Assembly (NCBI GenBank): GCA_017454295.1
Contig: JAFTDF010000004.1
Coordinates: forward strand, 118,776 to 182,775
Direction of reading: 5' to 3'
Origin: Bacilli bacterium
GTDB taxonomy: Bacteria > Bacillota_I > Bacilli_A > RFN20 > CAG-826
DNA: 64,000 nucleotides
In this document: one piece after another, positions 1-64,000 of the stretch
How positions within the stretch are numbered: position 1 is the first letter of the stretch
How the letters are laid out: the number at the start of each line of letters is the position of its first letter
The notes under the pieces: model-generated
Seen by the model: the letters and a program-made list of their open reading frames with translations, nothing else
Told to the model about the DNA's origin: nothing
Databases searched by the model: none
Position numbers and translations under genes: made by a program

Positions 1-540
1 CTCCGTCTTTGGAATAAAACGGTTGAAATGGAAGACGATTCCAAGACCTTCCATTTTGTTTTGGATATTGGTAAGCGTTTCTTTGGGGAACCGCCAATTG
101 GGGATGCCCGTTAAGATGGCTCCTCCCAAAGATGCTTCGCGTTCAAAGATCTCCACGGCATAGCCTTCTTGGGATAAAAACACGGCAGCGGAAAGACTAG
201 CGGGACCCGCACCAATACAGGCCACGGTTTTGCCGTTCGCCGCTTTTCTTTGATAGGGCCATGGATGGGAAGAGAGGCCAAACTCGATCTGCGGAATCGC
301 CACGGGATTCCCTTTGATTCCACGCACGCAAGCGCCTTGGCATTGCCGCTTATGATCGCAAAGCTGGGACGTCAGTTCGGGGAACGGGTTTGTGGAATAC
401 AAAACTCGCGAAGCCTCTTCTTCCTTCCCTTGTTTGACCAGTGCGATGAAGTCACGGATGTGGTTGCCCGTGGGGCATTTCCCTTCGCAACGGGGATTGG
501 GGCAGGAAAGACAGGATTGCGATAAATCGTAGATAGCCAT
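1..540 (-). CDS. GltD-family NADPH-dependent glutamate-synthase-small-subunit-like Fe-S/FAD oxidoreductase; 3-prime end runs off the window
   Basis: Continuous minus-strand frame from the ATG at 540 to the window edge (MAIYDLSQSCLSCPNPRCEGKCPTGNHIRDF ... KTVACIGAGPASLSAAVFLSQEGYAVEIFEREASLGG). It has an N-terminal Cys cluster plus a GxGxxG dinucleotide fold. Track ORFs 111..323 and 250..525 are out-of-frame artefacts of this gene. Confidence 0.7.
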   Translation of the reverse strand, partial: MAIYDLSQSCLSCPNPRCEGKCPTGNHIRDFIALVKQGKEEEASRVLYSTNPFPELTSQLCDHKRQCQGACVRGIKGNPVAIPQIEFGLSSHPWPYQRKAANGKTVACIGAGPASLSAAVFLSQEGYAVEIFEREASLGGAILTGIPNWRFPKETLTNIQNKMEGLGIVFHFNRFIPKTE

Positions 541-566
541 GAAAAGATTATATAAGAGAAAACGTT

Positions 567-1253
567 TTACGCACCTAAATACGCGCAAACAAATTCGGTA
601 AGCTCCTGCTGGCAGGCAGGGAAATTGGCTTCATACTCGCCCGCGGCCCCGGTATCGGAGACAAAGCGGCATGCCAAGAAAGGTTTCTCATAGCAGAAGC
701 AAACTTGGACATAGGCGGCGCTTTCCATATCGACGGAAAGGATACCCGGAAACTTGGCTTGGATATCTTGGATTTTCGCAGAGGAGGCAACGAAGGTGTC
801 GCCAGAAGCGATTTTGCCTTGGGCATGGGCATAGCCGAATTGCTCGCAAACGGCCTCGGCTTTCTGGAGCAAAGAGGCATCGCCCGGAAGCTCGATCATA
901 TTGAGCCCAGAAAGCATTCCGACGGGGTCGCCAACGGCGGAAGTATCCATGTCGTATTGCAAATATGCGGAACCAAAAATGGCGCTTCGCAGACCGGCAC
1001 GGTTGGGATCGAGACTGCCGCCGACCCCGACATTCAAGACCGCATCGATTTGTTCGTCATAACGAGTGAGAACGGCTGCCAAAGCGGAGGCGGCAAAGCC
1101 TTTCCCAACGCCGGAGACCAGCAACAGGAAACGGCATCCTCGGCCTTCCATATGGTAGAGCTTTGAGATTTTCCCAAAGGCTTCTTCGCGGAAAGAAAAA
1201 CGCGCCAATATAGGGCGGATTTCTTTTTCCATTGCGGCGACGAAACAGATCAT
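567..1253 (-). CDS. mtnN: 5-methylthioadenosine/S-adenosylhomocysteine nucleosidase
   Basis: 228 aa with the Pfs/MtnN hallmarks (GVGKG, SVDMESAA) and nucleosidase length. Same strand as the oxidoreductase downstream. Confidence 0.85.
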   Translation of the reverse strand: MICFVAAMEKEIRPILARFSFREEAFGKISKLYHMEGRGCRFLLLVSGVGKGFAASALAAVLTRYDEQIDAVLNVGVGGSLDPNRAGLRSAIFGSAYLQYDMDTSAVGDPVGMLSGLNMIELPGDASLLQKAEAVCEQFGYAHAQGKIASGDTFVASSAKIQDIQAKFPGILSVDMESAAYVQVCFCYEKPFLACRFVSDTGAAGEYEANFPACQQELTEFVCAYLGA

Positions 1254-1271
1254 AAACGGTGCAAAACCCCA

Positions 1272-1865
1272 TTATTCTTTGGGTTCTTGCGGGTTTTCCT
1301 CACGACTTTGGGGTTCTTCGACGGGTTCTTTGTTTTCTTCTTGAGCACGGGCCGCTTCTTCGGCTTGGGCGGCCTCTTCTTCGCGAAGCGCTTCATCAAC
1401 GGCTGTGCCAAGCGAGGGCAACGGACGATACCAGTGATAGAGAATGCTGGCGATATAGAAGAGGGCTAAATAGAGCATGTTCGCCCCTAGGAAATAACGG
1501 AACAAGGGAGAGGTCTCCGCCCCTTCCGGAATATGGACCAAACCATTGGCAAAGGCATAAATGTCGAAGCCGATGACGGTCAACGCGGCGGGCAAGACGC
1601 CAATTTTATCGAAGAAGGAGTTTTTCGCACGACGCTTGGGAGAGGCAAGCATCCAAATGAAATCGATGATGAGCCAAGTGCCGCCGATCAAAGTGACGTA
1701 AGAAAAGGCGTAGCGTTTCCAGTCGGCCACGGAGATGACGTTGGCCAAGAAGAGGGAACCCAAAACAGCGAAGAGGACGGCGAAAATCGCCAGCTCCGCC
1801 GAATAGACGAGTTTGACCTTCTTCATCAAAGATTCTTTCGTAAGAGGTTTCGTTTCTTTTTCCAT
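1272..1865 (-). CDS. hypothetical membrane protein with an acidic Glu/Ala/Gln-rich C-terminal tail
   Basis: Four hydrophobic segments followed by EEAAQAEEAARAQEENKEPVEEPQ. The track ORF opens on GTG at 1919. The internal ATG (MEKETKPL) is taken as the start, but no clear SD was found. Confidence 0.45.
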   Translation of the reverse strand: MEKETKPLTKESLMKKVKLVYSAELAIFAVLFAVLGSLFLANVISVADWKRYAFSYVTLIGGTWLIIDFIWMLASPKRRAKNSFFDKIGVLPAALTVIGFDIYAFANGLVHIPEGAETSPLFRYFLGANMLYLALFYIASILYHWYRPLPSLGTAVDEALREEEAAQAEEAARAQEENKEPVEEPQSREENPQEPKE

Positions 1866-1950
1866 GAGCAAAATATTAATGGGGGCGCGTGCGAAAAGGA
1901 AGAGGAAACGATGTTGCACTTTCCCAGATGATGAGTAGAATACCTACGGT

Positions 1951-2466
1951 ATGAATTACAAAGACTATATTCGCGTCCAAGAAGACTTCCCCAAGAAAGG
2001 GATTTCCTTCAAGGATATTTCCCCTTTGCTGGCCAATGGGGAAGCCTTTTCTCAGGCCATCGCCGAATTGAAAGAGGTTTGCGCCAAATGGAATCCCGAC
2101 GTCATCATCGGGCCCGAGGCGCGCGGCTTCGTCGTGGGCGCCCCGCTTGCCCAAGCCATGGGGAAGGGATTCATCATGGCCCGGAAGAAAGGCAAACTAC
2201 CCGGTGAGATCATCGCCAAAACCTATGGCTTGGAATATGGGACCGACACCATCGAAGTCCCGACCTTCGCCGTGAAGAAAGGGACCCGCGTCGTCATCGC
2301 CGACGATTTGCTGGCCACCGGTGGTACCTTGGCAGCCATCGAATCGATGCTAAAAGAACTCGGCGTCGAAGTCGTGGGCATCGTTACCTTGATCGAGCTG
2401 ACCGATTTGCAAGGTACCAAGCTTCTCTCTTCTCCTTATTTCTCATTGGTTCAATACCCCCATTAA
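1951..2466 (+). CDS. apt: adenine phosphoribosyltransferase
   Basis: 171 aa with the PRTase motif VVIADDLLATGGT and an Apt N-terminus (ISPLLANGEAF). Confidence 0.9.
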   Translation: MNYKDYIRVQEDFPKKGISFKDISPLLANGEAFSQAIAELKEVCAKWNPDVIIGPEARGFVVGAPLAQAMGKGFIMARKKGKLPGEIIAKTYGLEYGTDTIEVPTFAVKKGTRVVIADDLLATGGTLAAIESMLKELGVEVVGIVTLIELTDLQGTKLLSSPYFSLVQYPH

Positions 2467-2486
2467 TTTGGGGGTTTCTTTTTTGG
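2457..2486 (+). terminator. intrinsic terminator after apt (CCCCC-loop-GGGGG then TTTCTTTTTTGG), overlapping the apt stop codon
   Basis: GC stem followed by a T-run directly after the apt stop. The GGAGG site for upp follows. Confidence 0.6.
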
Positions 2487-2496
2487 AGGTTATCCC

Positions 2497-3129
2497 ATGG
2501 AAAAAGTCCACTACATCAATCACCCCGTCCTCACCCATAAGATTTCCATCTTACGGAACAAAAAGACCCGGCCCGCCGTCTTCCGTAACCTGGTGCGGGA
2601 AATCGGTATGATCGAAGCCTACGAAGCGCTTCGCCACCACCCTTCCATTACCAAAGAGGTGGAGACACCTTTGGAAGTCATGGAAGGTCATTTCATCCAA
2701 GATAGCGAAATCTGTTTCGTTTCCATTCTTCGCGCCGGGTTGGAAATGGGCCATGGGGCTCGCGATATCCTGCCCAACGCCTGTGAAGGGTTTATCTCCA
2801 TGGCGCGGGACGAAGTCACGTTCAAGCCCACCCTCTCCTATGTCAAACTCCCTGCCGGCATCAAAAACAAACACACGATCATTCTCGATCCGATGCTAGC
2901 GACCGGCGGTTCTTCGATTGCCGCGGTAAAATTGCTTCGCGAAGCCGGAGCCAACGTGGCCGCCTTCTGTTGCATCATCGCCGCGCCCGAAGGGGTGAAG
3001 GCTTTCGCCGAAGCCTGCCCCGATGTGGAACTCTATGTCGGCGCCCTCGACCGCGAATTAAATGAAAAAGCCTACATCTTACCTGGGTTAGGCGATGCAG
3101 GCGATCGTATCTACAATACCGTCGATTAA
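2497..3129 (+). CDS. upp: uracil phosphoribosyltransferase
   Basis: 210 aa with the Upp signature (ILRAGL, DPMLATGGS). Confidence 0.9.
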   Translation: MEKVHYINHPVLTHKISILRNKKTRPAVFRNLVREIGMIEAYEALRHHPSITKEVETPLEVMEGHFIQDSEICFVSILRAGLEMGHGARDILPNACEGFISMARDEVTFKPTLSYVKLPAGIKNKHTIILDPMLATGGSSIAAVKLLREAGANVAAFCCIIAAPEGVKAFAEACPDVELYVGALDRELNEKAYILPGLGDAGDRIYNTVD

Positions 3130-3680
3130 TCGGCTTTGCGGTCCCAGCGTTCGATTTCGTCTTTGCTGGGAACATAGACATAAGGTACGTTGCGGACGAA
3201 GTTTTTATAGTCGAGCCCATACCCGACGAGGAATTCATTCCCTTCGAGCACGTGGCCCACATAACGGACCTCCACATCGTTGACACGTCCTTGGGGTTTA
3301 TCGAATAACGCACACACGGAAACGGATTTCGGCTGATAGGTCTCTTTGAGGTATTTCGTGAGGAAAGCCATGGATAATCCAGAATCCACGATGTCTTCCA
3401 CAATGATGACGTCTTTCCCTTTTAGCGAAATGGAAACGTCTTTGATCATTTTGATTTGGCCGGTGCTTTTCACCCCTTCGTAGGATTTGACTTGAACATA
3501 ATCGAATTGGGCGTCGATAGAGATGTGTTTCATCAAATCGGCGGTGAAATTCAAAGCCCCATTCATCACGCAAAGTAAAATCGGGGCTTGCTCTTGCTGC
3601 GAAAAGTCCGCGCTGATTTGTGCGCCGAGTCTGGCGGCAATGGCCTCGATTTCCTGCTGGCTTAAAATGAGCTTTTCCAT
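3126..3680 (-). CDS. hpt: hypoxanthine-guanine phosphoribosyltransferase
   Basis: 184 aa with IVEDIVDSGLS in a 6-oxopurine PRTase fold. Its stop overlaps the upp stop (shared TTAA). Confidence 0.9.
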   Translation of the reverse strand: MEKLILSQQEIEAIAARLGAQISADFSQQEQAPILLCVMNGALNFTADLMKHISIDAQFDYVQVKSYEGVKSTGQIKMIKDVSISLKGKDVIIVEDIVDSGLSMAFLTKYLKETYQPKSVSVCALFDKPQGRVNDVEVRYVGHVLEGNEFLVGYGLDYKNFVRNVPYVYVPSKDEIERWDRKAD

Positions 3681-3830
3681 AGACGCATTATACGCCTCTA
3701 AAGAAAGAGAAAATACGCGAATTTGCAGAAGACAAAATCAGCATCGTTTGGAAAGTGACAGCTACATCGTTGCCCTAGGTTTTTTTCACGCGCGTCTAAG
3801 CGTATAATAGAAACGTTAAGGAGCGATTTT
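3681..3830. promoter_or_regulatory. divergent hpt/prs promoter region
   Basis: Minus strand: TATAAT ends 6 nt before the hpt ATG, with no SD (leaderless candidate). Plus strand: TTTTTTTCACGCGCGTCTAAGCGTATAAT, then AAGGAG, 8 nt, then the prs ATG. Confidence 0.55.
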
Positions 3831-4817
3831 ATGAACGAGAACGCTGTCCTCTTCTCCCTCTCGGGAAATCCCGAATTGGCTCAAAACATCGCCGAAAAGC
3901 TCGGCACGAAACTAGCGGATGTTTCCATTCGCCGTTTTCCCTCTGGGGAAACGATCGTTGAGCCGATTAATACCGTGCGTGGTAAACAGGTCTTCATCAT
4001 CCAGCCCACCTGCCCTCCGGTCAACGACAACCTCATGGAAGTTTTGATCTTCGTGGATGCGTTACGTCGCGCCTCCGCCTCGGAAATCAATTTGATTTGC
4101 CCCTACTATGGCTATGCCCGTCAAGACCGCAAGGCAAAACCCCGTCAACCCATCACCGCCGCTTTGGTGGCCCATTTGTTGACCACCGCTGGCGTCGATC
4201 GCGTCGTGACCGTCAACCTTCACGCTTCCCAAATCCAAGGTTTCTTCTCTTGCTTGGTCGACGATTTGACGGCCGTCCCTCTTCTCGGGTCTGCCGTGCT
4301 TGCCCAAAAACCCGACTTAAAGAACACGGTTGTCGTTTCTCCCGACCATGGTGGCGTCAACCGGGCCCGCGACCTAGCCGTGACCTTGGGAAACTGCCCC
4401 ATCGCCATTATCGATAAGCGTCGCAAAGCCTCGCTAGAACCAGAAGTAATGGAAATCATCGGCTCTGTCGCCGGCAAAGATTGCATCATGATCGATGATA
4501 TGATCGATACCGGGCGTTCCGCCTGCGTCGGCGCGAAGGCGTTAAAAGCGGCAGGGGCCAAGTCCGTCTCCATCGCGGCGGTCCACCCCACCTTCTCCGA
4601 TCCTTGTTACGATTATCTTTCCGAAGGCATCTTTGACAATATCGTCGTCACCGACTCGATTCCCTTGCAGCAACGTTTTCTCGACCTCAAAGGATTGCGG
4701 GTCGTCTCCCTGGCTTCGATGCTTGCGGAATGTATCCAACGCATTATCAAAAACGCACCGCTTTCGACGGTTTACGAAGCATACGGAAAACCCGAGAACA
4801 TCAAACGGAAAAAATAA
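3831..4817 (+). CDS. prs: ribose-phosphate pyrophosphokinase (PRPP synthetase)
   Basis: 328 aa; YYGYARQDRK flexible-loop motif and a DTGRS PRPP-binding site. Confidence 0.9.
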   Translation: MNENAVLFSLSGNPELAQNIAEKLGTKLADVSIRRFPSGETIVEPINTVRGKQVFIIQPTCPPVNDNLMEVLIFVDALRRASASEINLICPYYGYARQDRKAKPRQPITAALVAHLLTTAGVDRVVTVNLHASQIQGFFSCLVDDLTAVPLLGSAVLAQKPDLKNTVVVSPDHGGVNRARDLAVTLGNCPIAIIDKRRKASLEPEVMEIIGSVAGKDCIMIDDMIDTGRSACVGAKALKAAGAKSVSIAAVHPTFSDPCYDYLSEGIFDNIVVTDSIPLQQRFLDLKGLRVVSLASMLAECIQRIIKNAPLSTVYEAYGKPENIKRKK

Positions 4818-4845
4818 GCTTCCTCAATCGGAAGCTTTTTTGATT
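4817..4845. terminator. bidirectional intrinsic terminator between prs and the convergent membrane-protein gene
   Basis: AAGCTTCC-tcaatc-GGAAGCTT followed by TTTTTTGATT. Confidence 0.65.
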
Positions 4846-5306
4846 AGTTTTCTGCCGAACACGAAGGTAGATACATAGGCCCCGATGCCCAAGACCATCA
4901 TCACGATGAACCCGGCAAGGACAAACCCGTAATACCAACCCGGCAGAGAGGAGCTATTCGCATAGCGAAGCGTCTGCAATAAGACGGCGGCGATTTCTAG
5001 TCCCATCGTGCCGGCAAGGGCGAGGAAGACATAACGGAGCGAGCGTTTGAAATAAATATGGATGAGGTTGGCGATAAACAACGCCAAACCCCCATAAAAG
5101 ATGATCGTTCCCAAAATGAGGTAGGCGTCCAATTCGCGGGTATAACGGAAATTGATGCAGGTGAGGAAATCATCATAGGCCACCGTGCCCAAAACGGCGC
5201 GCACGCCCATTCCCGTATCCACGGAAATAAAGATTATGCCAAACACAAACACGGCCCCGATAATCGAGATCATCGCAATCCAGAAGCCAGTTTCTCTTTT
5301 ATCCAT
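4824..5306 (-). CDS. hypothetical integral membrane protein
   Basis: 160 aa with 4-5 predicted TM helices. No recognised motif. Confidence 0.5.
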   Translation of the reverse strand: MDKRETGFWIAMISIIGAVFVFGIIFISVDTGMGVRAVLGTVAYDDFLTCINFRYTRELDAYLILGTIIFYGGLALFIANLIHIYFKRSLRYVFLALAGTMGLEIAAVLLQTLRYANSSSLPGWYYGFVLAGFIVMMVLGIGAYVSTFVFGRKLIKKASD

Positions 5307-5371
5307 AATTTTCTACCTCACATATTTTGGACAAGCATGAACGAAAATCAAGGCAAGTTATGAAATAAGGC

Positions 5372-5399
5372 AAAGAAAAAGCCCATCACGAGGATGGGC
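5372..5399 (-). terminator. intrinsic terminator downstream of the 5411..6604 gene
   Basis: Minus-strand reading GCCCATC-ctcgt-GATGGGC followed by TTTTTCTTT. Confidence 0.55.
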
Positions 5400-5410
5400 G
5401 ATTTCGAGGA

Positions 5411-6604
5411 TTAATACTTTCGCATTTTCCCGGAAACGGAATGGACGCGGACCGATCCGCCACGGGATTCGACCAAGGCTTTGGCATAAGCGACGGCTTC
5501 GGCTTGGGTCGGAAGCAGCTTAATGACCTTATCCGAAGAGGCCAATTTAACCGACCATTGTCCGGAAGGATGCTTGGCGATGTGGTAGACACGCGGGCCG
5601 GGGCGTCCAGTGGGGACGGGCGTGGTGATCGCGGGACGGCGGCTGGGTTGCAACTTCTTCTCCGGATTCACGGATGAAGGTTCGGGTTGCGGCTTCGCGG
5701 CAGGCTTCGGAGCGGGTTTGGCAGCGGGTTTCGGAGCGGGCTTGGGCTCTTCCACAGGAATCGGAGCAACGACCGGCTCGGGTTCGGGCTCGGGAGCGGG
5801 TTCCGGCTCGGGCTGCGCTTCGGGTTCAGGAGCGGGTTCTTCCGCTTTCGGAGCTTCGGCGGCAGCGGGTTCGACAAAGGGGGCTTCTTCCACCGGGGCG
5901 GAAGCTTCAAAGTTGGTTTCGGGTTGCGCGGCTTCCTTCGAGCCAATGCGGCGGAGGAAGATCAGCAACAATGCAATCAAGAAGGAGCCAATGACGCAAG
6001 CGGTCATGATGATGTAGTTCAAATAGGTGGTGATATCGCTGAAAACGATGGTCGAGAAGTCAAAGACGAAGAGACCATATTTGTCCCAACCGGGCTGACC
6101 CATAACGGTGAGGGCGATGGCGATGCCACCATAAGCGGCGACGGGGATGATGCCGGTAAAGGCAACATACCAACCGAGTTTGGGCTTGCATTCGAATATG
6201 AAGCTGAGAATGGCAAGGACCGGGGCGATGATGTGCAATTCAAGGGGCCAGGTATAGTCCGTGACGGCAGCCCACCCATTGCCGCCGATGTTCTGGGGGC
6301 AGATGTAGGTAAGAACCATAATCATGGTGACGGCCGAGGCGGTGACGCCCATGAGTTTGAGCGCGGAAACGAACTTCGAACCTTTCTTTCCATTGACGAT
6401 GGTAATGTCCGCGATCAGAGCGGCCAAAGAGGTGACGGCAAGCAAGATCCCACTGTCGACCGTAAAGTATTTCACAGCCTCCGTAATGGTCATGGTTGTC
6501 GTTCCGGGAAGGAATCCCATAATCAGATTGAGCACGGCGAAAACAACGACGCCGATAGTCAATACGTTGAGGATTATGGCAACGATGTGACGACCTTTCT
6601 TCAT
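5411..6604 (-). CDS. membrane protein with a Pro/Glu/Ala/Lys-rich linker and a C-terminal DUF2188-like domain
   Basis: 397 aa with about 6 TM helices, then a PEPEP/KPAPKPAAKP low-complexity region, then PRVYHIAKHPSGQWSVKLASSDKVIKLLPTQAEAVAYAKALVESRGGSVRVHSVSGKMR. AAAGGAG ribosome-binding site 8 nt before the ATG. Confidence 0.6.
   Translation of the reverse strand: MKKGRHIVAIILNVLTIGVVVFAVLNLIMGFLPGTTTMTITEAVKYFTVDSGILLAVTSLAALIADITIVNGKKGSKFVSALKLMGVTASAVTMIMVLTYICPQNIGGNGWAAVTDYTWPLELHIIAPVLAILSFIFECKPKLGWYVAFTGIIPVAAYGGIAIALTVMGQPGWDKYGLFVFDFSTIVFSDITTYLNYIIMTACVIGSFLIALLLIFLRRIGSKEAAQPETNFEASAPVEEAPFVEPAAAEAPKAEEPAPEPEAQPEPEPAPEPEPEPVVAPIPVEEPKPAPKPAAKPAPKPAAKPQPEPSSVNPEKKLQPSRRPAITTPVPTGRPGPRVYHIAKHPSGQWSVKLASSDKVIKLLPTQAEAVAYAKALVESRGGSVRVHSVSGKMRKY
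5690..5860 (-). repeat. imperfect short tandem nucleotide repeats encoding the PEPEPAPEPEP / KPAPKPAAKPAPKP linker
   Basis: Reiterated ggttcgggctcggg and gcgggtttggcagcgggtttcgg units seen in the DNA. Confidence 0.6.
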
Positions 6605-6723
6605 AAAATCTCCTTTTTCAATTTGCCTAATTATACGCCACGCACGTGAATTGTGAATAGTTTCTCATTGTCTTAAAAGCGTGCAAAATCCGCATGTTTA
6701 CGGCTCTTTCTTCGCACCTAAGA

Positions 6724-6758
6724 AACCAAAAAATCACCCCCCTACGGAGAAGGTGATT
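6724..6758. terminator. intrinsic terminator (AATCACC ... GGTGATT with flanking T-runs on both strands) ending the 9206..6790 operon
   Basis: 7-bp GC-containing stem. TTTTTTGGTTT on the minus strand and TTTGTTTTTTG on the plus strand. Confidence 0.6.
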
Positions 6759-6789
6759 CTTTGTTTTTTGTTGGGTTTTTGCGGCTTTT

Positions 6790-8652
6790 TTAAATAGAAC
6801 CATTCATCAAGTCGATCACCAAGAAGACAACGCTGGCAATGAGCAGTAAGACGTTGGGGATGGTGAGCAAGGCACGATAAGCGTTCTTCTTTTGACGTAA
6901 GAGTAACGTAGCGAGTAAGCACATTGCGCCCGCCCCAAGGAAGCCATAGCAATAAGGACCGGTGGCCTCCAAAATTTTCGGGAAGAGGAAGAAGGCCAAT
7001 GCATAAAGGCTGAATAGAATCCCGCTGATGCCAAGGATCTTGGCCCAGACATCCGACCCGCGTTCATCAAAGCCGAAACGACGATGGATGGCAAATAGGG
7101 CGACCGTCACACCGATCACCGGAACGGCAATATAAGATAGACGGTTCACCATGGGCGAGATGTTGGCGGCTTGGGCAACCAAAGGTACCACCACAGCTAA
7201 GACAAGGGGAACGATAATCGCCAAACTCACATAAAGGAGCATCGACATAAAGTCCCAACTCTTGATCACGGTGTTCTTCTCTCGTTTTCCCCAAGGCAAA
7301 CGGATGTTTTCTTGGGTTTCGCCATAAAGATAATGCAGTTCGTCGCAGCCCGACTTCAAAGCAACGCGATGGGCGTGGGGCGAACGGAGCAAATCTTTCT
7401 TAAGCCCACGGAAGGTTTTCTGCTGGGAAGGGGCGAGGTTTTGGGAGAGCTCGTAAAGGGCAGGACCCATCTTTTCGAAATCGCCCCGCTTCTTCTTGCA
7501 ATGGACCAACAGGCTCATCAAGGAGAACTGGCGTTCTTCATCGAGTTGTTGATTCACGGCTTCGCCAAAAACGATCACTATGGTCTCGAAATCGGTTTTC
7601 TTCAATTCCGCGACCAACAATTCGAAATAGGCTTCTTGGAGTTCGGGATCGGCAAGCAAGCGGGCCGTTAAACCTACCGCATATTCTTCATGGAGCAGCA
7701 AAGCCTCGTCTTGGCTTTTGGCGAATTCATAGAAGTCGTCAATGTTCTGGCGTTTGCACTTCTCGACGCCATAGGCGTAATGGAACTCTGCTTCGCTAGG
7801 CAGGGTAAATGCCGCTAGGGCGATGCAGTCCTCGGGAATGTAGTCGCGGTGTTCGTAATAGAAGAGGGCTTGCTCGTAATCGTCCCCTTCGAACGCGGCT
7901 TTGGAAAGATCGTTAAAAGCTCCGTAAACGATTTCCAGGAATTCGTTGCGGCGAGCTTCGGTCCGATTCGAACGCTCCATGCCCGGCTTGGATAGTTCCC
8001 CATCCACCGCAAGGGCGGCAAGGAAATCTTCTTGGGAGAGGATTTGGCCCCGGAATCTGAGCGCGGCATTGGCATAGCCAAAACCAACGAGTTTATCCAA
8101 ATGGTATTGTTTGCTGGCTTCCCCATCGATTTGGGTGCCGAGGTTCTCGGCGATTTGCCGATAAGCATCCATTTTCGCTTCTTCTAAAGCCGGCTGCTCG
8201 GCGCGCAAATTGGCTTCGCCCATGTGGGCATAAACGCAAGCCTTCTCATGACCGAGGATCTCGCGGATAAGCTTTTGGGATTTCAGGGGGATGCCATAAT
8301 CCAAAGGTAGGAATTTGGAATTCAAGGCGTCGATGCCCACAAGCGCTTGCTCGTATTTGCCTTGTTCATCCAACGATTTGACATATTGGAGAACTTCTTC
8401 GAGGTAGGTGGCATAGTAGGCGATGTCTTCTTTGCCTTTGGCGATGTTTTCGATGGGCTTAACGAAAGAGGCCATTTTCTTTTTGGCTTCGAGCAAAGCG
8501 TTGAGATTATCGTGCAAGGCCAATAGGCGTTGTTCGGTCTTTTCCAAATGAATGGAGGCGACGGATTTGATGGCGGAGGCTTCGGCGACGGCTTGGTCGA
8601 GGTCGGCGAGTTGACGCTCAACGAAAGAGGGATTGACTTCGAAATCAGGCAT
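6790..8652 (-). CDS. large hypothetical protein: about 470-aa cytoplasmic alpha-helical domain plus a C-terminal block of 4-5 TM helices
   Basis: The ATG at 8652 is preceded by AGGAGGAACCGCAAA and overlaps the upstream gene stop (coupling). No catalytic motif was recognised. Confidence 0.55.
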   Translation of the reverse strand: MPDFEVNPSFVERQLADLDQAVAEASAIKSVASIHLEKTEQRLLALHDNLNALLEAKKKMASFVKPIENIAKGKEDIAYYATYLEEVLQYVKSLDEQGKYEQALVGIDALNSKFLPLDYGIPLKSQKLIREILGHEKACVYAHMGEANLRAEQPALEEAKMDAYRQIAENLGTQIDGEASKQYHLDKLVGFGYANAALRFRGQILSQEDFLAALAVDGELSKPGMERSNRTEARRNEFLEIVYGAFNDLSKAAFEGDDYEQALFYYEHRDYIPEDCIALAAFTLPSEAEFHYAYGVEKCKRQNIDDFYEFAKSQDEALLLHEEYAVGLTARLLADPELQEAYFELLVAELKKTDFETIVIVFGEAVNQQLDEERQFSLMSLLVHCKKKRGDFEKMGPALYELSQNLAPSQQKTFRGLKKDLLRSPHAHRVALKSGCDELHYLYGETQENIRLPWGKREKNTVIKSWDFMSMLLYVSLAIIVPLVLAVVVPLVAQAANISPMVNRLSYIAVPVIGVTVALFAIHRRFGFDERGSDVWAKILGISGILFSLYALAFFLFPKILEATGPYCYGFLGAGAMCLLATLLLRQKKNAYRALLTIPNVLLLIASVVFLVIDLMNGSI

Positions 8653-8926
8653 TTTGCGGTTCCTCCTCTTCTTCGACGGCAAGGGGGACTTCCAATTTGC
8701 GGAACGCATCTTGGACATCCATATAAGCCAAATTCAAATCGCGAACACCCTGGGAGAAAGCCTGGGTCACGCCGGCTTGGCTTTTAGATAAAGCTTCGGA
8801 GGCGGCGTTGAGCTTCTCCACGGTCTTTTTATGAGAGGTGGCGATTTCCGCTTCTTTTTGTTTGATCACACGGTCGAGATCTCGTGTCTTGGCGCCATAG
8901 ACTTTGGCAAATTCATTCGCAGTCAT
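8645..8926 (-). CDS. small predicted coiled-coil protein (93 aa) with an acidic tail EEEEEPQNA
   Basis: Middle gene of the coupled trio; overlaps neighbours by 14 and 8 nt. Confidence 0.5.
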   Translation of the reverse strand: MTANEFAKVYGAKTRDLDRVIKQKEAEIATSHKKTVEKLNAASEALSKSQAGVTQAFSQGVRDLNLAYMDVQDAFRKLEVPLAVEEEEEPQNA

Positions 8927-9206
8927 CGGGATCTCCTTTCAAACCATAAGCTTGATAGGACGCCAAAATGCTTTCGCAGGCTTTTTGGTCGGCCTCACGG
9001 ATCACTTTTTCGGCGGCGTCTTTTACCCGCTTTTCGGTTTTCTCGATCAACGCATTGACTTGGGCAAGCGTGTCTTCCTGACTCCGCTGATACTCACCAA
9101 GGCCTTCGTCAAATGCCATATCGACGTTTTCATTCAGCGCTTCAATCGCAGCCGCATTGGAAGCGGCCTTCCGCTGGAGCGCCGAAATTTTGGGATTCTT
9201 AGGCAT
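8913..9206 (-). CDS. small predicted coiled-coil protein (97 aa)
   Basis: Strong GAGGGAGG ribosome-binding site 6 nt before the ATG. First gene of the trio. Confidence 0.5.
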   Translation of the reverse strand: MPKNPKISALQRKAASNAAAIEALNENVDMAFDEGLGEYQRSQEDTLAQVNALIEKTEKRVKDAAEKVIREADQKACESILASYQAYGLKGDPDDCE

Positions 9207-9268
9207 AAGAAACCTCCCTCGCTTTTAGACATTTTAACAAGAATGGCGAATTAATAAATCATTATTAA

Positions 9269-10303
9269 TCAGGCTTTGTTGTGCTTTTGGAATGCCGAAG
9301 CCAACATTGGAGAATCCAAGTTGGAAAGATTCTCGAATGTTTCGATGCCAAGCAACAGGAACAAGGCCCCGATTTCAAAAGGCAAGGCAATCGACCAAAG
9401 CGCTTTGGCTTCTTGGGAATATTCGTATTGGTCGGAAAGCAACGAAAGCGTGTCCCGATAAAGTTCCATCGCTTTCTCATATTCCAAATCGGCGGTGCCG
9501 TTTTCCCGAACATAGCCATCGATCATCGTCATGAGTTCGGTTTGCCGGGGAAGGTCAAAGGCCCCTTCACGTAGGAACAAATGAAGCTCTTTGATTTGCT
9601 CCGAATTGAGGTATTTCGATTCTTGAATCGTTTGGCCTTCCGCTGTTTCATCCGGCCAGAAAAGCCTGCAAATCTTCTCTACTTCATCAAAAATCTGAGT
9701 GAATGAGTCGGCTTTTCCATCATAAAGTTCGGTAGTCCCGAATCCATAGGCGGCAAAACAGAAAGGTAGTCCCGCATCCCGTGTCGCCACCCCGTCTTGA
9801 TCGGTGTCGCCGATATAAATGGCGCGTTCGATGCCGTGGCGTTCCATCAAAGCCCGGATGGTCACGGACTTCTCTTTTTTGGTGTCGGACCAACACATAT
9901 GGTCGAGGAATAAGCCGGGGGCCAAAGGCAAGAAGTTTTCGATATAGCCGCTTTGGCAATTGGAGACGATGTAGAGGGGATACCCTGCCTCCTTTAATTT
10001 GGTAAGGGTCTCTAGCTCGTTTTCGAAAAGCTGACCAGGGTGGTTCCTCAGGTATTCCACTTCATAGGCAAAACAGTCGTCGATAAAACGTTTTCTCGCT
10101 TCCGGTTCGAGTTCGCCCAAGGTGATGGAGGCGGCAATTTGGTCCATGGTCCGTCCCATTTGCGAACGAGCCATCTCAGCCGTGATTTCATAGTCACCGG
10201 AAAAATACTGCCGTCCCACGATGGTCCAGGATTCACCCACGGGCTTGCAAGCATCCCATAAGGTGCCATCTAAATCAAAAATCAATGCGGGTTTCGTCTT
10301 CAT
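9269..10303 (-). CDS. HAD-superfamily hydrolase with an extra C-terminal domain of about 140 aa
   Basis: FDLDGTLWD motif I, a downstream SNC motif and a GDTDQD-like motif III. The C-terminal 140 aa has no recognised fold. Confidence 0.7.
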   Translation of the reverse strand: MKTKPALIFDLDGTLWDACKPVGESWTIVGRQYFSGDYEITAEMARSQMGRTMDQIAASITLGELEPEARKRFIDDCFAYEVEYLRNHPGQLFENELETLTKLKEAGYPLYIVSNCQSGYIENFLPLAPGLFLDHMCWSDTKKEKSVTIRALMERHGIERAIYIGDTDQDGVATRDAGLPFCFAAYGFGTTELYDGKADSFTQIFDEVEKICRLFWPDETAEGQTIQESKYLNSEQIKELHLFLREGAFDLPRQTELMTMIDGYVRENGTADLEYEKAMELYRDTLSLLSDQYEYSQEAKALWSIALPFEIGALFLLLGIETFENLSNLDSPMLASAFQKHNKA

Positions 10304-10306
10304 ACA

Positions 10307-11581
10307 TTACCGAAGGGGAAGCAAATCGTTTTCCCAATATCCTTTTAAGAAATTCACCATGGCATCCAAATCCGCCACGCCTTGGGTCTCAACGCAAGAA
10401 TGCATGGCCCATTGGGCGATCCCGATATCGGCGGCGGAGAGGGAGACTTGGGCATTCGAAAGATTGCCGAGGGTGCTGCCGCCAGGCAAATCCGAACGGT
10501 TGCTATATTCTTGAACACCGACACCGGCTTTAAGGCCAATCATCTTGGCATAGGAAGCCGAAAGGGCATCGGAAGTATACTTAGCGTTAGCGTTATATTT
10601 CACGACGATTCCTCCATTGAGACGGACGTTGGTCGTGGGATCGGAAATTTCGGGATAGTTGGGATGGTTGGCGTGGGCATTGTCCACGGAGAATAAGAAT
10701 GAGGAGGCAATAAGCTCTTTCTTTTGGGTTTCATCCAAACCGTAAGCAGCGCAGATTTCTCCAATAAACGTTTCTAAGAAGGTCGAGGCGGCACCTTGCT
10801 TGGTCAAAGACCCCACTTCTTCGTTATCAAAGGAAACAAAAACCTGAATCATATCTTGGTTAGGCTTAGCTTGCGCAAAGGCGAGCGCAGCGGAGTAAGC
10901 GGAGGAAAGATCATCCAGCCGCGGGCTCATTAAGAATTCTTTTTCCAAGCCAACGCAAATGGCTTCTTGGCGGACATAAAGGAAGAGGTCGTGAGCCAAA
11001 AGTTTTCCATTTTGCGCGCCAGCAGCCTGAAGGACCATCTTTTCAAATGCAGGTCCATCGAATTTGCCCTGGGTCAAAACCGGAATCAACTCTTTGGCGG
11101 GGTTATATTCGTGGCCTTTATTGATGGTCCGATCCATGTGGATGCAAAGGCTGGGAATCACCAAAAGGTTTTGGTCGATGTCGACGAGGGCTTGCTTCAT
11201 GGCGCCATTTTCTTCATAGACGATCCGGCCGGCCACGGAAAGCGGACGGTCGAACCAAGTGTGCATGATCATGCCCCCATAGGGCTCGACATTCAGGCTG
11301 ATGATGTCTTTTTTGACAAAAACGGGGTTGGGTTTGAGCTTAAAGGTAGGCGAATCGTTATGGGTCGCGACGATTTTGATCGCTTTGGGTTGTCTTAAGG
11401 GCAACTTCGCTGCCACGAAAGAAGATCCGTTCGCTTGGCGGCGTAGCTTAGCGCCAGGAACAAAACGGTTTTGGGCATCGGCAATCGCATAATCGGCGAA
11501 AAGCGTTTCCAGATTCTTCACCACATGGAAGGGCGAGTGGGAAGCGTTCAATAATTCAATGATTTGGGTGACGTTTGACAT
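10307..11581 (-). CDS. M18-family aminopeptidase (aspartyl aminopeptidase-like)
   Basis: 424 aa with a conserved M18 layout (HxD ... DNEEVGS ... HS). GGAGGTAACGCCC precedes the ATG. Confidence 0.85.
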   Translation of the reverse strand: MSNVTQIIELLNASHSPFHVVKNLETLFADYAIADAQNRFVPGAKLRRQANGSSFVAAKLPLRQPKAIKIVATHNDSPTFKLKPNPVFVKKDIISLNVEPYGGMIMHTWFDRPLSVAGRIVYEENGAMKQALVDIDQNLLVIPSLCIHMDRTINKGHEYNPAKELIPVLTQGKFDGPAFEKMVLQAAGAQNGKLLAHDLFLYVRQEAICVGLEKEFLMSPRLDDLSSAYSAALAFAQAKPNQDMIQVFVSFDNEEVGSLTKQGAASTFLETFIGEICAAYGLDETQKKELIASSFLFSVDNAHANHPNYPEISDPTTNVRLNGGIVVKYNANAKYTSDALSASYAKMIGLKAGVGVQEYSNRSDLPGGSTLGNLSNAQVSLSAADIGIAQWAMHSCVETQGVADLDAMVNFLKGYWENDLLPLR

Positions 11582-11901
11582 GGGCGTTACCTCCGGGCAT
11601 TAAGCATATACCAACGCGCGAAAAGTTGCTCTAAAAACGCCTTTTAGGACCCCAAAAACCATCAAAAAACATAAAAACGGCTGACTATTTTTCACTGAAC
11701 TTTCAAAGTTTTGATAAAGCGCTTTCAATCCAGTTTTCTGTCCTTTTTCAGTCGATGCAGTGCCATTTTCCTCTTTTTAGGAGAGTTCATTTTGGTCTCT
11801 CTTTTTAAGGGTTTCACTCCCCTTTTCATGTTTTTTTCTCTTTTTTGTGGTTTTTCGATTTAACTTGGGTATTATTAAGCCGCCGAAAGGAGGATTTCCA
11901 A

Positions 11902-12915
11902 ATGGCGAACAACAGAAAACCGGTCGTCCCTGTCTTCTTTGGATGCGACCAACGCTTCACACCCTTCCTGAGCGTCGCCCTCATTTCTTTAATCGCGAAC
12001 ACATCCGCCCGGCGTCGTTACGAGATCCATATTCTCCACACCGACATCAACGAAGAAACCCAACGAAAATACCTGGCCTTTGCCAAAAACAACGTCTCGA
12101 TCCAATTCGACGATGTGACCAGCGATATCGCTTCGATCGTCGACCAGCTCCCGATTCGCGACTACTATTCCCCTTCTACCTACTACCGTTTTGTCATCGC
12201 GGCGAATTTCCCGCAATATGACAAAGCCCTTTATATCGATGCCGATACCGCCATCGTCGCCGACGTGGCCAAGCTTTACGACACCAACCTTGGTGACAAC
12301 TATGTCGCCGCCGTCCCCGAAGCCGTCATGAACACCATGGATCCCGCTGGCTTATATGCCGAAAAGGTCCTTGGTATCAACCGCAAGAAATACTTCAATG
12401 CTGGGATGATGCTAATCAACTCCAAGCAGTGGCGAAAAAACGATGTCCTCGGGCAGTTCATCAACCTGATTTCCTTCTACAATTTCGTGGTTGCCCAAGA
12501 TCAGGACTATCTCAACGTCATCTGTAAGAACAAAGTCCATATCCTCCCCCGGAAATGGAATATGGAAGCCATCAAAAACTGGAAGATTTCCGAACACGAC
12601 ATGGGCATCATCCACTATGCTTTTGCCGCCAAGCCCTGGCACGATATCAACTGCCTCTATGGCCAATACTTCTGGAAATACGCTTCCAAATCCCCCGACT
12701 TCATGGAGATCAAATCCCATTTTGCCGGCGTCACTCCGGAAAAGCTCGAAGCGGAAAAGAACGTCGCCCCCGCCGTTTTGGAAATCTGTCTGGCCGAAAT
12801 CGCCCGTCACGACAACTTCCTCCACCGCATCCATTCCAACCGTTATTCCAAGGCTCTTGGCCAACAACCCGTGATCGTTGAGCTCATTTCGCGTCTACGC
12901 GAGAACGAAGCTTAG
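11902..12915 (+). CDS. family 8 glycosyltransferase (LPS alpha-1,3-glycosyltransferase-like)
   Basis: Nucleotide-binding DxD (IDADTAIV) and the GT8 pattern HYAFAAKPW. AAAGGAGG lies 8 nt before the ATG; the longer track ORF start was rejected. Confidence 0.8.
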   Translation: MANNRKPVVPVFFGCDQRFTPFLSVALISLIANTSARRRYEIHILHTDINEETQRKYLAFAKNNVSIQFDDVTSDIASIVDQLPIRDYYSPSTYYRFVIAANFPQYDKALYIDADTAIVADVAKLYDTNLGDNYVAAVPEAVMNTMDPAGLYAEKVLGINRKKYFNAGMMLINSKQWRKNDVLGQFINLISFYNFVVAQDQDYLNVICKNKVHILPRKWNMEAIKNWKISEHDMGIIHYAFAAKPWHDINCLYGQYFWKYASKSPDFMEIKSHFAGVTPEKLEAEKNVAPAVLEICLAEIARHDNFLHRIHSNRYSKALGQQPVIVELISRLRENEA

Positions 12916-12933
12916 TGTTATCATAGTTGCGTC

Positions 12934-13719
12934 ATGGCTGAAAAACTTCCCGACACCATATATTTCAGCGACCCGTTGCACGACGAGTTTTCGACGATGG
13001 AAATCCACGCCGAACACATTGGCAAAGATTATCGCTATATCCGCAACGATACTTTCCTCGGGAAATTAGCCCACTTCTTCTATTTTCGTATCATCGGCAA
13101 GCCTTTGGCTTGGTTTTATCTTAAGTTCAAATTCCGTCATGAAATCGTCGGTAAATGGAAATTAAAACGATATAAGAAGTTCTCGATTTTCCTTTATGGG
13201 AACCACACCCAGATTATTGGGGATGCCCTCATGCCGGCATTCATGGTTTCACCGCGTTCGATCAACGTCATCGTCCATCCCAATAATGTCTTTATTCCCG
13301 GAATCGGGAAATATGTGCCTCACCTTGGCGGACTTCCTCTCCCTGGCGATAAAGAAGCCAAAGCCAATTTCGATAAGGCAATTGATTTGCGCGTCAAGCA
13401 GCATCAACCCATCTTTATCTATCCTGAGGCTCACTTATGGCCCTATTACACCGGGATTCGTCCCTTTGTTTCGGACAGTTTTATTTACCCCGTGTATTAC
13501 GGAATGCCCGTGTTTTGTTTCACCAATACCTATCATGAGCGGAAAAACGGCAAAGTCCGGATCCGTACCTATATCGACGGCCCCTTCTTTGCTAACGGGA
13601 ACCTCAATCCCAAAGAAGCCCGTGAGGATCTACGCAACCGCGTCTATAACCAAATGGTGGAACGGAGCGGCCTAAGCACTTACGAGAAGATCAAATATAT
13701 CGAGAAGAAAAATGGTTAA
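12934..13719 (+). CDS. PlsC/LPLAT-like acyltransferase with an atypical HX5D motif
   Basis: GNHTQIIGD, YPEAHLW and block IV hydrophobics. Paralogous to 14544..15410. Confidence 0.65.
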   Translation: MAEKLPDTIYFSDPLHDEFSTMEIHAEHIGKDYRYIRNDTFLGKLAHFFYFRIIGKPLAWFYLKFKFRHEIVGKWKLKRYKKFSIFLYGNHTQIIGDALMPAFMVSPRSINVIVHPNNVFIPGIGKYVPHLGGLPLPGDKEAKANFDKAIDLRVKQHQPIFIYPEAHLWPYYTGIRPFVSDSFIYPVYYGMPVFCFTNTYHERKNGKVRIRTYIDGPFFANGNLNPKEAREDLRNRVYNQMVERSGLSTYEKIKYIEKKNG

Positions 13720-14542
13720 CCTCCTGTATTGTGGCAACGAAAAAGTCTTCGATGGCATCCTGACAAGTTTGCTATCGGCCGTCAAACGCGACCCGTCTCG
13801 CGATTCGTTCCACGTCTACGTGTTCACCATGGATCTTACGCGCCTCAACCCGGCTTATACCTGCATCTCCGATCGTTTGATTTCGTTCTTGGATGGGGTG
13901 ATGAAATCCTATAACCCCGAGTCCAAAGTCGAAAAAATCGACGTCACCGAGCTTTATGAATCCACCATGGGCCATTCGCCCAACGAAGGCGCTTATTGTT
14001 CGCCTTACACTTTGATTCGCCTTTTGGCGGATCTGGTTCCGAATATGCCGGACCGTCTCCTTTATTTGGATACGGATATCATGTTCAACCGCGATATCCA
14101 TTTGCTTTATGAGCAACCCTTCAACGGGGCGGAATTCGCGGCGGCCAACGACCACTATGGCAAGTATCTCATCAATCCCCGTTATATCAATGCCGGGGTT
14201 TTGCTCTTTGATATGGTCAAATGTCGGGAGACGGGACTATTCGCCAAATCGCGGGATTGGATCAATAAAAAGAAACTGGTCTTCGCCGATCAAAGCGCTT
14301 TGCAACGGGCATGCACCAAAAAACGCCTTCTATCCCAAAAATTCAACGACCAGAAGTTCCTTCACAAAAGCACGGTCGTCCGTCATTTCTCCAAACGTTT
14401 GTTCTGGTTGCCCTACCCCCATACCGACAATATCAAGCAATACCACGTGGAGAAGGTCCACAAAGTATTCCGTTATCATCAATTCGACGATATCTTGGAC
14501 GAATACCTCGTCTTAAAAGCGAAATACGAAGGGGAAGCCTAA
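13712..14542 (+). CDS. family 8 glycosyltransferase (second copy)
   Basis: LDTDIMF DxD and NAGVLLFD motifs. Start overlaps the previous gene by 8 nt. Confidence 0.75.
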   Translation: MVNLLYCGNEKVFDGILTSLLSAVKRDPSRDSFHVYVFTMDLTRLNPAYTCISDRLISFLDGVMKSYNPESKVEKIDVTELYESTMGHSPNEGAYCSPYTLIRLLADLVPNMPDRLLYLDTDIMFNRDIHLLYEQPFNGAEFAAANDHYGKYLINPRYINAGVLLFDMVKCRETGLFAKSRDWINKKKLVFADQSALQRACTKKRLLSQKFNDQKFLHKSTVVRHFSKRLFWLPYPHTDNIKQYHVEKVHKVFRYHQFDDILDEYLVLKAKYEGEA

Positions 14543-14543
14543 C

Positions 14544-15410
14544 ATGATCGAAAAAGATCCCGAAAGATTGGAGGTCATCGCTCGTTACGAAGCCTTGGAA
14601 GCCAAGGGGATTTTCGATTTGGATGTGGAAGAAGATCCCGAAGGAAGTATCATCCTCCCGGGGATGGTGGATTATAAGCAAAAGAAACTCTCCACCAGAA
14701 TCAAAGCCAAATGGACCTTCCATCTGGCTCGTAAATTCCTCAACCGCATCATCAAGAAGGGGCTTCTCGTGATCAAAGATGTCATCGGGGTCGAAAACCT
14801 CGACGATCTCCAAAGCGGCGCCGTCTTAACCTGCAACCATTTCAATGCGCTCGATTCCTTTGCCATGCAAGTGGCCTACGAACGTTCTACCGTTTCGAAA
14901 AAACGCAAGCTCTTCCGGGTCATTCGCGAAGGCAACTACACCTCCTTCCCCGGCTTCTATGGCAAATTGATGCGGGCTTGCAACACCTTGCCCCTATCCT
15001 CCAACATGGCCACCATGAAAGAGTTTCTCGATGGGGTGGATTACCAACTCAAAAAAGGCAACCTCGTCTTGGTCTATCCCGAGCAATCCATGTGGTGGAA
15101 TTATCGTAAACCCAAACCCTTGAAGAAGGGGGCCTTCAACTTCGCCGCGAAAGCCGGCGTACCGGTCGTCCCCATCTTCATTTGCATGGAAGATAGCGAT
15201 CACATCGGCCCCGATGGCTTCCCCGTTCAAGAGATGACCATCTTCGTCGATAAGCCCATTTTCCCCGACTTAAAAAAGAACATCGTCGCCAACACCCAAG
15301 CGATGATGGATGAGAATTATCGACGCTGGAAAACCATCTATGAGGAGTTCTATAAGATTCCTTTGGTTTATACCTGCGATCAGAATAAAAAACCGCAAAA
15401 ACCCAATTAA
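14544..15410 (+). CDS. 1-acylglycerol-3-phosphate-acyltransferase-like (PlsC family)
   Basis: Canonical NHFNALD (HX4D), YPEQSMW and PVVP blocks. Confidence 0.75.
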   Translation: MIEKDPERLEVIARYEALEAKGIFDLDVEEDPEGSIILPGMVDYKQKKLSTRIKAKWTFHLARKFLNRIIKKGLLVIKDVIGVENLDDLQSGAVLTCNHFNALDSFAMQVAYERSTVSKKRKLFRVIREGNYTSFPGFYGKLMRACNTLPLSSNMATMKEFLDGVDYQLKKGNLVLVYPEQSMWWNYRKPKPLKKGAFNFAAKAGVPVVPIFICMEDSDHIGPDGFPVQEMTIFVDKPIFPDLKKNIVANTQAMMDENYRRWKTIYEEFYKIPLVYTCDQNKKPQKPN

Positions 15411-15422
15411 AGGATAAAAAAT

Positions 15423-16181
15423 ATGAGATTTGCCGCGTTTAACGTTAATGGCATTCGCGCCATTTTGGGGAAGGGCTTTGCCGAAAGCTTCTCCGCCCTC
15501 CATCCCGATTTCCTCGTCTTAGGGGAAACCAAGCTTTCCGATCCCAATGCCCCCTTCCCTTATCTTCCGGAAGGCTATTCCGTCTACCACACCGAATCCA
15601 AATTAAGGAAGGGTTATTCCGGCGTTGCGATCTACGCTAAGGAAGCACCGCTCTCCGTCCATTATGGATTAAAGGATGGCAAGTATGACGAGGAAGGCCG
15701 CGTCATCACTTTGGAATATCCCGATTTCTTTTTAGTCGGTGCCTATGTCCCCAATGCCGGCGATGGCCTGAAGCGTCTCGACTTCCGTCTTCAATATGAG
15801 CAAGACCTCGTCTCCTATTTGGATGAACTCGATGCCATCAAGCCCGTCATCTATACCGGCGATTTGAACGTGGCCCACCAAGAAATCGACATCAAGAACC
15901 CCAAAGGCAACGAACGCAATCCCGGCTTCACCATCGAGGAGCGCACCGCCTTCTCCGATTTGCTTTCCCATGGCTATGTGGATACCTATCGTTATCTCCA
16001 CCCCGATACCGTCAAATATTCTTGGTGGAGTTATCGTTTCCACGCCCGCGAAAACAACGCCGGCTGGCGCATAGACTATTTCGTGGTTTCGAAGCGTCTG
16101 CTCCCGCGCGTCAAGGATGCCGAGATCCATAACGACATTTTCGGATCGGACCATTGTCCGGTCACTTTGGATTTGGAATGA
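15423..16181 (+). CDS. xth: exodeoxyribonuclease III
   Basis: 252 aa; FNVNG, GDLNVAH and SDHCPV motifs of the Xth/ExoA EEP nucleases. Confidence 0.9.
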   Translation: MRFAAFNVNGIRAILGKGFAESFSALHPDFLVLGETKLSDPNAPFPYLPEGYSVYHTESKLRKGYSGVAIYAKEAPLSVHYGLKDGKYDEEGRVITLEYPDFFLVGAYVPNAGDGLKRLDFRLQYEQDLVSYLDELDAIKPVIYTGDLNVAHQEIDIKNPKGNERNPGFTIEERTAFSDLLSHGYVDTYRYLHPDTVKYSWWSYRFHARENNAGWRIDYFVVSKRLLPRVKDAEIHNDIFGSDHCPVTLDLE

Positions 16182-16585
16182 TGCGTTTCAAACGGGGCGA
16201 TTTTGTCATTTCCTTAATTGAAAAGGGAACCGTCCGTGAGGGTGATGTCGGCACCATCGATGCCGTCCATTCCGATTCTTACACGGTTGGGTTTTACGCC
16301 ACCGAAGACGCCCTTCTTTATAGCGGAACCTTCTTCGACGAAGAACTCGCCCCTTATCAAAAAGAAGAGGCACGTCCTTCCTTTATCGAGGGCGACATCG
16401 TGGAATTGCTTTGTGACTACCCCTCTTTGCCCCAAGGCAGCGTGGGCGAAATCGTCGCCTCCATCGGGCCGGGAATCTTTGCCATGTCTAGCAGCGTCGA
16501 AGGCGCGGAATTGCCTTTACTGGTCCCCGTGAAAGAAAAAGATTTAAGAAGAATCGGCCACCGCGAAAACGACCACCATCATTAG
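16178..16585 (+). CDS. small hypothetical protein with two tandem beta-domains, each with a GDxV...GTI/GEIV motif (DUF4926-like), and a His-rich tail
   Basis: The ATG overlaps the xth TGA (ATGA). The internal repeat FKRGDFVISLIEKGTVREGDVGTIDAV is echoed by FIEGDIVELLCDYPSLPQGSVGEIVAS. Confidence 0.5.
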   Translation: MMRFKRGDFVISLIEKGTVREGDVGTIDAVHSDSYTVGFYATEDALLYSGTFFDEELAPYQKEEARPSFIEGDIVELLCDYPSLPQGSVGEIVASIGPGIFAMSSSVEGAELPLLVPVKEKDLRRIGHRENDHHH

Positions 16586-16626
16586 TTTTTTCTTCGTTTA
16601 GAGTAGATTGCGTGTATTATTTCCCT

Positions 16627-17331
16627 ATGGGAAAGATCATCATCGAACATTTGCACAAAACCTATCATCCGGGAGAAGAAAACGAAGTCCGGGCTTTAGA
16701 CGACATCAATTTCACCCTTGAAGAAGGGGAATTCGTCGTGATCCTTGGACCTTCCGGGGCTGGAAAATCCACCTTGCTCAACATCATGGGTGGTATGGAT
16801 ACCCCCACTTCCGGTGTCTACGAAATCGCCGGGCGCGACGTCGCCGGGTTTAAGGATAAGGAACTGACGCTCTTCCGTAGGAAAGACGTCGGTTTCGTTT
16901 TCCAATTCTATAACCTTATCGGCAACCTGAACGCTTTGGAAAACGTCGAATTAGCCGCTTCGATCGCCGACGCCCCTTTTGATGCCAAAGAAACTTTAGA
17001 AAAGGTGGGCTTAGGAAAACGTCTCGGCAATTATCCTTCCCAGCTTTCCGGCGGCGAGCAACAACGCACCGCGATCGCCCGTGCCCTTGTGAAAAACCCC
17101 GCGTTGCTTCTTTGCGATGAGCCCACCGGGGCTTTGGATAGTAAAACCGGGGCCTCCATCATCGAATTGCTTTATGGCCTTAGCCGCGATTATAAAAAGA
17201 CCGTCGTCATGGTCACCCATAACGCGGCAATCGCCCAAGTTGGGGACCGCGTCATTCGCATCGCCGATGGCAAAGTCTTATCCAACGAGCTCAACCCCAA
17301 CCCTCTAAAACCGAGTGAGGTAGACTGGTGA
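16627..17331 (+). CDS. ABC transporter ATP-binding protein (MacB/LolD-type)
   Basis: Walker [18 protein letters not shown] signature and Walker [19 protein letters not shown] lies 6 nt upstream of the ATG with no SD. Confidence 0.85.
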
Positions 17332-19904
17332 AAAAGGTCCGCCTGACTTCTTTATTCCTTCGCCTAGCGGGACGTCAAAACCGCAAAGGCTGGGCTATGT
17401 CGGCCGCCGTCGTGGCCATTGGTGGCATCGCCATCACCCTTTTCAGTGGTTTTTTGGCCAATGCCGCTTCTTTGCAAACGCGTTTGGATACGATGATTCC
17501 GCAAAGCTCGCCTGCCGACGTCTATGTCACCACCGATCCCCGTAAGGGTACCGATGCCGCGGAAGCGGATAAATTAGAACATACCATCTCCGGCATCGAT
17601 GCGATCGAATCCCGTTTCTATACCTATTCCACCTTGGCGAGCAAAAACGCCTTGATGGTCATCGAGCCCAACCTCCCGTCTTTAGGCCATCCCTATGAAT
17701 ATCCCCTGCTTGGGAAGAACCATAGCCAAGAACACTACTTCCTCGTCAACGACTTCCTTACCCACAAATCCACCGCGGTGAGCGAAGAGGATGCCATCCA
17801 TGTGGACGAAGACGTCAAAGTCATGTTGCCGATGGCCGGTTTTTCCCTTGATTCCAGCATGATCGATTCCTTGTCGCTTTTCCTAAAAGCCGGCAAGACC
17901 AATCCCTTTGCCCAAGATAATTTAGAACTCCATTTCACGATCACGGGCACGATGAAACACCTTGAAAACGCGGCAATGGGCACCTTCAATCCTACGACCT
18001 TTTTGGTTTCCTCTTCCTATTTCCGCGACACCTTGCGCGACACCTTGCTCGATTGTTTCACCGAAACCGGCGTCCGTTTGATTTGGGAGCTCGGCTTCCA
18101 CAACAAACTCGGCTGGGGTGATGGCGATCCCTATGGGAGCACGGTGAACTTCCCTTTATCCAACCAATTCTTGTTGAAACTCGCCCCCGGTGTGTCGCCC
18201 GCCGAAACCAAGACGAAAGTCCAAGCCTATTTTGCCAATAAACCCGCGAATAACCTCTATCAGGTTCAAACCTTGGATGAACTCACTTCCATTTCATCGG
18301 TACGGACCGAATTATCGCAGGCTTGGCAATTAACCTTCGTCTTCCCCGTGGTCTTCTTTGCCGTCGCGTTGCTGGTGATTTTGATTTCCGTACGCCAGAT
18401 GATCTTGCGAGAACGAATCGATATTGGCACCTTTAAAGCCCTCGGGATCAACCAGCGGGAAATCCACCGCCACTACGCTTTGAAAACTTTTATTTTGGTG
18501 GCTCTAGGGACCCTGGCTGGGGAAATCATCGGCCCAATGCTCGTCCCTGCGATTTTAGGCAACAAATACAATATCCTTTATTCTTTACCAAGTCGCCAAT
18601 ACGTCTTCCCCGTGTGGCAGTGTTTGCTCGCCGCCGCTGTATTTATCGGGGTGGCGTTGCTCGTCACGTATTTGGTATCTCGCCGCGAGATTAAGCGCAA
18701 GCCCGTCGAATCCATGCGTGGGGAAGCGCCCACGAAAAAGAACTCCTCTTCGGTAGGAAAACGGAAAAGTGGTTTCTTCGGCCTTTCTGCGAAAATGGCC
18801 GGGCGCAGCATCGGCAGCGATTGGGTCCGCACCTTGATGGTCATCATCGGCGTCATGGGCTGCACGGCTTTGCTTTGCTGCGGCTATGGCATCGAAGATA
18901 CCGTCCATTATGGCGTGGATACCGATCCGATGATCGTTTCCGGCGCCGACATTACCGTAGCCCTCATTGAAAACCGCAGCGTCGAAAAGCTGACCAACGA
19001 CCTCAATATCCTCGACGAAAACGGCCAGCCCTTGGTTTATGGCTATCAACTCTATTCCCGTCAGAATGAGAACATCCGCTCCGAAAAGGATTCTTACTTC
19101 ACGACCATCTATGCCTTAAATGATTACACGCTGGTCTCTGGGCAGAGTGGAAAGATCCATTTCCATAAGGAGTTCCCAGTCGACCAAGTCGTCATCTCCG
19201 AAAAAGTCGCCCGCGCTTTGCAAGTCAGCAAAGGCCAAACCATCACGTTTAACCTTGGCGAAGCAACCGTCACCGCTTCAGTGTTCGACACCTTGCCCAT
19301 CTTCTTCTCCAATGGCGTTTACATCCATGCCGATTCGCCCTTACTAGGCGCCAATACGGTGAAGGCGTTCAACTCGGTGTGGTTAGATGCCGTCCCGGGC
19401 AAAGCAAACGAACTTGAAACCAAAGCCGCGTCGATTCCTTCGGTCGCCGTTTGCGATACCGAAGTGAAATGGCGCACCCGTGTCTCGGAAGTTATGTCTT
19501 CGGTATTAGTCATGACCAACGCGATTAAGGTCTTCGCTTTCCTGCTTGCCGCAGTCGTCCTTTATAACTTAGGGTTGTTGAATTTCCAAGAACGGCAACG
19601 GGAAATCGCCACCATGAAGGTCTTGGGTTTCAAAGGGCGTGAGATCATGGTCTCCCTTTTCATCGAGACGTTGTTCCTCACTTTGATTGGGATCCTCTTA
19701 GGGCTCGCCGTGGGATTCCCCTTCACGAAGTTGGTCTTGTTCATTAACCAAGTCGAGCTCGTCGACTTCCTCTATACCGTCGCCCCACTTTCTTACCTCA
19801 TCTCTTTTGCCTTTACCTTCGTCTTAAGCGCCGTCACCACTTTCTTACTAGGGGGACGGATTCGCAAAATCATGGCGGTCGAATCGCTCAAATCCGTGGA
19901 ATAG
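17328..19904 (+). CDS. ABC transporter permease with two FtsX/MacB-type modules (858 aa)
   Basis: GTG start overlaps the ATPase stop. There are 4+4 TM helices with large extracytoplasmic domains after TM1 of each half. Confidence 0.8.
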   Translation: MKKVRLTSLFLRLAGRQNRKGWAMSAAVVAIGGIAITLFSGFLANAASLQTRLDTMIPQSSPADVYVTTDPRKGTDAAEADKLEHTISGIDAIESRFYTYSTLASKNALMVIEPNLPSLGHPYEYPLLGKNHSQEHYFLVNDFLTHKSTAVSEEDAIHVDEDVKVMLPMAGFSLDSSMIDSLSLFLKAGKTNPFAQDNLELHFTITGTMKHLENAAMGTFNPTTFLVSSSYFRDTLRDTLLDCFTETGVRLIWELGFHNKLGWGDGDPYGSTVNFPLSNQFLLKLAPGVSPAETKTKVQAYFANKPANNLYQVQTLDELTSISSVRTELSQAWQLTFVFPVVFFAVALLVILISVRQMILRERIDIGTFKALGINQREIHRHYALKTFILVALGTLAGEIIGPMLVPAILGNKYNILYSLPSRQYVFPVWQCLLAAAVFIGVALLVTYLVSRREIKRKPVESMRGEAPTKKNSSSVGKRKSGFFGLSAKMAGRSIGSDWVRTLMVIIGVMGCTALLCCGYGIEDTVHYGVDTDPMIVSGADITVALIENRSVEKLTNDLNILDENGQPLVYGYQLYSRQNENIRSEKDSYFTTIYALNDYTLVSGQSGKIHFHKEFPVDQVVISEKVARALQVSKGQTITFNLGEATVTASVFDTLPIFFSNGVYIHADSPLLGANTVKAFNSVWLDAVPGKANELETKAASIPSVAVCDTEVKWRTRVSEVMSSVLVMTNAIKVFAFLLAAVVLYNLGLLNFQERQREIATMKVLGFKGREIMVSLFIETLFLTLIGILLGLAVGFPFTKLVLFINQVELVDFLYTVAPLSYLISFAFTFVLSAVTTFLLGGRIRKIMAVESLKSVE

Positions 19905-19915
19905 GAGGAATGACC

Positions 19916-21169
19916 ATGAAACATGTCGCCCCGCTCATCTTCTTACTCGCCCTCTCCGGGCTCTCCGCTTGCTCTAGCCAAGTGATCCCCGATGTGACCA
20001 ACATCACCTTCAGCCGGAACGAACTCACGCTGACCAAAGAGGACACCTATTCGTTAAAAGTCACGGTGGAAGGTGGGCCCAAGCCCGTCGTCTTCTGGAG
20101 TTCCAACGAAGCCGTCGCCACCATCGACAAAGATGGCCTCGTCACCGCTAGAAACAAAGGCAATGCCACCTTGATGGCCATTTGTGATTCCAAGCAGGCG
20201 TTTTGCTATCTCACCGTCAACGATAAACCCGTCGAAACCGAGGTGAAACTCCGCAAAGGCGGCTTAAAACTGGAGTTTGCGGCCCCCACCATCGGCCTAC
20301 CTTCGAATACCTTTGATGCCCCCATCGATTTCTTCCAGGAGACCAGCGACGATGACATCACTTTCGATGCGAAAATCGTTATGGGAAGGACCACACCCGA
20401 GCAAGCTTATGCCAATGTCCAAACGATTCGCGGCGCGTTAGCGTATTGGTCCGGCCCCAAAGATTCGGTGGTCAAAGCCTATGATGACTTGCTTGCCAAA
20501 GCCGATGCCGACCCCGCCAAAAAAGGCGAAATCTTAGCCAACGAATCCTGGCATTTCGCGCGATTTGACGATGTGGCTTTCTCCGCCTTAACCACCGTCG
20601 AAGAAGGCAAAGAAACCGGGCGCGCCATCCGCCGTATCAACTTTGCCGACAATTCTTTGCTTTCCTTATTGACCAACATGGAGAAAGCGAACATCTCCTT
20701 CAAAGACATCTACGATTCCAATTGGCGTGGTTTCTTCGATCGCCTCACCCAGCCCGATGGCACCTATCCTTCTGAGAAAACCAAAACGGATAGCACCAAA
20801 TACGGCACGTTGATCGGGGACTTGATCTCCGCCGTGTCCACCGGCTTTACCATCACCAAAGGGGCCACGGAAACCTCCGAATCCTATACCATCTCTTTCC
20901 CCGAGGAAACCCGGACTTCCCTCAACGCTTGGTTTAGTAAGCACAAAGACACCCTGCATTTGATCAACGTCCCCTCCTTAGACAAATTGGATGTCGTTTT
21001 GACTTTTGGCAAAACCAGCGATGCCTTCCTTGGTTTTGTCGTCGATTCTGCCTACCACGTTGGCGAAACCGCCAATGCCATCAAAGTCACCTACACCTTA
21101 GCCGAAAGCAGCGAGCCCGCCCCCAAAGACACCCTCCAAAATCTTCACGAAGCCAGCAAGCTGTGGTAA
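19916..21169 (+). CDS. lipoprotein with an N-terminal Ig-like (Big_2-type) domain, partner of the ABC system
   Basis: Signal peptide with lipobox LSAC. The Big_2-like segment is SLKVTVEGGPKPVVFWSSNEAVATIDKDGLVTARNKGNATL. GGAGGA lies 7 nt before the chosen ATG. Confidence 0.65.
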   Translation: MKHVAPLIFLLALSGLSACSSQVIPDVTNITFSRNELTLTKEDTYSLKVTVEGGPKPVVFWSSNEAVATIDKDGLVTARNKGNATLMAICDSKQAFCYLTVNDKPVETEVKLRKGGLKLEFAAPTIGLPSNTFDAPIDFFQETSDDDITFDAKIVMGRTTPEQAYANVQTIRGALAYWSGPKDSVVKAYDDLLAKADADPAKKGEILANESWHFARFDDVAFSALTTVEEGKETGRAIRRINFADNSLLSLLTNMEKANISFKDIYDSNWRGFFDRLTQPDGTYPSEKTKTDSTKYGTLIGDLISAVSTGFTITKGATETSESYTISFPEETRTSLNAWFSKHKDTLHLINVPSLDKLDVVLTFGKTSDAFLGFVVDSAYHVGETANAIKVTYTLAESSEPAPKDTLQNLHEASKLW

Positions 21170-21172
21170 GGC

Positions 21173-21201
21173 TTGACGAGTCTAAATAGATTGCATACAA
21201 T
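21173..21201 (+). promoter_or_regulatory. sigma-70-type promoter TTGACG-17-TACAAT for the gpx operon
   Basis: Both hexamers, a 17-nt spacer and a GGAGG ribosome-binding site before the ATG at 21227 are seen directly. Confidence 0.6.
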
Positions 21202-21226
21202 TTATCTATCCATTGGAGGTAAATTT

Positions 21227-21697
21227 ATGTCCACCATCTATGACTACACCGTCAAAAACCAACAAAACCAAGACGTCAATCTTTCCGAATACCAAGGCAA
21301 GGTCGTTTTGATCGTCAACACCGCCACCGGCTGCGGCTTCACCCCGCAATACGAAGGGCTCCAAAAGCTCTACGATACCTATAAGGATCAAGGATTCGTG
21401 ATTTTGGATTTCCCCTGCAATCAATTCTTCGGCCAAGCCCCCGGCACCGATGAGGAAATCCACTCCTTCTGCACCCTCAAATACAACGTCTCCTTCCCCC
21501 AATTCCATAAAATCGACGTCAACGGGAAAAACGCCGACCCCCTCTATGTCTTCTTAAAGAGTCAAAAGAAGGGCCGCATCAAATGGAACTTCTCCAAATT
21601 CTTAATCAACCGTAAGGGCGAAGTCGTGGCCCGTTATGGTTCCATGGCCAAACCCGAATCCTTCGAAAAGGATATCCAAGACGAACTCGCCAAATAA
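21227..21697 (+). CDS. gpx: glutathione peroxidase-family thiol peroxidase
   Basis: Catalytic Cys context NTATGCGFT and the WNF motif; 156 aa. Confidence 0.85.
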   Translation: MSTIYDYTVKNQQNQDVNLSEYQGKVVLIVNTATGCGFTPQYEGLQKLYDTYKDQGFVILDFPCNQFFGQAPGTDEEIHSFCTLKYNVSFPQFHKIDVNGKNADPLYVFLKSQKKGRIKWNFSKFLINRKGEVVARYGSMAKPESFEKDIQDELAK

Positions 21698-21700
21698 GCT

Positions 21701-22135
21701 ATGCAGGAGCAACTTCGTTTACAAAACCAGCTTTGCTTTCCCCTTTACGCCGTCTCCAAAGCCGTCACTCGTTTGTATCTGTCTTACCTAACGCCCCTTG
21801 GGATCACCTATACCCAGTATGTCGTTTTCCTCGTCTTGTTCGAGCAAGATGGCATCCGGGTGAAAGAACTGGGCAAACGCCTCTTCTTAGACTCGGGCAC
21901 TTTATCTCCCTTATTGGAGAAACTGGAAAAGCAAGGTTATGTCGAAAAGGGCAAAAGTCTCGATAAGCGGGAACGCATCGTGACCCTTACCGCGAAAGGG
22001 AAAGCACTGGAGGCCACCCTCGCCCCGATTCCTTTTCAAATCGCTTCGCGCTTGCAATTGAACGAGGATGAGGCCAAAACTTTATACACGTTATCCTATC
22101 GTTTATTAAACCAATTGGAGGAAGACCATGAATAG
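21701..22135 (+). CDS. MarR-family transcriptional regulator (OhrR-like)
   Basis: Winged-helix region DSGTLSPLLEKLEKQGYVEKGKSLDKRERIVTLTAKG. Confidence 0.8.
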   Translation: MQEQLRLQNQLCFPLYAVSKAVTRLYLSYLTPLGITYTQYVVFLVLFEQDGIRVKELGKRLFLDSGTLSPLLEKLEKQGYVEKGKSLDKRERIVTLTAKGKALEATLAPIPFQIASRLQLNEDEAKTLYTLSYRLLNQLEEDHE

Positions 22136-23237
22136 GGAAAAGGAAATCGTCAAAGTCTCATTCATCGGCATCATCGGCAATGTGCTGCTGGTTGTCTTTA
22201 AGGCCATCGTCGGCATTTTCGCCCATTCGGTCTCCATCATCCTCGACGCGGTGAATAACCTCACCGATGCCCTTAGTTCCGGCATTACCATCGTCGGCAC
22301 CAAGCTCTCCACCAAACGCCCTGATAAGAAACACCCCTATGGCCATGGGCGGGTCGAATACCTGACTTCCGCGATCATCGCCGTTATCATCCTTGCCGCC
22401 GGCGGCACCGCCATCTATGAATCCATCAAATCTCTCATCGACAAAACGGAAGCGACTTACGAGATCTATTCTTTCGTCATCATCGGGGTGGCCGTCCTAG
22501 TCAAAATCGGATTGGGCCTCTTCTTCCGTTATAAGGGGAAGAAACTTCGCTCCGAGCCCTTAAAAGGCAGCGGGATCGACGCCTTATTCGATGCGATTCT
22601 TTCCTTGTCCACCTTAGTGGGCGCCATCATCTCCAAATACACCGGCGTCCATCTCGAAGGGTATCTTGGTATCCTCATCGGTTTGTTCATCCTCAAAAGC
22701 GGGATCGACGTCTTACGTTCTTCCTTCTCCCTCATCATCGGGGAACGGATCGATCCTGCGCTAAGCAAACAGCTGAAAGAGGAAATCAAAGGCTTCCCGG
22801 AAGTCCATGGCGTCTATGACCTCATCGTCAATAACTATGGCGAACACCGTTCCATCGGCAGCGTCCATATCGGCGTCGACGAAACCCTCCAAGCCAAAGA
22901 AATCCAACGCATCGAACGGGAAATCCAGGAACTGGTGTTCACCAAATACGGCATCATCCTGACCGTGGGGATCTATGCGGAGAACCAAAGCAACGAACTC
23001 GCTGTCAAAATTAAGGAAGCGTTAATGCAAGAAGTGCGCAAATACCCAACGATTTTGCAGATTCACGGCTTTTATTTGGACGAAGCCAAAAAGACGGTGA
23101 CCTTTGATATCGTCTTCGATTTCGAGGAAAAGGATTATCAAAACATCAAGAATTCCATCCTCCAATCGTTGCAAGAAGCTTATCCAAATTTCCACTTCGT
23201 CTGCGTCATCGACCAAGATATCTCCCTGTCGATTTAA
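22128..23237 (+). CDS. cation diffusion facilitator (CzcD/FieF-type) efflux transporter with a C-terminal cytoplasmic domain
   Basis: HSVSIILDAVNNLTD and HPYGHGRVE motifs. GGAGGAAG ribosome-binding site; start overlaps the marR end. Confidence 0.85.
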   Translation: MNREKEIVKVSFIGIIGNVLLVVFKAIVGIFAHSVSIILDAVNNLTDALSSGITIVGTKLSTKRPDKKHPYGHGRVEYLTSAIIAVIILAAGGTAIYESIKSLIDKTEATYEIYSFVIIGVAVLVKIGLGLFFRYKGKKLRSEPLKGSGIDALFDAILSLSTLVGAIISKYTGVHLEGYLGILIGLFILKSGIDVLRSSFSLIIGERIDPALSKQLKEEIKGFPEVHGVYDLIVNNYGEHRSIGSVHIGVDETLQAKEIQRIEREIQELVFTKYGIILTVGIYAENQSNELAVKIKEALMQEVRKYPTILQIHGFYLDEAKKTVTFDIVFDFEEKDYQNIKNSILQSLQEAYPNFHFVCVIDQDISLSI

Positions 23238-23313
23238 ATCCGAGTGCATCGCCCTTGCTTTTTACAGGCAGGGGCGTATCTTATATCGGTTAGTTAATCT
23301 AACTTAACTTATT

Positions 23314-24132
23314 ATGAATATCACACTCACGACCATCATCGGCATCTCGATCATCTTCCTGGCTACCACCTTGGGCAGCGCCTTCGTCTTTTTTCTTAGG
23401 AAAAGCGAAATCTCGCCACGTCTGAGTCAAATCCTCACCGGCCTCGCCGCAGGCATCATGCTCTCCGCTTCTTTTTTCTCATTGCTACTGCCAGCGATCA
23501 AAATGGAAGTCACCTATATGCCCTCTTGGCTGGTGGCCGCGATCTCCGTGCTCCTCGGGGCGGCCTTCCTCTGGGGCATCGATCACTTGCTCCCCCACCT
23601 CCATGTTGCCCAAGGCAAGGAAGAAGGGTTAAAGAATCCGCGGATGAATAAGACCGCGAAGATGTTTTTGGCCGTTACGATCCACAATATTCCCGAAGGT
23701 TTATCCGTTGGGATCGCCTTTGGGGTGGCTTTGGCTTTCAACCGCGATCATCCAGGCGAGGCCGCTTCCATCGCCGCATTAAGCGGGGCCTTGTCTCTTG
23801 CCATCGGGATTGCCTTGCAAAATATCCCCGAAGGCGCCGTCGTCTCCTTACCCGTCAAAGTGGAAACCAAATCCACGGGAAAAGCCTTCTTATTCGGCAC
23901 CCTTTCCGGCGCCGTGGAACCCATCGCCGCCGTCGTTGGGCTATTCTTAGCCTTCTCCATTCAAGCCATCATGCCCTGGGCACTTTGCTTCGCCGCCGGA
24001 TGTATGATTTACGTCATCGCCGAGGAGATGATTCCCGATGCCAAAGGCGACCCCACCCACCACGATGGGGTGTGGGCCTTCCTCATCGGCTTTGTCATCA
24101 TGATGGTTTTAGACATTGCCTTCGGCGAATAA
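23314..24132 (+). CDS. ZIP-family metal importer (ZupT-like)
   Basis: HNIPEGLSVGIAF and LQNIPEGAVV signature helices. Confidence 0.85.
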   Translation: MNITLTTIIGISIIFLATTLGSAFVFFLRKSEISPRLSQILTGLAAGIMLSASFFSLLLPAIKMEVTYMPSWLVAAISVLLGAAFLWGIDHLLPHLHVAQGKEEGLKNPRMNKTAKMFLAVTIHNIPEGLSVGIAFGVALAFNRDHPGEAASIAALSGALSLAIGIALQNIPEGAVVSLPVKVETKSTGKAFLFGTLSGAVEPIAAVVGLFLAFSIQAIMPWALCFAAGCMIYVIAEEMIPDAKGDPTHHDGVWAFLIGFVIMMVLDIAFGE

Positions 24133-24151
24133 GGGTAGTTAAATTATCCTC

Positions 24152-24853
24152 ATGACCGAAACCAAACGCCTCATTGAATCCACCTTAGTGGATCATTCCC
24201 AAAAACTAAAATTGCCCGCCTTATTCGGCTTATTCCAAGACATCGCCACCGCCGATGCCGAACAAATCGGCTTTGGCCACGCCAATACCACCGATCAAGG
24301 AAAACTCTGGGTCTTTACCCGCGTCTATGTCGAAATTCCCGAATACCCGCCCTATCTTTCCGTGTCGAACTTCTTCACCTATCCAGGCAACCGCAAGGTC
24401 TTTGCCTTCCCCCGCCACTTAAAAGTGACCTCCCAATATGGAAAGGTGCAAGCTCGGATCTCTTCGATTTGGGCTTTGATTGACGCCGCCTCTCGCAAAC
24501 TTATTTTCAAGCCCGATCTTCCCGAAGTCGAAGGCCATCAAGAAGAGGGGGAACTTCCTCTTCCCGGCAAAGTCGTTCCCACCACCGCTTCCTTTGCCTA
24601 TTCCCGCCGCATCCGCCATAGCGATATCGATATCAACGGCCATTTAAACAACACCCGTTATATCGAAATGATCGTCGATCTCCACGACGAGGCTTTTTAT
24701 CAGCATAAAGAAATCGCCTCCCTCCTCATCAATTTCGAGACGGAATCTTCCGAGGGGGAGACGATCGAGATCTACGCTAACGAAGACGGGACCTATGTCT
24801 ATGGCAAATGCGATGACCGCCTTTGCTTCGAGGCCAATCTTACCTATCGTTAA
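24152..24853 (+). CDS. acyl-ACP thioesterase-family protein
   Basis: Double hotdog with a conserved N-x-H (DINGHLNNTRY) in the second half. Confidence 0.65.
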   Translation: MTETKRLIESTLVDHSQKLKLPALFGLFQDIATADAEQIGFGHANTTDQGKLWVFTRVYVEIPEYPPYLSVSNFFTYPGNRKVFAFPRHLKVTSQYGKVQARISSIWALIDAASRKLIFKPDLPEVEGHQEEGELPLPGKVVPTTASFAYSRRIRHSDIDINGHLNNTRYIEMIVDLHDEAFYQHKEIASLLINFETESSEGETIEIYANEDGTYVYGKCDDRLCFEANLTYR

Positions 24854-25740
24854 TCCAGCTTGACCAATTCGTATTCGCGGCTGCCAAGTCCGAGTTTTTC
24901 GGCGGCTTCGAGAATATGTTCGGCGTGGCGGGAAGCCATCCGCTCGATGAGATCGGCTTTGCCCGGGTCATCGGCGTTTTTCACCGCATCAACGCAAGCT
25001 TGGTCAAGTGCCACCGGATCGATGGAGGCAAAGATGCCGAGGTCGGCCATTTTGGGTTCGGCCGGATTGGAATCGCAATCGCAATCCACCGACAGACGGT
25101 TGGCGACGTTGATATAGACCATGTTCTTCGCCCCGACGTAATCGGTGACTGCACGGACGGCGTCGGCCATGGATTCGAGGAAATCATCTTGGTCGGCGAT
25201 ATAGGGTTTTTGCCAGCAATCCTTGGAGGAAGTGGTCCGTCCCGCGGAATGGATATAGGCTTTTCCATGGGTCGAGCCAATGCCGATGGAGATATTCTTT
25301 AGGGCTCCGCCGAAACCACCCATCATATGGCCTTTGAAATGGGAAAGGATCAAGAAGGATTGGTAATCGTCGATATGATCGCCGACGATATCGTGGTCGA
25401 GATGGAATCCCCGCGACACGGGAATCTCCTTTTCACCGAATTCATCCATCAAATCGACGGGGAAACGGGGACGGAAGCCATGGGCTTCAATGGTGGCCCA
25501 ATGTTTGTTTTTCTCTTCGCGCGATCCCCCATAGGCGGTGCAGCATTCGACGATGGTGCCTTCGAGTTGGTCCACCAGTGCCCCGATAAGTTCGGGCTTA
25601 AGGTAGTTATGGCCTCCCATTTCGCCGGTGGAAATCTTCACCCCGATATTGCCATTTAATTCCCGTGGTAAGACCTCATAGATCCTCACGAGGTTTTCAG
25701 GGGTGATATCTTTGATAAAGTAAACGATTGGCTTGCTCAT
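24850..25740 (-). CDS. DUF362-domain protein
   Basis: The internal ATG (MSKPIVYF) is preceded by AAGGAG plus an 8-nt spacer. The longer track ORF start was rejected. Contains a CDCD motif. Confidence 0.7.
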   Translation of the reverse strand: MSKPIVYFIKDITPENLVRIYEVLPRELNGNIGVKISTGEMGGHNYLKPELIGALVDQLEGTIVECCTAYGGSREEKNKHWATIEAHGFRPRFPVDLMDEFGEKEIPVSRGFHLDHDIVGDHIDDYQSFLILSHFKGHMMGGFGGALKNISIGIGSTHGKAYIHSAGRTTSSKDCWQKPYIADQDDFLESMADAVRAVTDYVGAKNMVYINVANRLSVDCDCDSNPAEPKMADLGIFASIDPVALDQACVDAVKNADDPGKADLIERMASRHAEHILEAAEKLGLGSREYELVKLD

Positions 25741-25893
25741 AAAAATACTCCTTATCATCCATATTCTAATGGATGCCCCAATTCCCCGTAAGAGGAAGAA
25801 TCTAAGACGGGCCTTGCAAAATTCACCCTGCACAAATCCGCTTGGGAGTGTTATATTATGGCGCGGCTTTCCAAGAGGAAGGCCAAACCCCAT

Positions 25894-25980
25894 GGCCCCC
25901 TGGTGGAATGGTAGACGCGATGGACTCAAAATCCATTATCTGATGAGGATGTGTCGGTTCGAGTCCGACGGGGGCCACCA
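25894..25980 (+). tRNA. tRNA-Leu (anticodon CAA), class II with a long variable arm, CCA encoded
   Basis: GGCCCCC acceptor arm paired with GGGGGCC-A-CCA, D-arm GGAATGGTAGAC, anticodon loop CTCAAAA, T-arm GTCGGTTCGAGTCCGAC. Confidence 0.85.
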
Positions 25981-25992
25981 TGGAAGACTCAC

Positions 25993-26018
25993 CTCTCGAT
26001 TGCGGGAGGTTTTCTTTT
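25993..26018 (+). terminator. intrinsic terminator after tRNA-Leu (CCTCTCG-att-CGGGAGG then TTTTCTTTTG)
   Basis: Stem-loop followed by a T-run, directly downstream of the tRNA. Confidence 0.55.
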
Positions 26019-26085
26019 GCACAAAACGAAATCATCCTTTTTTAATAAAAAAGAAAGGTTACAATTAAACAACAAGAGGTCACCT

Positions 26086-27012
26086 ATGAAACATTTAATC
26101 GTCGTCAACGTTAACGCCGGCGGCTTCAATGAGCAATTTGAAGCCCAAATCAAAACCGCTTTCGAAGGTTTGGATTACGAAATCTACAAAACCACCGGAC
26201 CCAAAAGCGTCATCCCCTATCTCAAAGACTATTTGAAGAAGCACACCAAAGACACCGTCCGCGTCTATGCCTGCGGTGGCGATGGTACCGTCCACGAAGT
26301 CGTCAATGGCTGCGTCGGTGCCAAAAACGTCGAAATCGCCATCTATGCCATCGGTACCGGCAACGATTTCGTCAAAATCTATGGCGGGAAAGAAAAATTC
26401 CAAGATTTCAAAACCTTAATCGAAGGCAAAGCCTCCCCCATCGACATTTCCGAAATCCAAGGTGGGGATTTGCAAGAGCCCCTATATTCGGTCAACGTCA
26501 TCAACTTCGGCTTCGATGCCATCGTCGGGGCCATGGGCAACTACTATAAGGAACATGGCCTTCCCGAAGCCGCCCAAAAGAAGGGCCTCGGCCCCTATGA
26601 CTACGCCTTGAAGAACGATGCCATGAAACATGGTCGCTTCAACGATATAGAAGTCTATGCCGATGGCGAAAAGCTCAACGAAAAGCAAATGCTCCTTGCC
26701 ACCTTGGCCCAAGGCCAATACGTCGGCGCCAAGTTCCGTTGCGCCCCCAAGTCCGACAATACCGACGGCTTGATCGACGTCTGCGTCCTCAAGACCATGA
26801 CCTTCCTTGGTCTAGGTATGATCATCGGCACCTATACCAAAGGCAAACACCTCGACCGCAAGCGGCGCAAAATCGTCTATCGTCAAGCCAAGGAAATCAA
26901 AATGGTTTCCCCCAAGGACTTCGATGTCTGCGTCGATGGCGAAATGATCAAAGGCAACAACTTCACCGTGAAGGTCTGCCCCGGTGCCATCGCCTTGGTC
27001 TTACCCAAGTAA
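26086..27012 (+). CDS. DagK/YegS-family lipid kinase
   Basis: DAGK_cat motif ACGGDGTVHEVVNG. AAGAGG ribosome-binding site before the ATG. The N-terminal track extension (GTG inside the tRNA) was rejected. Confidence 0.8.
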   Translation: MKHLIVVNVNAGGFNEQFEAQIKTAFEGLDYEIYKTTGPKSVIPYLKDYLKKHTKDTVRVYACGGDGTVHEVVNGCVGAKNVEIAIYAIGTGNDFVKIYGGKEKFQDFKTLIEGKASPIDISEIQGGDLQEPLYSVNVINFGFDAIVGAMGNYYKEHGLPEAAQKKGLGPYDYALKNDAMKHGRFNDIEVYADGEKLNEKQMLLATLAQGQYVGAKFRCAPKSDNTDGLIDVCVLKTMTFLGLGMIIGTYTKGKHLDRKRRKIVYRQAKEIKMVSPKDFDVCVDGEMIKGNNFTVKVCPGAIALVLPK

Positions 27013-27063
27013 ATCAATCCCTCATGGCTGGCCAAACGCCAGCCTTTTCTTTATCCTTTTCCC

Positions 27064-27810
27064 ATGGGCTATCAAGAAAAGAACATCCAAACCATCGAAC
27101 GCTGGATCGAAGAAGGTTGGCGTTGGGGTATCCCCATCGACCACACGACCTTTGAACGGGCCAAAGACGGCGATTTCGAAATGCTATTAACCCCCACTCG
27201 TCCCATCCCCCATACTTGGCTTGGGGACCTACAGGGGAAACGGGTGCTTGGATTAGCCGCCGGCGGTGGCCAGCAAATGGCCCTATGCGCCGCCATGGGC
27301 GCCAAATGCACCGTTCTGGACTATTCGGCAAAGCAATTAGAAGCGGACGCCTCTATCGCCAAACGGGAAGGTTATGAAATCACCCTCGTCCAAGCGGATA
27401 TGTCCAAACCCCTGCCCTTCGAAGACGAATCGTTCGATCTCATCATCCATCCCGTCTCCAATTGCTATATCGAAGAAGTTTTGCCTCTTTGGAAAGAATG
27501 CCGTCGTGTATTAAAACCGGGAGGCCGTCTTTTATCCGGCCTCGATATTGGGACCAATTACATCGTCGACGAAAACGAAGAGCGGGTCATCAACCACCTC
27601 CCCTTCAATCCCCTTCGCGATGTCGAACAAGCAGCTCAACTAGAACAACAAGATGGCGGCATCCAATTCAGCCACACCATTGACGAACAGCTTCGGGGCC
27701 AATTACAAGCGGGTTTTATTTTGATTGACTTATTCGAAGACTATAACGAAGAAGGCCGATTGGCCGAACTTCATATTCCTTCTTTTGTTGCCACTTACGC
27801 GAAAAAATAA
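27064..27810 (+). CDS. class I SAM-dependent methyltransferase
   Basis: Motif I VLGLAAGGG, acidic post-I LDYS, motif IV-like DLII, then LKPGGRLL. Confidence 0.8.
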   Translation: MGYQEKNIQTIERWIEEGWRWGIPIDHTTFERAKDGDFEMLLTPTRPIPHTWLGDLQGKRVLGLAAGGGQQMALCAAMGAKCTVLDYSAKQLEADASIAKREGYEITLVQADMSKPLPFEDESFDLIIHPVSNCYIEEVLPLWKECRRVLKPGGRLLSGLDIGTNYIVDENEERVINHLPFNPLRDVEQAAQLEQQDGGIQFSHTIDEQLRGQLQAGFILIDLFEDYNEEGRLAELHIPSFVATYAKK

Positions 27811-27823
27811 GCTGGTTTTGCGC

Positions 27824-29641
27824 CTATTCTTTGCAATCTGCAAGGAAAACAAGCGAGTTTTCGTAACCGGCTTCAAGACGACTATTGGTGAGTTTTTCCG
27901 GATGGAAGCCCACATAGAAAGCCAGTTCGGCGGAAAGGCCAATGAAATAAGACCCAGGGAATAATAGCCAAGGCAAAACGCCGTTATAGCCGATGGCGGC
28001 CCCACCGATGGCTTGAAAGACAAAAGCGAATACATAGAAGCAAAGTTCCGCCCCCACCACTTGGGGATCGACGTGGCGGATCAAACAATACAACACCAAG
28101 CCGATCAAATAGAGCAGGCCCACGCCTTCGACGATGAAATAACCAGCAAAGGAATAACCGAGGAACAACGCGATATTCAAAATCAGGATCATGGCATAGC
28201 TGCAAGCCCGTAACCAAGGGAACCCTTGTTTCGGGGGATAGGCGACTTTGGTGGTTTCTTCTTTCAAATGGTTGGGACTAAGCCAGGGGAGGATCACGAT
28301 GAAGGCATAGCCGATGCTTTCCACCATCGCGTCGAAAAGGGAGGCGCTTTCGATGAAGCCGCGTGCCACCAAAGGCAAAGCCAAAATCAAATAAAAGACA
28401 TGGTCCTTCATCGCGCCTTTGCAGGAACGGGCGAAGCGATAACCAAGATATCCTAGCAAAGCCCCGAAAGCGGCCAATCTCAATAAGCCACCGCGTCCCA
28501 AGATTTCCAAAGCGACATTATGGGCCGTGCCATAGGAAGGCACATCCATGGCCACCGACATCAAATAGGAATAAATGACGTCCCCTTGGCCAAATAGCCA
28601 ATACACGGTCCCTTGATTGGTGAGGGCAAGCGAATCCTTCCAGATCGCCGCACGCGTGCCGACATTCGACCCTTCCCCGTTTTGAAAGAAAGAGGCCAAG
28701 GCGTTCCAGAAGGAAGCAAAGAAATTGGGTTTAGCGATGGCAAGCACCACCACACCGACAACGCCCACGGCAACGATGCCTAAGGGAATCGCCGCCTTCT
28801 TCCACGCGAAGGTTTTCTCTTGCTTGCGCCGGATGAGACGATAAACCATCAAAGAGGCGATGACGAAGACGGCCATCAGCAAGGAGGCTTTGCTGCCGGA
28901 GAAAAGAATCATCACGGCAAAGAAGACCATCATCAAATAACGCCACGGGCGGCCAAAACGTTCTAGTAACGCGGCCTCGGCGAATAAGGCCAGCAGCAAA
29001 TAATTCCCATACACGTTTTTACTGCCGGTATAGGAAACGATATTCGCGGAGAAAATGCCCTCGTTTAAGGCTTTGCCATATTCCCCCGCTTCGGTAAAGA
29101 GGCTATAAAGGGCCATCGATAGGCCTAGAAGAATCAAAATCTCATAGATCCAGGACCCACTATATTTGTTCTTTTTCCCGGCGGGGAAGAAACTGAAAAA
29201 CAAAAACAGCGTGAAACTCGTCAACACCCCGGAGACGAAAGCCTGCCCGGCGATTTGGTATTGATAATCGGGAATGGTGATGGACCCTTTGACGCCGGTG
29301 AAGGAATAGAAATTCTTATGGCAAAGCACGGCAATGAGGTTCCCGATGCCATAAACGGCGAAAATCCCCAAGAGCACATAGTCGATTTTGACATGGAAGA
29401 CCCTGATACCCATGAAGACATAAACGACCCCGACCAAAAAGGCGGCGGCGGCGAGGGTATAGAAGACCTCCAAGCGATAGAGATATTGGAATTCCGGGGT
29501 GAAACGGAATAACGGGATTTGGATAGCACAGCAAGAAAACACGGCGAACATCACAAACAGGAATTGATACCAAAAATAAGGCAATTCCGCGGCGGTCTCA
29601 GATCGAGTTGCATAACGTTGTTTCGCGCGTGCAAATAGCAT
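27824..29641 (-). CDS. O-antigen ligase / Wzy_C-family polytopic membrane protein (605 aa)
   Basis: More than 12 TM helices with a central loop carrying LFSGSKASLL, which is O-antigen-ligase-like. Confidence 0.6.
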   Translation of the reverse strand: MLFARAKQRYATRSETAAELPYFWYQFLFVMFAVFSCCAIQIPLFRFTPEFQYLYRLEVFYTLAAAAFLVGVVYVFMGIRVFHVKIDYVLLGIFAVYGIGNLIAVLCHKNFYSFTGVKGSITIPDYQYQIAGQAFVSGVLTSFTLFLFFSFFPAGKKNKYSGSWIYEILILLGLSMALYSLFTEAGEYGKALNEGIFSANIVSYTGSKNVYGNYLLLALFAEAALLERFGRPWRYLMMVFFAVMILFSGSKASLLMAVFVIASLMVYRLIRRKQEKTFAWKKAAIPLGIVAVGVVGVVVLAIAKPNFFASFWNALASFFQNGEGSNVGTRAAIWKDSLALTNQGTVYWLFGQGDVIYSYLMSVAMDVPSYGTAHNVALEILGRGGLLRLAAFGALLGYLGYRFARSCKGAMKDHVFYLILALPLVARGFIESASLFDAMVESIGYAFIVILPWLSPNHLKEETTKVAYPPKQGFPWLRACSYAMILILNIALFLGYSFAGYFIVEGVGLLYLIGLVLYCLIRHVDPQVVGAELCFYVFAFVFQAIGGAAIGYNGVLPWLLFPGSYFIGLSAELAFYVGFHPEKLTNSRLEAGYENSLVFLADCKE

Positions 29642-29687
29642 GACAATAGGATAGTCACCTTTTCCTTCAATTTCAAACTACCCAGGA

Positions 29688-29723
29688 GGAAAAAGAAAAA
29701 CACGCACCGCCAGACGATGCGTG
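29688..29723 (-). terminator. intrinsic terminator downstream of the tRNA-Leu/tRNA-Arg pair (9-bp stem CACGCATCG/CGGTGCGTG then TTTTTCTTTTT on the minus strand)
   Basis: Stem-loop and T-run seen directly. The plus strand also carries a T-run, so it may be bidirectional. Confidence 0.6.
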
Positions 29724-29735
29724 ATTACTTCTTTT

Positions 29736-29812
29736 TGGCGCGCCCGAGCCGACTCGAACGGCTGGCCTCAACCTTCGGAGGGTTGCACTCTATCCAACTG
29801 AGCTACGAGCGC
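29736..29812 (-). tRNA. tRNA-Arg (anticodon CCG), CCA encoded
   Basis: Minus-strand read GCGCTCGTAGCTCAGTTGGATAGAGTGCAACCCTCCGAAGGTTGAGGCCAGCCGTTCGAGTCGGCTCGGGCGCGCCA. Confidence 0.8.
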
Positions 29813-29819
29813 GTATGTA

Positions 29820-29906
29820 TGGTGCCCAAGGTGAGATTTGAACTCGCACTGCTGTTAACAACTCGCCCCTGAAACGAGCGCGTCTACCGTTCCGCCACTT
29901 GGGCAC
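29820..29906 (-). tRNA. tRNA-Leu (anticodon CAG), class II, CCA encoded
   Basis: Minus-strand read GTGCCCAAGTGGCGGAACGGTAGACGCGCTCGTTTCAGGGGCGAG...GTTCAAATCTCACCTTGGGCACCA. Anticodon loop TTCAGGG with U33 and G37. Confidence 0.75.
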
Positions 29907-29922
29907 GTGCACTACTATACCC

Positions 29923-30849
29923 TTATCGGAGGAAAAAGTCGATTATGGCTTTGATGATTTCCGGATCGTCTTGGTTGAGACGACGATAGTCGATTTCATA
30001 GCCGGCCTCACGGTCCACTGCGGCCATCTTTCGTTTTTGGAACACTTCCTCGTAATAGGCGCAAGAGGCATCCGTCCAATAGGGTTGATGTCCCCTGCCT
30101 TTGACTTCGAGGAAATGCACTTTGGGATTGGTGACGTGCTTTTGGAAATGGTAGAGGCATTCCGCGGTCAAACAAGTCGTATCCTTCTCCCCTTGGATAT
30201 AGAGGACTTCCGCCTCGGCTTGATTGAGTAAATCGGTGGCATCCACAACCCCCACTTCCCCATAATGACGACGGAGATAGCGGCACAATGGTCGATGGAG
30301 TTTTTTCACCGCCGGGGAGGCCCATTCCATAATGGAGGGGATGGAACGGAAGCCGGCGATGGAAACGACTTTTACCACGTGATATTGCTTTTGCAAAGCT
30401 AATAACGCGGCAAATCCGCCCCAAGAATGCCCAAAGGCATAACGGGACAAGCCTTGGGCCAAAGGCTCTTGGTCCAAAAATGCAAAGAAGGCTTGTTGGT
30501 CAAGTCCCACTTGCGCCAAGTTGCCGATGCCTTTGCCTTCCGACATCATCGAGCCGGTGTTGTCATAGGCATAGACGAGGAATCCTTGCTTTGCCATGGC
30601 GCAGATCTCTTGGGTATAGGATTCATGTCCCGCCCCGATGCCGTGGAAAAAGACCATGACGCCCCGATAGGGACCGTTGCCATAGAAGTAACGCTTCCCA
30701 TACAGGCGGTTATTGCCGGAGAGGAAGGAAAAAGAGGTGTTTTCTGCGCCGAAATCCCGCCCTTTGAAGTAGCGGATTTGAGGAGCGCCATCACCCCGAT
30801 ATCCGAGGGCTTTGGCGATATTTCGACCGATGATCCACTCCAAAATCAT
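29923..30849 (-). CDS. alpha/beta-fold hydrolase (dienelactone-hydrolase / S9-like)
   Basis: Nucleophile elbow GHSWGG and an HGIGAGHE oxyanion region. The ATG at 30849 overlaps the GH3 stop (ATGA). The track TTG extension was rejected. Confidence 0.7.
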   Translation of the reverse strand: MILEWIIGRNIAKALGYRGDGAPQIRYFKGRDFGAENTSFSFLSGNNRLYGKRYFYGNGPYRGVMVFFHGIGAGHESYTQEICAMAKQGFLVYAYDNTGSMMSEGKGIGNLAQVGLDQQAFFAFLDQEPLAQGLSRYAFGHSWGGFAALLALQKQYHVVKVVSIAGFRSIPSIMEWASPAVKKLHRPLCRYLRRHYGEVGVVDATDLLNQAEAEVLYIQGEKDTTCLTAECLYHFQKHVTNPKVHFLEVKGRGHQPYWTDASCAYYEEVFQKRKMAAVDREAGYEIDYRRLNQDDPEIIKAIIDFFLR

Positions 30850-33230
30850 TTGCGGCGCACCGGGACAAAGAAGTGCCAAATCGCCCGTAGATAATGGCCA
30901 TTGGCGGCATCGATGACCGCTTGGATCATCTTGGGGCGGAGTCCGCCCATGGATAAGTTACGAAGCGGCATCTCGTAGAGGAAGCGTTCCATGTCCTTGC
31001 GAACGCCCCCTTCTCCGGTAAAACGTTTCCGGAAGGCTTTGATGATGGTTTTCCCAACCAAGGTATAACGGGTATTCTCAATCGTGGAATTCCGATTGAA
31101 AGGACGGTTGCTGCGGTCGCGTTCGACGGGAATGGTATGGCCTAGAAGCTCTTCGAAGTCGTTATCGTAGGAGAGGAAGCCGTCTTCGGGAAGATGGTAA
31201 TAGACTGGGCAACGGGCTCTTAAGGAAGGGCAAACGTCATCGCTTAAAACATTCAGTTTGACTTGGCTGCGGACGGCGGTGCAGTCATCGCAAAGTTGGA
31301 TCGCGTATTCGCCCGCTTCGACCTTCCAGCAGCTCTCAGCGATATCGTAATGGGCGAAATCCTCATAACGGATTTCCAGATGGACGGTTTTGCGCTCCCC
31401 GGGTTCTAAGGCCACTTTCTTAAACGCGATTAAGGTACGAAGGGGCTTAAAGACGTTTTGTTTGGGTGGCTCTTGGTAGATTTGCACCAAGGCCTTGCCG
31501 CTGATTAAGGAGACGTTTTCGACTTCCACGGCGACATCAAGGAGTTCCCCCTTGCCGATTTTCTTCGCCGAAATCGCGGGGGCGCCGTATTTGAATTTGG
31601 CATAGCTTAAGCCATGGCCAAAGGGATAATTGACCTCTTTCCCACTGGAAAGATAGTAACGGTAACCGACATAAATCGATTCGCGGTATAAGGAGACGGC
31701 CTCGGCCCCAGGATAAAAACCAAAGGAAGGCACGTCATAAGCCCGCCGCGGCCAGGTCTCGGCCAAATGGCCGGAAGGCGAGGCTTTGCCTAAGAGAATG
31801 CGGTAGATGGCTTCGCCACCCCCTTCTCCCGGCAAATAGGTCAATAAGATGGCCTTGGCCTTGTCTTTAAAGGGCAATTCCACCGGCGCCCCGACATTAA
31901 GGACGACAATGATGTTCTGATTGACTTCGTAGATTTGGTTGAACAAGGAAATCTGTTCTTCAGGCAAATGCAAATCGGCGCGGTCATAACCTTCGCTTTC
32001 GTCGGTATGGTCGAGCCCCATGAACAAGATGACGCGACCGCCACGGGAGGCCAAGTCGACGGCATCGATGGCCAGTTTCTCATCATCGGGTTTTCCATCG
32101 AGTCGATAGCCCGGGGCGAAGAAGGTCGAGGTTTCCCCGTTCCAAGTGATGGCGCTGCCTAAGAAGGTATTCACATGGATCGGCGTTAATTTGGAGGAAC
32201 CGCCCCCTTGGAAATTGGGGGTGCGGGCAAGTTCGCCGATAATGCAGGTTTGCTTTAAGGAGCGAAGTGGCAAAATACCCTCGTTTTTCAATAAGACGCA
32301 AGATTCGGTCGCGGCTTTGATGGATAATTCGTGGGCCTCGCTTTCGCGGCAATGCTCGTAACGGACCTTACTATGGCAACGATTGAGCAATTTCACGATC
32401 CGTTCCACCGAATCGTCCACCGCCTCTTTCGCAAGCACGCCCGTCGACATCGCCCGTTTCAATTGAATTTGCCGGGAATAAGGACCGGGCATTTCGATAT
32501 CCAAACCATGGTTATGGGAGAGGATGTAATCATTGGTGCCGCCCCAATCCGACATCACGACGCCGTCGAATTTCCATTCGCCTTTGAGGATATCTTTGAG
32601 CAAATAGTCGTTATCCGAAGCATAGACCCCGTTGATTTTGTTATACGAGGACATGATCGACCAAGGATGGCCTTCCTTGACGGCGATTTCGAAGGGCTTG
32701 AGATAGATTTCGTGGAGGGCCCTTTGGTCGACGATGGAGTCGTTGATCATGCGGTGCCCTTCTTGGTTATTGCAGGCAAAATGCTTTAGACACGCCCCAA
32801 CGCCTTGGCTTTGGATGCCCGAAACAAAAGCGGCGCCTAGTTTCCCCGCCACGAGGGGATCCTCGGAATAATATTCGAAATTACGGCCGCAGAGGGGATT
32901 GCGTTTGATATTGATGCCAGGGGCCAAGAGCAAATGGGTGCCCGCATCGCGGCAGATCCGACCCATGGTTTTACCGACTTCGGTGACCAATTCTTCGTCA
33001 AAGCTTGAGGCCAAAGCGCAGGGCCCGGGGAAGCAAACCGAGGGCTCGCTTTTGGCATCGCCCACCGTGGATTCGTCTTTAAAGCGGACGAGGCCAAAGG
33101 GACCGTCGTGGACTTCGACGTCTTCGATCCCCAGCCGGGGAATTCCATGGAAATGCCAATTGCCCTGGCCATAAAGCAAAGCGGCTTTTTCGCCAGGATG
33201 CAAGGTATCGAGTTTCTTTTTGCGTGCCAT
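30846..33230 (-). CDS. glycoside hydrolase family 3 beta-glucosidase (BglX-like)
   Basis: GH3 motifs KHFACNNQE and GVVMSDWGG, plus a C-terminal Fn3-like domain. Start set at the internal ATG (MARKKKLDTLHPGEKAALLYGQGNWHF). Confidence 0.85.
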   Translation of the reverse strand: MARKKKLDTLHPGEKAALLYGQGNWHFHGIPRLGIEDVEVHDGPFGLVRFKDESTVGDAKSEPSVCFPGPCALASSFDEELVTEVGKTMGRICRDAGTHLLLAPGINIKRNPLCGRNFEYYSEDPLVAGKLGAAFVSGIQSQGVGACLKHFACNNQEGHRMINDSIVDQRALHEIYLKPFEIAVKEGHPWSIMSSYNKINGVYASDNDYLLKDILKGEWKFDGVVMSDWGGTNDYILSHNHGLDIEMPGPYSRQIQLKRAMSTGVLAKEAVDDSVERIVKLLNRCHSKVRYEHCRESEAHELSIKAATESCVLLKNEGILPLRSLKQTCIIGELARTPNFQGGGSSKLTPIHVNTFLGSAITWNGETSTFFAPGYRLDGKPDDEKLAIDAVDLASRGGRVILFMGLDHTDESEGYDRADLHLPEEQISLFNQIYEVNQNIIVVLNVGAPVELPFKDKAKAILLTYLPGEGGGEAIYRILLGKASPSGHLAETWPRRAYDVPSFGFYPGAEAVSLYRESIYVGYRYYLSSGKEVNYPFGHGLSYAKFKYGAPAISAKKIGKGELLDVAVEVENVSLISGKALVQIYQEPPKQNVFKPLRTLIAFKKVALEPGERKTVHLEIRYEDFAHYDIAESCWKVEAGEYAIQLCDDCTAVRSQVKLNVLSDDVCPSLRARCPVYYHLPEDGFLSYDNDFEELLGHTIPVERDRSNRPFNRNSTIENTRYTLVGKTIIKAFRKRFTGEGGVRKDMERFLYEMPLRNLSMGGLRPKMIQAVIDAANGHYLRAIWHFFVPVRRK

Positions 33231-33341
33231 AACGTAGTTATTATGCGCAATTGCGCGATAAAGGTAAAGCCAAACGACCGAAATCGAAGAATATGCGTCT
33301 TCGATGCGCAGGAAAAGGAAATCCTCTACAATAGGGCCGTT

Positions 33342-33836
33342 ATGAAAAAGACCATTTATCTTGCCGGTGGATGCTTCTGGGGCGTCCAAGCCTACTTCGA
33401 TCAATTAAAAGGGGTCCTCTCGACCCGCGTGGGATACGCTAACGGCGCCACCGCCTTCCCCAAATACGAGGAAGTCAAAACCGGGAAAACCGGCCATGCC
33501 GAAACCGTAAAGATCGATTACGAGGATTCCGAAATCACCCTCACCGAACTATTGGAACATTATCTGCGTTTCGTCGATCCCTATTCTTTGAATAAGCAAG
33601 GACATGACGAAGGCACCCAATACCGCACCGGGGTCTATTACACCGATGTCCTCGATGGCGTCGATGCGGAAGTTTATCTCAATGAGAAATGCGGGAAGGA
33701 ACACAAAATCGAAATCGAGAAGATGCTGAATTTCTTCCCTGCTGAAGCCTATCACCAAGACTATTTAAAGAAAAATCCAGGTGGATATTGCCACGTGGAT
33801 TTGTCCTTAGCCAAAGCAAGCGAGAAAAAGAACTAA
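33342..33836 (+). CDS. msrA: peptide-methionine (S)-S-oxide reductase
   Basis: GCFWG active-site motif; 164 aa. Confidence 0.85.
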   Translation: MKKTIYLAGGCFWGVQAYFDQLKGVLSTRVGYANGATAFPKYEEVKTGKTGHAETVKIDYEDSEITLTELLEHYLRFVDPYSLNKQGHDEGTQYRTGVYYTDVLDGVDAEVYLNEKCGKEHKIEIEKMLNFFPAEAYHQDYLKKNPGGYCHVDLSLAKASEKKN

Positions 33837-33892
33837 GAATGAATTGAAAAACCCGCGGCTTAACGTCACGGGTCAAAGTCCAAAGAGAAAAA

Positions 33893-34522
33893 CTAGAAAA
33901 ACTCTTCTTCTAGACGTAGACAAAGATAGTGATAGATGGGTAAATGCAGTTCCTGAACCTTAAAGGTTTCGCTTTCGTCTACGGCGATGGTCATATCGGC
34001 GATTTGCTTGAGTTCGCCACCGCTTCTGCCGGTCAAACCTAAAACTTTTAAACCCAAGGCTTTGGCGCATTGGGCACCTAAAGAGACGTTGCGGGCATTC
34101 CCCGAAGTGGAGATGCCCAAAAACACATCGCCCGGCTTGCCAAGGACGTTGACTTGTTGGGCATATACGAGTTCCGCACCATGAGGGACGTCATTGGCGA
34201 AGGCGGTATTGAGCCCGGCATGATTATGCAAAGCGATGGCGGGAAAGCCTTCCTGAAGTTCATCGCATAATAGCTGGCCGTCTTTTTGTCGAAGCAAATT
34301 AGCCGCTTTCGATTGAGGCACGGTCCGTTTCTTTTTAAATCCCTTCATCAGTTCGCCGACGATATGATCGGCATCGGCGCAGCTGCCACCGTTACCGCAA
34401 ACCAAAAGCTTGCCGCCGTTTTGGTAGCACGCCTTCAAAACCGCATAAGCGGCTTCGATTTGGTCTTTGCTAGAAGCGAGGACCGGATAACGTTGTATGA
34501 GATCTTCGATGGTATATTGCAT
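33893..34522 (-). CDS. gmhA: SIS-domain phosphoheptose isomerase
   Basis: VCGNGGSCADADH motif and length match GmhA. Confidence 0.7.
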   Translation of the reverse strand: MQYTIEDLIQRYPVLASSKDQIEAAYAVLKACYQNGGKLLVCGNGGSCADADHIVGELMKGFKKKRTVPQSKAANLLRQKDGQLLCDELQEGFPAIALHNHAGLNTAFANDVPHGAELVYAQQVNVLGKPGDVFLGISTSGNARNVSLGAQCAKALGLKVLGLTGRSGGELKQIADMTIAVDESETFKVQELHLPIYHYLCLRLEEEFF

Positions 34523-35532
34523 TAATCTAAGGCTCCGTCGACGTCATAGTTCTCGGGTTGATAATAGAAGACCTGGGTCCCTTCGTTTTCGAATTGGAAG
34601 GGAACTTCCAAAAGGTCTTTGAGTTCGGTGCGAAGCGGCACACGTTTGCCATGGGGCACGTAGAAGAGGAGGAATCCCCCACCGCCGGCGCCGAGGAGTT
34701 TGCCGCCAAGGGCACCCGCTTTCAGGGCACGCTCATAGATCTTATCGATCGCCGAAGTGGAAACGGAAGAACTAAGGGATTTCTTCAATTGCCAAGATTC
34801 ATTGAGCAAGCGACCGAAATCATCGAAATCGGAGGTCGGGCTTTCCAAAATCTCTTGGGCTTTGTCCACCATCTCCAGAATCTTTTCAAGAGAAGGCTTC
34901 CGGTCCACTTTTTCCGCGAGTAAATCCTTTTGGATTTCGGAAGAGTTTCTCGTAAAGCCGGTGAAGAATAGCATCAAACGGCGATTGAGTTCTTTCTTCC
35001 TTGTCGGGGAGATGATGATGGGGTGCACCGTATAACCATGACGGTCGAAATCAATACGATTCAAGCCACCGAACGCCGCGGCGATTTGGTCTTGCCAGCC
35101 GCCCGCTTCGTTGCAAAGGGTGCGTTCTAGATAGATCGCATCGTCGGCCAATTCCTTTTTGGAACGGTATTTGCCTTTCAAGCAATAGAAAGCATTAAGC
35201 ATCCCTACCGCAAAGGAAGAGGAAGTGCCTAAGCCCGTCCGAGCCGGAAGGTCGGCATCATAAGAGAGGCGAAGCTCATGCATATCGAGCATCTTCATCG
35301 CGTTGCGGATAGCGGGATGATCGATTTCCTCGATGCTATTGACCCGTTCCGTCTGGGAATAGACGAGTTCGGTCGTATAGTCAAAGAAACGGGGCAAATG
35401 CCGAACATTGACGTAAGCATACTTATCAAAGGTGGTCGAAATGACGGCGCCCCGGCTCTTTTCGAAGAACTCAGGAATATCGGTGCCTCCGCCAAAGAAG
35501 GACATACGAAATGGCGTTCTGGTGATGATCAT
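34522..35532 (-). CDS. hddA: GHMP-family sugar kinase resembling D-glycero-D-manno-heptose 7-phosphate kinase
   Basis: N-terminus MIITRTPFRMSFFGGGTD and the GHMP ATP loop PARTGLGTSSS. Confidence 0.65.
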   Translation of the reverse strand: MIITRTPFRMSFFGGGTDIPEFFEKSRGAVISTTFDKYAYVNVRHLPRFFDYTTELVYSQTERVNSIEEIDHPAIRNAMKMLDMHELRLSYDADLPARTGLGTSSSFAVGMLNAFYCLKGKYRSKKELADDAIYLERTLCNEAGGWQDQIAAAFGGLNRIDFDRHGYTVHPIIISPTRKKELNRRLMLFFTGFTRNSSEIQKDLLAEKVDRKPSLEKILEMVDKAQEILESPTSDFDDFGRLLNESWQLKKSLSSSVSTSAIDKIYERALKAGALGGKLLGAGGGGFLLFYVPHGKRVPLRTELKDLLEVPFQFENEGTQVFYYQPENYDVDGALD

Positions 35533-35542
35533 GGTTGGAATA

Positions 35543-35571
35543 GAAAAAAGGCCGAAAGAAGACTTCCGACC
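35543..35571 (-). terminator. intrinsic terminator directly after gpmA (GGTCGGAAG-tctt-CTTTCGGCC then TTTTTTCTATT)
   Basis: Stem-loop and T-run seen on the minus strand. Confidence 0.55.
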
Positions 35572-35578
35572 ATAGGGA

Positions 35579-36289
35579 TTAGAGATAGTACTTTTGGATG
35601 ACGCTGAGGTCGGCTTCGTTGAGCTCGTAGACGAGCGGTTTGCCCGTCGGGATTTCCACGGAGATGATTTGATCGGGGGTCAGATGTTCAAGCATCATGA
35701 CGATGGCACGGAGGGAGTTGCCATGGGCGGCGATCAAGACTTTCTTCCCGGCTTTGATTTCGGGGGCGATCTTTTCGTCGAAATAGGGTTTCACACGAGC
35801 CGCGGTGTCGATGAGGCATTCGGTCAAAGGGCAATCCTCGATGGTCATTTCGCCTTTGGCGATGAGATCCTGATAGATCTTTTGGTTGCCCGGCCAGCGT
35901 TCGTCGTCCTTGGTTAAGGCAAGAGGCGGTACGTCGGCGCTACGACGCCAGATGTGGACTTGCTCGTCGCCCCACTTCTGAGCGGATTCAGCTTTGTTGA
36001 GGCCTTGAAGAGCGCCATAGTGACGTTCATTCAAACGCCAGGAATAGAATTTGGGGACGCTGTCCCATTCACCCATTTCTTTGAGGGCATATTCCATGGT
36101 TTTGTTGGCACGTTCAAGCGAAGAGGAGAAAGCGATATCGAACGAATACCCTTTCGCTTTGAGCAGTTGCCCGGCTTCGTGGGCTTCACGAACGCCTTGT
36201 TCGGAAAGGTGGACATCTGTCCAACCAGTGAAAAGATTCTTGAGGTTCCATTCGGATTGACCGTGACGGATAAGAACTAATTTGACCAT
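35579..36289 (-). CDS. gpmA: 2,3-bisphosphoglycerate-dependent phosphoglycerate mutase
   Basis: RHGQSEWN and FTGWTDVHLSEQG motifs; 236 aa. Confidence 0.9.
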   Translation of the reverse strand: MVKLVLIRHGQSEWNLKNLFTGWTDVHLSEQGVREAHEAGQLLKAKGYSFDIAFSSSLERANKTMEYALKEMGEWDSVPKFYSWRLNERHYGALQGLNKAESAQKWGDEQVHIWRRSADVPPLALTKDDERWPGNQKIYQDLIAKGEMTIEDCPLTECLIDTAARVKPYFDEKIAPEIKAGKKVLIAAHGNSLRAIVMMLEHLTPDQIISVEIPTGKPLVYELNEADLSVIQKYYL

Positions 36290-36353
36290 TTTTGGCTCCT
36301 TATTTTTCTGTGTGCAATTATAGCAAGTATGGGCGGGTGCGCAAATAAGCGCG

Positions 36354-37673
36354 TTATTTCCCTAGGAAATCGATGATTTGCTCGGCCATGTAATCCAACA
36401 TCTCGTGGGTCATACCGGGATAGACGCCGATCCAGAAGGAATTGTTCATGATTTCATCGGTGACCTTCAAATCACCGACGACGCGGTAACCTTCCCCGCT
36501 TTCCCGCATCTGATCGAAGCAAGGATGGCGGAGCAAGTTCCCGGCAAAGAGGTTGCGGGTTTGGACACCATGGGATTCGAGATAACCGGTCATGTCGTTG
36601 CGGGTATAGGGCGCTTTCACATAGATGAGGAAGCCAAACCAGGAAGGATCGGCATTCTTCGTCGGCTCGGGAAGGATGATCTTATCGGCAACGCATTCGA
36701 GTTTTTCACGGAGATATTTCCAGTTCTCTTTACGCTTCTCGATGAAACCAGGGAGCTTTTCCAACTGGGCCACACCAACCGCGGCTTGCATCTCGGTAAT
36801 CTTGAGGTTGTAGCCGAATTCGGAATAGACGTATTTATGGTCAAAACCATAAGGCAAAGTGCCAAATTGACCGGTAAAGCGATGGCCGCAGAAATTATCT
36901 TTGCCCGAGGGGCAGATGCAATCGCGCCCCCAATCACGGAAGGATTTGCAGATACGGTTCAATAACGGATTGTTGGTATAGACGGCACCACCTTCGCCCA
37001 TCGTCATATGGTGGGCGGGATAGAAGGAGGAGGTTCCGATGTCGCCAATGGTGCCGGTATATTTCCATTCACCATCGATGAAATACTTGGTGCCTAAGGC
37101 ATCGCAGTTATCCTCAATCAACCAAAGGTTGTGCTTTTTGCAGAAATCGCGGACCGCCAAAAGGTCAAAGGCGTTGCCTAAGGTATGGGCGATCATGACC
37201 GCCTTGGTCTTGGGGCTAAGGGCCGCTTCCAATTGGTCGACGTCGATTTCATAACTGGGGAGTTTCACGTCGACGAAAACGGGAACGGCACCGTATTGGA
37301 TCATCGGGGTGACGGTGGTCGGGAAGCCGCAGGCAACGGTAATGACTTCGTCGCCGCGTTTGATTTGCCGTTCTTTTAAAGAAGGGGAAGTCAGCGTCAT
37401 AAACGCCAAAAGGTTAGCGCTAGACCCGGAAGTCGTCGCCAAGCAGAAGCGGGCACCGAGGAACTTCGCGAAATTCTTCTCGAACATCTCCACATAGCGG
37501 CCGGCGGTCAACCAAAAATCCAATGAGCTATCAACCAAATTCACCATTTCCTTCTCGTCGTAAACACGAGAGGCGTAGTGAATATAATCGCCTTTCACAT
37601 AAGGCTTTTTGTGGGCTTGTTGCTCTTGGAAATACTCCTTAACCAATACAAGGATTTGCTGACGTTTGTCCAT
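36354..37673 (-). CDS. rfbH: CDP-4-keto-6-deoxy-D-glucose 3-dehydrase (E1; RfbH/DdhC/AscC family, PMP and 2Fe-2S dependent)
   Basis: DegT fold with His in place of the PLP lysine (FYPAHHMTMGEGG) and a C-x-C-x7-C cluster motif (DCICPSGKDNFC); 439 aa. Confidence 0.8.
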   Translation of the reverse strand: MDKRQQILVLVKEYFQEQQAHKKPYVKGDYIHYASRVYDEKEMVNLVDSSLDFWLTAGRYVEMFEKNFAKFLGARFCLATTSGSSANLLAFMTLTSPSLKERQIKRGDEVITVACGFPTTVTPMIQYGAVPVFVDVKLPSYEIDVDQLEAALSPKTKAVMIAHTLGNAFDLLAVRDFCKKHNLWLIEDNCDALGTKYFIDGEWKYTGTIGDIGTSSFYPAHHMTMGEGGAVYTNNPLLNRICKSFRDWGRDCICPSGKDNFCGHRFTGQFGTLPYGFDHKYVYSEFGYNLKITEMQAAVGVAQLEKLPGFIEKRKENWKYLREKLECVADKIILPEPTKNADPSWFGFLIYVKAPYTRNDMTGYLESHGVQTRNLFAGNLLRHPCFDQMRESGEGYRVVGDLKVTDEIMNNSFWIGVYPGMTHEMLDYMAEQIIDFLGK

Positions 37674-37754
37674 AGGGTTCTCCGTAAAGTTTCTTTAAGA
37701 AAGCGACCCCATTTTATACTAATCGCCAAGGGAAAACCACCATGCGTTATGCGT

Positions 37755-37777
37755 AAACAAAAAGGCGGATAACCGCC
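37755..37777 (-). terminator. intrinsic terminator after rfbG (GGCGG-ttat-CCGCC then TTTTTGTTT on the minus strand)
   Basis: Seen directly. It separates rfbF-rfbG from rfbH, which has its own TATAAAAT plus GGAG start region. Confidence 0.5.
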
Positions 37778-37784
37778 TTTGGTA

Positions 37785-38852
37785 TTAATTTTGGAAGAAT
37801 TCCCGGATTTCCTTGTCGGTTTCTTCGAGTAGGGCTTTCCGGTCTCCGGAGAGATAGACTTTCGTCCAATCGGCGACGAGCTTAAGGGCTTCGTCGATAT
37901 GGGTCCTCGGCTTCCAGCCAAAGACCCGTTTAATCTTCCCTGCGTCAAGTTTGAGGAAGTTGGCTTCGTGAGGGCCATTTGGATCCCCCACTTCCCAAGT
38001 GGCCTCGGGGCCATAAATCGCATCGAATTTTTGGATGAGATCACCTGTGGTGACGCAATCGCAATCGTCTGGTCCGACATTGTAATAGCCTGCGTGCGAG
38101 AAATCCTCATATTGGGCTTGGGCGATGGTCAGATAAACAAGCAACGGTTCCAGAACGTGCTCATAGGGGCGGGTGGAATTGGGATTACGGACAAATAGAG
38201 GTTTTCCCGCTTCGATGGCGCGGACGGCATCCGGAATGATACGGTCTAAAGCGAAATCCCCACCGCCGATGACGTTGCCGGCGCGGCAAGTAGAAACCGG
38301 AAGTTTAATCGGGTCGAAGAATGACTTCTTGTAAGAATGAGTCACGAGTTCCGAACAAGATTTGGAATTGGAGTAGGGATCGTACCCATCCAAAGGCTCG
38401 TCTTCGGTGAAGGCATGACCAGGGATATCGTTATTCAAATAGACCTTATCGGTGGTGACGTTGACCACGGATTTAACAAAGTTGGAGGTGCGCACCGCTT
38501 CCATCACATTCGCAGTGCCGATGACATTGGTTTCGTAGGTATATAGGGGTTCTTGATAAGACAAACGCACCAAAGGTTGAGCCGCCAAATGGAGGATGAT
38601 TTCCGGCTTATATTCATCCACGACCGCCTTAAAATGGGGATAATCGCGGATATCGCCGATGATGGAAATCATCTGGTCTTTTAGGCCAAGCAAGTCGAAT
38701 AAAGCGGGTTTGGTCGGGGGTTCCAAAGAATACCCCACCACTTTGGCACCGGCCAAAATCAAGATTCTCGATAACCAAGAACCTTTAAAGCCGGTATGAC
38801 CGGTGATGAGGACGGTTTTTCCTTTGTAAAAGGATAAGCTGAAATTAGTCAT
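37785..38852 (-). CDS. rfbG: CDP-glucose 4,6-dehydratase
   Basis: TGHTGFKGSWL Rossmann motif and YxxxK region. Start taken at MTNFSLSF (ATGACTAA overlap with the rfbF stop). The track M1 start 21 nt upstream is possible. Confidence 0.8.
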   Translation of the reverse strand: MTNFSLSFYKGKTVLITGHTGFKGSWLSRILILAGAKVVGYSLEPPTKPALFDLLGLKDQMISIIGDIRDYPHFKAVVDEYKPEIILHLAAQPLVRLSYQEPLYTYETNVIGTANVMEAVRTSNFVKSVVNVTTDKVYLNNDIPGHAFTEDEPLDGYDPYSNSKSCSELVTHSYKKSFFDPIKLPVSTCRAGNVIGGGDFALDRIIPDAVRAIEAGKPLFVRNPNSTRPYEHVLEPLLVYLTIAQAQYEDFSHAGYYNVGPDDCDCVTTGDLIQKFDAIYGPEATWEVGDPNGPHEANFLKLDAGKIKRVFGWKPRTHIDEALKLVADWTKVYLSGDRKALLEETDKEIREFFQN

Positions 38853-39621
38853 CCCAGGTCTTCCACGGGGCATCGCCCTCTTCCCACAGCTGCTCTAAGT
38901 AATCCTTATCGCGCTTGGTATCCATGCACTGCCAGAATCCTTTGTGATGGTAGGCAGCAGCCTTCTTGTCGGCGACGAGTTTGCCAATGGGGCCTTTTTC
39001 GAAGACCGTTTTATCCCCGGCGATGTATTTGATGACTTCCGGTTCGCAAACCATGAAACCGCCGTTGATCAAGGAACCATCTTGAATGGACTTTTCGCGG
39101 AACGCTTCAAGGGTTCCGTCTTTTCCGACTTCGATAATACCTTTGGTTTGGGACAAAGCGATGGAGGTGATGGTAATGGCCTTGCCGGTTTTCTTATGGA
39201 AGGCGAGAAGCTTATTTAAATCCACATCAGAAACGGCATCACCATAAGTCAGCATAAACGGCTCATTGCCGATATATTCCGCTGCCCGCTTGATACGACC
39301 GCCGGTCATGGTATTGAGCCCGGTGTCGAGAACGGTGACACGCCAAGGCTCGGCATGCTTTGCATGGACGATGACTTCATTATTCACCATATCGAAGGTG
39401 ACGTCGGAATGATGAAGGAAATAATTATTGAAATATTCCTTAATGACATATTGCTTATAGCCACCAAGAATCACGAAGTCATTGAAACCGTATTCGGAAT
39501 AATGCTTCATGATGTGCCAAATGATCGGCATATTGCCGATTTCAATCATGGGTTTGGGTTTGAACTGGGATTCTTCGCTGATGCGGGTCCCGTAACCACC
39601 GGCAAGGATTAATACTTTCAC
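38845..39621 (-). CDS. rfbF: glucose-1-phosphate cytidylyltransferase
   Basis: ILAGGYGTRI motif and the cytidylyltransferase-specific insertion WRVTVLDTGLNTMTGGRIKR; 258 aa. Confidence 0.85.
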   Translation of the reverse strand: MKVLILAGGYGTRISEESQFKPKPMIEIGNMPIIWHIMKHYSEYGFNDFVILGGYKQYVIKEYFNNYFLHHSDVTFDMVNNEVIVHAKHAEPWRVTVLDTGLNTMTGGRIKRAAEYIGNEPFMLTYGDAVSDVDLNKLLAFHKKTGKAITITSIALSQTKGIIEVGKDGTLEAFREKSIQDGSLINGGFMVCEPEVIKYIAGDKTVFEKGPIGKLVADKKAAAYHHKGFWQCMDTKRDKDYLEQLWEEGDAPWKTWDD

Positions 39622-39740
39622 AAAGACACCTCTCGGATATTCGTGGACAAATTATATCAAATTGTCTCATTTAGATAAAAGCGAATCGACGCAAACCAAT
39701 CCCATTGGATTCGAATAATATTCGAAATGTAAAAGAGCTT

Positions 39741-41003
39741 CTATTCTTGGCTTTCCGGGTTCTCATTGGAAACGCGGCAGTTTTTGTTTTCCAAGACAAC
39801 AATCAAAACGAGACACAATGCGACTTCCACGCCTTCTGCAATCACCAAAGCATAAGACATCCCATCCATATAGAGCCCCTGGCACATCGGATAGGATATC
39901 GCCGCGCAGATGGCCAACCCCAGCGCAGCGGCAATCATCGTTTCCTTCCGCTTTCCCATGGCTCCCAAAATCTGCGTGACCACCGTCACCATCGCCGTGA
40001 AGGAGGTGGCGATGATGGCGCCTTTGAACACATAGGCATAGGGCATGATGATGTCACCGTAAACAAGTTTCAAAGCCCAGTCGCCGAGCCAAACGACGCC
40101 CAAGAACACCGCAGAGCAGAATGCAATCGCGACGAACACCACAAGCCCTGTGAATTTGAGAAAACCAGCCTTCTCTTTTTGCTCGTGGAGTTTGGCAAAA
40201 CGCGGCACCAGAGGCAGCATGACGGCGGACGCAACCGTCTGAATCAAAACGGCGATGTTCGCAATGGACGAGTAATAGCCAAGCTGTTCCGTGTCATAGA
40301 TTTTTTCAAAGAAAATACGGGGAAGCGAAGGCAATACGTTAGAAAGCAGCAAGAGAACGAAAAGCGGGAAGCAAGAAATCAAAACGGATTTGAGGGTTTT
40401 CCACGAATAAGCACGCCACTGAATGCGGAAACCAACCGCCTTTTTCGCCACGAATATATCCACCAAAGCCATGGCAATCCCGACCAAGGAAAGACCGATC
40501 AACGACCAGATCAACGATTTCGTCAAAACGGCAATCGCGGCGAAGATCCCCACGGAAAAAAGGCCTTTAATCGTCAACGTGATGCCACCCAAATATAGTT
40601 TGGAGTGCTTTTGCAAAACGCCTTGGTAGATATCGGAGACCAATTCGGTCCCTTTATAGACGTAATAAATCATGATGGCTGCGATGATCGACCAGGAGTA
40701 TTGCAAAGCAAGGCAATAGCCAAAGCAAATGAGAAAGCTGATTCCGGTGAGGATGAAACGAGAAATCACGTAATCGCTATCCGAATGTTCGTTGTTGACG
40801 TCGGCGGCATACCTCAATCGGAGATAATAGTTCCCAAACGACATCGCGATATTCGAAGCGACCAAGGCAAGGGTCAGCACACCCTGTGCCTCGACACTGA
40901 TGAATTTGGTGGTGAAAACCGTAATCAGCCAAAGCCCAAACAAATAGGCGAACTGCCCGATGAGGTTCCAAATCAACTCTTTACCTAAAGCACCCTTTTT
41001 CAT
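39741..41003 (-). CDS. polysaccharide flippase of the MOP/Wzx family
   Basis: 420 aa with 12 predicted TM helices, in glycan-locus context. Confidence 0.65.
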   Translation of the reverse strand: MKKGALGKELIWNLIGQFAYLFGLWLITVFTTKFISVEAQGVLTLALVASNIAMSFGNYYLRLRYAADVNNEHSDSDYVISRFILTGISFLICFGYCLALQYSWSIIAAIMIYYVYKGTELVSDIYQGVLQKHSKLYLGGITLTIKGLFSVGIFAAIAVLTKSLIWSLIGLSLVGIAMALVDIFVAKKAVGFRIQWRAYSWKTLKSVLISCFPLFVLLLLSNVLPSLPRIFFEKIYDTEQLGYYSSIANIAVLIQTVASAVMLPLVPRFAKLHEQKEKAGFLKFTGLVVFVAIAFCSAVFLGVVWLGDWALKLVYGDIIMPYAYVFKGAIIATSFTAMVTVVTQILGAMGKRKETMIAAALGLAICAAISYPMCQGLYMDGMSYALVIAEGVEVALCLVLIVVLENKNCRVSNENPESQE

Positions 41004-41021
41004 GGTTGTTTCTTTCTGGGA

Positions 41022-41933
41022 CTACTTCAAAGACGCGGCGACTTTCCGGATGCCTTCTTCGAAAGAAACGGTTGGGGCCCATCCGGTATCTTTCTTCAGT
41101 TCATCGACATGGGCACACATCTTCATGATTTGGTTGGGGGGATATTCAAGGGCGCCGAATTCGATCGGCAAATTAATGCCGAGCCATTGCGGAATCGGTT
41201 CGACGAAGCTACGAATCGTGCCGGTCACGCCACTGCCAAGTTCATAGGTCTTTCCATCAAGGCCCTTATCCGCGACGGCGGCGATAGCCCGCACCGCATC
41301 TTCGGTGTAGAGGAAATCCCAAATCTGCTCGCATTTAGTGAGTTTGGGAGACTCGCCTTTGAGCAAGGTGCTAACGATATATTGGGTCAACGATCCAGCA
41401 CCGGAAAAGGGACCATAGACCGAGAAAATACGAATCCAATTAAAGCGGATGCCGATCTGGCTGGCTTTGAGTTTTCCAAGCTGTCCCGCGGCGAGTTTGG
41501 CCATGCCGTATCCGGTTACTGGCATTAGCGGGCGATCCTCGGATTCGACGCCCTTGCCGTATTCAGCTTGGGATCCGGCGCCGACGAAGGCCTTGCAGCC
41601 CATACGTTTGGCCAAATCCAGGGCATCCATGACCCCTTTGATGTTTTGCACTTGAAGGGTGGTGTCGTCACGATTGGGGCCGAAGGTTCCGGCCCAGGAT
41701 AGATGAATGAAGGCATCGCAATCGGTGGGAATCTGCATCAGAGATGAATAATCCGTTAGGAGGCAATCGATGAAGGTAATCCGCTCGGGGTGGGAATAGG
41801 CTTTCGGGTTGGTGATTCCCGGCATATTCAGCAGCACACAATCGACGCCTTCCGAAGTGAACAGATTGGTTAAAGCCACGCCAATGGTTCCGGTGGCTCC
41901 CGAGATGACGACTTTTTTCAAATGATATGCCAT
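41022..41933 (-). CDS. NAD(P)-dependent extended-SDR epimerase/reductase (CDP-paratose/abequose-synthase-like or YerF-like)
   Basis: GATGTIG Rossmann motif and a YGMAK catalytic Y-x3-K; 303 aa. Confidence 0.7.
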   Translation of the reverse strand: MAYHLKKVVISGATGTIGVALTNLFTSEGVDCVLLNMPGITNPKAYSHPERITFIDCLLTDYSSLMQIPTDCDAFIHLSWAGTFGPNRDDTTLQVQNIKGVMDALDLAKRMGCKAFVGAGSQAEYGKGVESEDRPLMPVTGYGMAKLAAGQLGKLKASQIGIRFNWIRIFSVYGPFSGAGSLTQYIVSTLLKGESPKLTKCEQIWDFLYTEDAVRAIAAVADKGLDGKTYELGSGVTGTIRSFVEPIPQWLGINLPIEFGALEYPPNQIMKMCAHVDELKKDTGWAPTVSFEEGIRKVAASLK

Positions 41934-42109
41934 AAATCAGCCTCGTTTTGTTGTTTCAAAGGTCCTCCCTATTCTATACCGATTGGAGTTCTCTCCCAAC
42001 TGGCTTTTTCGCAATAACAGGTTTCCTCCTGTTTTCAAATATAGAAAACAAAGGGCTTTTGTAGTAATGTATCCTTGCGATTTGTAAACCACCCACAAAG
42101 GAGATTCCT

Positions 42110-42880
42110 ATGCAAGTAGTCATTTTGGCAGGAGGGGAGGGCATCCACCTTCCGGGCAGCGGCATCACCACCGCCAAGGGTATGGTCAACGTTGGCAATC
42201 AGCCCATTTTGTGCCATATCATGGACCAATTCTCCGCTTATGGCCTCAACGATTTCGTCATTTGCGCCGGCAAACACCAAATGGAAATCAAGCAGTTTTT
42301 CCTCGATTACTATGTCCGAAATAACGATATCCTTGTCGATTTGGGAAGCAATACCGCCACCATTGAAACCAACCGGAAGAAACAATGGCGCGTACGCGTT
42401 GTCGATACTGGCGTCAACGTTGCCACCGGCGGACGCTTGAAGCGGGTGGCTTCCTATTTAAACCCGAAAGAGCCTTGCTTGGTTGCTTATGCTGATACCT
42501 TGGCCGATGTCGATATCAAATCTTTGATTGAACAGCATATTTCTAGCGGAAAAAAGGCAACCATAACCACTTATAACGCCTCCCAGAAATTCGGCGTCGT
42601 CGAAACCAAGCCCGATGGAACCGTCACTCAGTTCCGGAGCCGTAACGCCCAAAGCCTTTCGCTCATTAATATCGGGTTCATGGTTTTGGATCCTTCCGTG
42701 CTTGATTTGATCAACGGAGACGATATCGTCTTGGAAAAATACCCGTTGGAAGAGCTCGCGCGTCAAGGCCAGCTCGGCGCTTATGTCCATGAAGGTTTCT
42801 ACAGCAAACTTGACACATTAAACGACAAAGTCATGCTCGATAACCTCTTTGCAACCGGGCAAATTAAATTCGGTGCCTGA
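42110..42880 (+). CDS. divergent paralogue of glucose-1-phosphate cytidylyltransferase lacking the canonical G-x-G-T-R loop
   Basis: Shares the RfbF-specific insertion (WRVRVVDTGVNVATGGRLKR), but the N-terminus reads ILAGGEGIHLPGSGITTAKG. AAAGGAGA ribosome-binding site. Confidence 0.65.
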   Translation: MQVVILAGGEGIHLPGSGITTAKGMVNVGNQPILCHIMDQFSAYGLNDFVICAGKHQMEIKQFFLDYYVRNNDILVDLGSNTATIETNRKKQWRVRVVDTGVNVATGGRLKRVASYLNPKEPCLVAYADTLADVDIKSLIEQHISSGKKATITTYNASQKFGVVETKPDGTVTQFRSRNAQSLSLINIGFMVLDPSVLDLINGDDIVLEKYPLEELARQGQLGAYVHEGFYSKLDTLNDKVMLDNLFATGQIKFGA

Positions 42881-42882
42881 TT

Positions 42883-44649
42883 ATGACCAAAGGTTTCCTT
42901 TACGACGGACATTTGTTTTACGCGGATCTCTCGTTGGTTTCTTTGGAATCTCACTATCGCCTTTTCACCAAAGACAGTTACGAGGAAATCGTTGAACCGG
43001 AAGATATTTTCCACGCCAAGTCTTTTCGTTTAATCCTCGAGGACTATATCGAAAGTCTCATTGATCAAGACGCTGAACTATATGATTTCTTTGCCCGAGG
43101 GCTCTCAGACCCCATCCGTGGTTTGACGTCATTGACTTCCCTCTTCTCCAACGTAACCAGAACCAACGTCATCAAAGACTATCCCCAATATGAATCCGTT
43201 CTTTCCGACGGCGGCTTGAACTTCATGCGGTTCGTCGAAGGCTTTTTGCGTTTTTATCTATCTCGGGAACGGTTTGGATTCCTCAAAGCCGGACCGGGGA
43301 TGGATTTCGACCGCTTGAAATTGAAACTCCGCACGTTCCGGGCCACCTTGCTTCATCTCTTTCACAAAGTGGAGACCAACGTGCTAGAAAAACCGATTTC
43401 CGTCGAAAGCGAGCTCAATGTCGGCTTCTCCTGTGGACTCCTCGTCGACGATAGCCCCATTCGTTTCGAAGGCAACTATGCTTATCTCAACGATGTTCTC
43501 TTCGTGAAAGACGCCTATCTCGCCTTGCCTTATACGACTTCCACCAAAAAGAATAAACGCATTGGCGTCTATCAGCCCTCCCCCACTCCTTTGGCGAAGG
43601 AGCTGGATATCGATCCTTCCGAATTCCTATGCATCCCCATTTACTGTGGGTCGAGCCTCGTCTACTTTTATTTCAATGTCCATAACCTGAATAACGTCAT
43701 CGGCATTCTCAATCTTTTCACGAAGGTTCCTTATACCGAGCTGGAAGGAAAGAAGCCAGACATCATCGTCATCTTTGGTGGAAATAAAGGCGAATCCACT
43801 GGCACCTACTACTACGATGGGGATGGGGATTTCCTCGTCGGCTATGTTTCCGAAACCGAAGACGCCGATTATTTCGGCTACGTGAAAAAACTCATCCTCA
43901 CTTTGCACAACACGAGGATGATCAACCAAGGGTATCTGCCCATCCACGGCTCGATGATGGATATCATCATGAAGTCCGGCAAAGAAGTCAAAATCGTCAT
44001 CATGGGCGACTCTGGGGCTGGCAAATCCGAATCCATCGAAGCTTTCCGCAAGTTGGCAAAAGAATATCTAAAAGACATCAAAATCATCTTTGACGATATG
44101 GGCACCCTCTTCCTGACCAAGGACGGCGTCCGCGCTAGCGGAACCGAATCCGGCGCTTTTGTCCGTATCGACGACCTCGATATCGGATATGCGTTCTCCC
44201 ATATCAACGATTCCATTATTTATAATGCCGATCGGACCAATGCCCGCATCGTCTACCACGCCACCCCGTATGACGAAGTGGTCACCAAATGGCCCGTCGA
44301 TATCTTCCTTTATGCCAACAACTACGAAAAGAGCGAGGAAGGAATCCGCTTCCCCGAATCTTGGGAAGAAGTGGCCACCATTTGCGAAGAAGGCAAACGC
44401 ATGGCCAAAGGCACCACGGGAGAAGTCGGAATCGTCTCCTCTTATTTCGCCAACCCTTTCGGCCCCGTTCAAAACAAAGAAAAGACCCAAGAGTTGGTTA
44501 AGGAATACTTTGCCACAATGGCCAAGGACGGGACATCGTTAGGCATCATCTATACGCAACTCGGGTTGGAGAATATGAGCAAAATCGGCCCGGAGTTAGC
44601 CGCGAAAAAATTATTTGAATGGATCAATCAAAGCGAGGAAAAGCAATGA
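42883..44649 (+). CDS. 588-aa protein: novel N-terminal domain of about 330 aa fused to an HprK/P-like (PEPCK-fold) P-loop kinase domain
   Basis: The segment LPIHGSMMDIIMKSGKEVKIVIMGDSGAGKSESIEAFRKL...IIFDDMGTLF matches the HprK pattern IHG..v..G.gvLi.GdSGvGKSE..L...GH.LvaDD. Starts 2 nt after the rfbF-paralogue stop; the next gene start overlaps its stop (ATGA). Confidence 0.6.
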   Translation: MTKGFLYDGHLFYADLSLVSLESHYRLFTKDSYEEIVEPEDIFHAKSFRLILEDYIESLIDQDAELYDFFARGLSDPIRGLTSLTSLFSNVTRTNVIKDYPQYESVLSDGGLNFMRFVEGFLRFYLSRERFGFLKAGPGMDFDRLKLKLRTFRATLLHLFHKVETNVLEKPISVESELNVGFSCGLLVDDSPIRFEGNYAYLNDVLFVKDAYLALPYTTSTKKNKRIGVYQPSPTPLAKELDIDPSEFLCIPIYCGSSLVYFYFNVHNLNNVIGILNLFTKVPYTELEGKKPDIIVIFGGNKGESTGTYYYDGDGDFLVGYVSETEDADYFGYVKKLILTLHNTRMINQGYLPIHGSMMDIIMKSGKEVKIVIMGDSGAGKSESIEAFRKLAKEYLKDIKIIFDDMGTLFLTKDGVRASGTESGAFVRIDDLDIGYAFSHINDSIIYNADRTNARIVYHATPYDEVVTKWPVDIFLYANNYEKSEEGIRFPESWEEVATICEEGKRMAKGTTGEVGIVSSYFANPFGPVQNKEKTQELVKEYFATMAKDGTSLGIIYTQLGLENMSKIGPELAAKKLFEWINQSEEKQ

Positions 44650-46466
44650 AAGTCAAATTCTCGACCTATTTAGCAAAATGGTTGGTGGATCATGGCATCA
44701 CCACCAACTTCACCGTTCCTGGCGGCGGCGCTATGCATTTAAACAACTCCTTTGCGGCTGAGCCGGGTTTGAAGAACGTCTTCGTCCAGCATGAGCAAGC
44801 TGCTTCCATCGCCGCCGAAGGGTATTACCGCGAATGCAATCGTCTGCCTTTGGTTTGCGTGACCACCGGCCCGGGTGGGACCAACGCCATCACCGGCGTC
44901 CTTGGCGCATGGCTGGATTCTATTCCGATGTTAGTCATTTCCGGTCAGGTCAAATGGAGCACCACCGTCGCTTCCACCGGTTACCCTATGCGGATTTTCG
45001 GCGACCAAGAATACGATATCACGAAGCCCATGGCCCATATGACCAAATACGCCATGATGCTCACCGTTCCCGAAATGGCGCTTTACCATGTCGAAAAAGC
45101 CATCTATTTGGCCACCCATGGTCGCCCTGGACCAGTGTGGCTGGATATGCCTCACAACATCCAAGCGGCGATGATTGATCCCGACGAACTCATCCACTTC
45201 AATCCCGAAGAGCTCGCCAACACCAACCCCGGACCCGTTTCCGATCAAGTCATCGATTTACTCATCGAAAAGATCAAAGCCGCCAAGCGCCCCGTGCTTT
45301 ATAGCGGCATCGAAGTCCGCACCAGCGGTGATTACAAAGCCTTCCGTCAGCTTGTGGAACGCCTCAATATTCCCGTCGTCACCAGTTTTGATGGTGTCGA
45401 TATGTTAGAAGATTGCCATCCTTTGCACGCTGGCCGCGCTGGCGATGTCGCCACGCGCTATGGCAACTGGGCCGTCCAAAATAGCGACTTCCTGCTCGTG
45501 TTAGGTTCTCGTCTAGGCATCCGTCAGGTATCCTATGCCACCAAAACCTGGGCTCGAGAAGCCTTTGTGGCGATGGTCTATCCGGATTCTTTGGAGCTCA
45601 CCAAACCCAATGTCCATGTGGAGTTGCCGATCCGTGCCACCTATCAGGATTTCCTGGCCAAAATGCTCGCAAAAGTCCAGCAGCCGATGGAAAAACGCCA
45701 AGAATGGTTGGATATCATCGCCAAATGGAAAGAAGATTACCCCTTGGTCAGCGATCAGCAAAAAGCCCAAAAAGAACCGGCGAATATCTACGCCTTCTTT
45801 GAAGCGTTCTCCAAACTCTTGCCGGAAAATACCACCACCGTTGCATCAAACGGGTCTTGTGAAGCCGTCGGCGGAGCCGCCTACCAAATGAAAAAAGGCG
45901 GACGCTTCATCATCAACTCGGGTGCCGCTTCCATGGGCTATGGTTTGCCCGCGGCCATCGGCGCCGCGTTTGCTAACGGCAAAGAAGTCATCTGCCTCGA
46001 AGGCGATGGTTCCATCCAAATGAATTTGCAGGAACTCCAAACCATGGTGTTCCATCAGTTGCCGATCAAAATCGTCCTCATCAATAACGAAGGCTACCAT
46101 TCCATGCGGCAAACCCATGCCAATCTCTTTAAGGACTATCCCGCGAATGGTATCGGGCCGGAAAGCCAAGACCTGAGCTTCCCCAATATGGAAAAAATCG
46201 CTGGTGCCTATGGCATCCCCTACTTCAAAGTCACCAAAAACGAAGAAACCGAGTCCGTCAGCAAAGCCTTCCTTGCCCACAAGGGCTATGCCTTAATGGA
46301 AGTGTTCGTGGACAAAGACCAATTCTTCTTCCCCAAGCCTTCCGCGATGCGGCTCCCCGATGGAACGCTCATCTCGCCGCCGCTTGAAGACATGGCGCCC
46401 TTCCTCCCGCGGGAAGAACTCGAAAAAATCATGATCATCCCCCTCGTTGATAACCAAAAGAAATAA
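44646..46466 (+). CDS. thiamine-diphosphate-dependent acetolactate-synthase-like enzyme (YerE-like branched-sugar-forming candidate)
   Basis: 606 aa. N-terminal Pyr domain, central TPP_enzyme_M domain and a C-terminal ThDP-binding GDGS-x24-NN motif (LEGDGSIQMNLQELQT...LINNEGY). GAGGAAAAG ribosome-binding site. Confidence 0.75.
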   Translation: MKVKFSTYLAKWLVDHGITTNFTVPGGGAMHLNNSFAAEPGLKNVFVQHEQAASIAAEGYYRECNRLPLVCVTTGPGGTNAITGVLGAWLDSIPMLVISGQVKWSTTVASTGYPMRIFGDQEYDITKPMAHMTKYAMMLTVPEMALYHVEKAIYLATHGRPGPVWLDMPHNIQAAMIDPDELIHFNPEELANTNPGPVSDQVIDLLIEKIKAAKRPVLYSGIEVRTSGDYKAFRQLVERLNIPVVTSFDGVDMLEDCHPLHAGRAGDVATRYGNWAVQNSDFLLVLGSRLGIRQVSYATKTWAREAFVAMVYPDSLELTKPNVHVELPIRATYQDFLAKMLAKVQQPMEKRQEWLDIIAKWKEDYPLVSDQQKAQKEPANIYAFFEAFSKLLPENTTTVASNGSCEAVGGAAYQMKKGGRFIINSGAASMGYGLPAAIGAAFANGKEVICLEGDGSIQMNLQELQTMVFHQLPIKIVLINNEGYHSMRQTHANLFKDYPANGIGPESQDLSFPNMEKIAGAYGIPYFKVTKNEETESVSKAFLAHKGYALMEVFVDKDQFFFPKPSAMRLPDGTLISPPLEDMAPFLPREELEKIMIIPLVDNQKK

Positions 46467-46476
46467 GGAGAATCCC

Positions 46477-47484
46477 ATGAACATCACCGTACTTGATTGC
46501 ACCCTTCGCGACGGTTGCTATATCTGCAACTCCAACTTTGGCGCGGACACCATTCGCGGCATCATTCAAAAACTCGAACAAGCCGGCACCGAAATCATCG
46601 AAATCGGCTGGCTGAAAGACAAAGCCCATACCCCGGGGACCGCCTTCTATCATTTACCCGAAGACGCTAAGCAATACATGGGCAAGAAAGACCCCCACTT
46701 CTCTTATGTCGTGATGATCGACTGGGACCGTTATAACCTCGACAATTTACCCGTCAATGACGGCACCGCGATCGATGCGATCCGTGTGGTCTTCCCCCAC
46801 GGCAAACATCATGAAGGCATCGAAGTCGGCAAAGCCGTGAAAGCCAAAGGCTATGACCTTTATCTGCAAGCCGCCAACACGCTTGCGTATAGCAACGAAG
46901 ACCTCATCGATCTTTGTGCTTGCATCAACGAAGCCAAACCCATCGCCATTTCCATCGTCGATACCTTTGGAGCCATGTATCCCGAAGACCTGAAGCGTAT
47001 CGCCGAAGTGATGGATGCCCATTTGGATCCGGAAATCAAAATCGGATTCCATTCCCATAACAACCAGCAATTGTCTTTTGCCCTTTCCATCCAATTTGCG
47101 GAAATGTTCCAAAACTCCAAGCGGGACATCATGATCGATGCTTCCTTGACCGGCATGGGCCGCGGCGCGGGCAACACCACCACCGAATTGCTCATCTCTT
47201 ACCTCAACCGCAAGCAAGGCAAGAACTACGACATGAATGCGATTCTTGCCGCGATCGACCAATATATGGTCCCTCTGCAAAAACAATACGAATGGGGTTA
47301 TTCCATTCCTTACTTCATCTCCGGCACCCACTGCGCCCACGTCAATAACTTGGCTTACCTCCTTGAGAAGCATCAAGCCAGCAACGAAGACATCTGGGAC
47401 ACGTTTGAAAACGAGAAACCCGAAGATCGTCTCAAATACGATTACGACGTGCTCGAAGCCTGCTATCAATCTCGGAAAAAATAA
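46477..47484 (+). CDS. HMGL-like (DRE-TIM metallolyase) aldolase/synthase
   Basis: N-terminal LDCTLRDGCY, as in 4-hydroxy-2-oxovalerate aldolase / isopropylmalate-synthase-like enzymes. HSHNN metal site. AAGGAG ribosome-binding site. Confidence 0.7.
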   Translation: MNITVLDCTLRDGCYICNSNFGADTIRGIIQKLEQAGTEIIEIGWLKDKAHTPGTAFYHLPEDAKQYMGKKDPHFSYVVMIDWDRYNLDNLPVNDGTAIDAIRVVFPHGKHHEGIEVGKAVKAKGYDLYLQAANTLAYSNEDLIDLCACINEAKPIAISIVDTFGAMYPEDLKRIAEVMDAHLDPEIKIGFHSHNNQQLSFALSIQFAEMFQNSKRDIMIDASLTGMGRGAGNTTTELLISYLNRKQGKNYDMNAILAAIDQYMVPLQKQYEWGYSIPYFISGTHCAHVNNLAYLLEKHQASNEDIWDTFENEKPEDRLKYDYDVLEACYQSRKK

Positions 47485-48120
47485 ATGAAAGTCTTTTACG
47501 ATTTGGATGGGACGTTGCTCGACTCTAAGGGTGAAATCGTCTACACGATTGAAAAAGCTTTGGAGGAGAATGGCTTTTCTCTTGCCGATGCGATCCATCC
47601 GATTCGTATCGGTCCGCCCCTGAAGCAGATTCTTTTGAATTCCTATCCAGAAGGTTTCTTTTCGGAAGAGGACCTTGCCAAAATCAACCGTTCCATGCGG
47701 CGGATTTACGATAGTTCCGATTACCATATGACCCCGCCCTACCCAGGAGTGGTAGAACTTTTGGCTACCACCCCCTACGAGAGTTATGTGCTGACGAATA
47801 AGCCGCACTCCGCCACCGATCGGATAGTGGAAATCAAGGGGTGGTCCAAGTATTTCAAAGGGATCTTTGTTCCCGACTCCTCCAAAGGAGAGAGCAAGGA
47901 AACGATTCTGCGGGACCTCAAAAAACAATTCCCAAACGAGACGATCGTAATGGTTGGCGACACCATCAGTGACACGGGCTCCGCCCAAAAAGCTGGCGTG
48001 AAAGCCGTTGGCGTCCTTTGGGGCGAAGGAACGAAAGAAGAGCTGCTTCCTACGGAACCGGACTATTGTGTTTCGTCCTTAGACGACTTAAAACGAGCTC
48101 TGATCGAATTGGCTAGATAA
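47485..48120 (+). CDS. HAD-superfamily phosphatase (phosphoglycolate-phosphatase-like subfamily IA)
   Basis: YDLDGTLLDS motif I, T/S motif II and GDTISD motif III. The ATG abuts the aldolase stop. Confidence 0.75.
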   Translation: MKVFYDLDGTLLDSKGEIVYTIEKALEENGFSLADAIHPIRIGPPLKQILLNSYPEGFFSEEDLAKINRSMRRIYDSSDYHMTPPYPGVVELLATTPYESYVLTNKPHSATDRIVEIKGWSKYFKGIFVPDSSKGESKETILRDLKKQFPNETIVMVGDTISDTGSAQKAGVKAVGVLWGEGTKEELLPTEPDYCVSSLDDLKRALIELAR

Positions 48121-48141
48121 TCGAAAATAGCGGCAACCTTT

Positions 48142-49965
48142 TCACCCGCCAAAGGAAACGATATAGAGTCCTAAATCGCGAATATCTGCGCCCGTGCCTT
48201 CCTTGGAAGGGTTATAGGTAAAATCAGGCAACAGCTGAATTGTATTCATTTGGCCTTTTTTGATAGGCAAATCATAATCGAAACCGCCTTCGATCGAATA
48301 ATGGGTCAGGACAATCTCTCCGTTAACGATGGCGGTCACGCCATTGGCCGGACGATTGGGAAAACGGACATCTTCAATTTGAACATTCAAGGTTTCTCGG
48401 TCTCCATAAACAAGGGTCTCAAAAGAAGCGAGGGTCCATTTGGTCAAAATGTTTTTCCTACTGGCATTTTGAACATAAGTAACCGCCCCTCCTCGAACCA
48501 TGTATAAGGCGATACTTGGGTTTCCGGATGCATATTGTGAGATTTGATCTAAGTCAACGAGGTGCCACTTCTCCAAATCCCATTGCGGAATGAGCCCACC
48601 CAAAGAATTTTGGCTTTGGCGATCGGCGGCCACCAATAGTTCCGTCGCGCCCAACGCCTTGTAATGGTCCAAAATGGAATGCTGGAAATAAAGAGCCTGA
48701 TCGGCGCCGTCGTCGATGTAATAATGGACCTTATTATTGATGGTGTAAACGCCGGTTCCAATGACACCAAGAGCCACCAGCAAAGATAAACCAAACGAAA
48801 TATAGGGCCGCGGTTTTTGGTAGATGGGGCCAGAGGCGTCGGTGCCCTTCTTTTTTATCTCCAAATACGAGCAAAGATTGGCAATCGAGAATGCGCAAAG
48901 CGCAAACAAGAACATTTGACTCGTAAACATCCATCGCGGCTCGACACGGCCGGTGGAAACCGACCCACCGGCAGCAGTGAAACCGTAGAACACCCCGATG
49001 GCAAGGAAGATAAAGGAGTTTGCGAACCGCTTCTTTTTTAGATCCAAAACAAAGAGAACCAATCCCATCAAGACGATGGCCAAAAGCAGAATTCCCGTGG
49101 CCGCGAAAACAAAGCGATGCCAATCATCCAGCATGGCATTGGTAACGCCGGAAAGATACCAGACATCATCGTAGAGAGTGAATGTATTGACGAGCAGTTT
49201 AAAGAAGTTTCGGAAAATCGAAGCGATATCCCAGACAATGGACGCACCCGTAGCGGCCATTAAGGTGCCACGGGAAATCCAAAGCCGATCCACCAAGAAA
49301 ACGGCAACAATGCCCGCGGAAATCCCGGCGAATAGCAATTTCCGTTTCCAACCCGCAAAACCAATGAGAGCGGCAATGACAGGGACGGCAAACAAAAGGA
49401 TATAACGTTCGTGGGACCAACAAGCAAGCAACGTAAAAACGGCGCTCAAGACCAGCCAAACCCCATGGCCCCGATTCCGAATGAAACGGATCATAAAGAA
49501 TAATGCTAGCGCGGCCATACCCAAGGCCAAGGATTCCATGATGCCGAAATACCCGGCGTAATAGTACCAATTCAGTCGCGAGAATAACGCGGCGGCAGAG
49601 AAGATGGCGGCTAAAAGGCAGGAACCGCTCGCCTCTTTAAAAAGAATGAACAACGCTACGATGGTAAGGGCAAAGAACAACGATGCATAGACAAGCAATG
49701 GAGTTGTGGCATGGCCGAACATCGTAAACCCGAGCCCCATGAAAAATGCGGTAACTGGCCGGTGATCGAAAAAGAAATATTCAAAAAAGTTATATTTGGT
49801 AAATAGGACATATTCGTTCCCATCGTCGATGATGAGATAGGAGGTTGGGAAAAAATGATGGGAAAGCGTCCAGATCGTCGGCCAAAGCACAGCAATGGCG
49901 GCAACAAAGCCAATGCCATACCAGAACCACCGGTTACGTACGATCTTCAAAAGGCCATCACGCAT
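48142..49965 (-). CDS. polytopic membrane protein with a C-terminal extracytoplasmic domain (GT-C-like glycosyltransferase/oligosaccharyltransferase candidate)
   Basis: About 11 TM helices, then a soluble domain of about 230 aa. The ATG at M12 has GGGAGA 10 nt upstream. The TTG track start was rejected. Confidence 0.55.
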   Translation of the reverse strand: MRDGLLKIVRNRWFWYGIGFVAAIAVLWPTIWTLSHHFFPTSYLIIDDGNEYVLFTKYNFFEYFFFDHRPVTAFFMGLGFTMFGHATTPLLVYASLFFALTIVALFILFKEASGSCLLAAIFSAAALFSRLNWYYYAGYFGIMESLALGMAALALFFMIRFIRNRGHGVWLVLSAVFTLLACWSHERYILLFAVPVIAALIGFAGWKRKLLFAGISAGIVAVFLVDRLWISRGTLMAATGASIVWDIASIFRNFFKLLVNTFTLYDDVWYLSGVTNAMLDDWHRFVFAATGILLLAIVLMGLVLFVLDLKKKRFANSFIFLAIGVFYGFTAAGGSVSTGRVEPRWMFTSQMFLFALCAFSIANLCSYLEIKKKGTDASGPIYQKPRPYISFGLSLLVALGVIGTGVYTINNKVHYYIDDGADQALYFQHSILDHYKALGATELLVAADRQSQNSLGGLIPQWDLEKWHLVDLDQISQYASGNPSIALYMVRGGAVTYVQNASRKNILTKWTLASFETLVYGDRETLNVQIEDVRFPNRPANGVTAIVNGEIVLTHYSIEGGFDYDLPIKKGQMNTIQLLPDFTYNPSKEGTGADIRDLGLYIVSFGG

Positions 49966-51166
49966 GGGGCGATGTCTCCCGACGACGATGAATCGCAAAC
50001 TCTATGGGGTTGACGATTAAAAGCAAAGCCTCCGCCACAAGCGAAGCAGCAAGGAACATCTCGCCATAATAGAACTGTTTCCCATGATGGAACCCGAATA
50101 AGAACAACATCAGAATCAACGAGGGGAGATAGCGTAAAGTGCGCCACTGATTACGGCTGCAAATCAAGAGCAGGAAAACGGGCAGGCAATAGGCGCAAGA
50201 ATAGGTGCCGGCGGTCCCCGGGAAGAACATCATTGCAAGAAAACACACCAAGGCCGATTCATAATCTTCCTTCGTGAAGAACAAAGCCAAGAGCACCACT
50301 ACCAAAAGCGCCAATTGCAAGATGGTGGCCCCAGTTCCTTGGATTGCGCCATTTCCAATGAAAAGCATCACAATATTTGAGAGGAACGGATTGGTGGTTT
50401 GTCCTTCCGAAAATAGAAATACCTGGCGAATTAGCAAATAGCAGCCTTCCGCTCCACCGTATACTACAAAAGGCACAAAGAACAGTAGCATGGAATAAAC
50501 CGCGGTTTTCACAAAACCGATGTAGTCTTTTTTCTTCAATAGAAAAAACGCAAAGACAACGGGATAGATTTTAATGGTAATTGAAAGGGCCAAGGCGAAA
50601 ATTGACAATTCGCGAACCCACGCCTTGTCGTGATCCCGGTAAGCAAAGAAAGCGACCAATAGCACGACGGAGGCAAGCAAAACGTTCCCCCGTTCAAAAG
50701 CGTAAAGCAAGGGATATGAGATCAGACAAAGGAGGAACACGAGCAAAGAAACGCCTTTTCTTTCGTTCCGGAGCAAGCGCCGAATGGAAAAATACAAAAC
50801 GATGGCGCAGGTTAGGAAGAATAACGTCAACTCAATCATGGCCGGGGCACATTGCCGCATCAAATAGCGCTGTTCAAAGGGGAGGCGAAGGATATTATCC
50901 GGCACGAATTTACTCATGAAATGGAAATACAGCGCCACCAACGGAGGGTAAATCGTGTGGTATTCCGTATAAGTGTTAAGTTCGGCATTATCGCGGACCG
51001 AATTCAAGTAGTCCATGAAGATATCCGCGCCACCATAGAAGAATACATCGGCATAAAAATTCTTATTGGTGAGCACGCCGGCGACAAAAACACTGACGAA
51101 AGAAGTGGCAAGAAGGATGGCCATCACCAGCAAGAACACCAAAGAAGGTTTCACATATTTCCTCAT
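49958..51166 (-). CDS. DUF2029/GT87-like polytopic membrane glycosyltransferase candidate (paralogue of 58177..59442)
   Basis: Shared motifs with the paralogue: FERGN, KIYPVVF, LLKKK. Confidence 0.55.
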   Translation of the reverse strand: MRKYVKPSLVFLLVMAILLATSFVSVFVAGVLTNKNFYADVFFYGGADIFMDYLNSVRDNAELNTYTEYHTIYPPLVALYFHFMSKFVPDNILRLPFEQRYLMRQCAPAMIELTLFFLTCAIVLYFSIRRLLRNERKGVSLLVFLLCLISYPLLYAFERGNVLLASVVLLVAFFAYRDHDKAWVRELSIFALALSITIKIYPVVFAFFLLKKKDYIGFVKTAVYSMLLFFVPFVVYGGAEGCYLLIRQVFLFSEGQTTNPFLSNIVMLFIGNGAIQGTGATILQLALLVVVLLALFFTKEDYESALVCFLAMMFFPGTAGTYSCAYCLPVFLLLICSRNQWRTLRYLPSLILMLFLFGFHHGKQFYYGEMFLAASLVAEALLLIVNPIEFAIHRRRETSPHA

Positions 51167-52950
51167 TGGACCCCTCCTTTAAAATTCATGCTGGTAAGGA
51201 AAAAATACAACGGACGGATGTCCTCGGTTTCCTCAACCTTTTTATCAAAAATGCATTGGATAAAATAATTCTCGTTTTTATTGAAGTTAGGCAAAGACAC
51301 CTCGTTTTGGTTTTCGGTGCAAGCAGCATGATATTTCTCCACTCCGTCGACATAAATCGTCATCGTACCGCCGAATTGTGCATCGGTAATGAACCAATGG
51401 AAGAACAGGGTCTCGCTATCTCCAGAGTTCAAAAGCACACGGAAATTCTCGCCACACCAATGGTCAAATGCCGGATCCTGGGGCGCTTGATACCCGCTTA
51501 ATCCGTAATAATAACCCGTTGTATAAAAATCATTGGTGATTGGGGCGGTAGAGAACATATCAAAACGGTTCTTACGCAGGGTGGTGACGTAATTAAAGGA
51601 CTCTTGTTGGTTCAAGCCGATGCAACTGTTTCCTTCGTCGTCAACCGCAATATCAGCCGGCTTGCCCGCCGTTTTTAAAGCATATAAGGCTTGAGGATCC
51701 GAGTTCCAAAAACCATAACGGGCCGTCCCATAGGAACCAAGGGCAGACACCGAGACGCAAATCGCTAAGAGAACCGCCCCGCAACCAACGAGCAAATTGG
51801 TCCGATCTTTTTTTCCTTCGCGGGCTGGCCGATGGGAGAAGAAAGTTTTGAGGTCGCAAGCACAAAGCGTGGCACCGGCAAGGAAAAACAACGTGAATGC
51901 CGCATCGTAATCGTTGGCCATAGGATGGGCATTGAATAAACCGTGCCACAAACACAGGGAAATCAGTCCGATTTTCGCCAAAAAGGGAACCAGCGAATCG
52001 GCAAGCCCACGACGGACATCCAAAACGCAACAAGCCACGAGGCAGGCAAACATAATGGAACCAAAGAGAATAATCCCAACGTGGATGAGTTTCGCCAAAA
52101 GCTGAAGAGCCGCGATATCCGTCTTCCAAATCGTTAGGCTCCCGAACGAATTCGGCGCCAAAGAAGAGAGGACGTTGAGTAGATAATCTTTGAAAGAGAA
52201 GTCAGAAAAGCTGGGTAAAAGCGAAGAACCGGATGCCCAATAAATCGATTGATGGGCAATAAAAAGGATTGCCGAAACGGCGAAAAGAATGAGCGCGTTG
52301 CGCCGTCTTAGGCCTTTTACCCACGAGTAGACCAAATAAGCAAAACCCATCAGTAAGGCGATGAATGTGAAGCTTGATGCAAGCAAGAAACAGGAAAGCA
52401 CCGAGAAAGCACAAGGGAGGATCCAGTATTTAAGACGCGGGTTCTCATTGGACAAGAAGCGTCGTAATGACCAGAAATAACCTAGCAAAACAAGCGCGGA
52501 GAGATAAAGATAAGGGCCGGAAGGGGAACTGTTTCCGTTGAGTGGGTTAAAGAAGACAAAGCCGAAGAAAAACAGGCCGACGACCCGCAAGTAGAAAGGT
52601 GTTTGTTCGCCGATTAATAGCCGACCGGCAAAAATCCAATATAAGATGGCCAATACCACATAGATCAAGGCAAGGCCGAAACGGAAAAAGCCTGAGGGTC
52701 CTAACCAGCGGATGAACGGTTCGAAAAAAAGCAATCCGTTCCCTTGGGAAGTCCATAGACCGTTATTCTCAGAAATCGCATGGAACCATCCCTGCGTTTC
52801 AGGGATTGCGAAGAAAAAATAAAGGAAAGTTCCGATTCCGAAAACCAGGGCGGAAAGAAGCCAGAGGAAGGGCTCTTTCTTAAGGTGGCTTAGGAAAGAC
52901 GTCCAACAAGTGACTAAACTGGGTTTTTGTGGCAAATCAGTCGTCGTCAT
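51163..52950 (-). CDS. polytopic membrane protein with a C-terminal extracytoplasmic domain (GT-C-like)
   Basis: 595 aa; GAGGAGGAGAGG ribosome-binding site. Similar architecture to 48142..49965. Confidence 0.55.
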   Translation of the reverse strand: MTTTDLPQKPSLVTCWTSFLSHLKKEPFLWLLSALVFGIGTFLYFFFAIPETQGWFHAISENNGLWTSQGNGLLFFEPFIRWLGPSGFFRFGLALIYVVLAILYWIFAGRLLIGEQTPFYLRVVGLFFFGFVFFNPLNGNSSPSGPYLYLSALVLLGYFWSLRRFLSNENPRLKYWILPCAFSVLSCFLLASSFTFIALLMGFAYLVYSWVKGLRRRNALILFAVSAILFIAHQSIYWASGSSLLPSFSDFSFKDYLLNVLSSLAPNSFGSLTIWKTDIAALQLLAKLIHVGIILFGSIMFACLVACCVLDVRRGLADSLVPFLAKIGLISLCLWHGLFNAHPMANDYDAAFTLFFLAGATLCACDLKTFFSHRPAREGKKDRTNLLVGCGAVLLAICVSVSALGSYGTARYGFWNSDPQALYALKTAGKPADIAVDDEGNSCIGLNQQESFNYVTTLRKNRFDMFSTAPITNDFYTTGYYYGLSGYQAPQDPAFDHWCGENFRVLLNSGDSETLFFHWFITDAQFGGTMTIYVDGVEKYHAACTENQNEVSLPNFNKNENYFIQCIFDKKVEETEDIRPLYFFLTSMNFKGGVQ

Positions 52951-53899
52951 TGATCCTCTCCTCCTCTACGACGAAAGGCCGATGGAGGACACGCGTGTTG
53001 ATTTGCAAGACATATTCGCCCACCATGCCCAAGAAGAAGAGGATGATGCCGGTGAAGATGGCCGAGGAAGTAATAATCGGATAAACAATGCTCGGATGGG
53101 CGGTGCCATTGGCGATCGCGATAAAAAGGAACACCAGATACACCACAAGGCCGGCAAAGCCAAGGAATCCGAGGAACGCGCCGACAAACGTGGCGATGCG
53201 GACGAAGAACTTGGTATAAGAAGTGATGCCATTCATGGCCATGTCGTAAAGGGTACCGAAATTGTTGTGGCTCTTGCCGGCACGACGTTCGGGTTGGACA
53301 TATTCAATGCGGGTCATCTTGTAGCCGAGTTCGGCAACGATGCCACGCATATAGGGGTAAGGATCGTCGAGGCCGGCCAACACCTGAATAAAACTTTGGT
53401 CATACAGCCCAAAACCCGTGAAATTCTCGATTTGTTCAACATCGGAGATCCGGTGGATAATGTGGTAATAAAGCTTCCGGATGGCGTGCACGATGGGGTT
53501 GGTTTTGCTCTTTTTCTTCGTGCCGACGATGACACGATAGCCTTCTTCCCATTTATGGACGAACTCGGGAATTAATTCCGGGGGGTCTTGGAAGTCGGCG
53601 CACATCAGCATCACCAAATCGCCCTTAGCTTGCGTTAGCGCATGATAGGGAGAACGGATATGCCCGAAGTTTTTGGCATTAAAAATGCAACGTACGTCTT
53701 TGTCCTCTGCGCAAATCTCACGCAATAAAGCCCGTGTATTATCGGTAGAGCAGTTATCAATAAAAAGGATTTTGGTCCGATAATTCGGTAATTGTTCGTT
53801 GGTGACCCGACGAATTTCGGCCACTAAAGGTTTGACGTTTTCCTCTTCGTTGTAGCAGCCAATAACGATCTCCAATGTCTTTTTAGTTTCTTGGTCCAT
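52937..53899 (-). CDS. GT2 polyprenyl-phosphate glycosyltransferase (GtrB/DPM1-like) with two C-terminal TM helices
   Basis: DxD (IDNCSTD), a DPM1-like catalytic core, and a C-terminal membrane anchor. Confidence 0.85.
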   Translation of the reverse strand: MDQETKKTLEIVIGCYNEEENVKPLVAEIRRVTNEQLPNYRTKILFIDNCSTDNTRALLREICAEDKDVRCIFNAKNFGHIRSPYHALTQAKGDLVMLMCADFQDPPELIPEFVHKWEEGYRVIVGTKKKSKTNPIVHAIRKLYYHIIHRISDVEQIENFTGFGLYDQSFIQVLAGLDDPYPYMRGIVAELGYKMTRIEYVQPERRAGKSHNNFGTLYDMAMNGITSYTKFFVRIATFVGAFLGFLGFAGLVVYLVFLFIAIANGTAHPSIVYPIITSSAIFTGIILFFLGMVGEYVLQINTRVLHRPFVVEEERINDDD

Positions 53900-54057
53900 A
53901 AGAATTCCGGTGAATATTTATATTCAATAACTCCGGATAGACTATGGCACAAAACAGCATCAATGCCAAGACAAACCTGAGCACAAGATGCCAAGGAGGA
54001 GACCCAATATGGTTTTCATCGTCCGCAACTGCGCTTTTTTGATAAACTATCGGCGAA

Positions 54058-55140
54058 ATGAAAACGAAATTCCACATTGATGTGCTTGATCTCTTGCGTT
54101 TCCTCGCAACAATGTTCGTTTTTTGTTTGCATGGGCGCGGTTTCGTTCCTGAATTGAATCAGCGGACCGACACATGGATTGGACGTTATTTCTACCTGCC
54201 TGCTTGGGCAGGTGTCTGGATTTTTCTTTTTCTTTCGGGGTTTTTGTTCGCCCTCGCCATGCAAAACAACCGATACGGAATCTTGAATGAAAAGGGCGGC
54301 ATCAATTTCAAAAATCTTGGTTGGTTCTATCTCTCGCGCCTCATTCGTTTTGGAGGGCTCTATTTCTTCTACCTTCTTCTGTTTGAGTTGTTCAGCCGCG
54401 GTGGGTTTATCATTTCTAATCCCCAAGTTGGATTAAGAGTGATTTTCTTCTGTTTTGACGGTAATGGCGGAGTCTCGGAAACCGGCCATCTTTGGTATAT
54501 CTCCACCGCTATTCAACTCTACGTTTTGATGCCTTTCATCTATTTCGGATTCCACCACCTTGCAAAAAAGTGGCCCAAGACCCCTTTATTAGCCTTTTTT
54601 GTTATAATGGCGCTTGGGTTTGCTTGGCGCGTTGGAACCAAAGACGCCGATATTGATTGGTACACTTGGATTTATGCCTTCTCCTTATCAAATCTCGATT
54701 TGGTGTGTTGCGGAATGCTGTTAGCATTCCTGCTTCCTGCGTTCTCGGCCTCAAAGGTACACAAGATTCTTTCTGCCCTCTTGTTTACAGGGCTTGTCGT
54801 TTATAACTCCTATATTTATGCAATCGGCGATTTATATATCTACCAACGCGTTTTGCCCTCGGCTTACCTTTTGCTTTGTTCTTATCTCGTCCTCGCTTTC
54901 TATAAACCGGTACGTGGAACCGGATTCTTCGCTTTCTTTAGTAAATATTCCTATGGTTTCTATATTTTTCACGTCGCTTGCTTCCACTTGGCTTCGGCGA
55001 TTCTACTAAAGACTGGTTGGGGTCTCGGACCTTATGGCGCAACGGTTTTTGTTTATCTATTAGCTTTTAGCTTTGCTCTGGGGGTTTCTTATTTCTGCAC
55101 AAAATACATCCGTTTCCCAAACATTAGGAGGTCGGCCTAA
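54058..55140 (+). CDS. acyltransferase family 3 (OatA-like O-acyltransferase) membrane protein
   Basis: 10 TM helices; N-terminal FDLLRFLATMFVFCLHG motif. Confidence 0.8.
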   Translation: MKTKFHIDVLDLLRFLATMFVFCLHGRGFVPELNQRTDTWIGRYFYLPAWAGVWIFLFLSGFLFALAMQNNRYGILNEKGGINFKNLGWFYLSRLIRFGGLYFFYLLLFELFSRGGFIISNPQVGLRVIFFCFDGNGGVSETGHLWYISTAIQLYVLMPFIYFGFHHLAKKWPKTPLLAFFVIMALGFAWRVGTKDADIDWYTWIYAFSLSNLDLVCCGMLLAFLLPAFSASKVHKILSALLFTGLVVYNSYIYAIGDLYIYQRVLPSAYLLLCSYLVLAFYKPVRGTGFFAFFSKYSYGFYIFHVACFHLASAILLKTGWGLGPYGATVFVYLLAFSFALGVSYFCTKYIRFPNIRRSA

Positions 55141-56084
55141 TGAACCTGGCAGTTTGGACTTGTTTTGCTTTGTTGCTCACCGGCTTGCCACGGCCCCTTC
55201 CTCTCGGCCAGTCCTCCGAGCACGGCACTAAGGACAATCCCTATATCATTTCCTCCGCTGCAGATTTAACGGATTTAGCCAAAGCGGTGAATGAAGAAGG
55301 GCGTTCTTTTCGCAACCAATGGTTCGTCCAAAGTTCCGATATCGATTTAGCTGGAGTCGACTTCATCCCCATCGGTACTTTTGATTCCCAGGCCCATTTT
55401 GAAGGTATTTACGATGGCGACGGCCACGTTCTGAAAAATCTTTCTATTAACCGCGTAGATAACGCCGGCTTATTCGGCGCTCTTGGCGGCGTAGTGATGA
55501 ACCTTGGCATCGAAAGCGGCAACATACATGGGGCTTGCACAGGTGCGTTTAGTTCTCACTCTTCTTCCTCCGATGCCTTAATTTTTAATTGTTATAACAA
55601 GGCAAACGTCAGCGGTGGACGGGCTGGCGGTATCGCCGATAACTTCAATGGAACGATTCTATCCTGCTATTCCGATTGCGTTTTATCTGGTGGAGAAATC
55701 GGTGGACTCGTTTCTTACGCGGCAGCGCGAATTTCTTTTTCCTTTTGCGCCAACAACGAGCCGTTCCCCCCTGGTGTCAACATCGGCCAAAATTGCTATC
55801 GCGTCGCTACGGAGGAAAGCAGCCAAACTGCCGAAAAGCTGAATCAGAGTCTTTATTCTGTTTCCACGCACGGTTTAGCTTTCTCCAACGCCAATACTTG
55901 GATTTCCGAAGCGGGTGAATTAAAACAAAAGGGGAAAGCCCAGTTTGATCTTTGGCGCTACCTAGGAGCTAATTGGCTCAACCTTTTGCCCTATGGCTTT
56001 GCCTTCCTTTCTATCAGCGGCATCTGCGTTGGCTGGGGCATCGGTGTCAACAAAGCTAAAAAGAAAGCGCAAAACGAGGAGTAA
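55140..56084 (+). CDS. exported GLUG-motif protein with a C-terminal TM anchor
   Basis: Signal peptide, repeated G-L/I-x-G motifs (AGLFGALGGVVMNLG, RAGGIADNFNGTI) and a C-terminal TM plus KKAQNEE. AGGAGG ribosome-binding site. Confidence 0.55.
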   Translation: MNLAVWTCFALLLTGLPRPLPLGQSSEHGTKDNPYIISSAADLTDLAKAVNEEGRSFRNQWFVQSSDIDLAGVDFIPIGTFDSQAHFEGIYDGDGHVLKNLSINRVDNAGLFGALGGVVMNLGIESGNIHGACTGAFSSHSSSSDALIFNCYNKANVSGGRAGGIADNFNGTILSCYSDCVLSGGEIGGLVSYAAARISFSFCANNEPFPPGVNIGQNCYRVATEESSQTAEKLNQSLYSVSTHGLAFSNANTWISEAGELKQKGKAQFDLWRYLGANWLNLLPYGFAFLSISGICVGWGIGVNKAKKKAQNEE

Positions 56085-56091
56085 GATAAAC

Positions 56092-57258
56092 ATGATGAAC
56101 TCCACCAAACGACTAGACTATCCCGACATTTTCAAAGGCATCGCCATTTTGCTGATGGTAATCGGCCATTGCGGAGGCGACAACTGGTTTGTTGGTTTTG
56201 TCTACGGGTTTCATATGCCCGCCTTCTTCTTCATCACCGGCTTCCTCACCGATTTCAAGAAAGGAACGACGGCTTCGTTCGCGGTCAAGCGTTTCCTCAC
56301 CTTGCTCGTTCCGTTCTTTTTCATCTGTTTCCTATTCCTTTCGATCAAATCCTTGTTACTGTTGATTCCCGGATATGTCTCCCCGTTTGGATGGCAAGAC
56401 ATTTCTTATGGCGATGCTTTACGGCTGCTTTTTACCAGAGGGGACGCCTATAGCCAACCCTTGGGTGCGATGTGGTTCCTTCCGGCTTTATTCTTTGCTT
56501 CCCTGATCATAAAGTTTTTGGTAAAGGCGTGCGAAGGGAAACGATGGCTGGTGTTCATCTTCTCTTCGATTCTTTGTGCGTTAGGGTTCTATTTGATTTC
56601 CATCGAATATGCCGATTTTATTTGGTTGCTTCGCCCCAAGCACGTCCTCATCGCCCAATACTTCATTTGCCTTGGTTGGCTCGTTGGGCAGTCACCATTA
56701 ACCCGCAAGTTCCTAAATAAAGAGCACATCTGGGTTCCGGCAATCTGCTTTGCCGTGACGTTCACGCTCTCTTTGCTTCTCTCTTTGGTTGGCCATTACC
56801 GCCTAGATATGTCCGAATGCTTCTATCCGAAACCGACCTGGCTTGTCCTCGTGTCTCCTTTATCGGGGTCGTTGATGCTTCTATCCTTGTCCGTTTTGAT
56901 TTCGGCACTTCCAAAATACGTGGCCAAGCCTTTCGTTTCTCTAGGCAGGGCAAGCCTGGCCATTATGGTGTTCCACTTCCTTGGTATGAAGTTATTCGGT
57001 TTGTTTTTGGTCGGCATCGGTCACTATGAATACCAAGCGATCTTCCCGGTCGTACCGCCCGATGGAGCGCTAGGCATTGTCCGTTTCGCGTATGTGGTAT
57101 TGTCGATTGCGTTCTCAATTGGCCTTTACGAAGGATTACGAAGGATTCCGGTGGCCAATGCTTTGTTCGGGTTAAATCCCCGATACGCGAATATCGTCGG
57201 CGAAAAAGTCGAAAACAAAATCATCAATCTTACAAAGGAACCGGATTCCGGGATTTAA
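56092..57258 (+). CDS. acyltransferase family 3 membrane protein (second copy)
   Basis: YPDIFKGIAILLMVIGHCGG motif; GAGGAG ribosome-binding site. Start at an internal ATG. Confidence 0.8.
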   Translation: MMNSTKRLDYPDIFKGIAILLMVIGHCGGDNWFVGFVYGFHMPAFFFITGFLTDFKKGTTASFAVKRFLTLLVPFFFICFLFLSIKSLLLLIPGYVSPFGWQDISYGDALRLLFTRGDAYSQPLGAMWFLPALFFASLIIKFLVKACEGKRWLVFIFSSILCALGFYLISIEYADFIWLLRPKHVLIAQYFICLGWLVGQSPLTRKFLNKEHIWVPAICFAVTFTLSLLLSLVGHYRLDMSECFYPKPTWLVLVSPLSGSLMLLSLSVLISALPKYVAKPFVSLGRASLAIMVFHFLGMKLFGLFLVGIGHYEYQAIFPVVPPDGALGIVRFAYVVLSIAFSIGLYEGLRRIPVANALFGLNPRYANIVGEKVENKIINLTKEPDSGI

Positions 57259-58193
57259 TCTTTTTTCGCTTTTTTGCGGCAAGCCATCACGGTGATAACG
57301 ATTGCCGTGGCCACCAAAGCAAGGTAAGGAAGCAAAGGCACAAGCCACATTTTCAAGAACGTGAAGAAACGGAAACCCATTTTTTCTGTTTGGCCAAACA
57401 CCCCGTTTTCATAGGCCCAGCCATTGGTGGCGGCACGGGAAATCAGGTTCCCAACGCCTTCGTAAGAGTAACGGTTTAGCGAATTGGCGACGGATTCGTC
57501 CAGATAAAGGACTTGTTCGCAATCCATAAGGTCCTTTTGTCCCGCCGGAAACGGGGAGAAAGTCGCATAACAATGGGACGCGGAAAAAACGCTATACGAG
57601 CAAATACCTCCCCTTGCTTCGGTGCCGAGCAAAAAGCAATCGGACGCGCAGCAAATGATGGCACCGTTAAAATTATCGGCGATTCCCCCGGTACGGAGGC
57701 CGTCTAGGCGATTATTCAGAGCGTAGCAATTGAAAACCACCGCATCGATAGAGGCGGAATGGCTTGTAATGGATCCCGCGCAGGAGCCGGAAATAAAGGA
57801 ATCGATGACACCCAAATTCATGCAGATCCCGCCTAATTGCCCGAAAAAACCGCCAAAACCCGCTCGATCGACGTTCATGTGTGAAATGGTATGCCCGTCA
57901 CCATCATAAACGCCGAGGAAATAGGAAGCAGAGTCTTCTAATCCGACGGGCACCCATTCATCGTTTTCCAAATCAATGTCGTTGGTTTGCCGAAAAACCC
58001 TGCCTTCAAAGCCCTCTCCATCGTTCACTAAGTCAGCAAAGGTAAACAAGTCTTCCTTCGTCGCTATTAGGTAAGGATTCTCCGCCGTCCCTTCACCGGA
58101 AAAAGGCGTCGATGAAGACGGGGCGAAAGGAGACGTTCCGGCTGAACAAGAGACCAAGAAGAAGAGCAATACAAGGCTACGCAGCGATTTCAT
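57255..58193 (-). CDS. GLUG-motif lipoprotein with a C-terminal TM anchor (paralogue of 55140..56084)
   Basis: Lipobox LVSC. Collinear with the paralogue through NPYLI..DL...A.LVN, DIDL, YDGDGH, RAG.GG.FG.LGG..MNLG. GAGGAAAG ribosome-binding site. Confidence 0.55.
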   Translation of the reverse strand: MKSLRSLVLLFFLVSCSAGTSPFAPSSSTPFSGEGTAENPYLIATKEDLFTFADLVNDGEGFEGRVFRQTNDIDLENDEWVPVGLEDSASYFLGVYDGDGHTISHMNVDRAGFGGFFGQLGGICMNLGVIDSFISGSCAGSITSHSASIDAVVFNCYALNNRLDGLRTGGIADNFNGAIICCASDCFLLGTEARGGICSYSVFSASHCYATFSPFPAGQKDLMDCEQVLYLDESVANSLNRYSYEGVGNLISRAATNGWAYENGVFGQTEKMGFRFFTFLKMWLVPLLPYLALVATAIVITVMACRKKAKKD

Positions 58194-59442
58194 GTTCTTT
58201 CCTCTTTGAAATACGTTGCGAAATCGCCTGCCCATAAGCGGAAGCAAGCATGACGATGATCGAGCAATTGATAAGTAACGTTCCGTGATCGATGGCTCCG
58301 GGACGGTAGCGGGAATAATTGAACACAGCCGGTAGCGCCATCGGCGTCAGGATCAGGAGTAGGCAAATGAAGGGCAATACATTGGTCCAATTCAGTTTTG
58401 GTTCTTCCTTTAACAAATAAAGCAAAGGGACGACGAAGAAAATCAACGTATACGTGTAGGAGAAAGTAGGAACCCAAATGCAAAGCATGACCAAGGAAAG
58501 GGTTCGTTGATAATCGGTTTCCGCCAAGAAGAACAACGGCAACGTGAAAACGGCGGCGACGATACCAGCCACGAGCGGCGTTATGACGATGGTTCCACCG
58601 CTTAATTCGGCAGCGATGGAAAAGAGGTTCAGGAATGAGAACCCATGGGCCGAACCCAAATTCGTCAAAGCCTGATATTCGCCTAGTTCGCGGATATAAT
58701 CCATCATCCGAACGAAATCCCCTAAGCCATGGAAAGCGAAGAAAGGAAGGAAAAACACCAAAACCCCAAGGACGGCTAGCAGTCCTGCTTCCCAAAACCG
58801 CTTTTTTAAAAGCACCAATAAGCCAAATACGGCAGGATAGATTTTCAAAGCGGCCGAAACGGCCAAGCAGAAATAAGCGACGATGCGCAAAGGAAGCTTT
58901 TCGGAATCGTAGAGCAAAAGGAAGGATAAGAGGAACACCAACGCCAGGATAATGAAATTGCCACGCTCCAAAGCAAAAAGGAACGGGCCCGAGAAAACAA
59001 AAGCCGTAGCGAAGAGATATTTCCCTTTATGCCCTTTGGGGGAAAAAGCGAGGATACATAGAAACGCTCCGAGAATACAAACCAAAATAAAGAACAAAAA
59101 CCCGATTCCGGCCGGGGTATATTCCCGCAAGGAATAGGAATCGATAATCACATAATCTCCAGGAATGAGTCGATAAAGGAAAGAAAAGATCAGCAAGATG
59201 AGAGGCGGGTAATTCGATTTAAAGGAATAGGGATCTCCGTTCACCACCCGGGGCAGGATGTTGAAATAGTCCATGAATAGGTCGTGATAATCCCGTGAGA
59301 AATAGGATTCCATGGCCAATCCATGGGTCGCTAGCACAATGATCCAATAAATAACCCCAAGGGCGATCAAAGACAAAGCAAAGAGGAACGAGGTGTCGCT
59401 TTCGAGGAAAAAGGCTTTCGTCTTTTCGAGGAAGCGGTGCAT
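58177..59442 (-). CDS. DUF2029/GT87-like polytopic membrane glycosyltransferase candidate
   Basis: ALERGNFIIL, KIYPAVF, LLKKRF motifs. AAGAGGA ribosome-binding site before the ATG. Confidence 0.55.
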   Translation of the reverse strand: MHRFLEKTKAFFLESDTSFLFALSLIALGVIYWIIVLATHGLAMESYFSRDYHDLFMDYFNILPRVVNGDPYSFKSNYPPLILLIFSFLYRLIPGDYVIIDSYSLREYTPAGIGFLFFILVCILGAFLCILAFSPKGHKGKYLFATAFVFSGPFLFALERGNFIILALVFLLSFLLLYDSEKLPLRIVAYFCLAVSAALKIYPAVFGLLVLLKKRFWEAGLLAVLGVLVFFLPFFAFHGLGDFVRMMDYIRELGEYQALTNLGSAHGFSFLNLFSIAAELSGGTIVITPLVAGIVAAVFTLPLFFLAETDYQRTLSLVMLCIWVPTFSYTYTLIFFVVPLLYLLKEEPKLNWTNVLPFICLLLILTPMALPAVFNYSRYRPGAIDHGTLLINCSIIVMLASAYGQAISQRISKRKEHEIAA

Positions 59443-59444
59443 GA

Positions 59445-60599
59445 TCAAATCCTCTTAATAAAACGTTCCAATCTCTCGATGCCATCAGCCAATTCTTCGA
59501 CGGCCGAAGCATAGGAGACGCGGATAAAGCCTTCCCCGCTATCGCCAAAGGCGTTCCCGGGGACGACAATCAGTTTTTCTTGTTCCAAAAGCTCTAAGCA
59601 GAATTGCTCGGAAGACTTTCCGTAATTCCCGATATAAGGGAAAAGATAGAAAGCGCCTTTGGGTTCAAAGCAAGGAATCCCGATGCGTTTAAATTCGCCT
59701 AGCATGAATTTACGGCGATCGTCATAATCCTCGCGCATCGCCACCACATCATTTTGGCCGTGGCGTAATGCCTCCAAGGCCGCATATTGGGCAGGGGTGG
59801 GCGCGCACATGATGACGTATTGATGGATTTTGATCATTTGTTTCATGATCGAAGCCGGTGCCAAAGTGTATCCCAAACGCCAACCAGTCATGGAAAAGGC
59901 CTTGGAAAAACCGTTGACGTAGATACACCGCTCTTTCATGCCCGGGAAAGAGGCGATCGAAACATGATTGCTTCCATAGGTAAGCTCGGAATAGATCTCG
60001 TCGGTAATCACCAAAAGGTCATGCTCGATGAGAATGGGCACGATCGCTTCAAGATCGGCTTTCTCCATAATGGCCCCAGTAGGGTTATTGGGGTAATTCA
60101 AAATGATGGCTTTGGTTTTCGGGGTGATGGCGGCTTCAAGTTCGGCGGGGGTTAAACGGAATTCGTTTTTCGCTTGTAAAGGGATCGTCTTCACAATCCC
60201 ACCCACCATGGTGACTTCGGCCGGATAGGCGACATAGGAAGGCTGGGGAATAATCACTTCGTCTCCCGGCTCGATGCAAGCCCGAATCGCCAAATCGATG
60301 GCTTCGGAGCCGCCCACGGTTACCAGTACTTCGTTATCTTCGTAGTCCAAACCGTATTTCTTTTTGACCCAGGAACGAATTTCCTGGCGTAAGGCAGGCA
60401 TGCCTTGGTTGGATGTATAGAACGTATTCCCTTCGATCAAAGAACGGCTCCCCGCTTCGGTAATGTGGGCAGGGGTATCGTAATCAGGTTCCCCCACTCC
60501 TAAGGAAATGCATCCTTCGATCGTGGAAGCGAGGTCGAAGAACTTGCGGATGCCGGAAGGCTTAATGCCACGGATAACCTTGCTGGTGAAGTCTTTCAT
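59445..60599 (-). CDS. class I/II PLP-dependent aminotransferase (aspartate-aminotransferase-like)
   Basis: PLP-lysine motif NGFSKAFSMTGWRLGY. Start set at MKDFTSKVIRGIKPSGIR. The upstream track extension covers a TATAAT box. Confidence 0.75.
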   Translation of the reverse strand: MKDFTSKVIRGIKPSGIRKFFDLASTIEGCISLGVGEPDYDTPAHITEAGSRSLIEGNTFYTSNQGMPALRQEIRSWVKKKYGLDYEDNEVLVTVGGSEAIDLAIRACIEPGDEVIIPQPSYVAYPAEVTMVGGIVKTIPLQAKNEFRLTPAELEAAITPKTKAIILNYPNNPTGAIMEKADLEAIVPILIEHDLLVITDEIYSELTYGSNHVSIASFPGMKERCIYVNGFSKAFSMTGWRLGYTLAPASIMKQMIKIHQYVIMCAPTPAQYAALEALRHGQNDVVAMREDYDDRRKFMLGEFKRIGIPCFEPKGAFYLFPYIGNYGKSSEQFCLELLEQEKLIVVPGNAFGDSGEGFIRVSYASAVEELADGIERLERFIKRI

Positions 60600-60687
60600 A
60601 AGTGTAACGTTGAGATTATATCTCATTCCGAAGATAACAAGTGGAAATCTTCAATTTGGGGAGAATGCGCTTCATTGGTCTTTAAAG

Positions 60688-60740
60688 TTTTATACTTTGT
60701 ATAAAAACATTTTTGCCACGGTGAGGCAAAAATCTTTTGA
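60688..60740 (+). repeat. repeat unit copy 1: palindrome TTTTATAC-ttt-GTATAAAA plus the TTTTGCC...GGCAAAA dyad; a decayed copy of a yhcG internal segment
   Basis: About 80% identical at DNA level to 61460..61515 inside yhcG. Confidence 0.6.
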
Positions 60741-60796
60741 GTGGAGTCCATGAGGCGTTAAATGGCGGTGTCTAATGAGCCGCCGTTGATAAGGAC

Positions 60797-60818
60797 GTCC
60801 CCTAAAGGGGAGATTTTT
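60797..60818 (+). terminator. orphan plus-strand intrinsic terminator (TCCCCT-aa-AGGGGA then GATTTTTT)
   Basis: Seen directly. No intact plus-strand gene lies upstream. Confidence 0.4.
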
Positions 60819-60947
60819 TACGCAGTGAGTAAAATATCTTCCACGCTTTGGCGTTTGCCAACAAACACTTTGATTGAATGACGGCTCCACAAGCCAAAGC
60901 AAAAAGTGAATCCATGGATGTTCTTTCAAAACTTATCAATAATTTTT

Positions 60948-61000
60948 CTTTATACATAGTATAAAGAGATATTCTCATCACTGACGAGAAAATCTTTCTT
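60948..61000 (+). repeat. repeat unit copy 2 (CTTTATAC-ata-GTATAAAG plus the TTCTCATCA...ACGAGAA dyad)
   Basis: Same architecture as copies 1, 3 and 4. Confidence 0.55.
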
Positions 61001-61060
61001 CACATGAGTTCTTAACGTGCATTTTGTTTTTGTGGTTCGTAGTCCAAGATAATGCGTTTT

Positions 61061-61115
61061 CTTTATACTAGGTATAAAGAGATTGTGTCCTCGGTGAGGC
61101 AACAATCTTTTCTTT
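61061..61115 (+). repeat. repeat unit copy 3 (CTTTATAC-tag-GTATAAAG plus a degenerate dyad)
   Basis: Same architecture; lies 113 nt after copy 2. Confidence 0.55.
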
Positions 61116-61177
61116 GAATCTTTTTTCTCAAAACGCAGTCCTTCCTACGTATAAGAATGTAGGAGCAGTTCTACGCA

Positions 61178-62254
61178 ATGAAAGAACTAACGAATCTAAA
61201 TTTCGACATCAAAGAAACGGATCAAATACTGGATGACGTAAGCGCGATCATCCAGCAAAGCCAAACGATTGCTTATCGGGCAATCGATTATGTGCTGCTG
61301 CGCCGCAACTGGCTAATCGGCAAGCGCATCCATGAAGAAGAACTAAAAGAAACGAGAAAAGAAAACTATGGATTGAAAATTATCAAGACTCTTTCCGAGG
61401 AGTTAACCATAAGATTTGGAAAAGGGTTCAACCAGTTTTCGCTCTATCGATGTTTGAAATTTTATACCTTGTATAAAAACATTTTCACTACACTGTCGCA
61501 AAAATCTTTATTGAGCTGGAGTCATTATGCTTTGCTGATAAAAATAAGCGATTCTCAAGCCCGGGAATGGTACGAGAAACAGGCTCTGGAATCCTCCTGG
61601 AGCGTCCGTACCCTCCAACGGAACATCGAAACCCAATACTACTATCGCATCCTTGCTTCGCAAAACAAACAGCCGATCATCCAAGAAATGCAGCAAAAGA
61701 CCTCCGACCCACGCCTTAACAAGCTCGAACACATCAAGAATCCCGTTATCTTAGAATTCCTCGGTCTATCCCCAAACGATTCTTTGTTGGAAAGCACTTT
61801 GGAATCCGCGATCATCTCCAATCTGCGGAAAATGCTCTTGGAGCTTGGCAAAGGATATGCCTTTGTCGGGCGGCAATACCGAATCCAAACAGAAGCGAGG
61901 GATTACTATGTCGACCTTGTCTTTTACAACTATATTCTCAAATGCTTTGTACTCATCGATTTGAAAGTGGGAAGAATTGAGCATCAAGATGTGGGCCAGA
62001 TGGATATGTATGTCCGAATGTTCGATAAACTCATTAAATCCGAAAGCGACAATCCCACATTAGGCATCGTCCTTTGCTCCGAGACCGATGCCGATATCGC
62101 CCGTTATTCGATTCTGGAAGGCAACGAGCGATTATTTGCCAGCAAATACAAACTCTACTTACCAAATGAAGGGACGTTAAAAGCGGAAATCGAATATCAA
62201 AAAGAACTCTACTACCTCACGCACGAAGATGAACAAACCGAGGAAACGAAATGA
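61178..62254 (+). CDS. yhcG: YhcG-family (DUF1016) PD-(D/E)xK nuclease-like protein
   Basis: 358 aa. The C-terminal restriction-endonuclease-like core is YYVDLVFYNYILKCFVLIDLKVGRIEHQDVGQMDMYV. Repeat copy 4 lies at 61460..61515 inside the N-terminal domain. Confidence 0.7.
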   Translation: MKELTNLNFDIKETDQILDDVSAIIQQSQTIAYRAIDYVLLRRNWLIGKRIHEEELKETRKENYGLKIIKTLSEELTIRFGKGFNQFSLYRCLKFYTLYKNIFTTLSQKSLLSWSHYALLIKISDSQAREWYEKQALESSWSVRTLQRNIETQYYYRILASQNKQPIIQEMQQKTSDPRLNKLEHIKNPVILEFLGLSPNDSLLESTLESAIISNLRKMLLELGKGYAFVGRQYRIQTEARDYYVDLVFYNYILKCFVLIDLKVGRIEHQDVGQMDMYVRMFDKLIKSESDNPTLGIVLCSETDADIARYSILEGNERLFASKYKLYLPNEGTLKAEIEYQKELYYLTHEDEQTEETK

Positions 62255-62285
62255 ATGCCAAATGCATATGAAATAGTGAGATTTG

Positions 62286-62312
62286 CAAAAAAGAAAACCC
62301 GGCAACGCCGGG
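62286..62312 (-). terminator. intrinsic terminator after the DUF308-like gene (CCCGGC-gtt-GCCGGG then TTTTCTTTTTTG on the minus strand)
   Basis: Seen directly. Confidence 0.55.
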
Positions 62313-62333
62313 AATCTTTCGAAATCGAGTAAC

Positions 62334-62861
62334 TTATTTCTTTTGGAGCTTCTTCGGATCGACGAAGGCCAAGACGACCACGACGACACCAAGGGCGATC
62401 ATGACGCCACCAACGATGTACCAGAAGACTTTCTGGAAATCGGGGATGCCAAGATACAACGCCGTGAAGAGCACAAGCAACGCCCCAATCACGAGAAGGC
62501 CAATGCCATAAACCGGCGCCTTCTTCACGATGGCGTAGATGCCAAGGGCAGCCAAACCAAAGCCAAGGCCCATGATGATGAAAATCATCAAGCCGATAAG
62601 CATGGCGAAGCTAAGCTTCTGAGCAAACAAAGCAACGGCCACGGTGATTAGGATTGACGCCATGATGACAAAGCCGACCGGCAAGGGCATCTTCTTCGAG
62701 ATGGCATAGCCAGCGAAGCAAAGCAATAAAAGCCCCGCGACGAGCGAAACGACGCCGAAATAGATATCCACGGTCGTTCCGACACCGCAAACGATCACCA
62801 AAATGCCAAGGACGGCAAGGAAGATGCCTTCGATTACGGTGCTGAGTTTCTTATTATCCAT
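62334..62861 (-). CDS. small integral membrane protein (HdeD/DUF308-like, 6 TM)
   Basis: 175 aa, almost entirely hydrophobic helices. KKLQKK tail. Confidence 0.55.
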   Translation of the reverse strand: MDNKKLSTVIEGIFLAVLGILVIVCGVGTTVDIYFGVVSLVAGLLLLCFAGYAISKKMPLPVGFVIMASILITVAVALFAQKLSFAMLIGLMIFIIMGLGFGLAALGIYAIVKKAPVYGIGLLVIGALLVLFTALYLGIPDFQKVFWYIVGGVMIALGVVVVVLAFVDPKKLQKK

Positions 62862-62965
62862 GGTTGATTCTCCTTTCTTGCGGGCAAGATTATATCACTA
62901 TCTTTGATAGTTGCGGCGCCTTTCTTAGACTTTCCTGCGAATTGGGAAAAGAAGATAATTGGGAT

Positions 62966-63646
62966 ATGAAGTTTGGCCCCGTCTTTTTCATGATTGCGAT
63001 GCTCCCCTGCTTCGCTTCGTGCGATCAGCAAGAGACCACCACGATCATTTTGGCGCGGCATGGACAAACCCAAGCCAACGTAGATTCTATTCTTGCCGGA
63101 AGACGCCTCGACGCCACATTAACCGAGACTGGTATCGCCCAGGCAAAACGCCTTGGCCAAGCCTTATCTGCCCAAACGTTTTCCGCCTTTTATTGTTCGA
63201 CGCTTACCCGCACCTATGAAACCGGCAACTATGCCTTAGCAGCAATACCAAATCAGCCCACACTCGAAGCCACGAAACTAAGCGGTCTCGACGATGTCGA
63301 TTATGGCCAGGCAACTGGACTTACCGAAGCAGAAGCCGCCAAACAATTCGACGGAACTGGATTCCCTGCGGATTTCGGGCCGATCGATGATGCAAATTTC
63401 AAACCCAAGTTCACCGAAGAAAACACCTATCAATGGTTTGCTCGGTTCGAAGGCGCGTTAAAAGAAATCGGCGCCAAGGAAAAAGGACACCGGGTGCTTG
63501 TGGTAAGCCATGGCGCCTCTTACTATTGGGGGCAACTCCATTTCGGCGCCGATAAAGTTACGGGATTTGGCAATGCCGCTTATGCGGAAATCACATTCCG
63601 AAACGGGGAATTCTCACTCGTTTCGTGGCATAGCCAACTCAACTGA
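62966..63646 (+). CDS. exported histidine-phosphatase-superfamily (phosphoglycerate-mutase-like) lipoprotein
   Basis: Lipobox FASC followed by the catalytic RHGQT motif; VVSHG near the C-terminus. Confidence 0.65.
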   Translation: MKFGPVFFMIAMLPCFASCDQQETTTIILARHGQTQANVDSILAGRRLDATLTETGIAQAKRLGQALSAQTFSAFYCSTLTRTYETGNYALAAIPNQPTLEATKLSGLDDVDYGQATGLTEAEAAKQFDGTGFPADFGPIDDANFKPKFTEENTYQWFARFEGALKEIGAKEKGHRVLVVSHGASYYWGQLHFGADKVTGFGNAAYAEITFRNGEFSLVSWHSQLN

Positions 63647-63700
63647 CGATTTCATTGCGGCTCAACTGCTTTTTTCGCGTAATATTGATCGTCTTTATGG

Positions 63701-64000
63701 TTATCCGTAGACCTTAATTCCGTCCTTTAATACCTCACGAAGCAAATCTGGATTTCCGGCCAATGCCTCGACCCGCACCAAATCTATTTTTTTATGAAGA
63801 ACGTTGCGAATTCTTTCCGCCAAGCCGGCTACGCGAATGCCCGTCAAAGAAGTGCACAGACATAAATCTACATCACTTTCTGCGGTCGCGTATCCTTTGG
63901 CGTAGCTCCCAAACAAATAACAAAACTCTACTTCGTCGGGATACTCGGATTTGAACAAGGCGGCCAACTCTTGTTGAATGCGTTCGGGACTTAGAACGCC
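63701..64000 (-). CDS. MntA-type (Pol-beta-like) nucleotidyltransferase; N-terminus beyond the window
   Basis: CYLFGSYAKGYATAESDVDLCL matches the minimal nucleotidyltransferase GS-x9-13-D-x-D motif. The frame stays open to the window edge. Confidence 0.6.
   Translation of the reverse strand, partial: GVLSPERIQQELAALFKSEYPDEVEFCYLFGSYAKGYATAESDVDLCLCTSLTGIRVAGLAERIRNVLHKKIDLVRVEALAGNPDLLREVLKDGIKVYG

Follow-up and report, generated by a model that had tools for sequence, protein, structure and literature searches.

A two-operon locus predicted to make a CDP-activated branched 3,6-dideoxyhexose in an uncultured Bacilli lineage

Results

Organization of the locus

In the 64,000-nucleotide stretch of DNA that was analysed (the window), from an uncultured Bacilli of the gut or rumen, two divergent operons were identified that, on balance, probably make jointly a CDP-activated 3,6-dideoxyhexose with a 4-C side chain. 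The pathway is of a kind already known, probably with a branch longer than that of yersiniose, and has two additional genes. The features of the locus are as follows.

33893-34522, minus strand: GmhA-like SIS isomerase, in the tail of the rfb operon
34522-35532, minus strand: HddA-like GHMP kinase, in the same tail
35579-36289, minus strand: GpmA, in the same tail
36354-37673, minus strand: RfbH/DdhC/AscC-type E1, CDP-4-keto-6-deoxyglucose 3-dehydrase, PMP and 2Fe-2S dependent (NF011936 equivalog)
37785-38873, minus strand: RfbG, CDP-glucose 4,6-dehydratase (TIGR02622 equivalog)
38845-39621, minus strand: RfbF, glucose-1-phosphate cytidylyltransferase (TIGR02623 equivalog)
39741-41003, minus strand: 420-aa multi-pass membrane protein, candidate Wzx/MOP-type flippase (hydrophobicity)
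41022-41933, minus strand: SDR303, extended SDR, proposed YerF/ErwF-like reductase of the branch ketone (Pfam Epimerase)
41934-42109, no strand: divergent intergenic region of 176 bp between the minus- and plus-strand operons
42110-42880, plus strand: NTP2, remodelled RfbF paralogue (TIGR02623, sub-threshold)
42883-44649, plus strand: PEPCK-fold P-loop protein, 588 aa (AlphaFold, Foldseek and hhalign)
44646-46466, plus strand: YerE/JanthE-like ThDP-dependent carboligase, 606 aa (three TPP domains and JanthE match)
46477-47484, plus strand: 335-aa class II aldolase of the DRE-TIM (HMGL-like) type, which would supply the 2-oxo-acid donor (PF00682)
47485-48120, plus strand: HAD-IA phosphatase, phosphoglycolate phosphatase-like (PF13419)
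48142-52950, minus strand: three membrane proteins, namely a PMT_2-like GT-C protein, a GT87 protein and a 595-aa protein (Pfam)
52937-53899, minus strand: GT2 polyprenyl-phosphate glycosyltransferase, PgfS/ArnC-like (PF00535)

The initial annotation had placed the ThDP enzyme in the same sugar locus as rfbFGH, and its length and translational coupling were reproduced, but its gene belongs to a different operon (42110-48120, plus strand), divergent from the minus-strand rfbFGH operon. The plus-strand operon is tightly packed, with the ATGA overlap at the ThDP start and other gaps of 2, 10 and 0 nt, and an AAGGAG ribosome-binding site precedes its first gene. A promoter scan of the intergenic region gave one weak sigma-70-like site, on the minus strand and at chance level. 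The interval annotated initially held the genes it named but ended at 46466, and so omitted the aldolase and the HAD phosphatase, whose genes are the most informative about what the product is.

Minus-strand operon

The earlier report of rfbF, rfbG and rfbH was correct in its coordinates, and all three products pass their equivalog cut-offs: RfbF with 362 bits (cut-off 300), RfbG with 396 bits (cut-off 278) and RfbH with 708 bits (cut-off 423). Both E1 hallmarks claimed for RfbH were read in its translation, namely the His that replaces the PLP lysine of aminotransferases (SSFYPAHHMTMGEGG; the stretch is also shown as YPAHHMTMGEGG) and the C-x-C-x7-C motif in the form C-I-C-x7-C (DCICPSGKDNFC). 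An E3 (AscD/RfbI-type) reductase was not found among the 53 large ORFs scanned, a subset of the ORFs of the window, nor in the related loci L005, L013 and L017.

Gene context was counted in 14 related loci carrying ThDP homologues. RfbF orthologues (55-69% identity) were present in 11 of them, RfbG adjoined the ThDP homologue in nine, and RfbH orthologues (69-78% identity) were found in L005, L013 and L017.

The best solved relative of SDR303 is 2pk3, a nucleotide-sugar 4-ketoreductase (61 bits). Ten of the 14 loci, including some that lack E1, carry a homologue at 33-43% identity; the homologue lies directly 3' of the ThDP gene in six (L002, L006, L007, L009, L011 and L012) and within 2 kb of it in two more. 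This placement is consistent with the YerF-type role suggested earlier for the SDR.

The 420-aa membrane protein had no Pfam or NCBIfam match; its translation is strongly hydrophobic over the whole length, homologues occur in L004 (30%) and L017 (43%), and it is probably a Wzx/MOP-type flippase. Downstream of rfbH, the score of GpmA clears the equivalog cut-off (327.5 against 305), while for the two heptose-like genes the HddA match of the GHMP kinase (151 against 600) and the GmhA match of the SIS isomerase (141 against 209) are sub-threshold. None of these three was found in L013 or L017, and their membership of the pathway is uncertain.

ThDP-dependent carboligase

The true start of the ThDP enzyme is the ATG at 44646, which overlaps the upstream stop codon, and all three TPP domains were detected. 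Its closest solved relative is JanthE (8rph), with 407 bits by single sequence and 566 by family profile; scores were lower for AHAS (226 and 315), the YerE homologue PpYerE (208 and 328), Xsc (173 bits) and AlsS (96 bits). The alignment with JanthE runs end to end, including the C-terminal tail DGTLVSPPLEDL-P, whereas those with AHAS and PpYerE stop short of this tail. The ThDP motif is the canonical GDG (G453-D454-G455). JanthE is a characterised YerE-like, ketone-accepting carboligase, using C3-C6 donors that include pyruvate and 4-hydroxy-2-oxovalerate (PMC12188165). The assignment as YerE-like rather than IlvB, AlsS or Xsc was thus upheld by the scores, and the enzyme is supported as a putative sugar-branching carboligase, for which JanthE is the sole characterised reference.

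A role outside sugar branching, in which the enzyme would be an acetolactate synthase or small-acid decarboxylase working with the PEPCK-like protein, aldolase and phosphatase in C3/C4 acid metabolism, appears very unlikely. The top NCBIfam match is indeed the biosynthetic acetolactate synthase large subunit, and PEPCK-fold, dPGM and phosphoglycolate-phosphatase-like proteins are enzymes of small phospho-acids, but the AHAS models all fall far under their cut-offs (e.g., 333 against 538 bits), no ilvN or ilvC was found near the gene, and the JanthE score is nearly twice that of AHAS, with the C-terminal tail in common. The family also resides in glycan loci, with RfbF and RfbG at the frequencies given above.

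Aldolase and HAD phosphatase

The aldolase is distantly related to the DmpG/BphI 4-hydroxy-2-oxovalerate aldolases (99 bits, cut-off 229, the BphI match spanning only residues 159-284), and among solved structures its best match is 3dxi, a putative aldolase. The motifs LDCTLRDG and HSHNN were read in its translation. Its ATG lies 10 nt past the ThDP stop codon and has its own ribosome-binding site, and the ATG of the HAD phosphatase (75 bits against NF009695, under the cut-off of 225) abuts the aldolase stop codon. Aldolase homologues accompany the ThDP gene in 11 of the 14 loci, in six of which the HAD phosphatase travels with them; none was present in the fetched stretches of L006, L007 and L009. 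An ErwJ-like aldehyde supplier was not found in the locus.

In the scheme described for erwiniose, caryophyllose and gastriose, the donor is a hydroxy-2-oxo acid made by an aldolase; ErwE, whose partners are the BphI-like aldolase ErwI and the reductase ErwF, takes 4-hydroxy-2-oxo acids and rejects pyruvate (PMC9306805). Under that scheme, the aldolase and HAD phosphatase behind the ThDP gene make a hydroxylated branch longer than C2 more likely, and the C2 product of the initial annotation, yersiniose, is not the best prediction. A yersiniose-type route, with a C2 acetyl unit from pyruvate added to CDP-4-keto-3,6-dideoxyglucose, SDR303 as YerF and the aldolase and phosphatase serving elsewhere, is considered quite unlikely. 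JanthE does accept pyruvate, and the three loci without an aldolase in the fetched stretch suggest that a common 2-oxo acid may serve some members of the ThDP family. Against this route stand the near-gapless succession of the three genes, the co-occurrence of aldolase and ThDP genes in most loci, and the rejection of pyruvate by ErwE, which comes from the sole characterised cluster with an HMGL-family (BphI-like) aldolase.

NTP2 and the PEPCK-fold protein

The first two genes of the plus-strand operon, which encode the additional RfbF-like protein and the PEPCK-fold protein, had been missed in the earlier account of operon content, as had the lack of an E3 reductase among the ORFs scanned. 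NTP2 scores 249 bits against TIGR02623, under the 300 cut-off, and has lost 26 of the 93 positions at which RfbF proteins reach 90% conservation or more; the changes include GGxGTR to GGEGIH and the loss of a conserved E-K pair. Because the signature Arg and this pair are lost, NTP2 is doubtful as a standard sugar-1-phosphate cytidylyltransferase. Only seven close relatives were found, each adjoining a PEPCK-like gene.

The 588-aa protein had no Pfam match, fell short of the cut-off of the NCBIfam model for PEPCK (24 against 369 bits), and belongs to a family whose members are mostly unnamed or auto-named 'phosphoenolpyruvate carboxykinase'. Its AlphaFold model (mean pLDDT 87.8) gave ATP- and GTP-dependent PEPCKs as top Foldseek matches (E about 1e-15), and hhalign with E. 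coli Pck (probability 80%, E 1.3e-5) lined up the YxGxxKK, H, GxSGxGK(S/T) and NxR motifs. The P-loop reads GDSGAGKSE, which resembles HPr kinase. Like the ATP-dependent E. coli Pck, the protein has the two-domain PEPCK fold, and its metal-binding His and other motifs match catalytic residues of Pck in the alignment, but the two proteins share only 11-18% sequence identity, the N-terminal substrate Arg (R65) is unaligned and the D268/D269 pair is ambiguously placed by hhalign.

Related loci and spread

ThDP homologues with 47-93% identity adjoin RfbF and usually RfbG. The gene order in L005 is RfbF-RfbH-ThDP, and L017 holds a single operon, E1-SDR-NTP2-PEPCK-aldolase-HAD-ThDP. E1 is absent from most loci of the family, where RfbF and RfbG are present, so the usual acceptor of the family is probably a 6-deoxy 4-keto sugar, not a 3,6-dideoxy one.

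These loci bear on the proposal that the operons make two products, E1 and the SDR giving an unbranched paratose/abequose-type sugar and the plus-strand operon branching either CDP-4-keto-6-deoxyglucose or a nucleotide sugar that NTP2 would make. Such a division is unlikely. It would fit the prevalence of RfbF and RfbG without E1, the two cytidylyltransferase-like genes in the window, and the SDR that follows E1 in L013 and L017, which is merely 28% identical to SDR303. However, among the ORFs scanned the window holds a single candidate reductase besides RfbG, and since SDR303 homologues adjoin ThDP genes even where E1 is lacking, no enzyme is left for C4 reduction of a plain dideoxyhexose. 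The linkage of E1 and ThDP genes in L005 and L017, and the doubtful status of NTP2, also argue against it.

Identity to the ThDP enzyme is no lower than 59% in any of the best 120 database clusters, and the minority of these that carry a source name come from Clostridia, Lachnospiraceae, Butyrivibrio and Bacteroides; homologues at this level appear abundant in Clostridia and Bacilli metagenomes. YerE-like clusters have been described from Pectobacterium, Mycobacterium, Rhodopseudomonas, Spirochaeta, Pseudomonas and Janthinobacterium, with more than 200 predicted (PMC12247030). The earlier statement that such a pathway would be unusual outside Yersinia is therefore wrong.

Glycosyltransferases

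The top NCBIfam match of the GT2 protein is PgfS (164 bits), and ten of the 14 loci have a homologue (44-96% identity); the protein is proposed to load the sugar on a lipid carrier. Among the three adjacent membrane proteins, Pfam detected GT87 and a weak PMT_2 match under the cut-off. L016 shows the same gene arrangement, and L006, L009, L012, L013 and L017 carry GT87 homologues. These proteins are proposed as extracytoplasmic transferases that would use the lipid-linked sugar.

Proposed pathway

The analysis establishes the identities of RfbF, RfbG, E1 and the ThDP family and the linkage of their genes. The nature of the donor acid, the sequence of the reactions, the lipid-carrier route and the parts played by NTP2 and the PEPCK-like protein are inferred. 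In the favoured branched-dideoxyhexose pathway, RfbF would convert glucose-1-phosphate and CTP to CDP-glucose, RfbG would form CDP-4-keto-6-deoxyglucose, and E1 with an electron donor would remove the 3-hydroxyl to give CDP-4-keto-3,6-dideoxyglucose. In parallel, the DRE-TIM aldolase would couple a C3 unit of the pyruvate type with a probably phosphorylated aldehyde, and the HAD phosphatase would strip the phosphate, leaving a hydroxylated 2-oxo acid. The JanthE/YerE-like enzyme would decarboxylate this acid and attach the resulting acyl anion at the sugar's C4 ketone, and the new side-chain ketone would be reduced by SDR303. The PgfS-like GT2 would then probably transfer the sugar to polyprenyl phosphate, from which GT-C enzymes (GT87, PMT_2-like) may take it at the cell surface.

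NTP2, the PEPCK-like protein, GpmA, the GHMP kinase and the SIS isomerase are left unaccounted for by the branched-sugar scheme.

Comparison with known systems

The yersiniose A system of Yersinia pseudotuberculosis (DdhA-D, YerE and YerF) shares the RfbF, RfbG and E1 acceptor genes, a branching enzyme of the same ThDP superfamily and an SDR for the branch ketone. There, however, pyruvate is used directly and no aldolase is needed, an E3 (DdhD) is present, and the window enzyme is no nearer to PpYerE than to AHAS by single sequence. JanthE of Janthinobacterium sp. HH01 (8rph/8rpi/8rpj), which aligns over its full length, carries an unusual CDG ThDP motif in place of GDG.

In the caryophyllose cluster of Mycobacterium marinum (MMAR_2331 aldolase, MMAR_2332 ThDP enzyme, MMAR_2333 glycosyltransferase) and the gastriose cluster of M. 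gastri (MygE, MygI and MygF), the ThDP enzyme likewise builds C6-C7 branches on a 3,6-dideoxy-4-keto sugar, with a polyhydroxylated 2-oxo acid from an aldolase as donor. The mycobacterial aldolase is of the HpcH/citrate-lyase family, whereas that of the window is DRE-TIM, and a phosphatase, a PEPCK-like protein, a second cytidylyltransferase and delivery through a polyprenyl-phosphate GT2 and GT-C enzymes are not described there.

The erwiniose cluster of Pectobacterium atrosepticum comprises the ThDP enzyme ErwE, the reductase ErwF, the aldolase ErwI, the acetaldehyde dehydrogenase ErwJ and ddh genes (PMC9306805). Following the same logic, both clusters combine genes for CDP-4-keto-3,6-dideoxyglucose with a YerE-like ThDP carboligase, an NAD(P)H reductase and an HMGL-family pyruvate aldolase that makes, or in the window is proposed to make, the 2-oxo-acid donor. 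In the window, by contrast, the aldolase is distant from BphI/DmpG, no ErwJ-like supplier or E3 was found, the gene set is extended by an HAD phosphatase, a PEPCK-fold protein and a remodelled paralogue of RfbF, and the host belongs to an uncultured Bacilli lineage rather than being a proteobacterium.

Organization of the two divergent operons

The candidate sugar pathway is encoded by two operons that are transcribed divergently and separated by an intergenic gap of 176 bp (41934-42109). The genes are listed below.

Genes of the two divergent operons (window position, strand, product and model match)
33893-34522, minus: GmhA-like SIS isomerase, under its equivalog cut-off
34522-35532, minus: HddA-like GHMP kinase, under its equivalog cut-off
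35579-36289, minus: GpmA, 2,3-bisphosphoglycerate-dependent phosphoglycerate mutase, equivalog passed (327.5 vs 305)
36354-37673, minus: RfbH (E1), NCBIfam equivalog NF011936 passed (708 vs 423 bits)
37785-38873, minus: RfbG, NCBIfam equivalog passed (396 vs 278)
38845-39621, minus: RfbF, NCBIfam equivalog passed (362 vs cut-off 300)
39741-41003, minus: 420-aa polytopic membrane protein without family match
41022-41933, minus: SDR303, an extended SDR, first gene of the minus-strand operon
42110-42880, plus: NTP2, RfbF-like, TIGR02623 249 bits, under the cut-off of 300
42883-44649, plus: PEPCK-fold protein, 588 aa, without Pfam match
44646-46466, plus: ThDP enzyme, 606 aa (PF02776, PF00205, PF02775)
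46477-47484, plus: HMGL-like (DRE-TIM) aldolase, with DRE-TIM motifs
47485-48120, plus: HAD phosphatase, last gene of the plus-strand operon

The presence of rfbF, rfbG and rfbH, reported in the initial annotation, was confirmed, each product scoring over its NCBIfam equivalog cut-off. The ThDP gene had been placed in the same locus as a translationally coupled gene, and its start does overlap the preceding stop codon as ATGA, but it sits in the divergent operon and not in the rfbFGH operon. Likewise, all the genes named for the interval 36354-46466 are found there, but the interval ends just before the aldolase gene. Spacing in the plus-strand operon is tight: NTP2 and the 588-aa gene are 2 nt apart, the aldolase ATG comes 10 nt after the ThDP gene (with an AAGGAG site inside this gap), and 0 nt separate the aldolase and HAD genes. 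The Rfam scan of the window found no riboswitch upstream of either operon, and a search for promoters and terminators in the stretch between them gave nothing informative.

Among solved structures the ThDP enzyme is closest to JanthE

The PYR, central and PP domains of the ThDP enzyme are all present, with PF02776, PF00205 and PF02775 scoring over their cut-offs. The catalytic Glu (E50, in 'VQHEQAA') and the GDG...NN ThDP/Mg motif (G453-D454-G455 and N480-N481) are invariant among 31 family members. Acetolactate-synthase models all scored far under their cut-offs (e.g. 333 vs 538 bits). Clade placement was made by comparing scores against solved structures. With the single sequence, the best match by a wide margin was JanthE (8rph, 407 bits), followed by E. 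coli and plant AHAS (226 bits), PpYerE (5ahk, 208 bits) and catabolic AlsS (96 bits), and the score for sulfoacetaldehyde acetyltransferase (Xsc) was 173 bits. With a profile of the 31 members, JanthE reached 566, PpYerE 328 and AHAS 315 bits, so that PpYerE, which is lower than AHAS with the single sequence, becomes slightly higher with the profile. The profile alignment to JanthE extends to the final residues, including a common C-terminal tail 'DGTLVSPPLEDL.P', whereas the alignments to PpYerE and AHAS stop at about position 560-565.

Clustering with AlsS or Xsc, which the initial annotation had named as part of the outcome that would speak against a branching enzyme, is clearly excluded. 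The assignment of the ThDP enzyme to the sugar-branching clade rests on JanthE and on gene context. JanthE is a YerE-like enzyme of Janthinobacterium that couples C3-C6 2-oxo acids, including 4-hydroxy-2-oxovalerate, to ketones (PMC12188165; PMC12247030).

Gene context in related loci

To place the enzyme in its genomic context, 14 distinct ThDP loci were gathered and set against the window proteins by tblastn. The genome scan gave nine loci, all from Firmicutes or Eggerthellaceae, the nearest of which (83% identity) belongs to an uncultured Bacilli MAG from reindeer. The initial annotation had expected such a pathway to be unusual outside Yersinia and related genera, an expectation that does not hold: each of the best 120 clusters of the family at 90% identity shares 59% identity or more with the window enzyme, and the handful of these that carry source names come from Clostridia, Lachnospiraceae, Butyrivibrio sp. 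MB2005 and a Bacteroides MAG.

Window proteins with homologues in the 14 ThDP loci (number of loci, identity to the window protein)
True RfbF orthologue: 11 of 14, 55-69%
RfbG: 9 of 14, 45-67%
SDR303 homologue: 10 of 14, directly downstream of the ThDP gene in 6, 33-43% (96% in L016)
HMGL-like aldolase: 11 of 14, 30-88%
HAD phosphatase: 6 of 14, 24-85%
PgfS/ArnC-like GT2: 10 of 14, 44-96%
E1: 3 of 14 (L005, L013, L017), 69-78%

Gene order in two of the E1-bearing loci is RfbF-RfbH-ThDP in L005 and E1-SDR-NTP2-PEPCK-like-aldolase-HAD-ThDP, in a single operon, in L017. Together with the co-occurrence of these genes, it provides strong evidence from gene context for a CDP-4-keto-deoxyhexose as the substrate of the ThDP enzyme, the acceptor likely being the 3,6-dideoxy form wherever E1 is present. 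The same context indicates that the SDR is a candidate branch reductase.

In the Butyrivibrio and Ruminococcaceae loci (L001, 11830-14900; L005, 11824-14878), the ThDP gene is separated from the aldolase by genes for three further proteins: a classical SDR, an AroB-related 'sugar phosphate phospholyase (cyclizing)' and a kinase of the FGGY-like type. The AroB-related product matches TIGR04425 with 327 bits in L005 and Pfam DHQ_synthase in L001, and the aldolase of both loci bears an additional C-terminal region of about 200 aa. This arrangement looks like a different supply of the branch donor.

E1 and its reductase

Both hallmarks of E1 described for rfbH in the initial annotation were seen in the translation. 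The NF011936 match spans residues 3-437, His stands in place of the PLP-binding Lys in YPAHHMTMGEGG, and DCICPSGKDNFC forms the C-x-C-x7-C motif with the Cys ligands for the 2Fe-2S cluster; one more Cys is present in 'EDNCDALG'. The partner reductase E3 (AscD/DdhD/RfbI-type, with Fer2 and FNR-like domains) was not found in Pfam scans of 53 large window ORFs, nor among the genes listed or scanned in the three E1-bearing loci. In these anaerobes the reductase of E1 may be encoded elsewhere, or another electron donor may act in its place.

Aldolase, phosphatase and predicted length of the branch

Erwiniose, caryophyllose and gastriose follow one common scheme: a 2-oxo acid with hydroxyl groups is formed by an aldolase and joined to CDP-4-keto-3,6-dideoxyglucose by a YerE-like enzyme, after which a reductase completes the side chain (Steitz et al. 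2022, PMC9306805). In Pectobacterium the aldolase is ErwI, an HMGL-family protein of the BphI-like type, and ErwE does not accept pyruvate (PMC9306805). All four kinds of genes in the cluster definition of that study (ThDP enzyme, aldolase, NAD(P)H reductase and CDP-4-keto-3,6-dideoxyglucose genes) are found within 36354-48120.

The window aldolase carries the DRE-TIM motifs 'LDCTLRDG' and 'HSHNN'. DmpG/BphI models gave 88-99 bits on it, against cut-offs of 229-286, and its match to BphI (4lrs) covers residues 159-284 only (E 3e-15). The best solved match is 3dxi, an uncharacterised Bacteroides protein. The protein is only distantly related to DmpG/BphI, within one superfamily but in another subfamily, and orthology with a characterised donor-forming aldolase (ErwI/BphI or MMAR_2331) was rejected. 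No ErwJ-like aldehyde dehydrogenase is present. The HAD phosphatase that often accompanies the aldolase suggests that either the aldehyde used or the aldol formed may be phosphorylated, by analogy with the KdsA/KdsC logic of Kdo synthesis.

The core idea of the initial annotation, namely that a CDP-3,6-dideoxyhexose core is combined with a reductase and a ThDP branching enzyme of the YerE-like kind, is supported, and the cluster fits the acyl-branched-sugar scheme. The yersiniose-like product is not supported, since its C2 branch derives directly from pyruvate without a dedicated aldolase, and here the ThDP gene is immediately followed, within its operon, by genes for an aldolase and a HAD phosphatase. 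The prediction that we favour is a branch of more than two carbons.

The PEPCK-fold protein and NTP2

A PDB sequence search with the 588-aa protein returned nothing, and its relationship to PEP carboxykinases came only from the predicted fold and a profile alignment. The best Foldseek matches of its AlphaFold model (pLDDT 87.8) were ATP- and GTP-dependent PEP carboxykinases (E about 1e-15). In hhalign against E. coli Pck (probability 80%, E 1.3e-5) four motifs align: Y330-x4-K335-K336 with Y207-K212-K213, H355 with H232, GDSGAGKS with GLSGTGKT, and N453-x-R455 with N331-x-R333. A counterpart of Pck R65 was not found, the register at D268/D269 is ambiguous, and the PEPCK family model gave 24 bits against a cut-off of 369. 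The family has 1806 matches, mostly without a precomputed Pfam domain, and its members are unnamed, hypothetical or called 'phosphoenolpyruvate carboxykinase' (Clostridium, Fusobacterium, Cetobacterium). Paralogues of about 50% identity (L014 8001-9737, L015 8001-9752), in loci unrelated to glycans, directly follow a class I/II aminotransferase gene. This adjacency suggests an aspartate/oxaloacetate/PEP pairing and would fit a genuine OAA/PEP enzyme. In five loci the PEPCK-like gene lies between the cytidylyltransferase paralogue and the ThDP gene. One possibility is that the protein supplies oxaloacetate to the aldolase as a decarboxylating enolate donor.

About seven close relatives only were found for NTP2, the RfbF paralogue, every one of them adjoining a PEPCK-like gene, and a protein 100% identical to it in NCBI comes from a 'Bacilli bacterium' MAG. 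Of 93 positions with 90% or higher conservation among 111 RfbF-type sequences, NTP2 has lost 26. Its GGxGTR signature has become GGEGIH, the Arg to His change being found in all seven members. All or nearly all of these members also lack the conserved E-K pair and a further 24 conserved positions. Because of these losses, and with TIGR02623 at 249 against 300 bits, NTP2 was rejected as a standard glucose-1-phosphate cytidylyltransferase; its substrate could be a new one, or it could act as a non-catalytic partner with a regulatory role.

Two other assignments were considered. NTP2 as the HddC of a heptose pathway, acting with the SIS isomerase, the GHMP kinase and a phosphatase, is unlikely, since in L013 and L017 NTP2 accompanies the PEPCK-like gene without GHMP or SIS genes within 10 kb; its HddC score is only 37 bits. 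The GpmA, HddA-like kinase and GmhA-like isomerase genes are found 3' of rfbH in the window only and are absent from both of those loci. No HddC-type nucleotidyltransferase is evident with these operon-tail genes, which may serve a separate heptose residue. Phosphonate biosynthesis (PepM, Ppd and a cytidylyltransferase) was also rejected: PEP mutase is absent, and the ThDP enzyme is three-domain and AHAS-like, not a Ppd.

A more far-reaching reading, which we regard as speculative and rather improbable, is that NTP2, the PEPCK-fold protein, the aldolase and the HAD phosphatase form a previously undescribed donor route. The PEPCK-family enzyme would provide either oxaloacetate or a C3 unit of the PEP type, whose aldol addition to a sugar phosphate would be essentially irreversible. 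As in the Kdo pathway, the phosphatase would then free a 3-deoxy-2-ulosonic acid with several hydroxyl groups. This acid would be grafted by the ThDP enzyme onto CDP-4-keto-3,6-dideoxyglucose, giving these uncultured Bacilli a new higher-carbon branched sugar (about C11-C13), delivered by way of a polyprenyl-phosphate carrier and GT-C transferases, with NTP2 in non-canonical nucleotidyl transfer.

Probable delivery of the sugar to the cell surface

The GT2 co-conserved with the ThDP enzyme is closest to PgfS and ArnC, which are polyprenyl-phosphate glycosyltransferases. Genes for lipid-carrier glycosylation are dense at 27824-29641 and 48142-59448, encoding Wzy_C, a PMT_2-like GT-C, two GT87, the PgfS-like GT2 and two AT3 acyltransferases, along with three membrane or unknown proteins without family match (51163-52950, 55140-56084 and 57255-58247). 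It is predicted that the sugar would be moved to a polyprenyl-phosphate carrier and then transferred outside the membrane by GT-C enzymes. GT87 homologues are recurrent in the related loci; the presence of GT87 in a Bacilli MAG is notable because GT87 is best known from mycobacterial mannosyltransferases.

Other features of the window

A second small glycan-related block (11845-15410), with two GT8, an unknown 261-aa protein and a PlsC-type acyltransferase, lies upstream of an ABC/FtsX (MacB-like) pair (16612-19904). The Rfam scan found three tRNA genes (Leu-CAA, Arg-CCG, Leu-CAG) at 25894-25980 and 29736-29904 and no other Rfam family in the window. A GH3 glycosidase ORF (30846-33404, minus) and an MsrA ORF (33108-33836, plus) share about 300 bp; since the MsrA domain starts only at residue 81, translation of MsrA probably begins downstream of the ORF start. 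MsrA also adjoins rfb genes in L013, which points to local synteny. A YhcG/DUF1016 PDDEXK nuclease gene (61178-62254) lies at the edge of the glycan region.

Significance and comparison with known systems

Acyl-branched deoxy sugars are rare and immunologically prominent components of bacterial surface glycans, and ThDP branching enzymes are wanted as catalysts for chiral tertiary alcohols. In gut and rumen Firmicutes (Clostridia and Bacilli), members of the JanthE/YerE-like branching family are abundant; to our knowledge, no branched sugar has been described from these organisms. The cluster recurring around the family contains a distinct DRE-TIM aldolase and a polyprenyl-phosphate GT2, and often a HAD phosphatase too. 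These Firmicutes are predicted to carry a longer-branched 3,6-dideoxy or 6-deoxy sugar. Three uncharacterised protein types are flagged, namely the aldolase subfamily, the PEPCK-fold family, whose members are mostly unnamed or automatically named PEPCK, and the remodelled cytidylyltransferase paralogue.

The window cluster matches the published acyl-branched-sugar scheme (PMC9306805) but differs from it in several respects. The E3 reductase was not found here, the aldolase appears to be of a different subfamily and is accompanied by a phosphatase, and a PEPCK-fold protein and a remodelled cytidylyltransferase are added. In addition, delivery is probably by a lipid carrier, and the host is an uncultured member of the Bacilli.

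Follow-up and report, generated by a model that had tools for sequence, protein, structure and literature searches.

The last two genes of a five-gene operon in a Bacilli bacterium, encoding a putative DRE-TIM aldolase and a HAD phosphatase (46477–48120, plus strand), are on balance somewhat probable as the donor-building arm for an acyl-branched 3,6-dideoxyhexose on the Bacilli cell surface. The window (the whole 64,000-nt stretch of DNA that was analysed) most likely carries the Gram-positive counterpart of a pathway for cell-surface sugars that was published in 2022. In the published scheme, an aldolase, a YerE-like ThDP-dependent enzyme and a reductase together make acyl-branched 3,6-dideoxyhexoses (Steitz et al. 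2022, PMC9306805): a 4-hydroxy-2-oxo acid is coupled to CDP-4-keto-3,6-dideoxyglucose by the YerE-like enzyme, and an SDR reduces the branch. A preliminary description of this DNA had reported a DRE-TIM metallolyase and a HAD-IA phosphatase here and placed both outside the canonical dideoxyhexose pathway; Pfam matches and motifs confirmed these observations, while the interpretation attached to them was partly supported.

Gene content of the window

The genes considered here are listed with their predicted products.

36354–37673, minus strand: RfbH (E1), CDP-6-deoxy-D-xylo-4-hexulose 3-dehydrase (NF011936 708 bits, cut-off 423)
37785–38873, minus strand: RfbG, CDP-glucose 4,6-dehydratase (TIGR02622 396 bits, cut-off 278)
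38845–39621, minus strand: RfbF, glucose-1-phosphate cytidylyltransferase (TIGR02623 362 bits, cut-off 300)
39741–41003, minus strand: multi-pass membrane protein, flippase-like, 420 aa, no Pfam match
41022–41933, minus strand: extended SDR, 303 aa (Pfam Epimerase, 118 bits)
42110–42880, plus strand: RfbF paralogue, cytidylyltransferase-like, 256 aa, altered NTP loop GGEGIH
42883–44649, plus strand: PEPCK-fold enzyme (earlier called an HprK-like kinase), 588 aa
44646–46466, plus strand: YerE-like ThDP-dependent carboligase, 606 aa, three TPP domains (Pfam)
46477–47484, plus strand: DRE-TIM (HMGL-like) aldolase, 335 aa, standalone form of the 3dxi-like subfamily
47485–48120, plus strand: HAD-IA phosphatase, C1-cap, phosphoglycolate-phosphatase-like, 211 aa
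48142–52950, minus strand: three large multi-pass membrane proteins, GT-C-like, 618, 402 and 595 aa
52937–53899, minus strand: GT2 polyprenyl-phosphate glycosyltransferase (PgfS/ArnC-like; Pfam Glycos_transf_2)

The RfbF paralogue, PEPCK-fold enzyme, ThDP enzyme, aldolase and HAD phosphatase form the operon (42110–48120), which the last two close. The ThDP gene starts at ATG 44646 and not at 44619 (the NCBI protein is also 606 aa long), its start overlapping the upstream stop codon in an ATGA. Between its stop (46466) and the aldolase start codon (ATG 46477) lies a 10-nt spacer with a ribosome-binding site (GGAG at 46467–46471), and the aldolase stop codon (TAA, 47482–47484) abuts the ATG of the HAD gene at 47485. 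The overlapping or abutting start and stop codons described previously were therefore found at the aldolase/HAD junction, but not between the ThDP and aldolase genes. Inside 42110–48120, promoter-like and terminator-like signals did not exceed the chance level, and the GC content of the block was like that of its flanks. The aldolase and HAD reading frames are real genes and not chance ORFs, since they are 100% identical to deposited proteins (the aldolase–HAD pair MBQ9457061 and MBQ9457062 of the MAG ‘Bacilli bacterium’) and a protein search returned over 7,500 homologues of the aldolase (E ≤ 1e-5).

On the opposite strand, RfbF, RfbG and RfbH (36354–39621) are, by profile scores above curated cut-offs, the enzymes for CDP-4-keto-3,6-dideoxy-D-glucose. 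An E3/DdhD-type reductase for RfbH was absent both from the larger ORFs of the window, where Pfam revealed no FNR-like or 2Fe-2S reductase, and from the conserved neighbour clusters, and may be encoded elsewhere in the genome. The SDR at 41022–41933 is a candidate branch-ketone reductase, with the role of YerF or ErwF. The neighbouring 420-aa membrane protein clusters with membrane proteins of 11 aldolase loci, its composition and context suggesting a flippase-like role. Both NCBIfam matches of the GT2 protein (PgfS, 164 bits; ArnC-like, 103 bits) were under cut-off, and the three GT-C-like proteins, which gave a weak PMT_2 match and a GT87 match in Pfam, are from their context probable extracytoplasmic transferases for a lipid-linked sugar.

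Assignment of the block enzymes

The aldolase is assigned to the DRE-TIM metallolyase superfamily by its Pfam score (PF00682 HMGL-like, 72 bits against a cut-off of 29), an Arg-Asp motif and two His metal ligands; the motifs read LDCTLRDG and FHSHNN. Its nearest solved relative was 3dxi (E 3e-31), followed by DmpG-type aldolases, and the model of an aldolase homologue matched 3dxi and DmpG in Foldseek. The 3dxi entry is a structural-genomics structure of the N-terminal domain of a Bacteroides putative aldolase. The predicted metal and enolate residues (R11, D12, H192 and H194) are intact, aligning with DmpG-type residues and being invariant in the family, while Tyr15 aligns where DmpG has its catalytic His (His21). 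Among the subfamilies that the preliminary description had named, profile placement put this 3dxi-like protein near the DmpG types, but under the DmpG/BphI and LeuA-type cut-offs. Identity as a DmpG/BphI/ErwI-type 4-hydroxy-2-oxovalerate aldolase was rejected on scores (TIGR03217, 88 versus a cut-off of 286 bits; NF006049, 99 versus 229) and is also opposed by Tyr15 at the catalytic His position. Neither the window block nor the conserved neighbour genes included a DmpF-type aldehyde dehydrogenase partner (Pfam, neighbour clusters). LeuA, homocitrate synthase and citramalate synthase gave weak partial matches far under the NCBIfam cut-offs. Phosphonate chemistry (phosphonomethylmalate synthase/PEP mutase logic) was likewise discarded, PEP mutase and phosphonopyruvate decarboxylase being absent and the ThDP enzyme being of the three-domain YerE-like kind. 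The subfamily is annotated only as ‘aldolase catalytic domain-containing protein’, and literature searches on 3dxi and on this gene combination returned nothing specific.

The ThDP enzyme aligned over its full length, C-terminal tail included, with JanthE (8rph; E 1.7e-120, 407 bits), an enzyme described as YerE-like (PMC12188165), and by this comparison is itself YerE-like; matches to acetolactate synthase (AHAS) reached about 226 bits (about 1e-65). For YerE-like enzymes, no reaction is known other than carboligation with ketone acceptors (PMC12247030).

The phosphatase matched HAD_2 (82 bits, Pfam cut-off 23.8) and TIGR01549 HAD-SF-IA-v1 (26.6, cut-off 23.3), with motif I (DLDGT) and motif IV (GDTISD) present in the translation. 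It fell under every NCBIfam equivalog cut-off, including those for phosphoglycolate phosphatase (Gph; 75 versus 225 bits and 67 versus 180), an identity that was rejected, and the closest solved structures were uncharacterised HAD phosphatases and PGP.

The 588-aa protein had no Pfam match (PF01293 included), and its NCBIfam PEPCK score was 24 bits (cut-off 369). A profile search of its family against PDB sequences returned only spurious PPR-repeat matches, and the fold was taken from an AF2 model (pLDDT 86) and Foldseek, where the best matches were ATP- and GTP-PEPCKs (E 5e-15) and the top 50 were all PEPCKs. Alignment to E. coli Pck with hhalign mapped the YxGxxKK motif, His232, the P-loop, the DD pair and R333 (K212/K213, H232, K254/T255, D268/D269 and R333 to K335/K336, H355, K381/S382, D404/D405 and R455); no alignment to Pck was obtained over the first 270 residues (E. 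coli R65 oxaloacetate-site region). The modelled fold, together with this KK/His/P-loop/DD/Arg catalytic set, places the protein in the PEPCK family. HPr kinase/phosphorylase was rejected, since no Pfam match was found and the fold is that of PEPCK; only the P-loop (GDSGAGKSE) resembles HprK. Relatives were found in sugar clusters only at 54% identity or above, 80 loci with relatives at or below 53% had none of the block genes, and a metagenome scan with the PEPCK-like profile recovered only housekeeping relatives (≤ 53%) and no further sugar-cluster examples. The family is thus otherwise a housekeeping one, lacking a sugar context. Taken together, fold, catalytic residues and family background do not support a hydroxyl-kinase role opposite the phosphatase. 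Of the kinase/C–C bond-forming/phosphatase logic put forward before, the C–C bond formation stands, as does its service to a keto-acid-derived branched moiety, but the HprK-like kinase does not.

The RfbF paralogue is 41% identical to the true RfbF of the window, and identity as a glucose-1-phosphate cytidylyltransferase was rejected, TIGR02623 giving 249 bits (cut-off 300) and the GxGTR loop being absent. Its NTP loop reads GxGIH instead, T14 and R15 of S. typhi RfbF being replaced by I/V and H in 5/5 paralogues. The paralogue is in every case followed directly by the PEPCK-like gene, with translational coupling between the two in all arrangements, and the pair occurs only with standalone aldolases plus HAD.

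Gene neighbourhoods across genomes

A genome scan yielded 177 encoding loci. Neighbours were compared across 80 genome loci with an aldolase homologue and in the 41 loci that were well flanked (at least 6 kb either side of the aldolase homologue). The ThDP enzyme was detected by tblastn in 62 of the 80 loci. Where both genes were called (56 loci), they always shared a strand (56/56), and the ThDP gene was directly downstream of the aldolase in 32. Among the 41 well-flanked loci, the ThDP enzyme was present in 35, an SDR in 26, RfbF in 26, RfbH in 24, GT2 in 24 and RfbG in 23. Six carried the aldolase and CDP-sugar genes but no ThDP enzyme, which implies that the aldolase family can work without it. 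HAD homologues were found in nine of the 41 and in every window-type locus, and most aldolase loci bearing one had no dedicated kinase, which points to a phosphate brought in on a central-metabolite aldehyde.

The RfbF paralogue and PEPCK-fold enzyme were missing from 72 of the 80 loci, where aldolase and ThDP enzyme sat with canonical RfbF, RfbG and RfbH. Cultured carriers of the fused-type cluster include Butyrivibrio sp. MB2005, Eubacterium ruminantium FB3002, Selenomonas felix and Acutalibacter sp. 1XD8-33. The full five-gene set was found in five gene orders, with rearranged sets at L001, L081/L084/L085, L086 and L169 (aldolase identities of 31–83%), and RfbH and an SDR always accompanied it; at L086, RfbF and RfbG were not seen within 9 kb. 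The aldolase and HAD phosphatase have a functional link to the other three genes of the block (ThDP enzyme, RfbF paralogue, PEPCK-fold enzyme), with which they co-localise in different genomes and gene orders. The linkage claimed in the preliminary description is borne out by both the well-flanked loci and the multiple gene orders, and the case that it gave as refuting, homologues never co-localised elsewhere, is contradicted. A heptose pathway (GmhA/HddA-like genes, 33893–35532) was dismissed as a general reason for the HAD and RfbF paralogue, no such genes being found near L081, L086 or L169.

A further difference concerns the aldolase itself. In 72 of the 80 loci it carries a C-terminal Rossmann-like domain of about 200 aa, which the window aldolase lacks altogether and which tblastn did not find elsewhere in the window. 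This domain had no Pfam match and showed weak SteA-like similarity (PDB 9hmz, E 0.17; NCBIfam SteA, E 1.3e-5), and whole-protein Foldseek searches of a fused aldolase were dominated by TIM barrel matches. The domain could bind a nucleotide sugar, which would favour an aldolase acting on the CDP-sugar itself. Besides the paralogue/PEPCK-like pair, another accessory module was observed, a triple of short SDR, DHQS-like protein and FGGY kinase.

Proposed pathway, alternatives and known systems

Yersiniose, erwiniose, caryophyllose and other acyl-branched sugars have been described in Gram-negative LPS and in the lipooligosaccharides of mycobacteria. The nearest parallel to the window is the erwiniose cluster of Pectobacterium atrosepticum, comprising ErwI (a BphI-like DRE-TIM aldolase), ErwJ (acetaldehyde dehydrogenase), ErwE and ErwF, in which ErwI, ErwE and ErwF make erwiniose and ErwE refuses pyruvate and takes 4-hydroxy-2-oxo acids (PMC9306805). 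Aldolase, ThDP enzyme and reductase clusters have been proposed there also for caryophyllose, gastriose and a Rhodopseudomonas sugar (PMC9306805). Like the window, the erwiniose cluster has a DRE-TIM aldolase by a YerE-like enzyme and a reductase (in the window a candidate SDR), together with genes for CDP-4-keto-3,6-dideoxyglucose, and its logic, with an aldolase-made 4-hydroxy-2-oxo acid as the ThDP donor, is the one proposed for the window. However, the window aldolase belongs to another, 3dxi-like subfamily, with Tyr for the catalytic His and scores under the DmpG/BphI cut-offs; an ErwJ/DmpF-type dehydrogenase is missing; a HAD phosphatase, a PEPCK-fold enzyme and an altered RfbF paralogue are added; and the host is Gram-positive, with export genes of GT2/GT-C type rather than LPS O-antigen type.

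Yersiniose A (YerE/YerF, Yersinia pseudotuberculosis) shares the CDP-3,6-dideoxy-4-keto acceptor genes, a YerE-like carboligase and a reductase (again a candidate in the window), but YerE takes pyruvate directly and needs neither aldolase nor phosphatase, and the constant aldolase neighbour argues for a donor longer than acetyl in the window. Long polyhydroxylated branches are built by aldolase and ThDP enzyme in the caryophyllose (M. marinum MMAR_2331/2332) and gastriose (M. gastri MygI/MyGE/MygF) clusters, whose donors, C6–C8 2-keto-3-deoxy acids, are of the kind proposed for the window; MMAR_2331, however, is of the HpcH/citrate-lyase aldolase family and not DRE-TIM, and neither a phosphatase nor a PEPCK-like gene is reported in these clusters. 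The closest characterised relatives of the window aldolase, the 4-hydroxy-2-oxovalerate aldolase–dehydrogenase complexes DmpG/DmpF and BphI/BphJ, share its DRE-TIM fold, Arg/Asp/His/His active-site set and predicted pyruvate-enolate chemistry, but they are catabolic, depend on a dehydrogenase partner and use a catalytic His, where the window protein has no partner, a Tyr and scores far under the equivalog cut-offs. Ulosonic-acid logic (Kdo: KdsA, KdsC, KdsB; Kdn-9-P phosphatase), in which a HAD phosphatase acts after an aldol-type condensation on a phosphorylated sugar aldehyde, resembles the proposed pathway in this order of steps and in the cytidylyltransferase encoded in the same operon. 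KdsA, however, uses PEP and has another fold, KdsC is a HAD-IIIA (C0) and not a C1-cap HAD-IA enzyme, and KdsB is unrelated to RfbF.

In the proposed pathway, RfbF, RfbG and RfbH would provide CDP-4-keto-3,6-dideoxyglucose, and the DRE-TIM aldolase would join a metal-bound pyruvate enolate to an aldehyde, giving a 4-hydroxy-2-oxo acid. This acid would be decarboxylated on ThDP by the YerE-like enzyme and the acyl anion added to C4 of the CDP-keto-sugar, after which the SDR (41022–41933) would reduce the branch ketone and the GT2, flippase-like and GT-C-like membrane proteins would export and attach the sugar. From aldolase through ThDP enzyme and SDR to export, the steps follow the published erwiniose, caryophyllose and gastriose scheme, and to that extent the chemistry, which the preliminary description had held not to be inferable from sequence alone, can in part be predicted. 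With lower confidence, the aldehyde may be a phosphorylated sugar aldehyde and the aldol product a phospho-ulosonate like KDPG or Kdo-8-P; the HAD phosphatase might then strip that phosphate, a probable role by analogy with KdsC of the Kdo pathway, and the PEPCK-fold enzyme might supply oxaloacetate or PEP. Most likely, the ThDP enzyme and not the RfbF paralogue attaches the keto-acid unit to CDP-4-keto-3,6-dideoxyglucose. The earlier suggestion that the unit is handed to the paralogue is not upheld, 72 of the 80 loci having neither paralogue nor ‘kinase’.

That earlier model, with the five-gene block building and activating a separate non-hexose unit, appears rather unlikely. By analogy with ulosonic-acid or heptose activation, the PEPCK-fold enzyme would phosphorylate, the aldolase and ThDP enzyme would build the skeleton, the HAD would trim a phosphate and the RfbF paralogue would turn the resulting phosphate ester into a CDP-linked donor. 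The conserved altered GxGIH loop does imply a new substrate, the paralogue and PEPCK-fold enzyme are coupled everywhere and found only with standalone aldolases and HAD, and the surroundings of L086 lack RfbF and RfbG. Yet the 72 loci where aldolase and ThDP enzyme sit with canonical RfbF, RfbG and RfbH and this pair is missing, and the constant presence of RfbH and an SDR with the block, speak against it; moreover, the PEPCK-fold enzyme keeps all PEPCK catalytic residues in a housekeeping family outside any sugar context, and carboligation onto ketones is the only activity known for YerE-like enzymes (PMC12247030). Reversal of the two C–C bond-forming steps, considered explicitly by Steitz et al. 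(PMC9306805), is unlikely: the ThDP enzyme would add an acetyl branch from pyruvate first, as YerE does, and the aldolase would extend or modify it on the nucleotide-linked sugar. The Rossmann-like domain fused to most family members, weakly like SteA/TPK-type nucleotide-binding domains, and the six loci pairing aldolase and CDP-sugar genes in the absence of a ThDP enzyme (e.g. L011) would fit such an order, but the window aldolase has no such domain, known DRE-TIM enzymes enolise small alpha-keto acids or acetyl-CoA and not sugar-bound ketones, and tests with ErwE ruled this order out for that enzyme, pyruvate not being accepted (PMC9306805).

A pyruvate-supply shunt, which we regard as very improbable, would have the PEPCK-fold enzyme convert PEP to oxaloacetate and the DRE-TIM enzyme decarboxylate it to pyruvate for a plain YerE and a yersiniose-type acetyl branch, the HAD being unrelated housekeeping. 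DRE-TIM members do include oxaloacetate decarboxylase and carboxyltransferase domains, to which weak NCBIfam and Foldseek matches were seen, and the PEPCK catalytic core is conserved. Pyruvate is, however, abundant in a fermentative Bacilli bacterium, leaving the shunt with no obvious purpose, and it would account neither for the aldolase/ThDP pairing in the 72 loci without a PEPCK-fold gene nor for the accessory sets that are conserved (HAD, FGGY kinase, DHQS-like, SDR). Finally, a chance insertion of unrelated metabolism, for which nothing beyond the generic annotations speaks, is hardly credible given the operon-tight spacing, flank-like composition and the repeated occurrence of the genes together, in many lineages and in five different orders.

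The tightly coupled pair of RfbF paralogue and PEPCK-fold enzyme does not fit into the published acyl-branched sugar scheme. A speculative reading, to which we give little credence, makes them an undescribed two-enzyme unit for PEP-driven oxaloacetate delivery with cytidine-nucleotide regeneration or handover, or a pathway leading to an enolpyruvyl or ulosonate intermediate linked to CDP. Such a unit would replace the C-terminal domain of the aldolase, and its product would be a new acidic or phosphorylated class of long-branch sugars on Gram-positive walls. The recipient of the oxaloacetate would be the DRE-TIM aldolase, and the domain replaced that of all other lineages.

If the proposed donor-building pathway is true, the combination of aldolase and YerE-like enzyme would be widespread among Firmicutes of gut and rumen, Selenomonads and some Spirochaetes, and undescribed long-branch deoxysugars would be predicted on the surfaces of abundant commensals. 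A function would be assigned to a large DRE-TIM subfamily, 3dxi included, and new YerE-like enzymes with matched donor-making aldolases would become available for enzymatic tertiary-alcohol synthesis.

Layout of the block and its surroundings

The HMGL-like aldolase and HAD phosphatase genes of the preliminary description are both real, with Pfam scores above cut-off and the quoted motifs present. They close a block of five genes:

42110–42880, + strand: RfbF paralogue, 41% identical to the true RfbF of the window
42883–44649, + strand: PEPCK-fold enzyme, 588 aa
44646–46466, + strand: YerE-like ThDP enzyme, 606 aa
46477–47484, + strand: aldolase, 335 aa (Pfam HMGL-like, 72 bits, cut-off 29)
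47485–48120, + strand: HAD-IA hydrolase, 211 aa (HAD_2, 82 bits)

Successive genes are separated by 2 nt, an ATGA overlap, 10 nt and 0 nt; no promoter-like or terminator-like signal above chance was detected inside the block, and its composition is the same as that of the flanks. The overlapping or abutting junctions described previously held for the HAD ORF, which begins at the base right after the aldolase TAA, but not for the aldolase, whose ATG (46477) lies ten bases past the ThDP stop with GGAG at 46467–46471. The ORF-finder start of the ThDP gene (44619) is probably wrong and ATG 44646 correct, because this start forms an ATGA with the upstream TGA, is served by a GAGGA ribosome-binding site, yields 606 aa as in the NCBI protein and suits the alignment to JanthE (YerE-like, PDB 8rph).

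An extended SDR (41022–41933, − strand) lies immediately upstream, in a minus-strand group with a flippase-like membrane protein, RfbF (362 bits, cut-off 300), RfbG (396, cut-off 278) and RfbH/E1 (708, cut-off 423). The three Rfb enzymes make CDP-4-keto-3,6-dideoxy-D-glucose, the natural acceptor of YerE and of ErwE from the erwiniose pathway. Pfam scans of the window's larger ORFs revealed no E3/DdhD-type (FNR-like, 2Fe-2S) reductase for RfbH, and none was found among the conserved neighbours of 80 homologous loci. Downstream of the block are three GT-C-like membrane proteins, a PgfS/ArnC-like GT2 and acyltransferases, the layout usual in Gram-positives for a sugar that is loaded onto undecaprenyl phosphate, flipped and attached outside the cell.

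The wider glycan region spans ~ 27.8–59.4 kb of the window and also contains:

27824–29641, 48142–52950, 58177–59448: five large GT-C-like or GT87-like membrane proteins, alongside a Wzy_C/O-antigen-ligase-like protein
30846–33404: GH3 glycosidase
54058–55140, 55993–57258: two Acyl_transf_3 proteins

Three tRNA genes at 25894–25980 and 29736–29904 (Leu-CAA, + strand; Arg-CCG and Leu-CAG, − strand) flank its start. Just upstream of rfbH (33893–36289, − strand) are a GmhA-like SIS protein and an HddA-like GHMP kinase, neither of which reaches its equivalog cut-off, and the phosphoglycerate mutase GpmA (327 bits, cut-off 305); they may point to a further sugar, of heptose type, in this glycan, and homologous blocks elsewhere lack them.

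Identity of the aldolase, ThDP enzyme and HAD hydrolase

The 335-aa aldolase carries both LDCTLRDG and FHSHNN. Its top solved relative is the N-terminal domain of a Bacteroides vulgatus 'putative aldolase' (PDB 3dxi, E 3e-31), followed by DmpG-type 4-hydroxy-2-oxovalerate aldolases (E 1e-15 to 1e-13). Arg11, Asp12, His192 and His194 do not vary across the family and match, in DmpG-type enzymes, the Arg that stabilises the enolate and the residues that bind the metal; where DmpG has its catalytic His there is an invariant Tyr. The curated equivalog models, whether for DmpG, LeuA, homocitrate synthase or citramalate synthase, all scored far under cut-off. Since the metal and enolate residues are kept while these scores fall so low, the protein appears to be a competent DRE-TIM metallolyase of an uncharacterised subfamily; the earlier DRE-TIM placement is upheld, and by profile the enzyme is not an orthologue of DmpG, BphI or ErwI. 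A literature search returned no paper giving the 3dxi-like subfamily a function.

The ThDP enzyme aligned end to end with JanthE (E 1.7e-120, 407 bits), including its C-terminal tail (DGTLISPPLEDMAPFLPRE...), whereas acetolactate synthases reached only about 226 bits. In its published description JanthE is YerE-like (PMC12188165). Addition of acyl anions to isolated ketones is known, among decarboxylase-type ThDP enzymes, from the YerE-like group alone, which serves physiologically to branch sugars (PMC12247030).

The HAD protein (motif I DLDGT, motif IV GDTISD) is a C1-cap HAD-IA hydrolase nearest to phosphoglycolate-phosphatase-like proteins; it missed every equivalog cut-off and, on its motifs and scores, is an HAD-IA member and not a Gph equivalog. 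Aldolase and HAD are identical to MBQ9457061 and MBQ9457062 of a metagenome-assembled 'Bacilli bacterium' (193.6-kb contig), which bear generic names only.

Co-localisation across genomes

Scanned by pattern, 185,579 species genomes yielded 177 loci encoding an aldolase relative, and the best 80 were taken together with two flanks of up to 10 kb each. Their hosts include Lachnospiraceae, Oscillospiraceae, Ruminococcus, Butyrivibrio, Roseburia, Selenomonadaceae, Erysipelotrichaceae, Christensenella, Treponema/Spirochaetia and Succinivibrio. A ThDP-enzyme homologue was detected by tblastn in 62 of the 80, and clustering of neighbouring ORFs yielded as most frequent families the aldolase (72 loci), ThDP enzyme (59), SDR (40), RfbF (39), RfbH (39), GT2 (36) and RfbG (35). 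The corresponding counts among the 41 loci flanked by 6 kb or more on both sides were 35 for ThDP, 26 each for SDR and RfbF, 24 each for RfbH and GT2, and 23 for RfbG; an HAD homologue was present in nine. Where both genes were called, ThDP enzyme and aldolase always shared a strand (56/56), with the former directly downstream in 32/56.

Fused aldolases of ~ 538 aa, joining the TIM barrel to a roughly 200-aa Rossmann-like C-terminal domain (CTD), occur in 72 of the 80 loci; the window aldolase stops exactly at the linker before that domain. The CTD (about residues 340–538 in P0010, and in 71 other loci, e.g. L002–L080) carries the motifs VLLIAPGKS, KRGWxHFDN, AGFDGF and YNESYAD. It matched no family in a Pfam search, and the sole similarity found was a weak SteA-type one (NCBIfam E 1.3e-5; PDB 9hmz E 0.17). 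Three arrangements could be distinguished:

Type I: RfbF-RfbG-RfbH-aldolase(CTD)-ThDP-(HAD)-SDR-GT2
Type II: the fused aldolase immediately preceded by an invariant triple comprising a short SDR, a DHQS-like enzyme and an FGGY kinase (L002, L006, L015, L016, L025, L032–L034, L039, L044, L055, L065, L075, L076)
Type III, as in the window: standalone aldolase with an HAD, plus RfbF paralogue and PEPCK-fold enzyme as a pair

Beyond its own lineage, the window's ThDP enzyme is closest to those of the triple loci L002, L006, L015, L033 and L075 (58–63% identity). Type III was observed in five gene orders (window/L001; L081/L084/L085; L086; L169; a degraded copy in L170), a recurrence which argues that the five-gene block is a conserved functional unit. 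Aldolase identity to the window was 83% in L001, 62% in L081/L084/L085 and 31% in L086, whose PEPCK-fold enzyme is 55% identical. The aldolase and HAD genes are therefore clearly co-localised elsewhere with the partners named in the preliminary description, which had taken a lack of such co-localisation as the sign of a fortuitous insertion.

The PEPCK-fold enzyme, the RfbF paralogue and a candidate pathway

The gene at 42883–44649 had been called an HprK-like kinase and paired with the phosphatase. Its product had no Pfam match; an AF2 model (pLDDT 86) matched ATP- and GTP-dependent PEP carboxykinases (Foldseek E 5e-15), and hhalign against E. coli Pck mapped YxGxxKK, His232, the P-loop Lys/Thr, Asp268/269 and Arg333 to family-invariant residues, leaving the N-terminal 270 residues unaligned. 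It is thus PEPCK-like and retains the full catalytic set. Its family (> 1,800 matches, roughly 575-aa proteins, no Pfam family) is a lone housekeeping gene outside sugar clusters: 80 metagenome loci with relatives of ≤ 53% identity displayed no conserved neighbourhood and no sugar genes. In two loci (L082, L087) a class I/II aminotransferase directly precedes such housekeeping relatives; the window has one at 59445–60626 (− strand), 11 kb from the block. Catalytic set and family type both speak against a hydroxyl kinase acting with the phosphatase, and the protein looks like a housekeeping oxaloacetate/PEP interconverter recruited into the cluster.

Directly upstream, the RfbF paralogue is the constant, translationally coupled partner of the PEPCK-fold gene. 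It scored 249 bits against the RfbF cut-off of 300. In all five paralogues compared (window 42110–42880; L001; L081 7231–8001; L086 8227–8997; L169 378–1145), Thr14-Arg15, which holds the triphosphate in S. typhi RfbF, is replaced by Ile/Val-His, the loop reading GGxG(I/V)H(L/F)P versus GGxGTR(L/I)S; ILWHIM (W to C) and GFW (to G(F/Y)Y) show further clade-specific changes. The pattern, kept among paralogues that are 54–70% identical, is one of conserved rewiring, not decay, and the protein is not a canonical RfbF. L170 (8976–11506) holds a frameshifted copy of the pair, in which the NTP-transferase frames look half RfbF-like (63%) and half paralogue-like (53–56%), and the split PEPCK-fold gene is followed by an RfbG-like gene. 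The pair might conceivably furnish the aldolase with oxaloacetate, whose decarboxylation would yield the enolpyruvate, or use PEP to drive the supply of cytidine nucleotide.

In the erwiniose gene cluster, ErwI (a BphI-like DRE-TIM aldolase) neighbours ErwE, which is YerE-like, and ErwF, a reductase (PMC9306805). ErwE takes 4-hydroxy-2-oxo acids and refuses pyruvate (Steitz et al., PMC9306805). Caryophyllose, gastriose and a Rhodopseudomonas sugar have analogous clusters of aldolase, ThDP enzyme and reductase, with polyhydroxylated C6–C8 2-keto-3-deoxy acids as proposed donors (PMC9306805). Because the window holds every element of the erwiniose scheme, the SDR being a candidate for the branch reductase, we infer from homology, neighbourhood and precedent that the aldolase would join pyruvate to an aldehyde; the YerE-like enzyme would decarboxylate the resulting 4-hydroxy-2-oxo acid and attach the acyl anion at C4 of the CDP-keto-sugar that RfbF, RfbG and RfbH supply; the SDR would reduce the branch ketone; and the GT2, flippase-like and GT-C-like proteins would install the sugar. 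Type I loci with a recurrent HAD have no dedicated kinase, so phosphate probably arrives on a central-metabolite aldehyde, for instance glyceraldehyde-3-P. With lower confidence, the aldol product would in that case be a phospho-ulosonate trimmed by the HAD, by analogy with KdsC, which trims Kdo-8-P.

The system would work like the erwiniose and caryophyllose pathways, the defining features tested all being present except the E3 reductase. Its absence counts against too simple a reading, as do the CTD and the 6/41 well-flanked loci without a ThDP enzyme within 10 kb (L011, L017, L058, L063, L067, L076). In all six the fused aldolase lies in a glycan locus, adjoining RfbG, RfbH and two RfbF copies in L011 (Roseburia faecis). 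On balance we lean towards the aldolase and HAD as the donor-building arm of a branched-sugar pathway, which partly supports the original interpretation. A literature search found no paper describing a Firmicutes/Bacilli version of the acyl-branched sugar pathway.

Collectively, the aldolase-ThDP pair is a widespread core, while the RfbF paralogue and PEPCK-fold gene are accessories limited to a few related lineages. The varying accessory sets (HAD; SDR, DHQS-like enzyme and FGGY kinase; FkbM methyltransferase; RfbF paralogue and PEPCK-like enzyme) fit the idea of lineage-specific side-chain tailoring.

Follow-up and report, generated by a model that had tools for sequence, protein, structure and literature searches.

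A palindromic DNA module shared by the coding sequence and the 5' flank of a yhcG-family gene

Upstream of a yhcG-family gene in a 64,000-nt stretch of a Bacilli bacterium contig (the window), a short sequence with palindromes recurs several times, and another copy lies within the gene itself. What is this repeat, and why does it occur both between genes and within a reading frame? The gene (61178-62254, plus strand) encodes 358 aa with the DUF1016_N domain (PF17761, E = 4e-37) and the YhcG_C PD-(D/E)XK nuclease domain (PF06250, E = 7e-52), and it matches the PADLOC candidate defence gene PDC-S02 (E = 6e-127). A weak nuclease fold match to NucS/EndoMS (E ~1e-3) says nothing on hairpin specificity. 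The DUF1016/YhcG nucleases form a very widespread family that is still uncharacterised; it appears among candidate single-gene phage-defence systems and is enriched beside restriction-modification and programmed-inversion loci (PMC9881135). The repeats occupy the 550-nt intergenic region between this gene and a divergent class I/II aminotransferase gene (59445-60626, minus strand), which serves as context only. On the other side, between the convergent yhcG and membrane-protein genes, lies a GC-rich hairpin, CCCGGC-AAC-GCCGGG (62298-62319, unstranded), with AATCTTT next on the plus strand. This hairpin is probably a bidirectional terminator, and its relation to the palindromes described below is uncertain.

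The repeat observation was confirmed: four units and a fifth, weaker one lie on the plus strand, all 5' of or inside the yhcG-family gene. The unit plan is hairpin 1 (TTTATAC-N3-GTATAAA), then hairpin 2, which starts 3 nt past the end of hairpin 1, then a CTTT tail. An earlier note on this DNA had described hairpin 2 as a second short dyad; it is present in each unit but larger than described, a 25-nt palindrome of the form ATTKT-N15-AMAAT. Upstream unit 1 (60684-60745) has hairpin 1 at 60688-60706 (TTTTATAC TTT GTATAAAA), hairpin 2 at 60709-60733 (ATTTTTGCCACGGTGAGGCAAAAAT, 10/11 pairs) and the tail CTTTTG, and is embedded in a weak yhcG-like remnant at ~60655-60747 (FGENALHWSLKFYTLYKNIFATVRQKSFEW). 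Upstream unit 2 (60944-61005) comprises hairpin 1 at 60948-60966, hairpin 2 at 60969-60993 (ATATTCTCATCACTGACGAGAAAAT) and the tail CTTTCTT. Upstream unit 3 (61057-61118), with hairpin 1 at 61061-61079, hairpin 2 at 61082-61106 (ATTGTGTCCTCGGTGAGGCAACAAT) and the tail CTTTTCTTTG, ends 60 nt before the yhcG start codon. In the coding sequence (CDS), the unit spans 61456-61517, with hairpin 1 at 61460-61478 (codons FYTLYKN) and hairpin 2 at 61481-61505 (ATTTTCACTACACTGTCGCAAAAAT, codons IFTTLSQK). These four had all been listed correctly; missed was the weak unit X (60798-60839), made up of a GC-rich first hairpin (TCCCCTAAAGGGGA) and then, at 60813-60837, a hairpin-2-type palindrome (ATTTTTTACGCAGTGAGTAAAATAT). 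Unit X is conserved (2651-2675) in L003, the locus of an 86%-identical orthologue.

The pattern TTATAC-N3-GTATAA occurred at 60690, 60950, 61063 and 61462, always on the plus strand and nowhere else in the 64 kb; the chance expectation is 0.03 matches, and four were reached in 0/100 shuffles. A repeat search returned one family of four 54-nt copies with 65-76% identity to the reference copy (copy 2), at spacings of 260, 113 and 399 nt. When the entire window was scanned without filters by a covariance model of the unit, the four units scored 67-75 bits, the weak fifth was matched at 60810-60840, and no copy beyond these was found. The Rfam 15 scan of the repeat region (E up to 10) gave unrelated weak matches only, and that of the loci L088, L003 and L004 gave nothing at the gathering threshold. 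A CRISPR array and LexA, CRP and Fur boxes were considered for the units and dropped, as was a type III toxin-antitoxin system (ToxIN-like), in which head-to-tail RNA repeats precede a ToxN/AbiQ-type endoribonuclease gene, given the spacings between copies and the PD-(D/E)XK nuclease nature of the gene. Whether treated as RNA or as DNA, copies 1 to 3 fold into two neighbouring hairpins (DNA z-scores of -4.2, -3.3 and -6.1). The CDS copy of the window folds hairpin 1 only because its hairpin 2 pairs at just 8/11 positions. The intergenic copies therefore form the better hairpins, contrary to the initial description of units decayed outside the gene and intact inside it.

Copy 1 was 79% identical to the CDS copy over 70 nt, close to the ~80% first estimated. 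The CDS module encodes a segment of about residues 92-113 of YhcG, and all units translate to YhcG-like peptides, the three upstream copies in three different reading frames. Copy 2 carries an in-frame TAG created by its hairpin-1 loop (ATA), and the stop met by copy 3 falls just past the unit. A first HMM search used stop-to-stop fragments and was biased by in-frame stops; when it was repeated with stops masked, YhcG similarity was limited to the units and ~10 extra codons at copy 1, which keeps ~30 codons of weak similarity (HMM positions 84-114). It is well supported that the window units are copies of a palindromic DNA module belonging to YhcG/DUF1016 nuclease genes. The YhcG-like peptides in three frames and the remnant codons of copy 1 also fit the idea that the upstream units are relics only, scars left where deletions ending at hairpins removed the rest of earlier tandem yhcG paralogues or of duplicates of part of the 5' region; all palindromes, the CDS one included, would then persist passively by template-switch correction, with no selection at the nucleic-acid level. 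Tandem same-orientation DUF1016 paralogues are indeed common (L029, L060, L066, L068, L081). We consider this relic account unlikely as a full explanation, on evidence from the wider family and from a close relative.

The palindrome is conserved at the DNA level in orthologues and paralogues of yhcG, so that the refutation which the earlier note had set for its reading, requiring orthologues without the palindrome, does not apply. The family-wide element is hairpin 2; the 8-bp-arm palindrome stressed by the earlier note (hairpin 1) is real and part of the module in the window's clade. The palindrome frame was fixed on an invariant Ile codon by HMM alignment and is hence blind to pairing. In this frame, 77 of 84 distinct DUF1016 sequences paired at 9/11 positions or more, 30 of them perfectly; by a binomial calculation for one 25-mer, a random sequence would do so with a chance of ~1e-4. 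Genes with the palindrome came from at least eight phyla (Firmicutes, Bacteroidota, Spirochaetota, Pseudomonadota, Actinomycetota, Lentisphaerota, Verrucomicrobiota and Mycoplasmatota), and it was also present on some IMG/VR viral contigs. About 10% of homologues lacked it in genes that looked intact. The outer arms ATTKT/AMAAT and the centre C-R-S-Y-G were conserved, and the inner arms varied by lineage while staying complementary; hairpin 2 spanned 25-33 nt with outer arms AGATTKT/AMAATCT, and about half of the hairpins had at least one mismatch. Several coding sequences contained tandem in-frame duplicates of the palindrome, and internally deleted gene copies began at the hairpin. Hairpin 2 is an ancient, family-wide palindrome at one fixed codon position in DUF1016 genes. 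Its persistence at this position across phyla and distant paralogues counts against the relic account; the deletions and truncations that end at the hairpin count in its favour, as does the frequency of mismatched hairpins, which would be expected if the correction rate were about the mutation rate.

Covariation in hairpin 2 was strong. The two arms paired in 86% of alignment cells, compared to 68% in shuffles, and changes on both sides were found in 165 cells, compared to 59 in shuffles, a level reached by 0/500 shuffles. Such double changes were seen in 9/9 inner pairs, and pairing fell to only 28-51% in slid registers. The amino acids follow the same logic: residues 2 and 8 occurred as F-K (26), V-Q (23) or L-K (9) and never as V-K (0), and residues 3 and 7 as H-G (21), D-R (9), Q-G (9) or D-P (7). 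The inner arms stay strictly Watson-Crick complementary, and therefore the amino acids are dictated by the DNA. Annotators should be aware that IFHTVCGKS, IVDTVCRQS and similar peptide "motifs", as well as the IVQQLVAQL-type motif of other DUF1016 members, are shadows of a DNA palindrome. In an AlphaFold2 model, a coil at residues 99-113 separates the helices 86-98 and 114-120, and pLDDT drops below 50 at 106-108; hairpin 2 encodes a low-confidence linker between two helices, a permissive location. Programmed frameshifting was considered and dropped, A AAA AAC being found in the window's clade only.

Does the module act as DNA or as RNA? G·T-type pairs made up only ~1-2% of cells in the hairpin 2 alignment, and G·T/T·G mismatches (21) did not exceed A·C/C·A mismatches (20; 34 and 53, respectively, in an extended set). 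The mismatch types showed neither strand bias nor G·T bias, which is also what the relic account would predict. Strict Watson-Crick pairing without G·T tolerance points to DNA rather than RNA. The loop of hairpin 2 is a self-complementary degenerate motif, C-R-S-Y-G, and its synonymous third-codon position was a purine in 70 of 72 cases, compared to 53% at codons of this kind in the rest of these genes; this restriction at a synonymous site counts against the relic account. On the RNA side, transcript hairpins could act as terminators or insulators in the flanks and as an attenuator, RNase III site or ribosome pause in the mRNA, or the upstream units could be small RNAs that mimic the mRNA segment. 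T runs often follow the flanking copies (T6 in L004, T7 in L003 unit 3). These copies are located past stop codons or in convergent intergenic regions, as at E. coli yhcG/nanQ, between gltD and nanQ (the solo hairpin), in L028, and in L004, where unit A comes immediately after a TIR-domain gene; those of E. coli, L004 and L028 are 3' of a co-directional gene. A consensus terminator scan flagged hairpin 2 in copy 1 on both strands and in copy 2 on the minus strand only, and not in copy 3, and N-terminal fragments of 107-133 aa are frequent among the PADLOC PDC-S02 models. Against this stand, besides the lack of a G·U excess and of any Rfam match, the AT-rich base of the stems, the weakness of the U tracts that form the tails in CDS copies, and the position of the window units between divergent genes, with no co-directional transcript from upstream. 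A terminator role would also leave the match to the CDS hairpin sequence unexplained. We consider the RNA-level explanation, with its small-RNA variant, very unlikely.

Copies in the flanks were found in a minority of yhcG loci only (~10 of 90), upstream in the window, L003, L004, L032 and L039, and downstream in E. coli, Segatella, L057, L070 and L166. Three close homologues (P0014, P0023, P0035) had the CDS hairpin and no upstream copies. The earlier note had offered a small mobile or operator-like palindromic element, captured also in the gene, as one reading of the repeats. The discrete unit of 55-65 nt with consistent boundaries would suit a REP-, MITE- or RPE-like element that landed both upstream of and inside yhcG, as would the Succinivibrio locus L028, where two intergenic two-hairpin repeats with typical yhcG-type arms lie beside unrelated genes and the yhcG CDS lacks the hairpin. 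However, the covariance model found no other copy in the window, and over 625 kb of related loci it matched only at or beside DUF1016 genes. E. coli genomes contained at most 6 matching places each, with both strands counted. A loose unit pattern gave 33 matches on viral contigs, all of them chance AT-rich sequences with 3-9/11 pairs, and a stricter pattern gave 8 in JGI metagenomes, one of them real and inside a yhcG fragment; the latter collection is without the window's lineage and a weak test of dispersal. The CDS palindrome, moreover, is an ancestral trait of DUF1016 genes: it occupies one homologous codon position family-wide, and its carriers include E. coli yhcG as well as genes from at least 8 phyla. 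Nor does the unit fit a MITE, since its two separate adjacent hairpins are not terminal inverted repeats and dispersed copies are absent from the window. The dispersed-element explanation is thus largely refuted, and we assign it next to no probability.

Like REP/BIME elements (REPtrons), the module consists of short imperfect palindromes (20-40 nt in REPs, 25-33 nt in hairpin 2) that can lie between convergent genes, with conserved outer and variable complementary inner bases, and that are targets or neighbours of IS elements. REPs are, however, extragenic, dispersed in tens to hundreds of copies and tied to RAYT (Y1) transposases, whereas the module is translated as part of a reading frame and restricted to a single gene family and the DNA directly beside it; no RAYT transposase was found among the scanned neighbouring genes. 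Rickettsia palindromic elements (RPEs) are 100-150 bp long and are lineage-specific insertions in many unrelated genes. The module shares with them an in-frame palindromic segment whose peptide falls in a permissive part of the protein surface. Unlike them, it is a 25-nt palindrome that covaries, is kept by a single family at one homologous position in many phyla, and occurs only in DUF1016 genes and their flanks.

Comparison of the window with L003 showed which parts of the upstream units are constrained. The spacers between units had diverged by 23%, whereas the hairpin-1 stems had 0/42 changes, the linker triplet 0/9 and the tail 1/15 in this one species pair. Hairpin-2 stems had 21/88 changes, and their pairing was kept by compensatory changes. 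The upstream copies are accordingly not decayed as the earlier note had it. This level of conservation (1/66 changes in hairpin-1 stems, linker triplet and tail of non-coding units) is evidence against the relic account. A second point against it is that unit and module boundaries agree in every copy, and do so in two unrelated genomes (window/L003 and L004). An empty site was sought in relatives of the window organism through the neighbouring aminotransferase gene, and no clean one was found in this rearranged and variable region.

The E. coli alleles show how the hairpin behaves as a breakpoint. The K-12 yhcG gene has three tandem in-frame hairpins (fold of -38.8 kcal/mol, z = -9.6) and a fourth copy just past the stop codon, whereas the O157 allele has one and is 78 nt shorter. 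An IS1 is inserted inside one hairpin arm, and in other alleles the gene breaks off exactly where the hairpin lies. In strains that lack yhcG, the 67-nt spacer between gltD and nanQ still has a solo hairpin, which is identical to the CDS hairpin at 27 of 28 positions; two compensatory pairs set it apart from the downstream hairpin of K-12/O157. This solo hairpin may be the scar of a deletion or a terminator that was there beforehand.

On these grounds we propose that the module acts as DNA and may fold into a hairpin or cruciform. Joint change of both arms would result from hairpin-templated (intrastrand template-switch) correction, from selection, or from both. Because of this structure, duplications, deletions and insertions would end at the site, as would the copying of the 55-65-nt module into nearby DNA. 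The four upstream units of the window would have arisen in this way, with either the linker module or earlier tandem yhcG genes as their source, and they would have been retained because the hairpin-1 stems, linker triplet and tail are under sequence constraint. Their likeliest role would be that of hairpins acting in cis, recognised by a protein or insulating by a block to transcription, beside a potentially toxic candidate defence nuclease gene. Mechanism and function are deduced here from sequence comparison, and we give this explanation as a whole, from module identity to DNA-level mechanism and cis-acting role, about an even chance. The palindrome could also last without a function, through template-switch correction in a sequence-tolerant linker. 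The intact-looking homologues without a palindrome and the decayed CDS copy of the window also speak against the proposal, as do the small number of loci with intergenic copies and the absence in the window of a co-directional upstream gene needing termination.

Quasi-palindrome template-switch hotspots offer a precedent for the arm correction proposed above: their arms are corrected against each other, with paired complementary substitutions and a strict Watson-Crick logic. In E. coli they are mutational hotspots in arbitrary genes, and we know of none that is conserved at a fixed gene-family position over deep time. Integron attC sites are recognised by fold and not by sequence, and have conserved outer boxes, variable complementary inner arms and a cassette-boundary position; the solo hairpin at the empty E. 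coli site resembles a leftover attC. However, the module lacks the RYYYAAC/GTTRRRY cores (its outer arms are AGATTKT/AMAATCT), is near-perfect, much shorter and inside a CDS, and no integron integrase was found among the neighbouring genes. The attC idea was dropped, and so was a recombinase core site, with which the odd 25-nt length and the 3-nt centre disagree for tyrosine and serine recombinases alike. Silent-cassette loci (pilS/pilE, vls) resemble the window in that several partial, promoter-less copies precede one expressed gene in the same orientation, their core variable and their flanks conserved. The window differs in that its units are only ~60 nt and the product is cytoplasmic, and most family members have no cassettes. 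As for mosaic alleles traceable to the cassettes, the 97% variants share one CDS hairpin, and the only hints are the likeness of L003 unit 2 to window unit 3 and the match of the E. coli solo hairpin to the CDS hairpin.

On a bolder reading, which we regard as quite unlikely, YhcG-family nucleases (PDC-S02) might themselves recognise the palindrome as a cis DNA hairpin or cruciform, and yhcG with its hairpins might form a self-contained, hairpin-bounded cassette. Gain, loss and segment exchange would then proceed via breakage and repair at hairpin sites, the solo hairpin of yhcG-less E. coli would be an att-like remnant, and the upstream units of the window would be junction sites or donor cassettes that rewrite the linker by gene conversion. 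If true, mobile or diversifying modules would gain a new, hairpin-dependent type that is partly encoded within its own gene.

The finding itself is a palindrome built in frame into YhcG genes across phyla, which dictates a protein segment and has been copied into the flanks of the genes. Literature searches found no description of the yhcG palindrome. The module is a clean natural case of nucleic-acid structure constraining a coding sequence across phyla, and E. coli K-12, with three CDS copies and a post-stop copy, provides a direct test bed. For a family of candidate defence nucleases, a fixed-position palindrome that overrides the protein sequence, multiplies in frame and recurs in flanks and empty sites is a lead to the function or movement of the gene.

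The motif TTATAC-N3-GTATAA occurs four times in the 64 kb of the window (at 60690, 60950, 61063 and 61462), always on the + strand, compared with 0.03 matches expected by chance. A repeat search placed all four in a single family of 54-nt copies, spaced 260, 113 and 399 nt apart, so the four palindrome units described in the earlier note are real. The last copy lies within the yhcG ORF (61178-62254), which encodes a YhcG/DUF1016 protein with DUF1016_N and YhcG_C PD-(D/E)XK nuclease domains and matches the PADLOC candidate defence gene PDC-S02. Over 70 nt, this coding copy shares 79% identity with copy 1. The second short dyad that had been seen after the first palindrome (hairpin 1) is present, but it is larger than described: it is a 25-nt palindrome (hairpin 2) with the pattern ATTKT-N15-AMAAT, which starts 3 nt past hairpin 1 and is followed by CTTT. 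As DNA, copies 1 to 3 each folded into two neighbouring hairpins (z-scores of -4.2, -3.3 and -6.1). In the coding copy hairpin 1 alone folded, because only 8 of the 11 positions of hairpin 2 are paired there. A fifth unit, at 60798-60839, differs in its first hairpin, which is GC-rich; a palindrome of the hairpin-2 type comes next. The covariance model R1, built on the unit alignment A6 and run over the whole window with filters off, matched the four units and the fifth and found no further copy. Hairpin 1 is restricted to the clade of the window (the window, L003, L004, L126 and the close homologue P0035). The coding sequence holds a second palindrome, AAACGATTGCTTATCGGGCAATCGATT, at 61261-61287 near yhcG codons 28-37, with 10-bp arms and a 7-nt loop; it is kept in L003 and 97% variants, not in other homologues.

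We compared the window with the locus L003 from another genome, which has a YhcG of 86% identity, the same gene neighbourhood, and the four units plus the fifth at orthologous places. The spacers showed 23% substitutions (plus gaps), compared with 0/42 in the hairpin-1 stems of the three upstream units, 0/9 in the 3-nt linker, 1/15 in the tail and 4/9 in the hairpin-1 loops. The hairpin-2 stems carried 21/88 substitutions with pairing kept, including the compensatory changes TGCC/GGCA to CGCC/GGCG and CCTC/GAGG to CGAC/GTCG. Besides its coding unit, L004 (YhcG 72% identical, from an unrelated low-GC genome) has two complete units upstream of yhcG and a further one consisting of hairpin 2 alone; at this locus both hairpins are made of other bases that pair again (TTTATAGAC/GTCTATAAA and TTTATAGAT/ATCTATAAA). 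At this locus (L004 1-2513), yhcG directly follows a Schlafen/AlbA_2 ATPase-like gene and a TIR_2-domain gene, a defence-island context, and its unit A starts 5 nt past the TIR gene stop codon. The upstream units have thus kept their folds, and the sequences of hairpin 1, linker and tail are conserved. Each of the three upstream units is in a reading frame of its own, and their similarity to YhcG is limited to the unit proper (HMM positions ~92-113), with ~10 further codons at copy 1. The comparison of orthologues shows upstream units that are maintained, not just decaying as had been proposed, with folds preserved through compensatory changes; we consider purely passive relics somewhat unlikely.

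We also examined 80 DUF1016 loci from at least 8 phyla (one genome per species scanned; 46-68% amino-acid identity), found with search patterns placed in the C-terminal domain and thus blind to the hairpin. The proteins were aligned to the HMM, and 25 nt were taken from the codon of an invariant Ile (I102 in the window protein). In this fixed frame, 77 of 84 distinct sequences paired at ≥9 of 11 positions, 30 of them perfectly, and the hairpin-2 arms often reached 13-18 bp. In the alignment of these segments (A3), 86% of cells were paired, as opposed to 68% in column shuffles, and changes on both sides were found in 165 cells versus 59 shuffled (matched by 0/500 shuffles) and at all nine inner pairs. 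Pairing fell to 28-51% when the register was slid. The palindrome was found at the same position in more distant tandem paralogues (L060, L066, L068 and L081) and in several IMG/VR viral copies, and extra in-frame copies with periods of 30-48 nt occurred in L042, L049, L074, L075, L085, L086 and E. coli. Because position i has position 26-i as its partner, pairing is shifted by one base relative to the codons, and the palindrome links codons that are otherwise unrelated. The covariation of the amino acids is exactly what this coupling predicts: residues 2 and 8 occur as F-K (26), V-Q (23) or L-K (9), with no V-K, and residues 3 and 7 as H-G (21), D-R (9), Q-G (9) or D-P (7). The nucleotides dictate the protein. 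The AlphaFold2 model places this peptide, as coil, between helices 86-98 and 114-120 and has its lowest confidence there. Hairpin 2 is ancestral to the DUF1016 family and over-rides the protein sequence in a permissive linker, and the four (five) units of the window are each a copy of a palindromic DNA module specific to DUF1016.

An RNA-level terminator or attenuator is an alternative on which the type of pairing bears. G·U-type pairs made up ~1-2% of cells in A3, and mismatches showed no G·T preference (21 G·T versus 20 A·C; 34 versus 53 once four outer pairs were added). The palindrome centre is a self-complementary degenerate motif, C-R-S-Y-G (CAGTG, CACTG, CAGCG and similar; window 61491-61495 is an example). 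The first loop base, a synonymous third-codon position, is a purine in 70 of 72 genes, compared with 53% at like codons elsewhere in these genes, a restriction beyond what pairing alone explains. These features point to DNA: they suit an element with two-fold symmetry (hairpin, cruciform or palindromic duplex) and agree poorly with a helix in sense-strand RNA. None of the Rfam families matched the module in the window region, E. coli K-12 (L088, NC_000913.3), L003 or L004. The RNA-level reading is quite unlikely.

The module keeps to the vicinity of yhcG and forms a hotspot of breakpoints and of changes in copy number. In 625 kb of related loci, R1 matches lay at or beside DUF1016 genes, and E. 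coli genomes had at most 6 matching places each, both strands counted. Viral and JGI metagenome contigs scanned with sequence patterns yielded chance matches and one match inside a yhcG fragment. Upstream copies are not limited to the window lineage and L004: L032 and L039 each have a single one just before yhcG. Further copies lie just downstream in Segatella (L074 and L076), L057, L070, L166 and E. coli K-12 and O157. Internally deleted yhcG copies in L070 and L126 begin at the hairpin. Among the PDC-S02 profile models, many are fragments, either N-terminal (107-133 aa) or C-terminal (~170 aa), suggesting that splitting or truncation of DUF1016 genes near the hairpin position is common. In the Succinivibrio MAG L028, yhcG lacks the palindrome, and two intergenic two-hairpin repeats with typical arms (3990-4090 and 6690-6790, ~70 nt each), composed of a small first hairpin (CTGTA-AACAG) and a perfect ATTTTCCRCACGCGTGTGGAAAAT palindrome, lie near unrelated genes. 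They adjoin a SpoIIE/Cache phosphatase gene and a solute-binding-protein gene, with the palindrome-less yhcG nearby. A dispersed mobile element, as the earlier note had considered, is extremely improbable given this locality.

The yhcG gene of E. coli K-12 contains three tandem in-frame hairpins (L088 8125-8240) encoding IHQTMSGEL, IPQTPSAEF and IWQTLSAKS, which folded together as DNA with -38.8 kcal/mol (z = -9.6). A near-identical hairpin (8972-8998) lies 16 nt past the yhcG stop, between convergent yhcG and nanQ. The RefSeq record annotates none of the four, nor any repeat, regulatory or binding feature at yhcG. Among 5,426 E. coli genomes, K-12-type alleles have three hairpins and O157-type alleles one, a length difference of 78 nt; one strain has IS1 within the 5' arm of hairpin 3, and in many strains yhcG stops exactly at the 3' end of hairpin 3, with unrelated DNA beyond. 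In a common allele (L137 2680-3160, L175 and L177), hairpin 3 is followed by a 306-nt ORF annotated 'transposase', without a Pfam match. Beyond it lies another inverted repeat, TGGCACAGAGC...GCTCTGTGCCA, and the arrangement resembles an exchanged segment with hairpins at its borders. In yhcG-less E. coli, the gltD-nanQ spacer is 67 nt and contains one solo hairpin, GAATTCGCCAGACAGTGTCTGGCGAATT (L176, FDAARGOS_1264, 2943-3009). This hairpin and the downstream one of K-12/O157 have the right flank in common and differ at two compensatory pairs; the solo hairpin is identical to the O157 coding hairpin at 27/28 positions. The 51-nt sequence is ≥95% identical in 2,369 E. coli genomes. The solo hairpin is either what loss or conversion left behind as a scar, or a terminator that was already there and was used as a landing place.

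The window, a scaffold from a gut or rumen metagenome, probably belongs to an uncultured Bacilli-like bacterium, since the aminotransferase beside yhcG has best named relatives labelled 'MAG: Bacilli bacterium' (63-65% identity). The region holding yhcG adjoins rplM-rpsI and varies among relatives. In three of them (L172-L174), the aminotransferase to rplM-rpsI segment is a variable spot with an orientation unlike the window; one relative has an AbiEi_4-family gene there, another has SDR, Vut_1 and a hypothetical gene. A nucleotidyltransferase gene (Polbeta/MNT-like) at 63701-63967, running past the window end, has a weak HTH_3 match in L001; it occurs in the window lineage and is missing from the syntenic L003, another small accessory insertion beside rpsI-rplM.

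Full-text literature searches on DUF1016, YhcG and PDC-S02, alone or with palindrome, hairpin or inverted repeat, found no description of this feature. The closest kinds are REP-like palindromes, in-frame Rickettsia palindromic elements, attC-like fold-defined sites and quasi-palindrome hotspots, and the module belongs to none of them. The YhcG nuclease domain has been related, with low scores, to YraN-like and archaeal Holliday-junction resolvase folds and DUF91 (Kosinski et al. 2005, PMC1189080), and a Foldseek search gave weak NucS/EndoMS matches only; on these grounds, a structure-specific nuclease is plausible. That YhcG itself acts on a hairpin-bounded cassette or donor-cassette system is doubtful. 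In the explanation we favour, and hold with about even confidence as a whole package, the arms would co-evolve via hairpin-templated correction, selection, or both, and the structure would favour local duplication and deletion, giving rise to the flank copies. These copies may then be retained as cis-acting hairpins next to a nuclease gene that is potentially toxic, serving as an insulator/terminator or as a site recognised by a protein.
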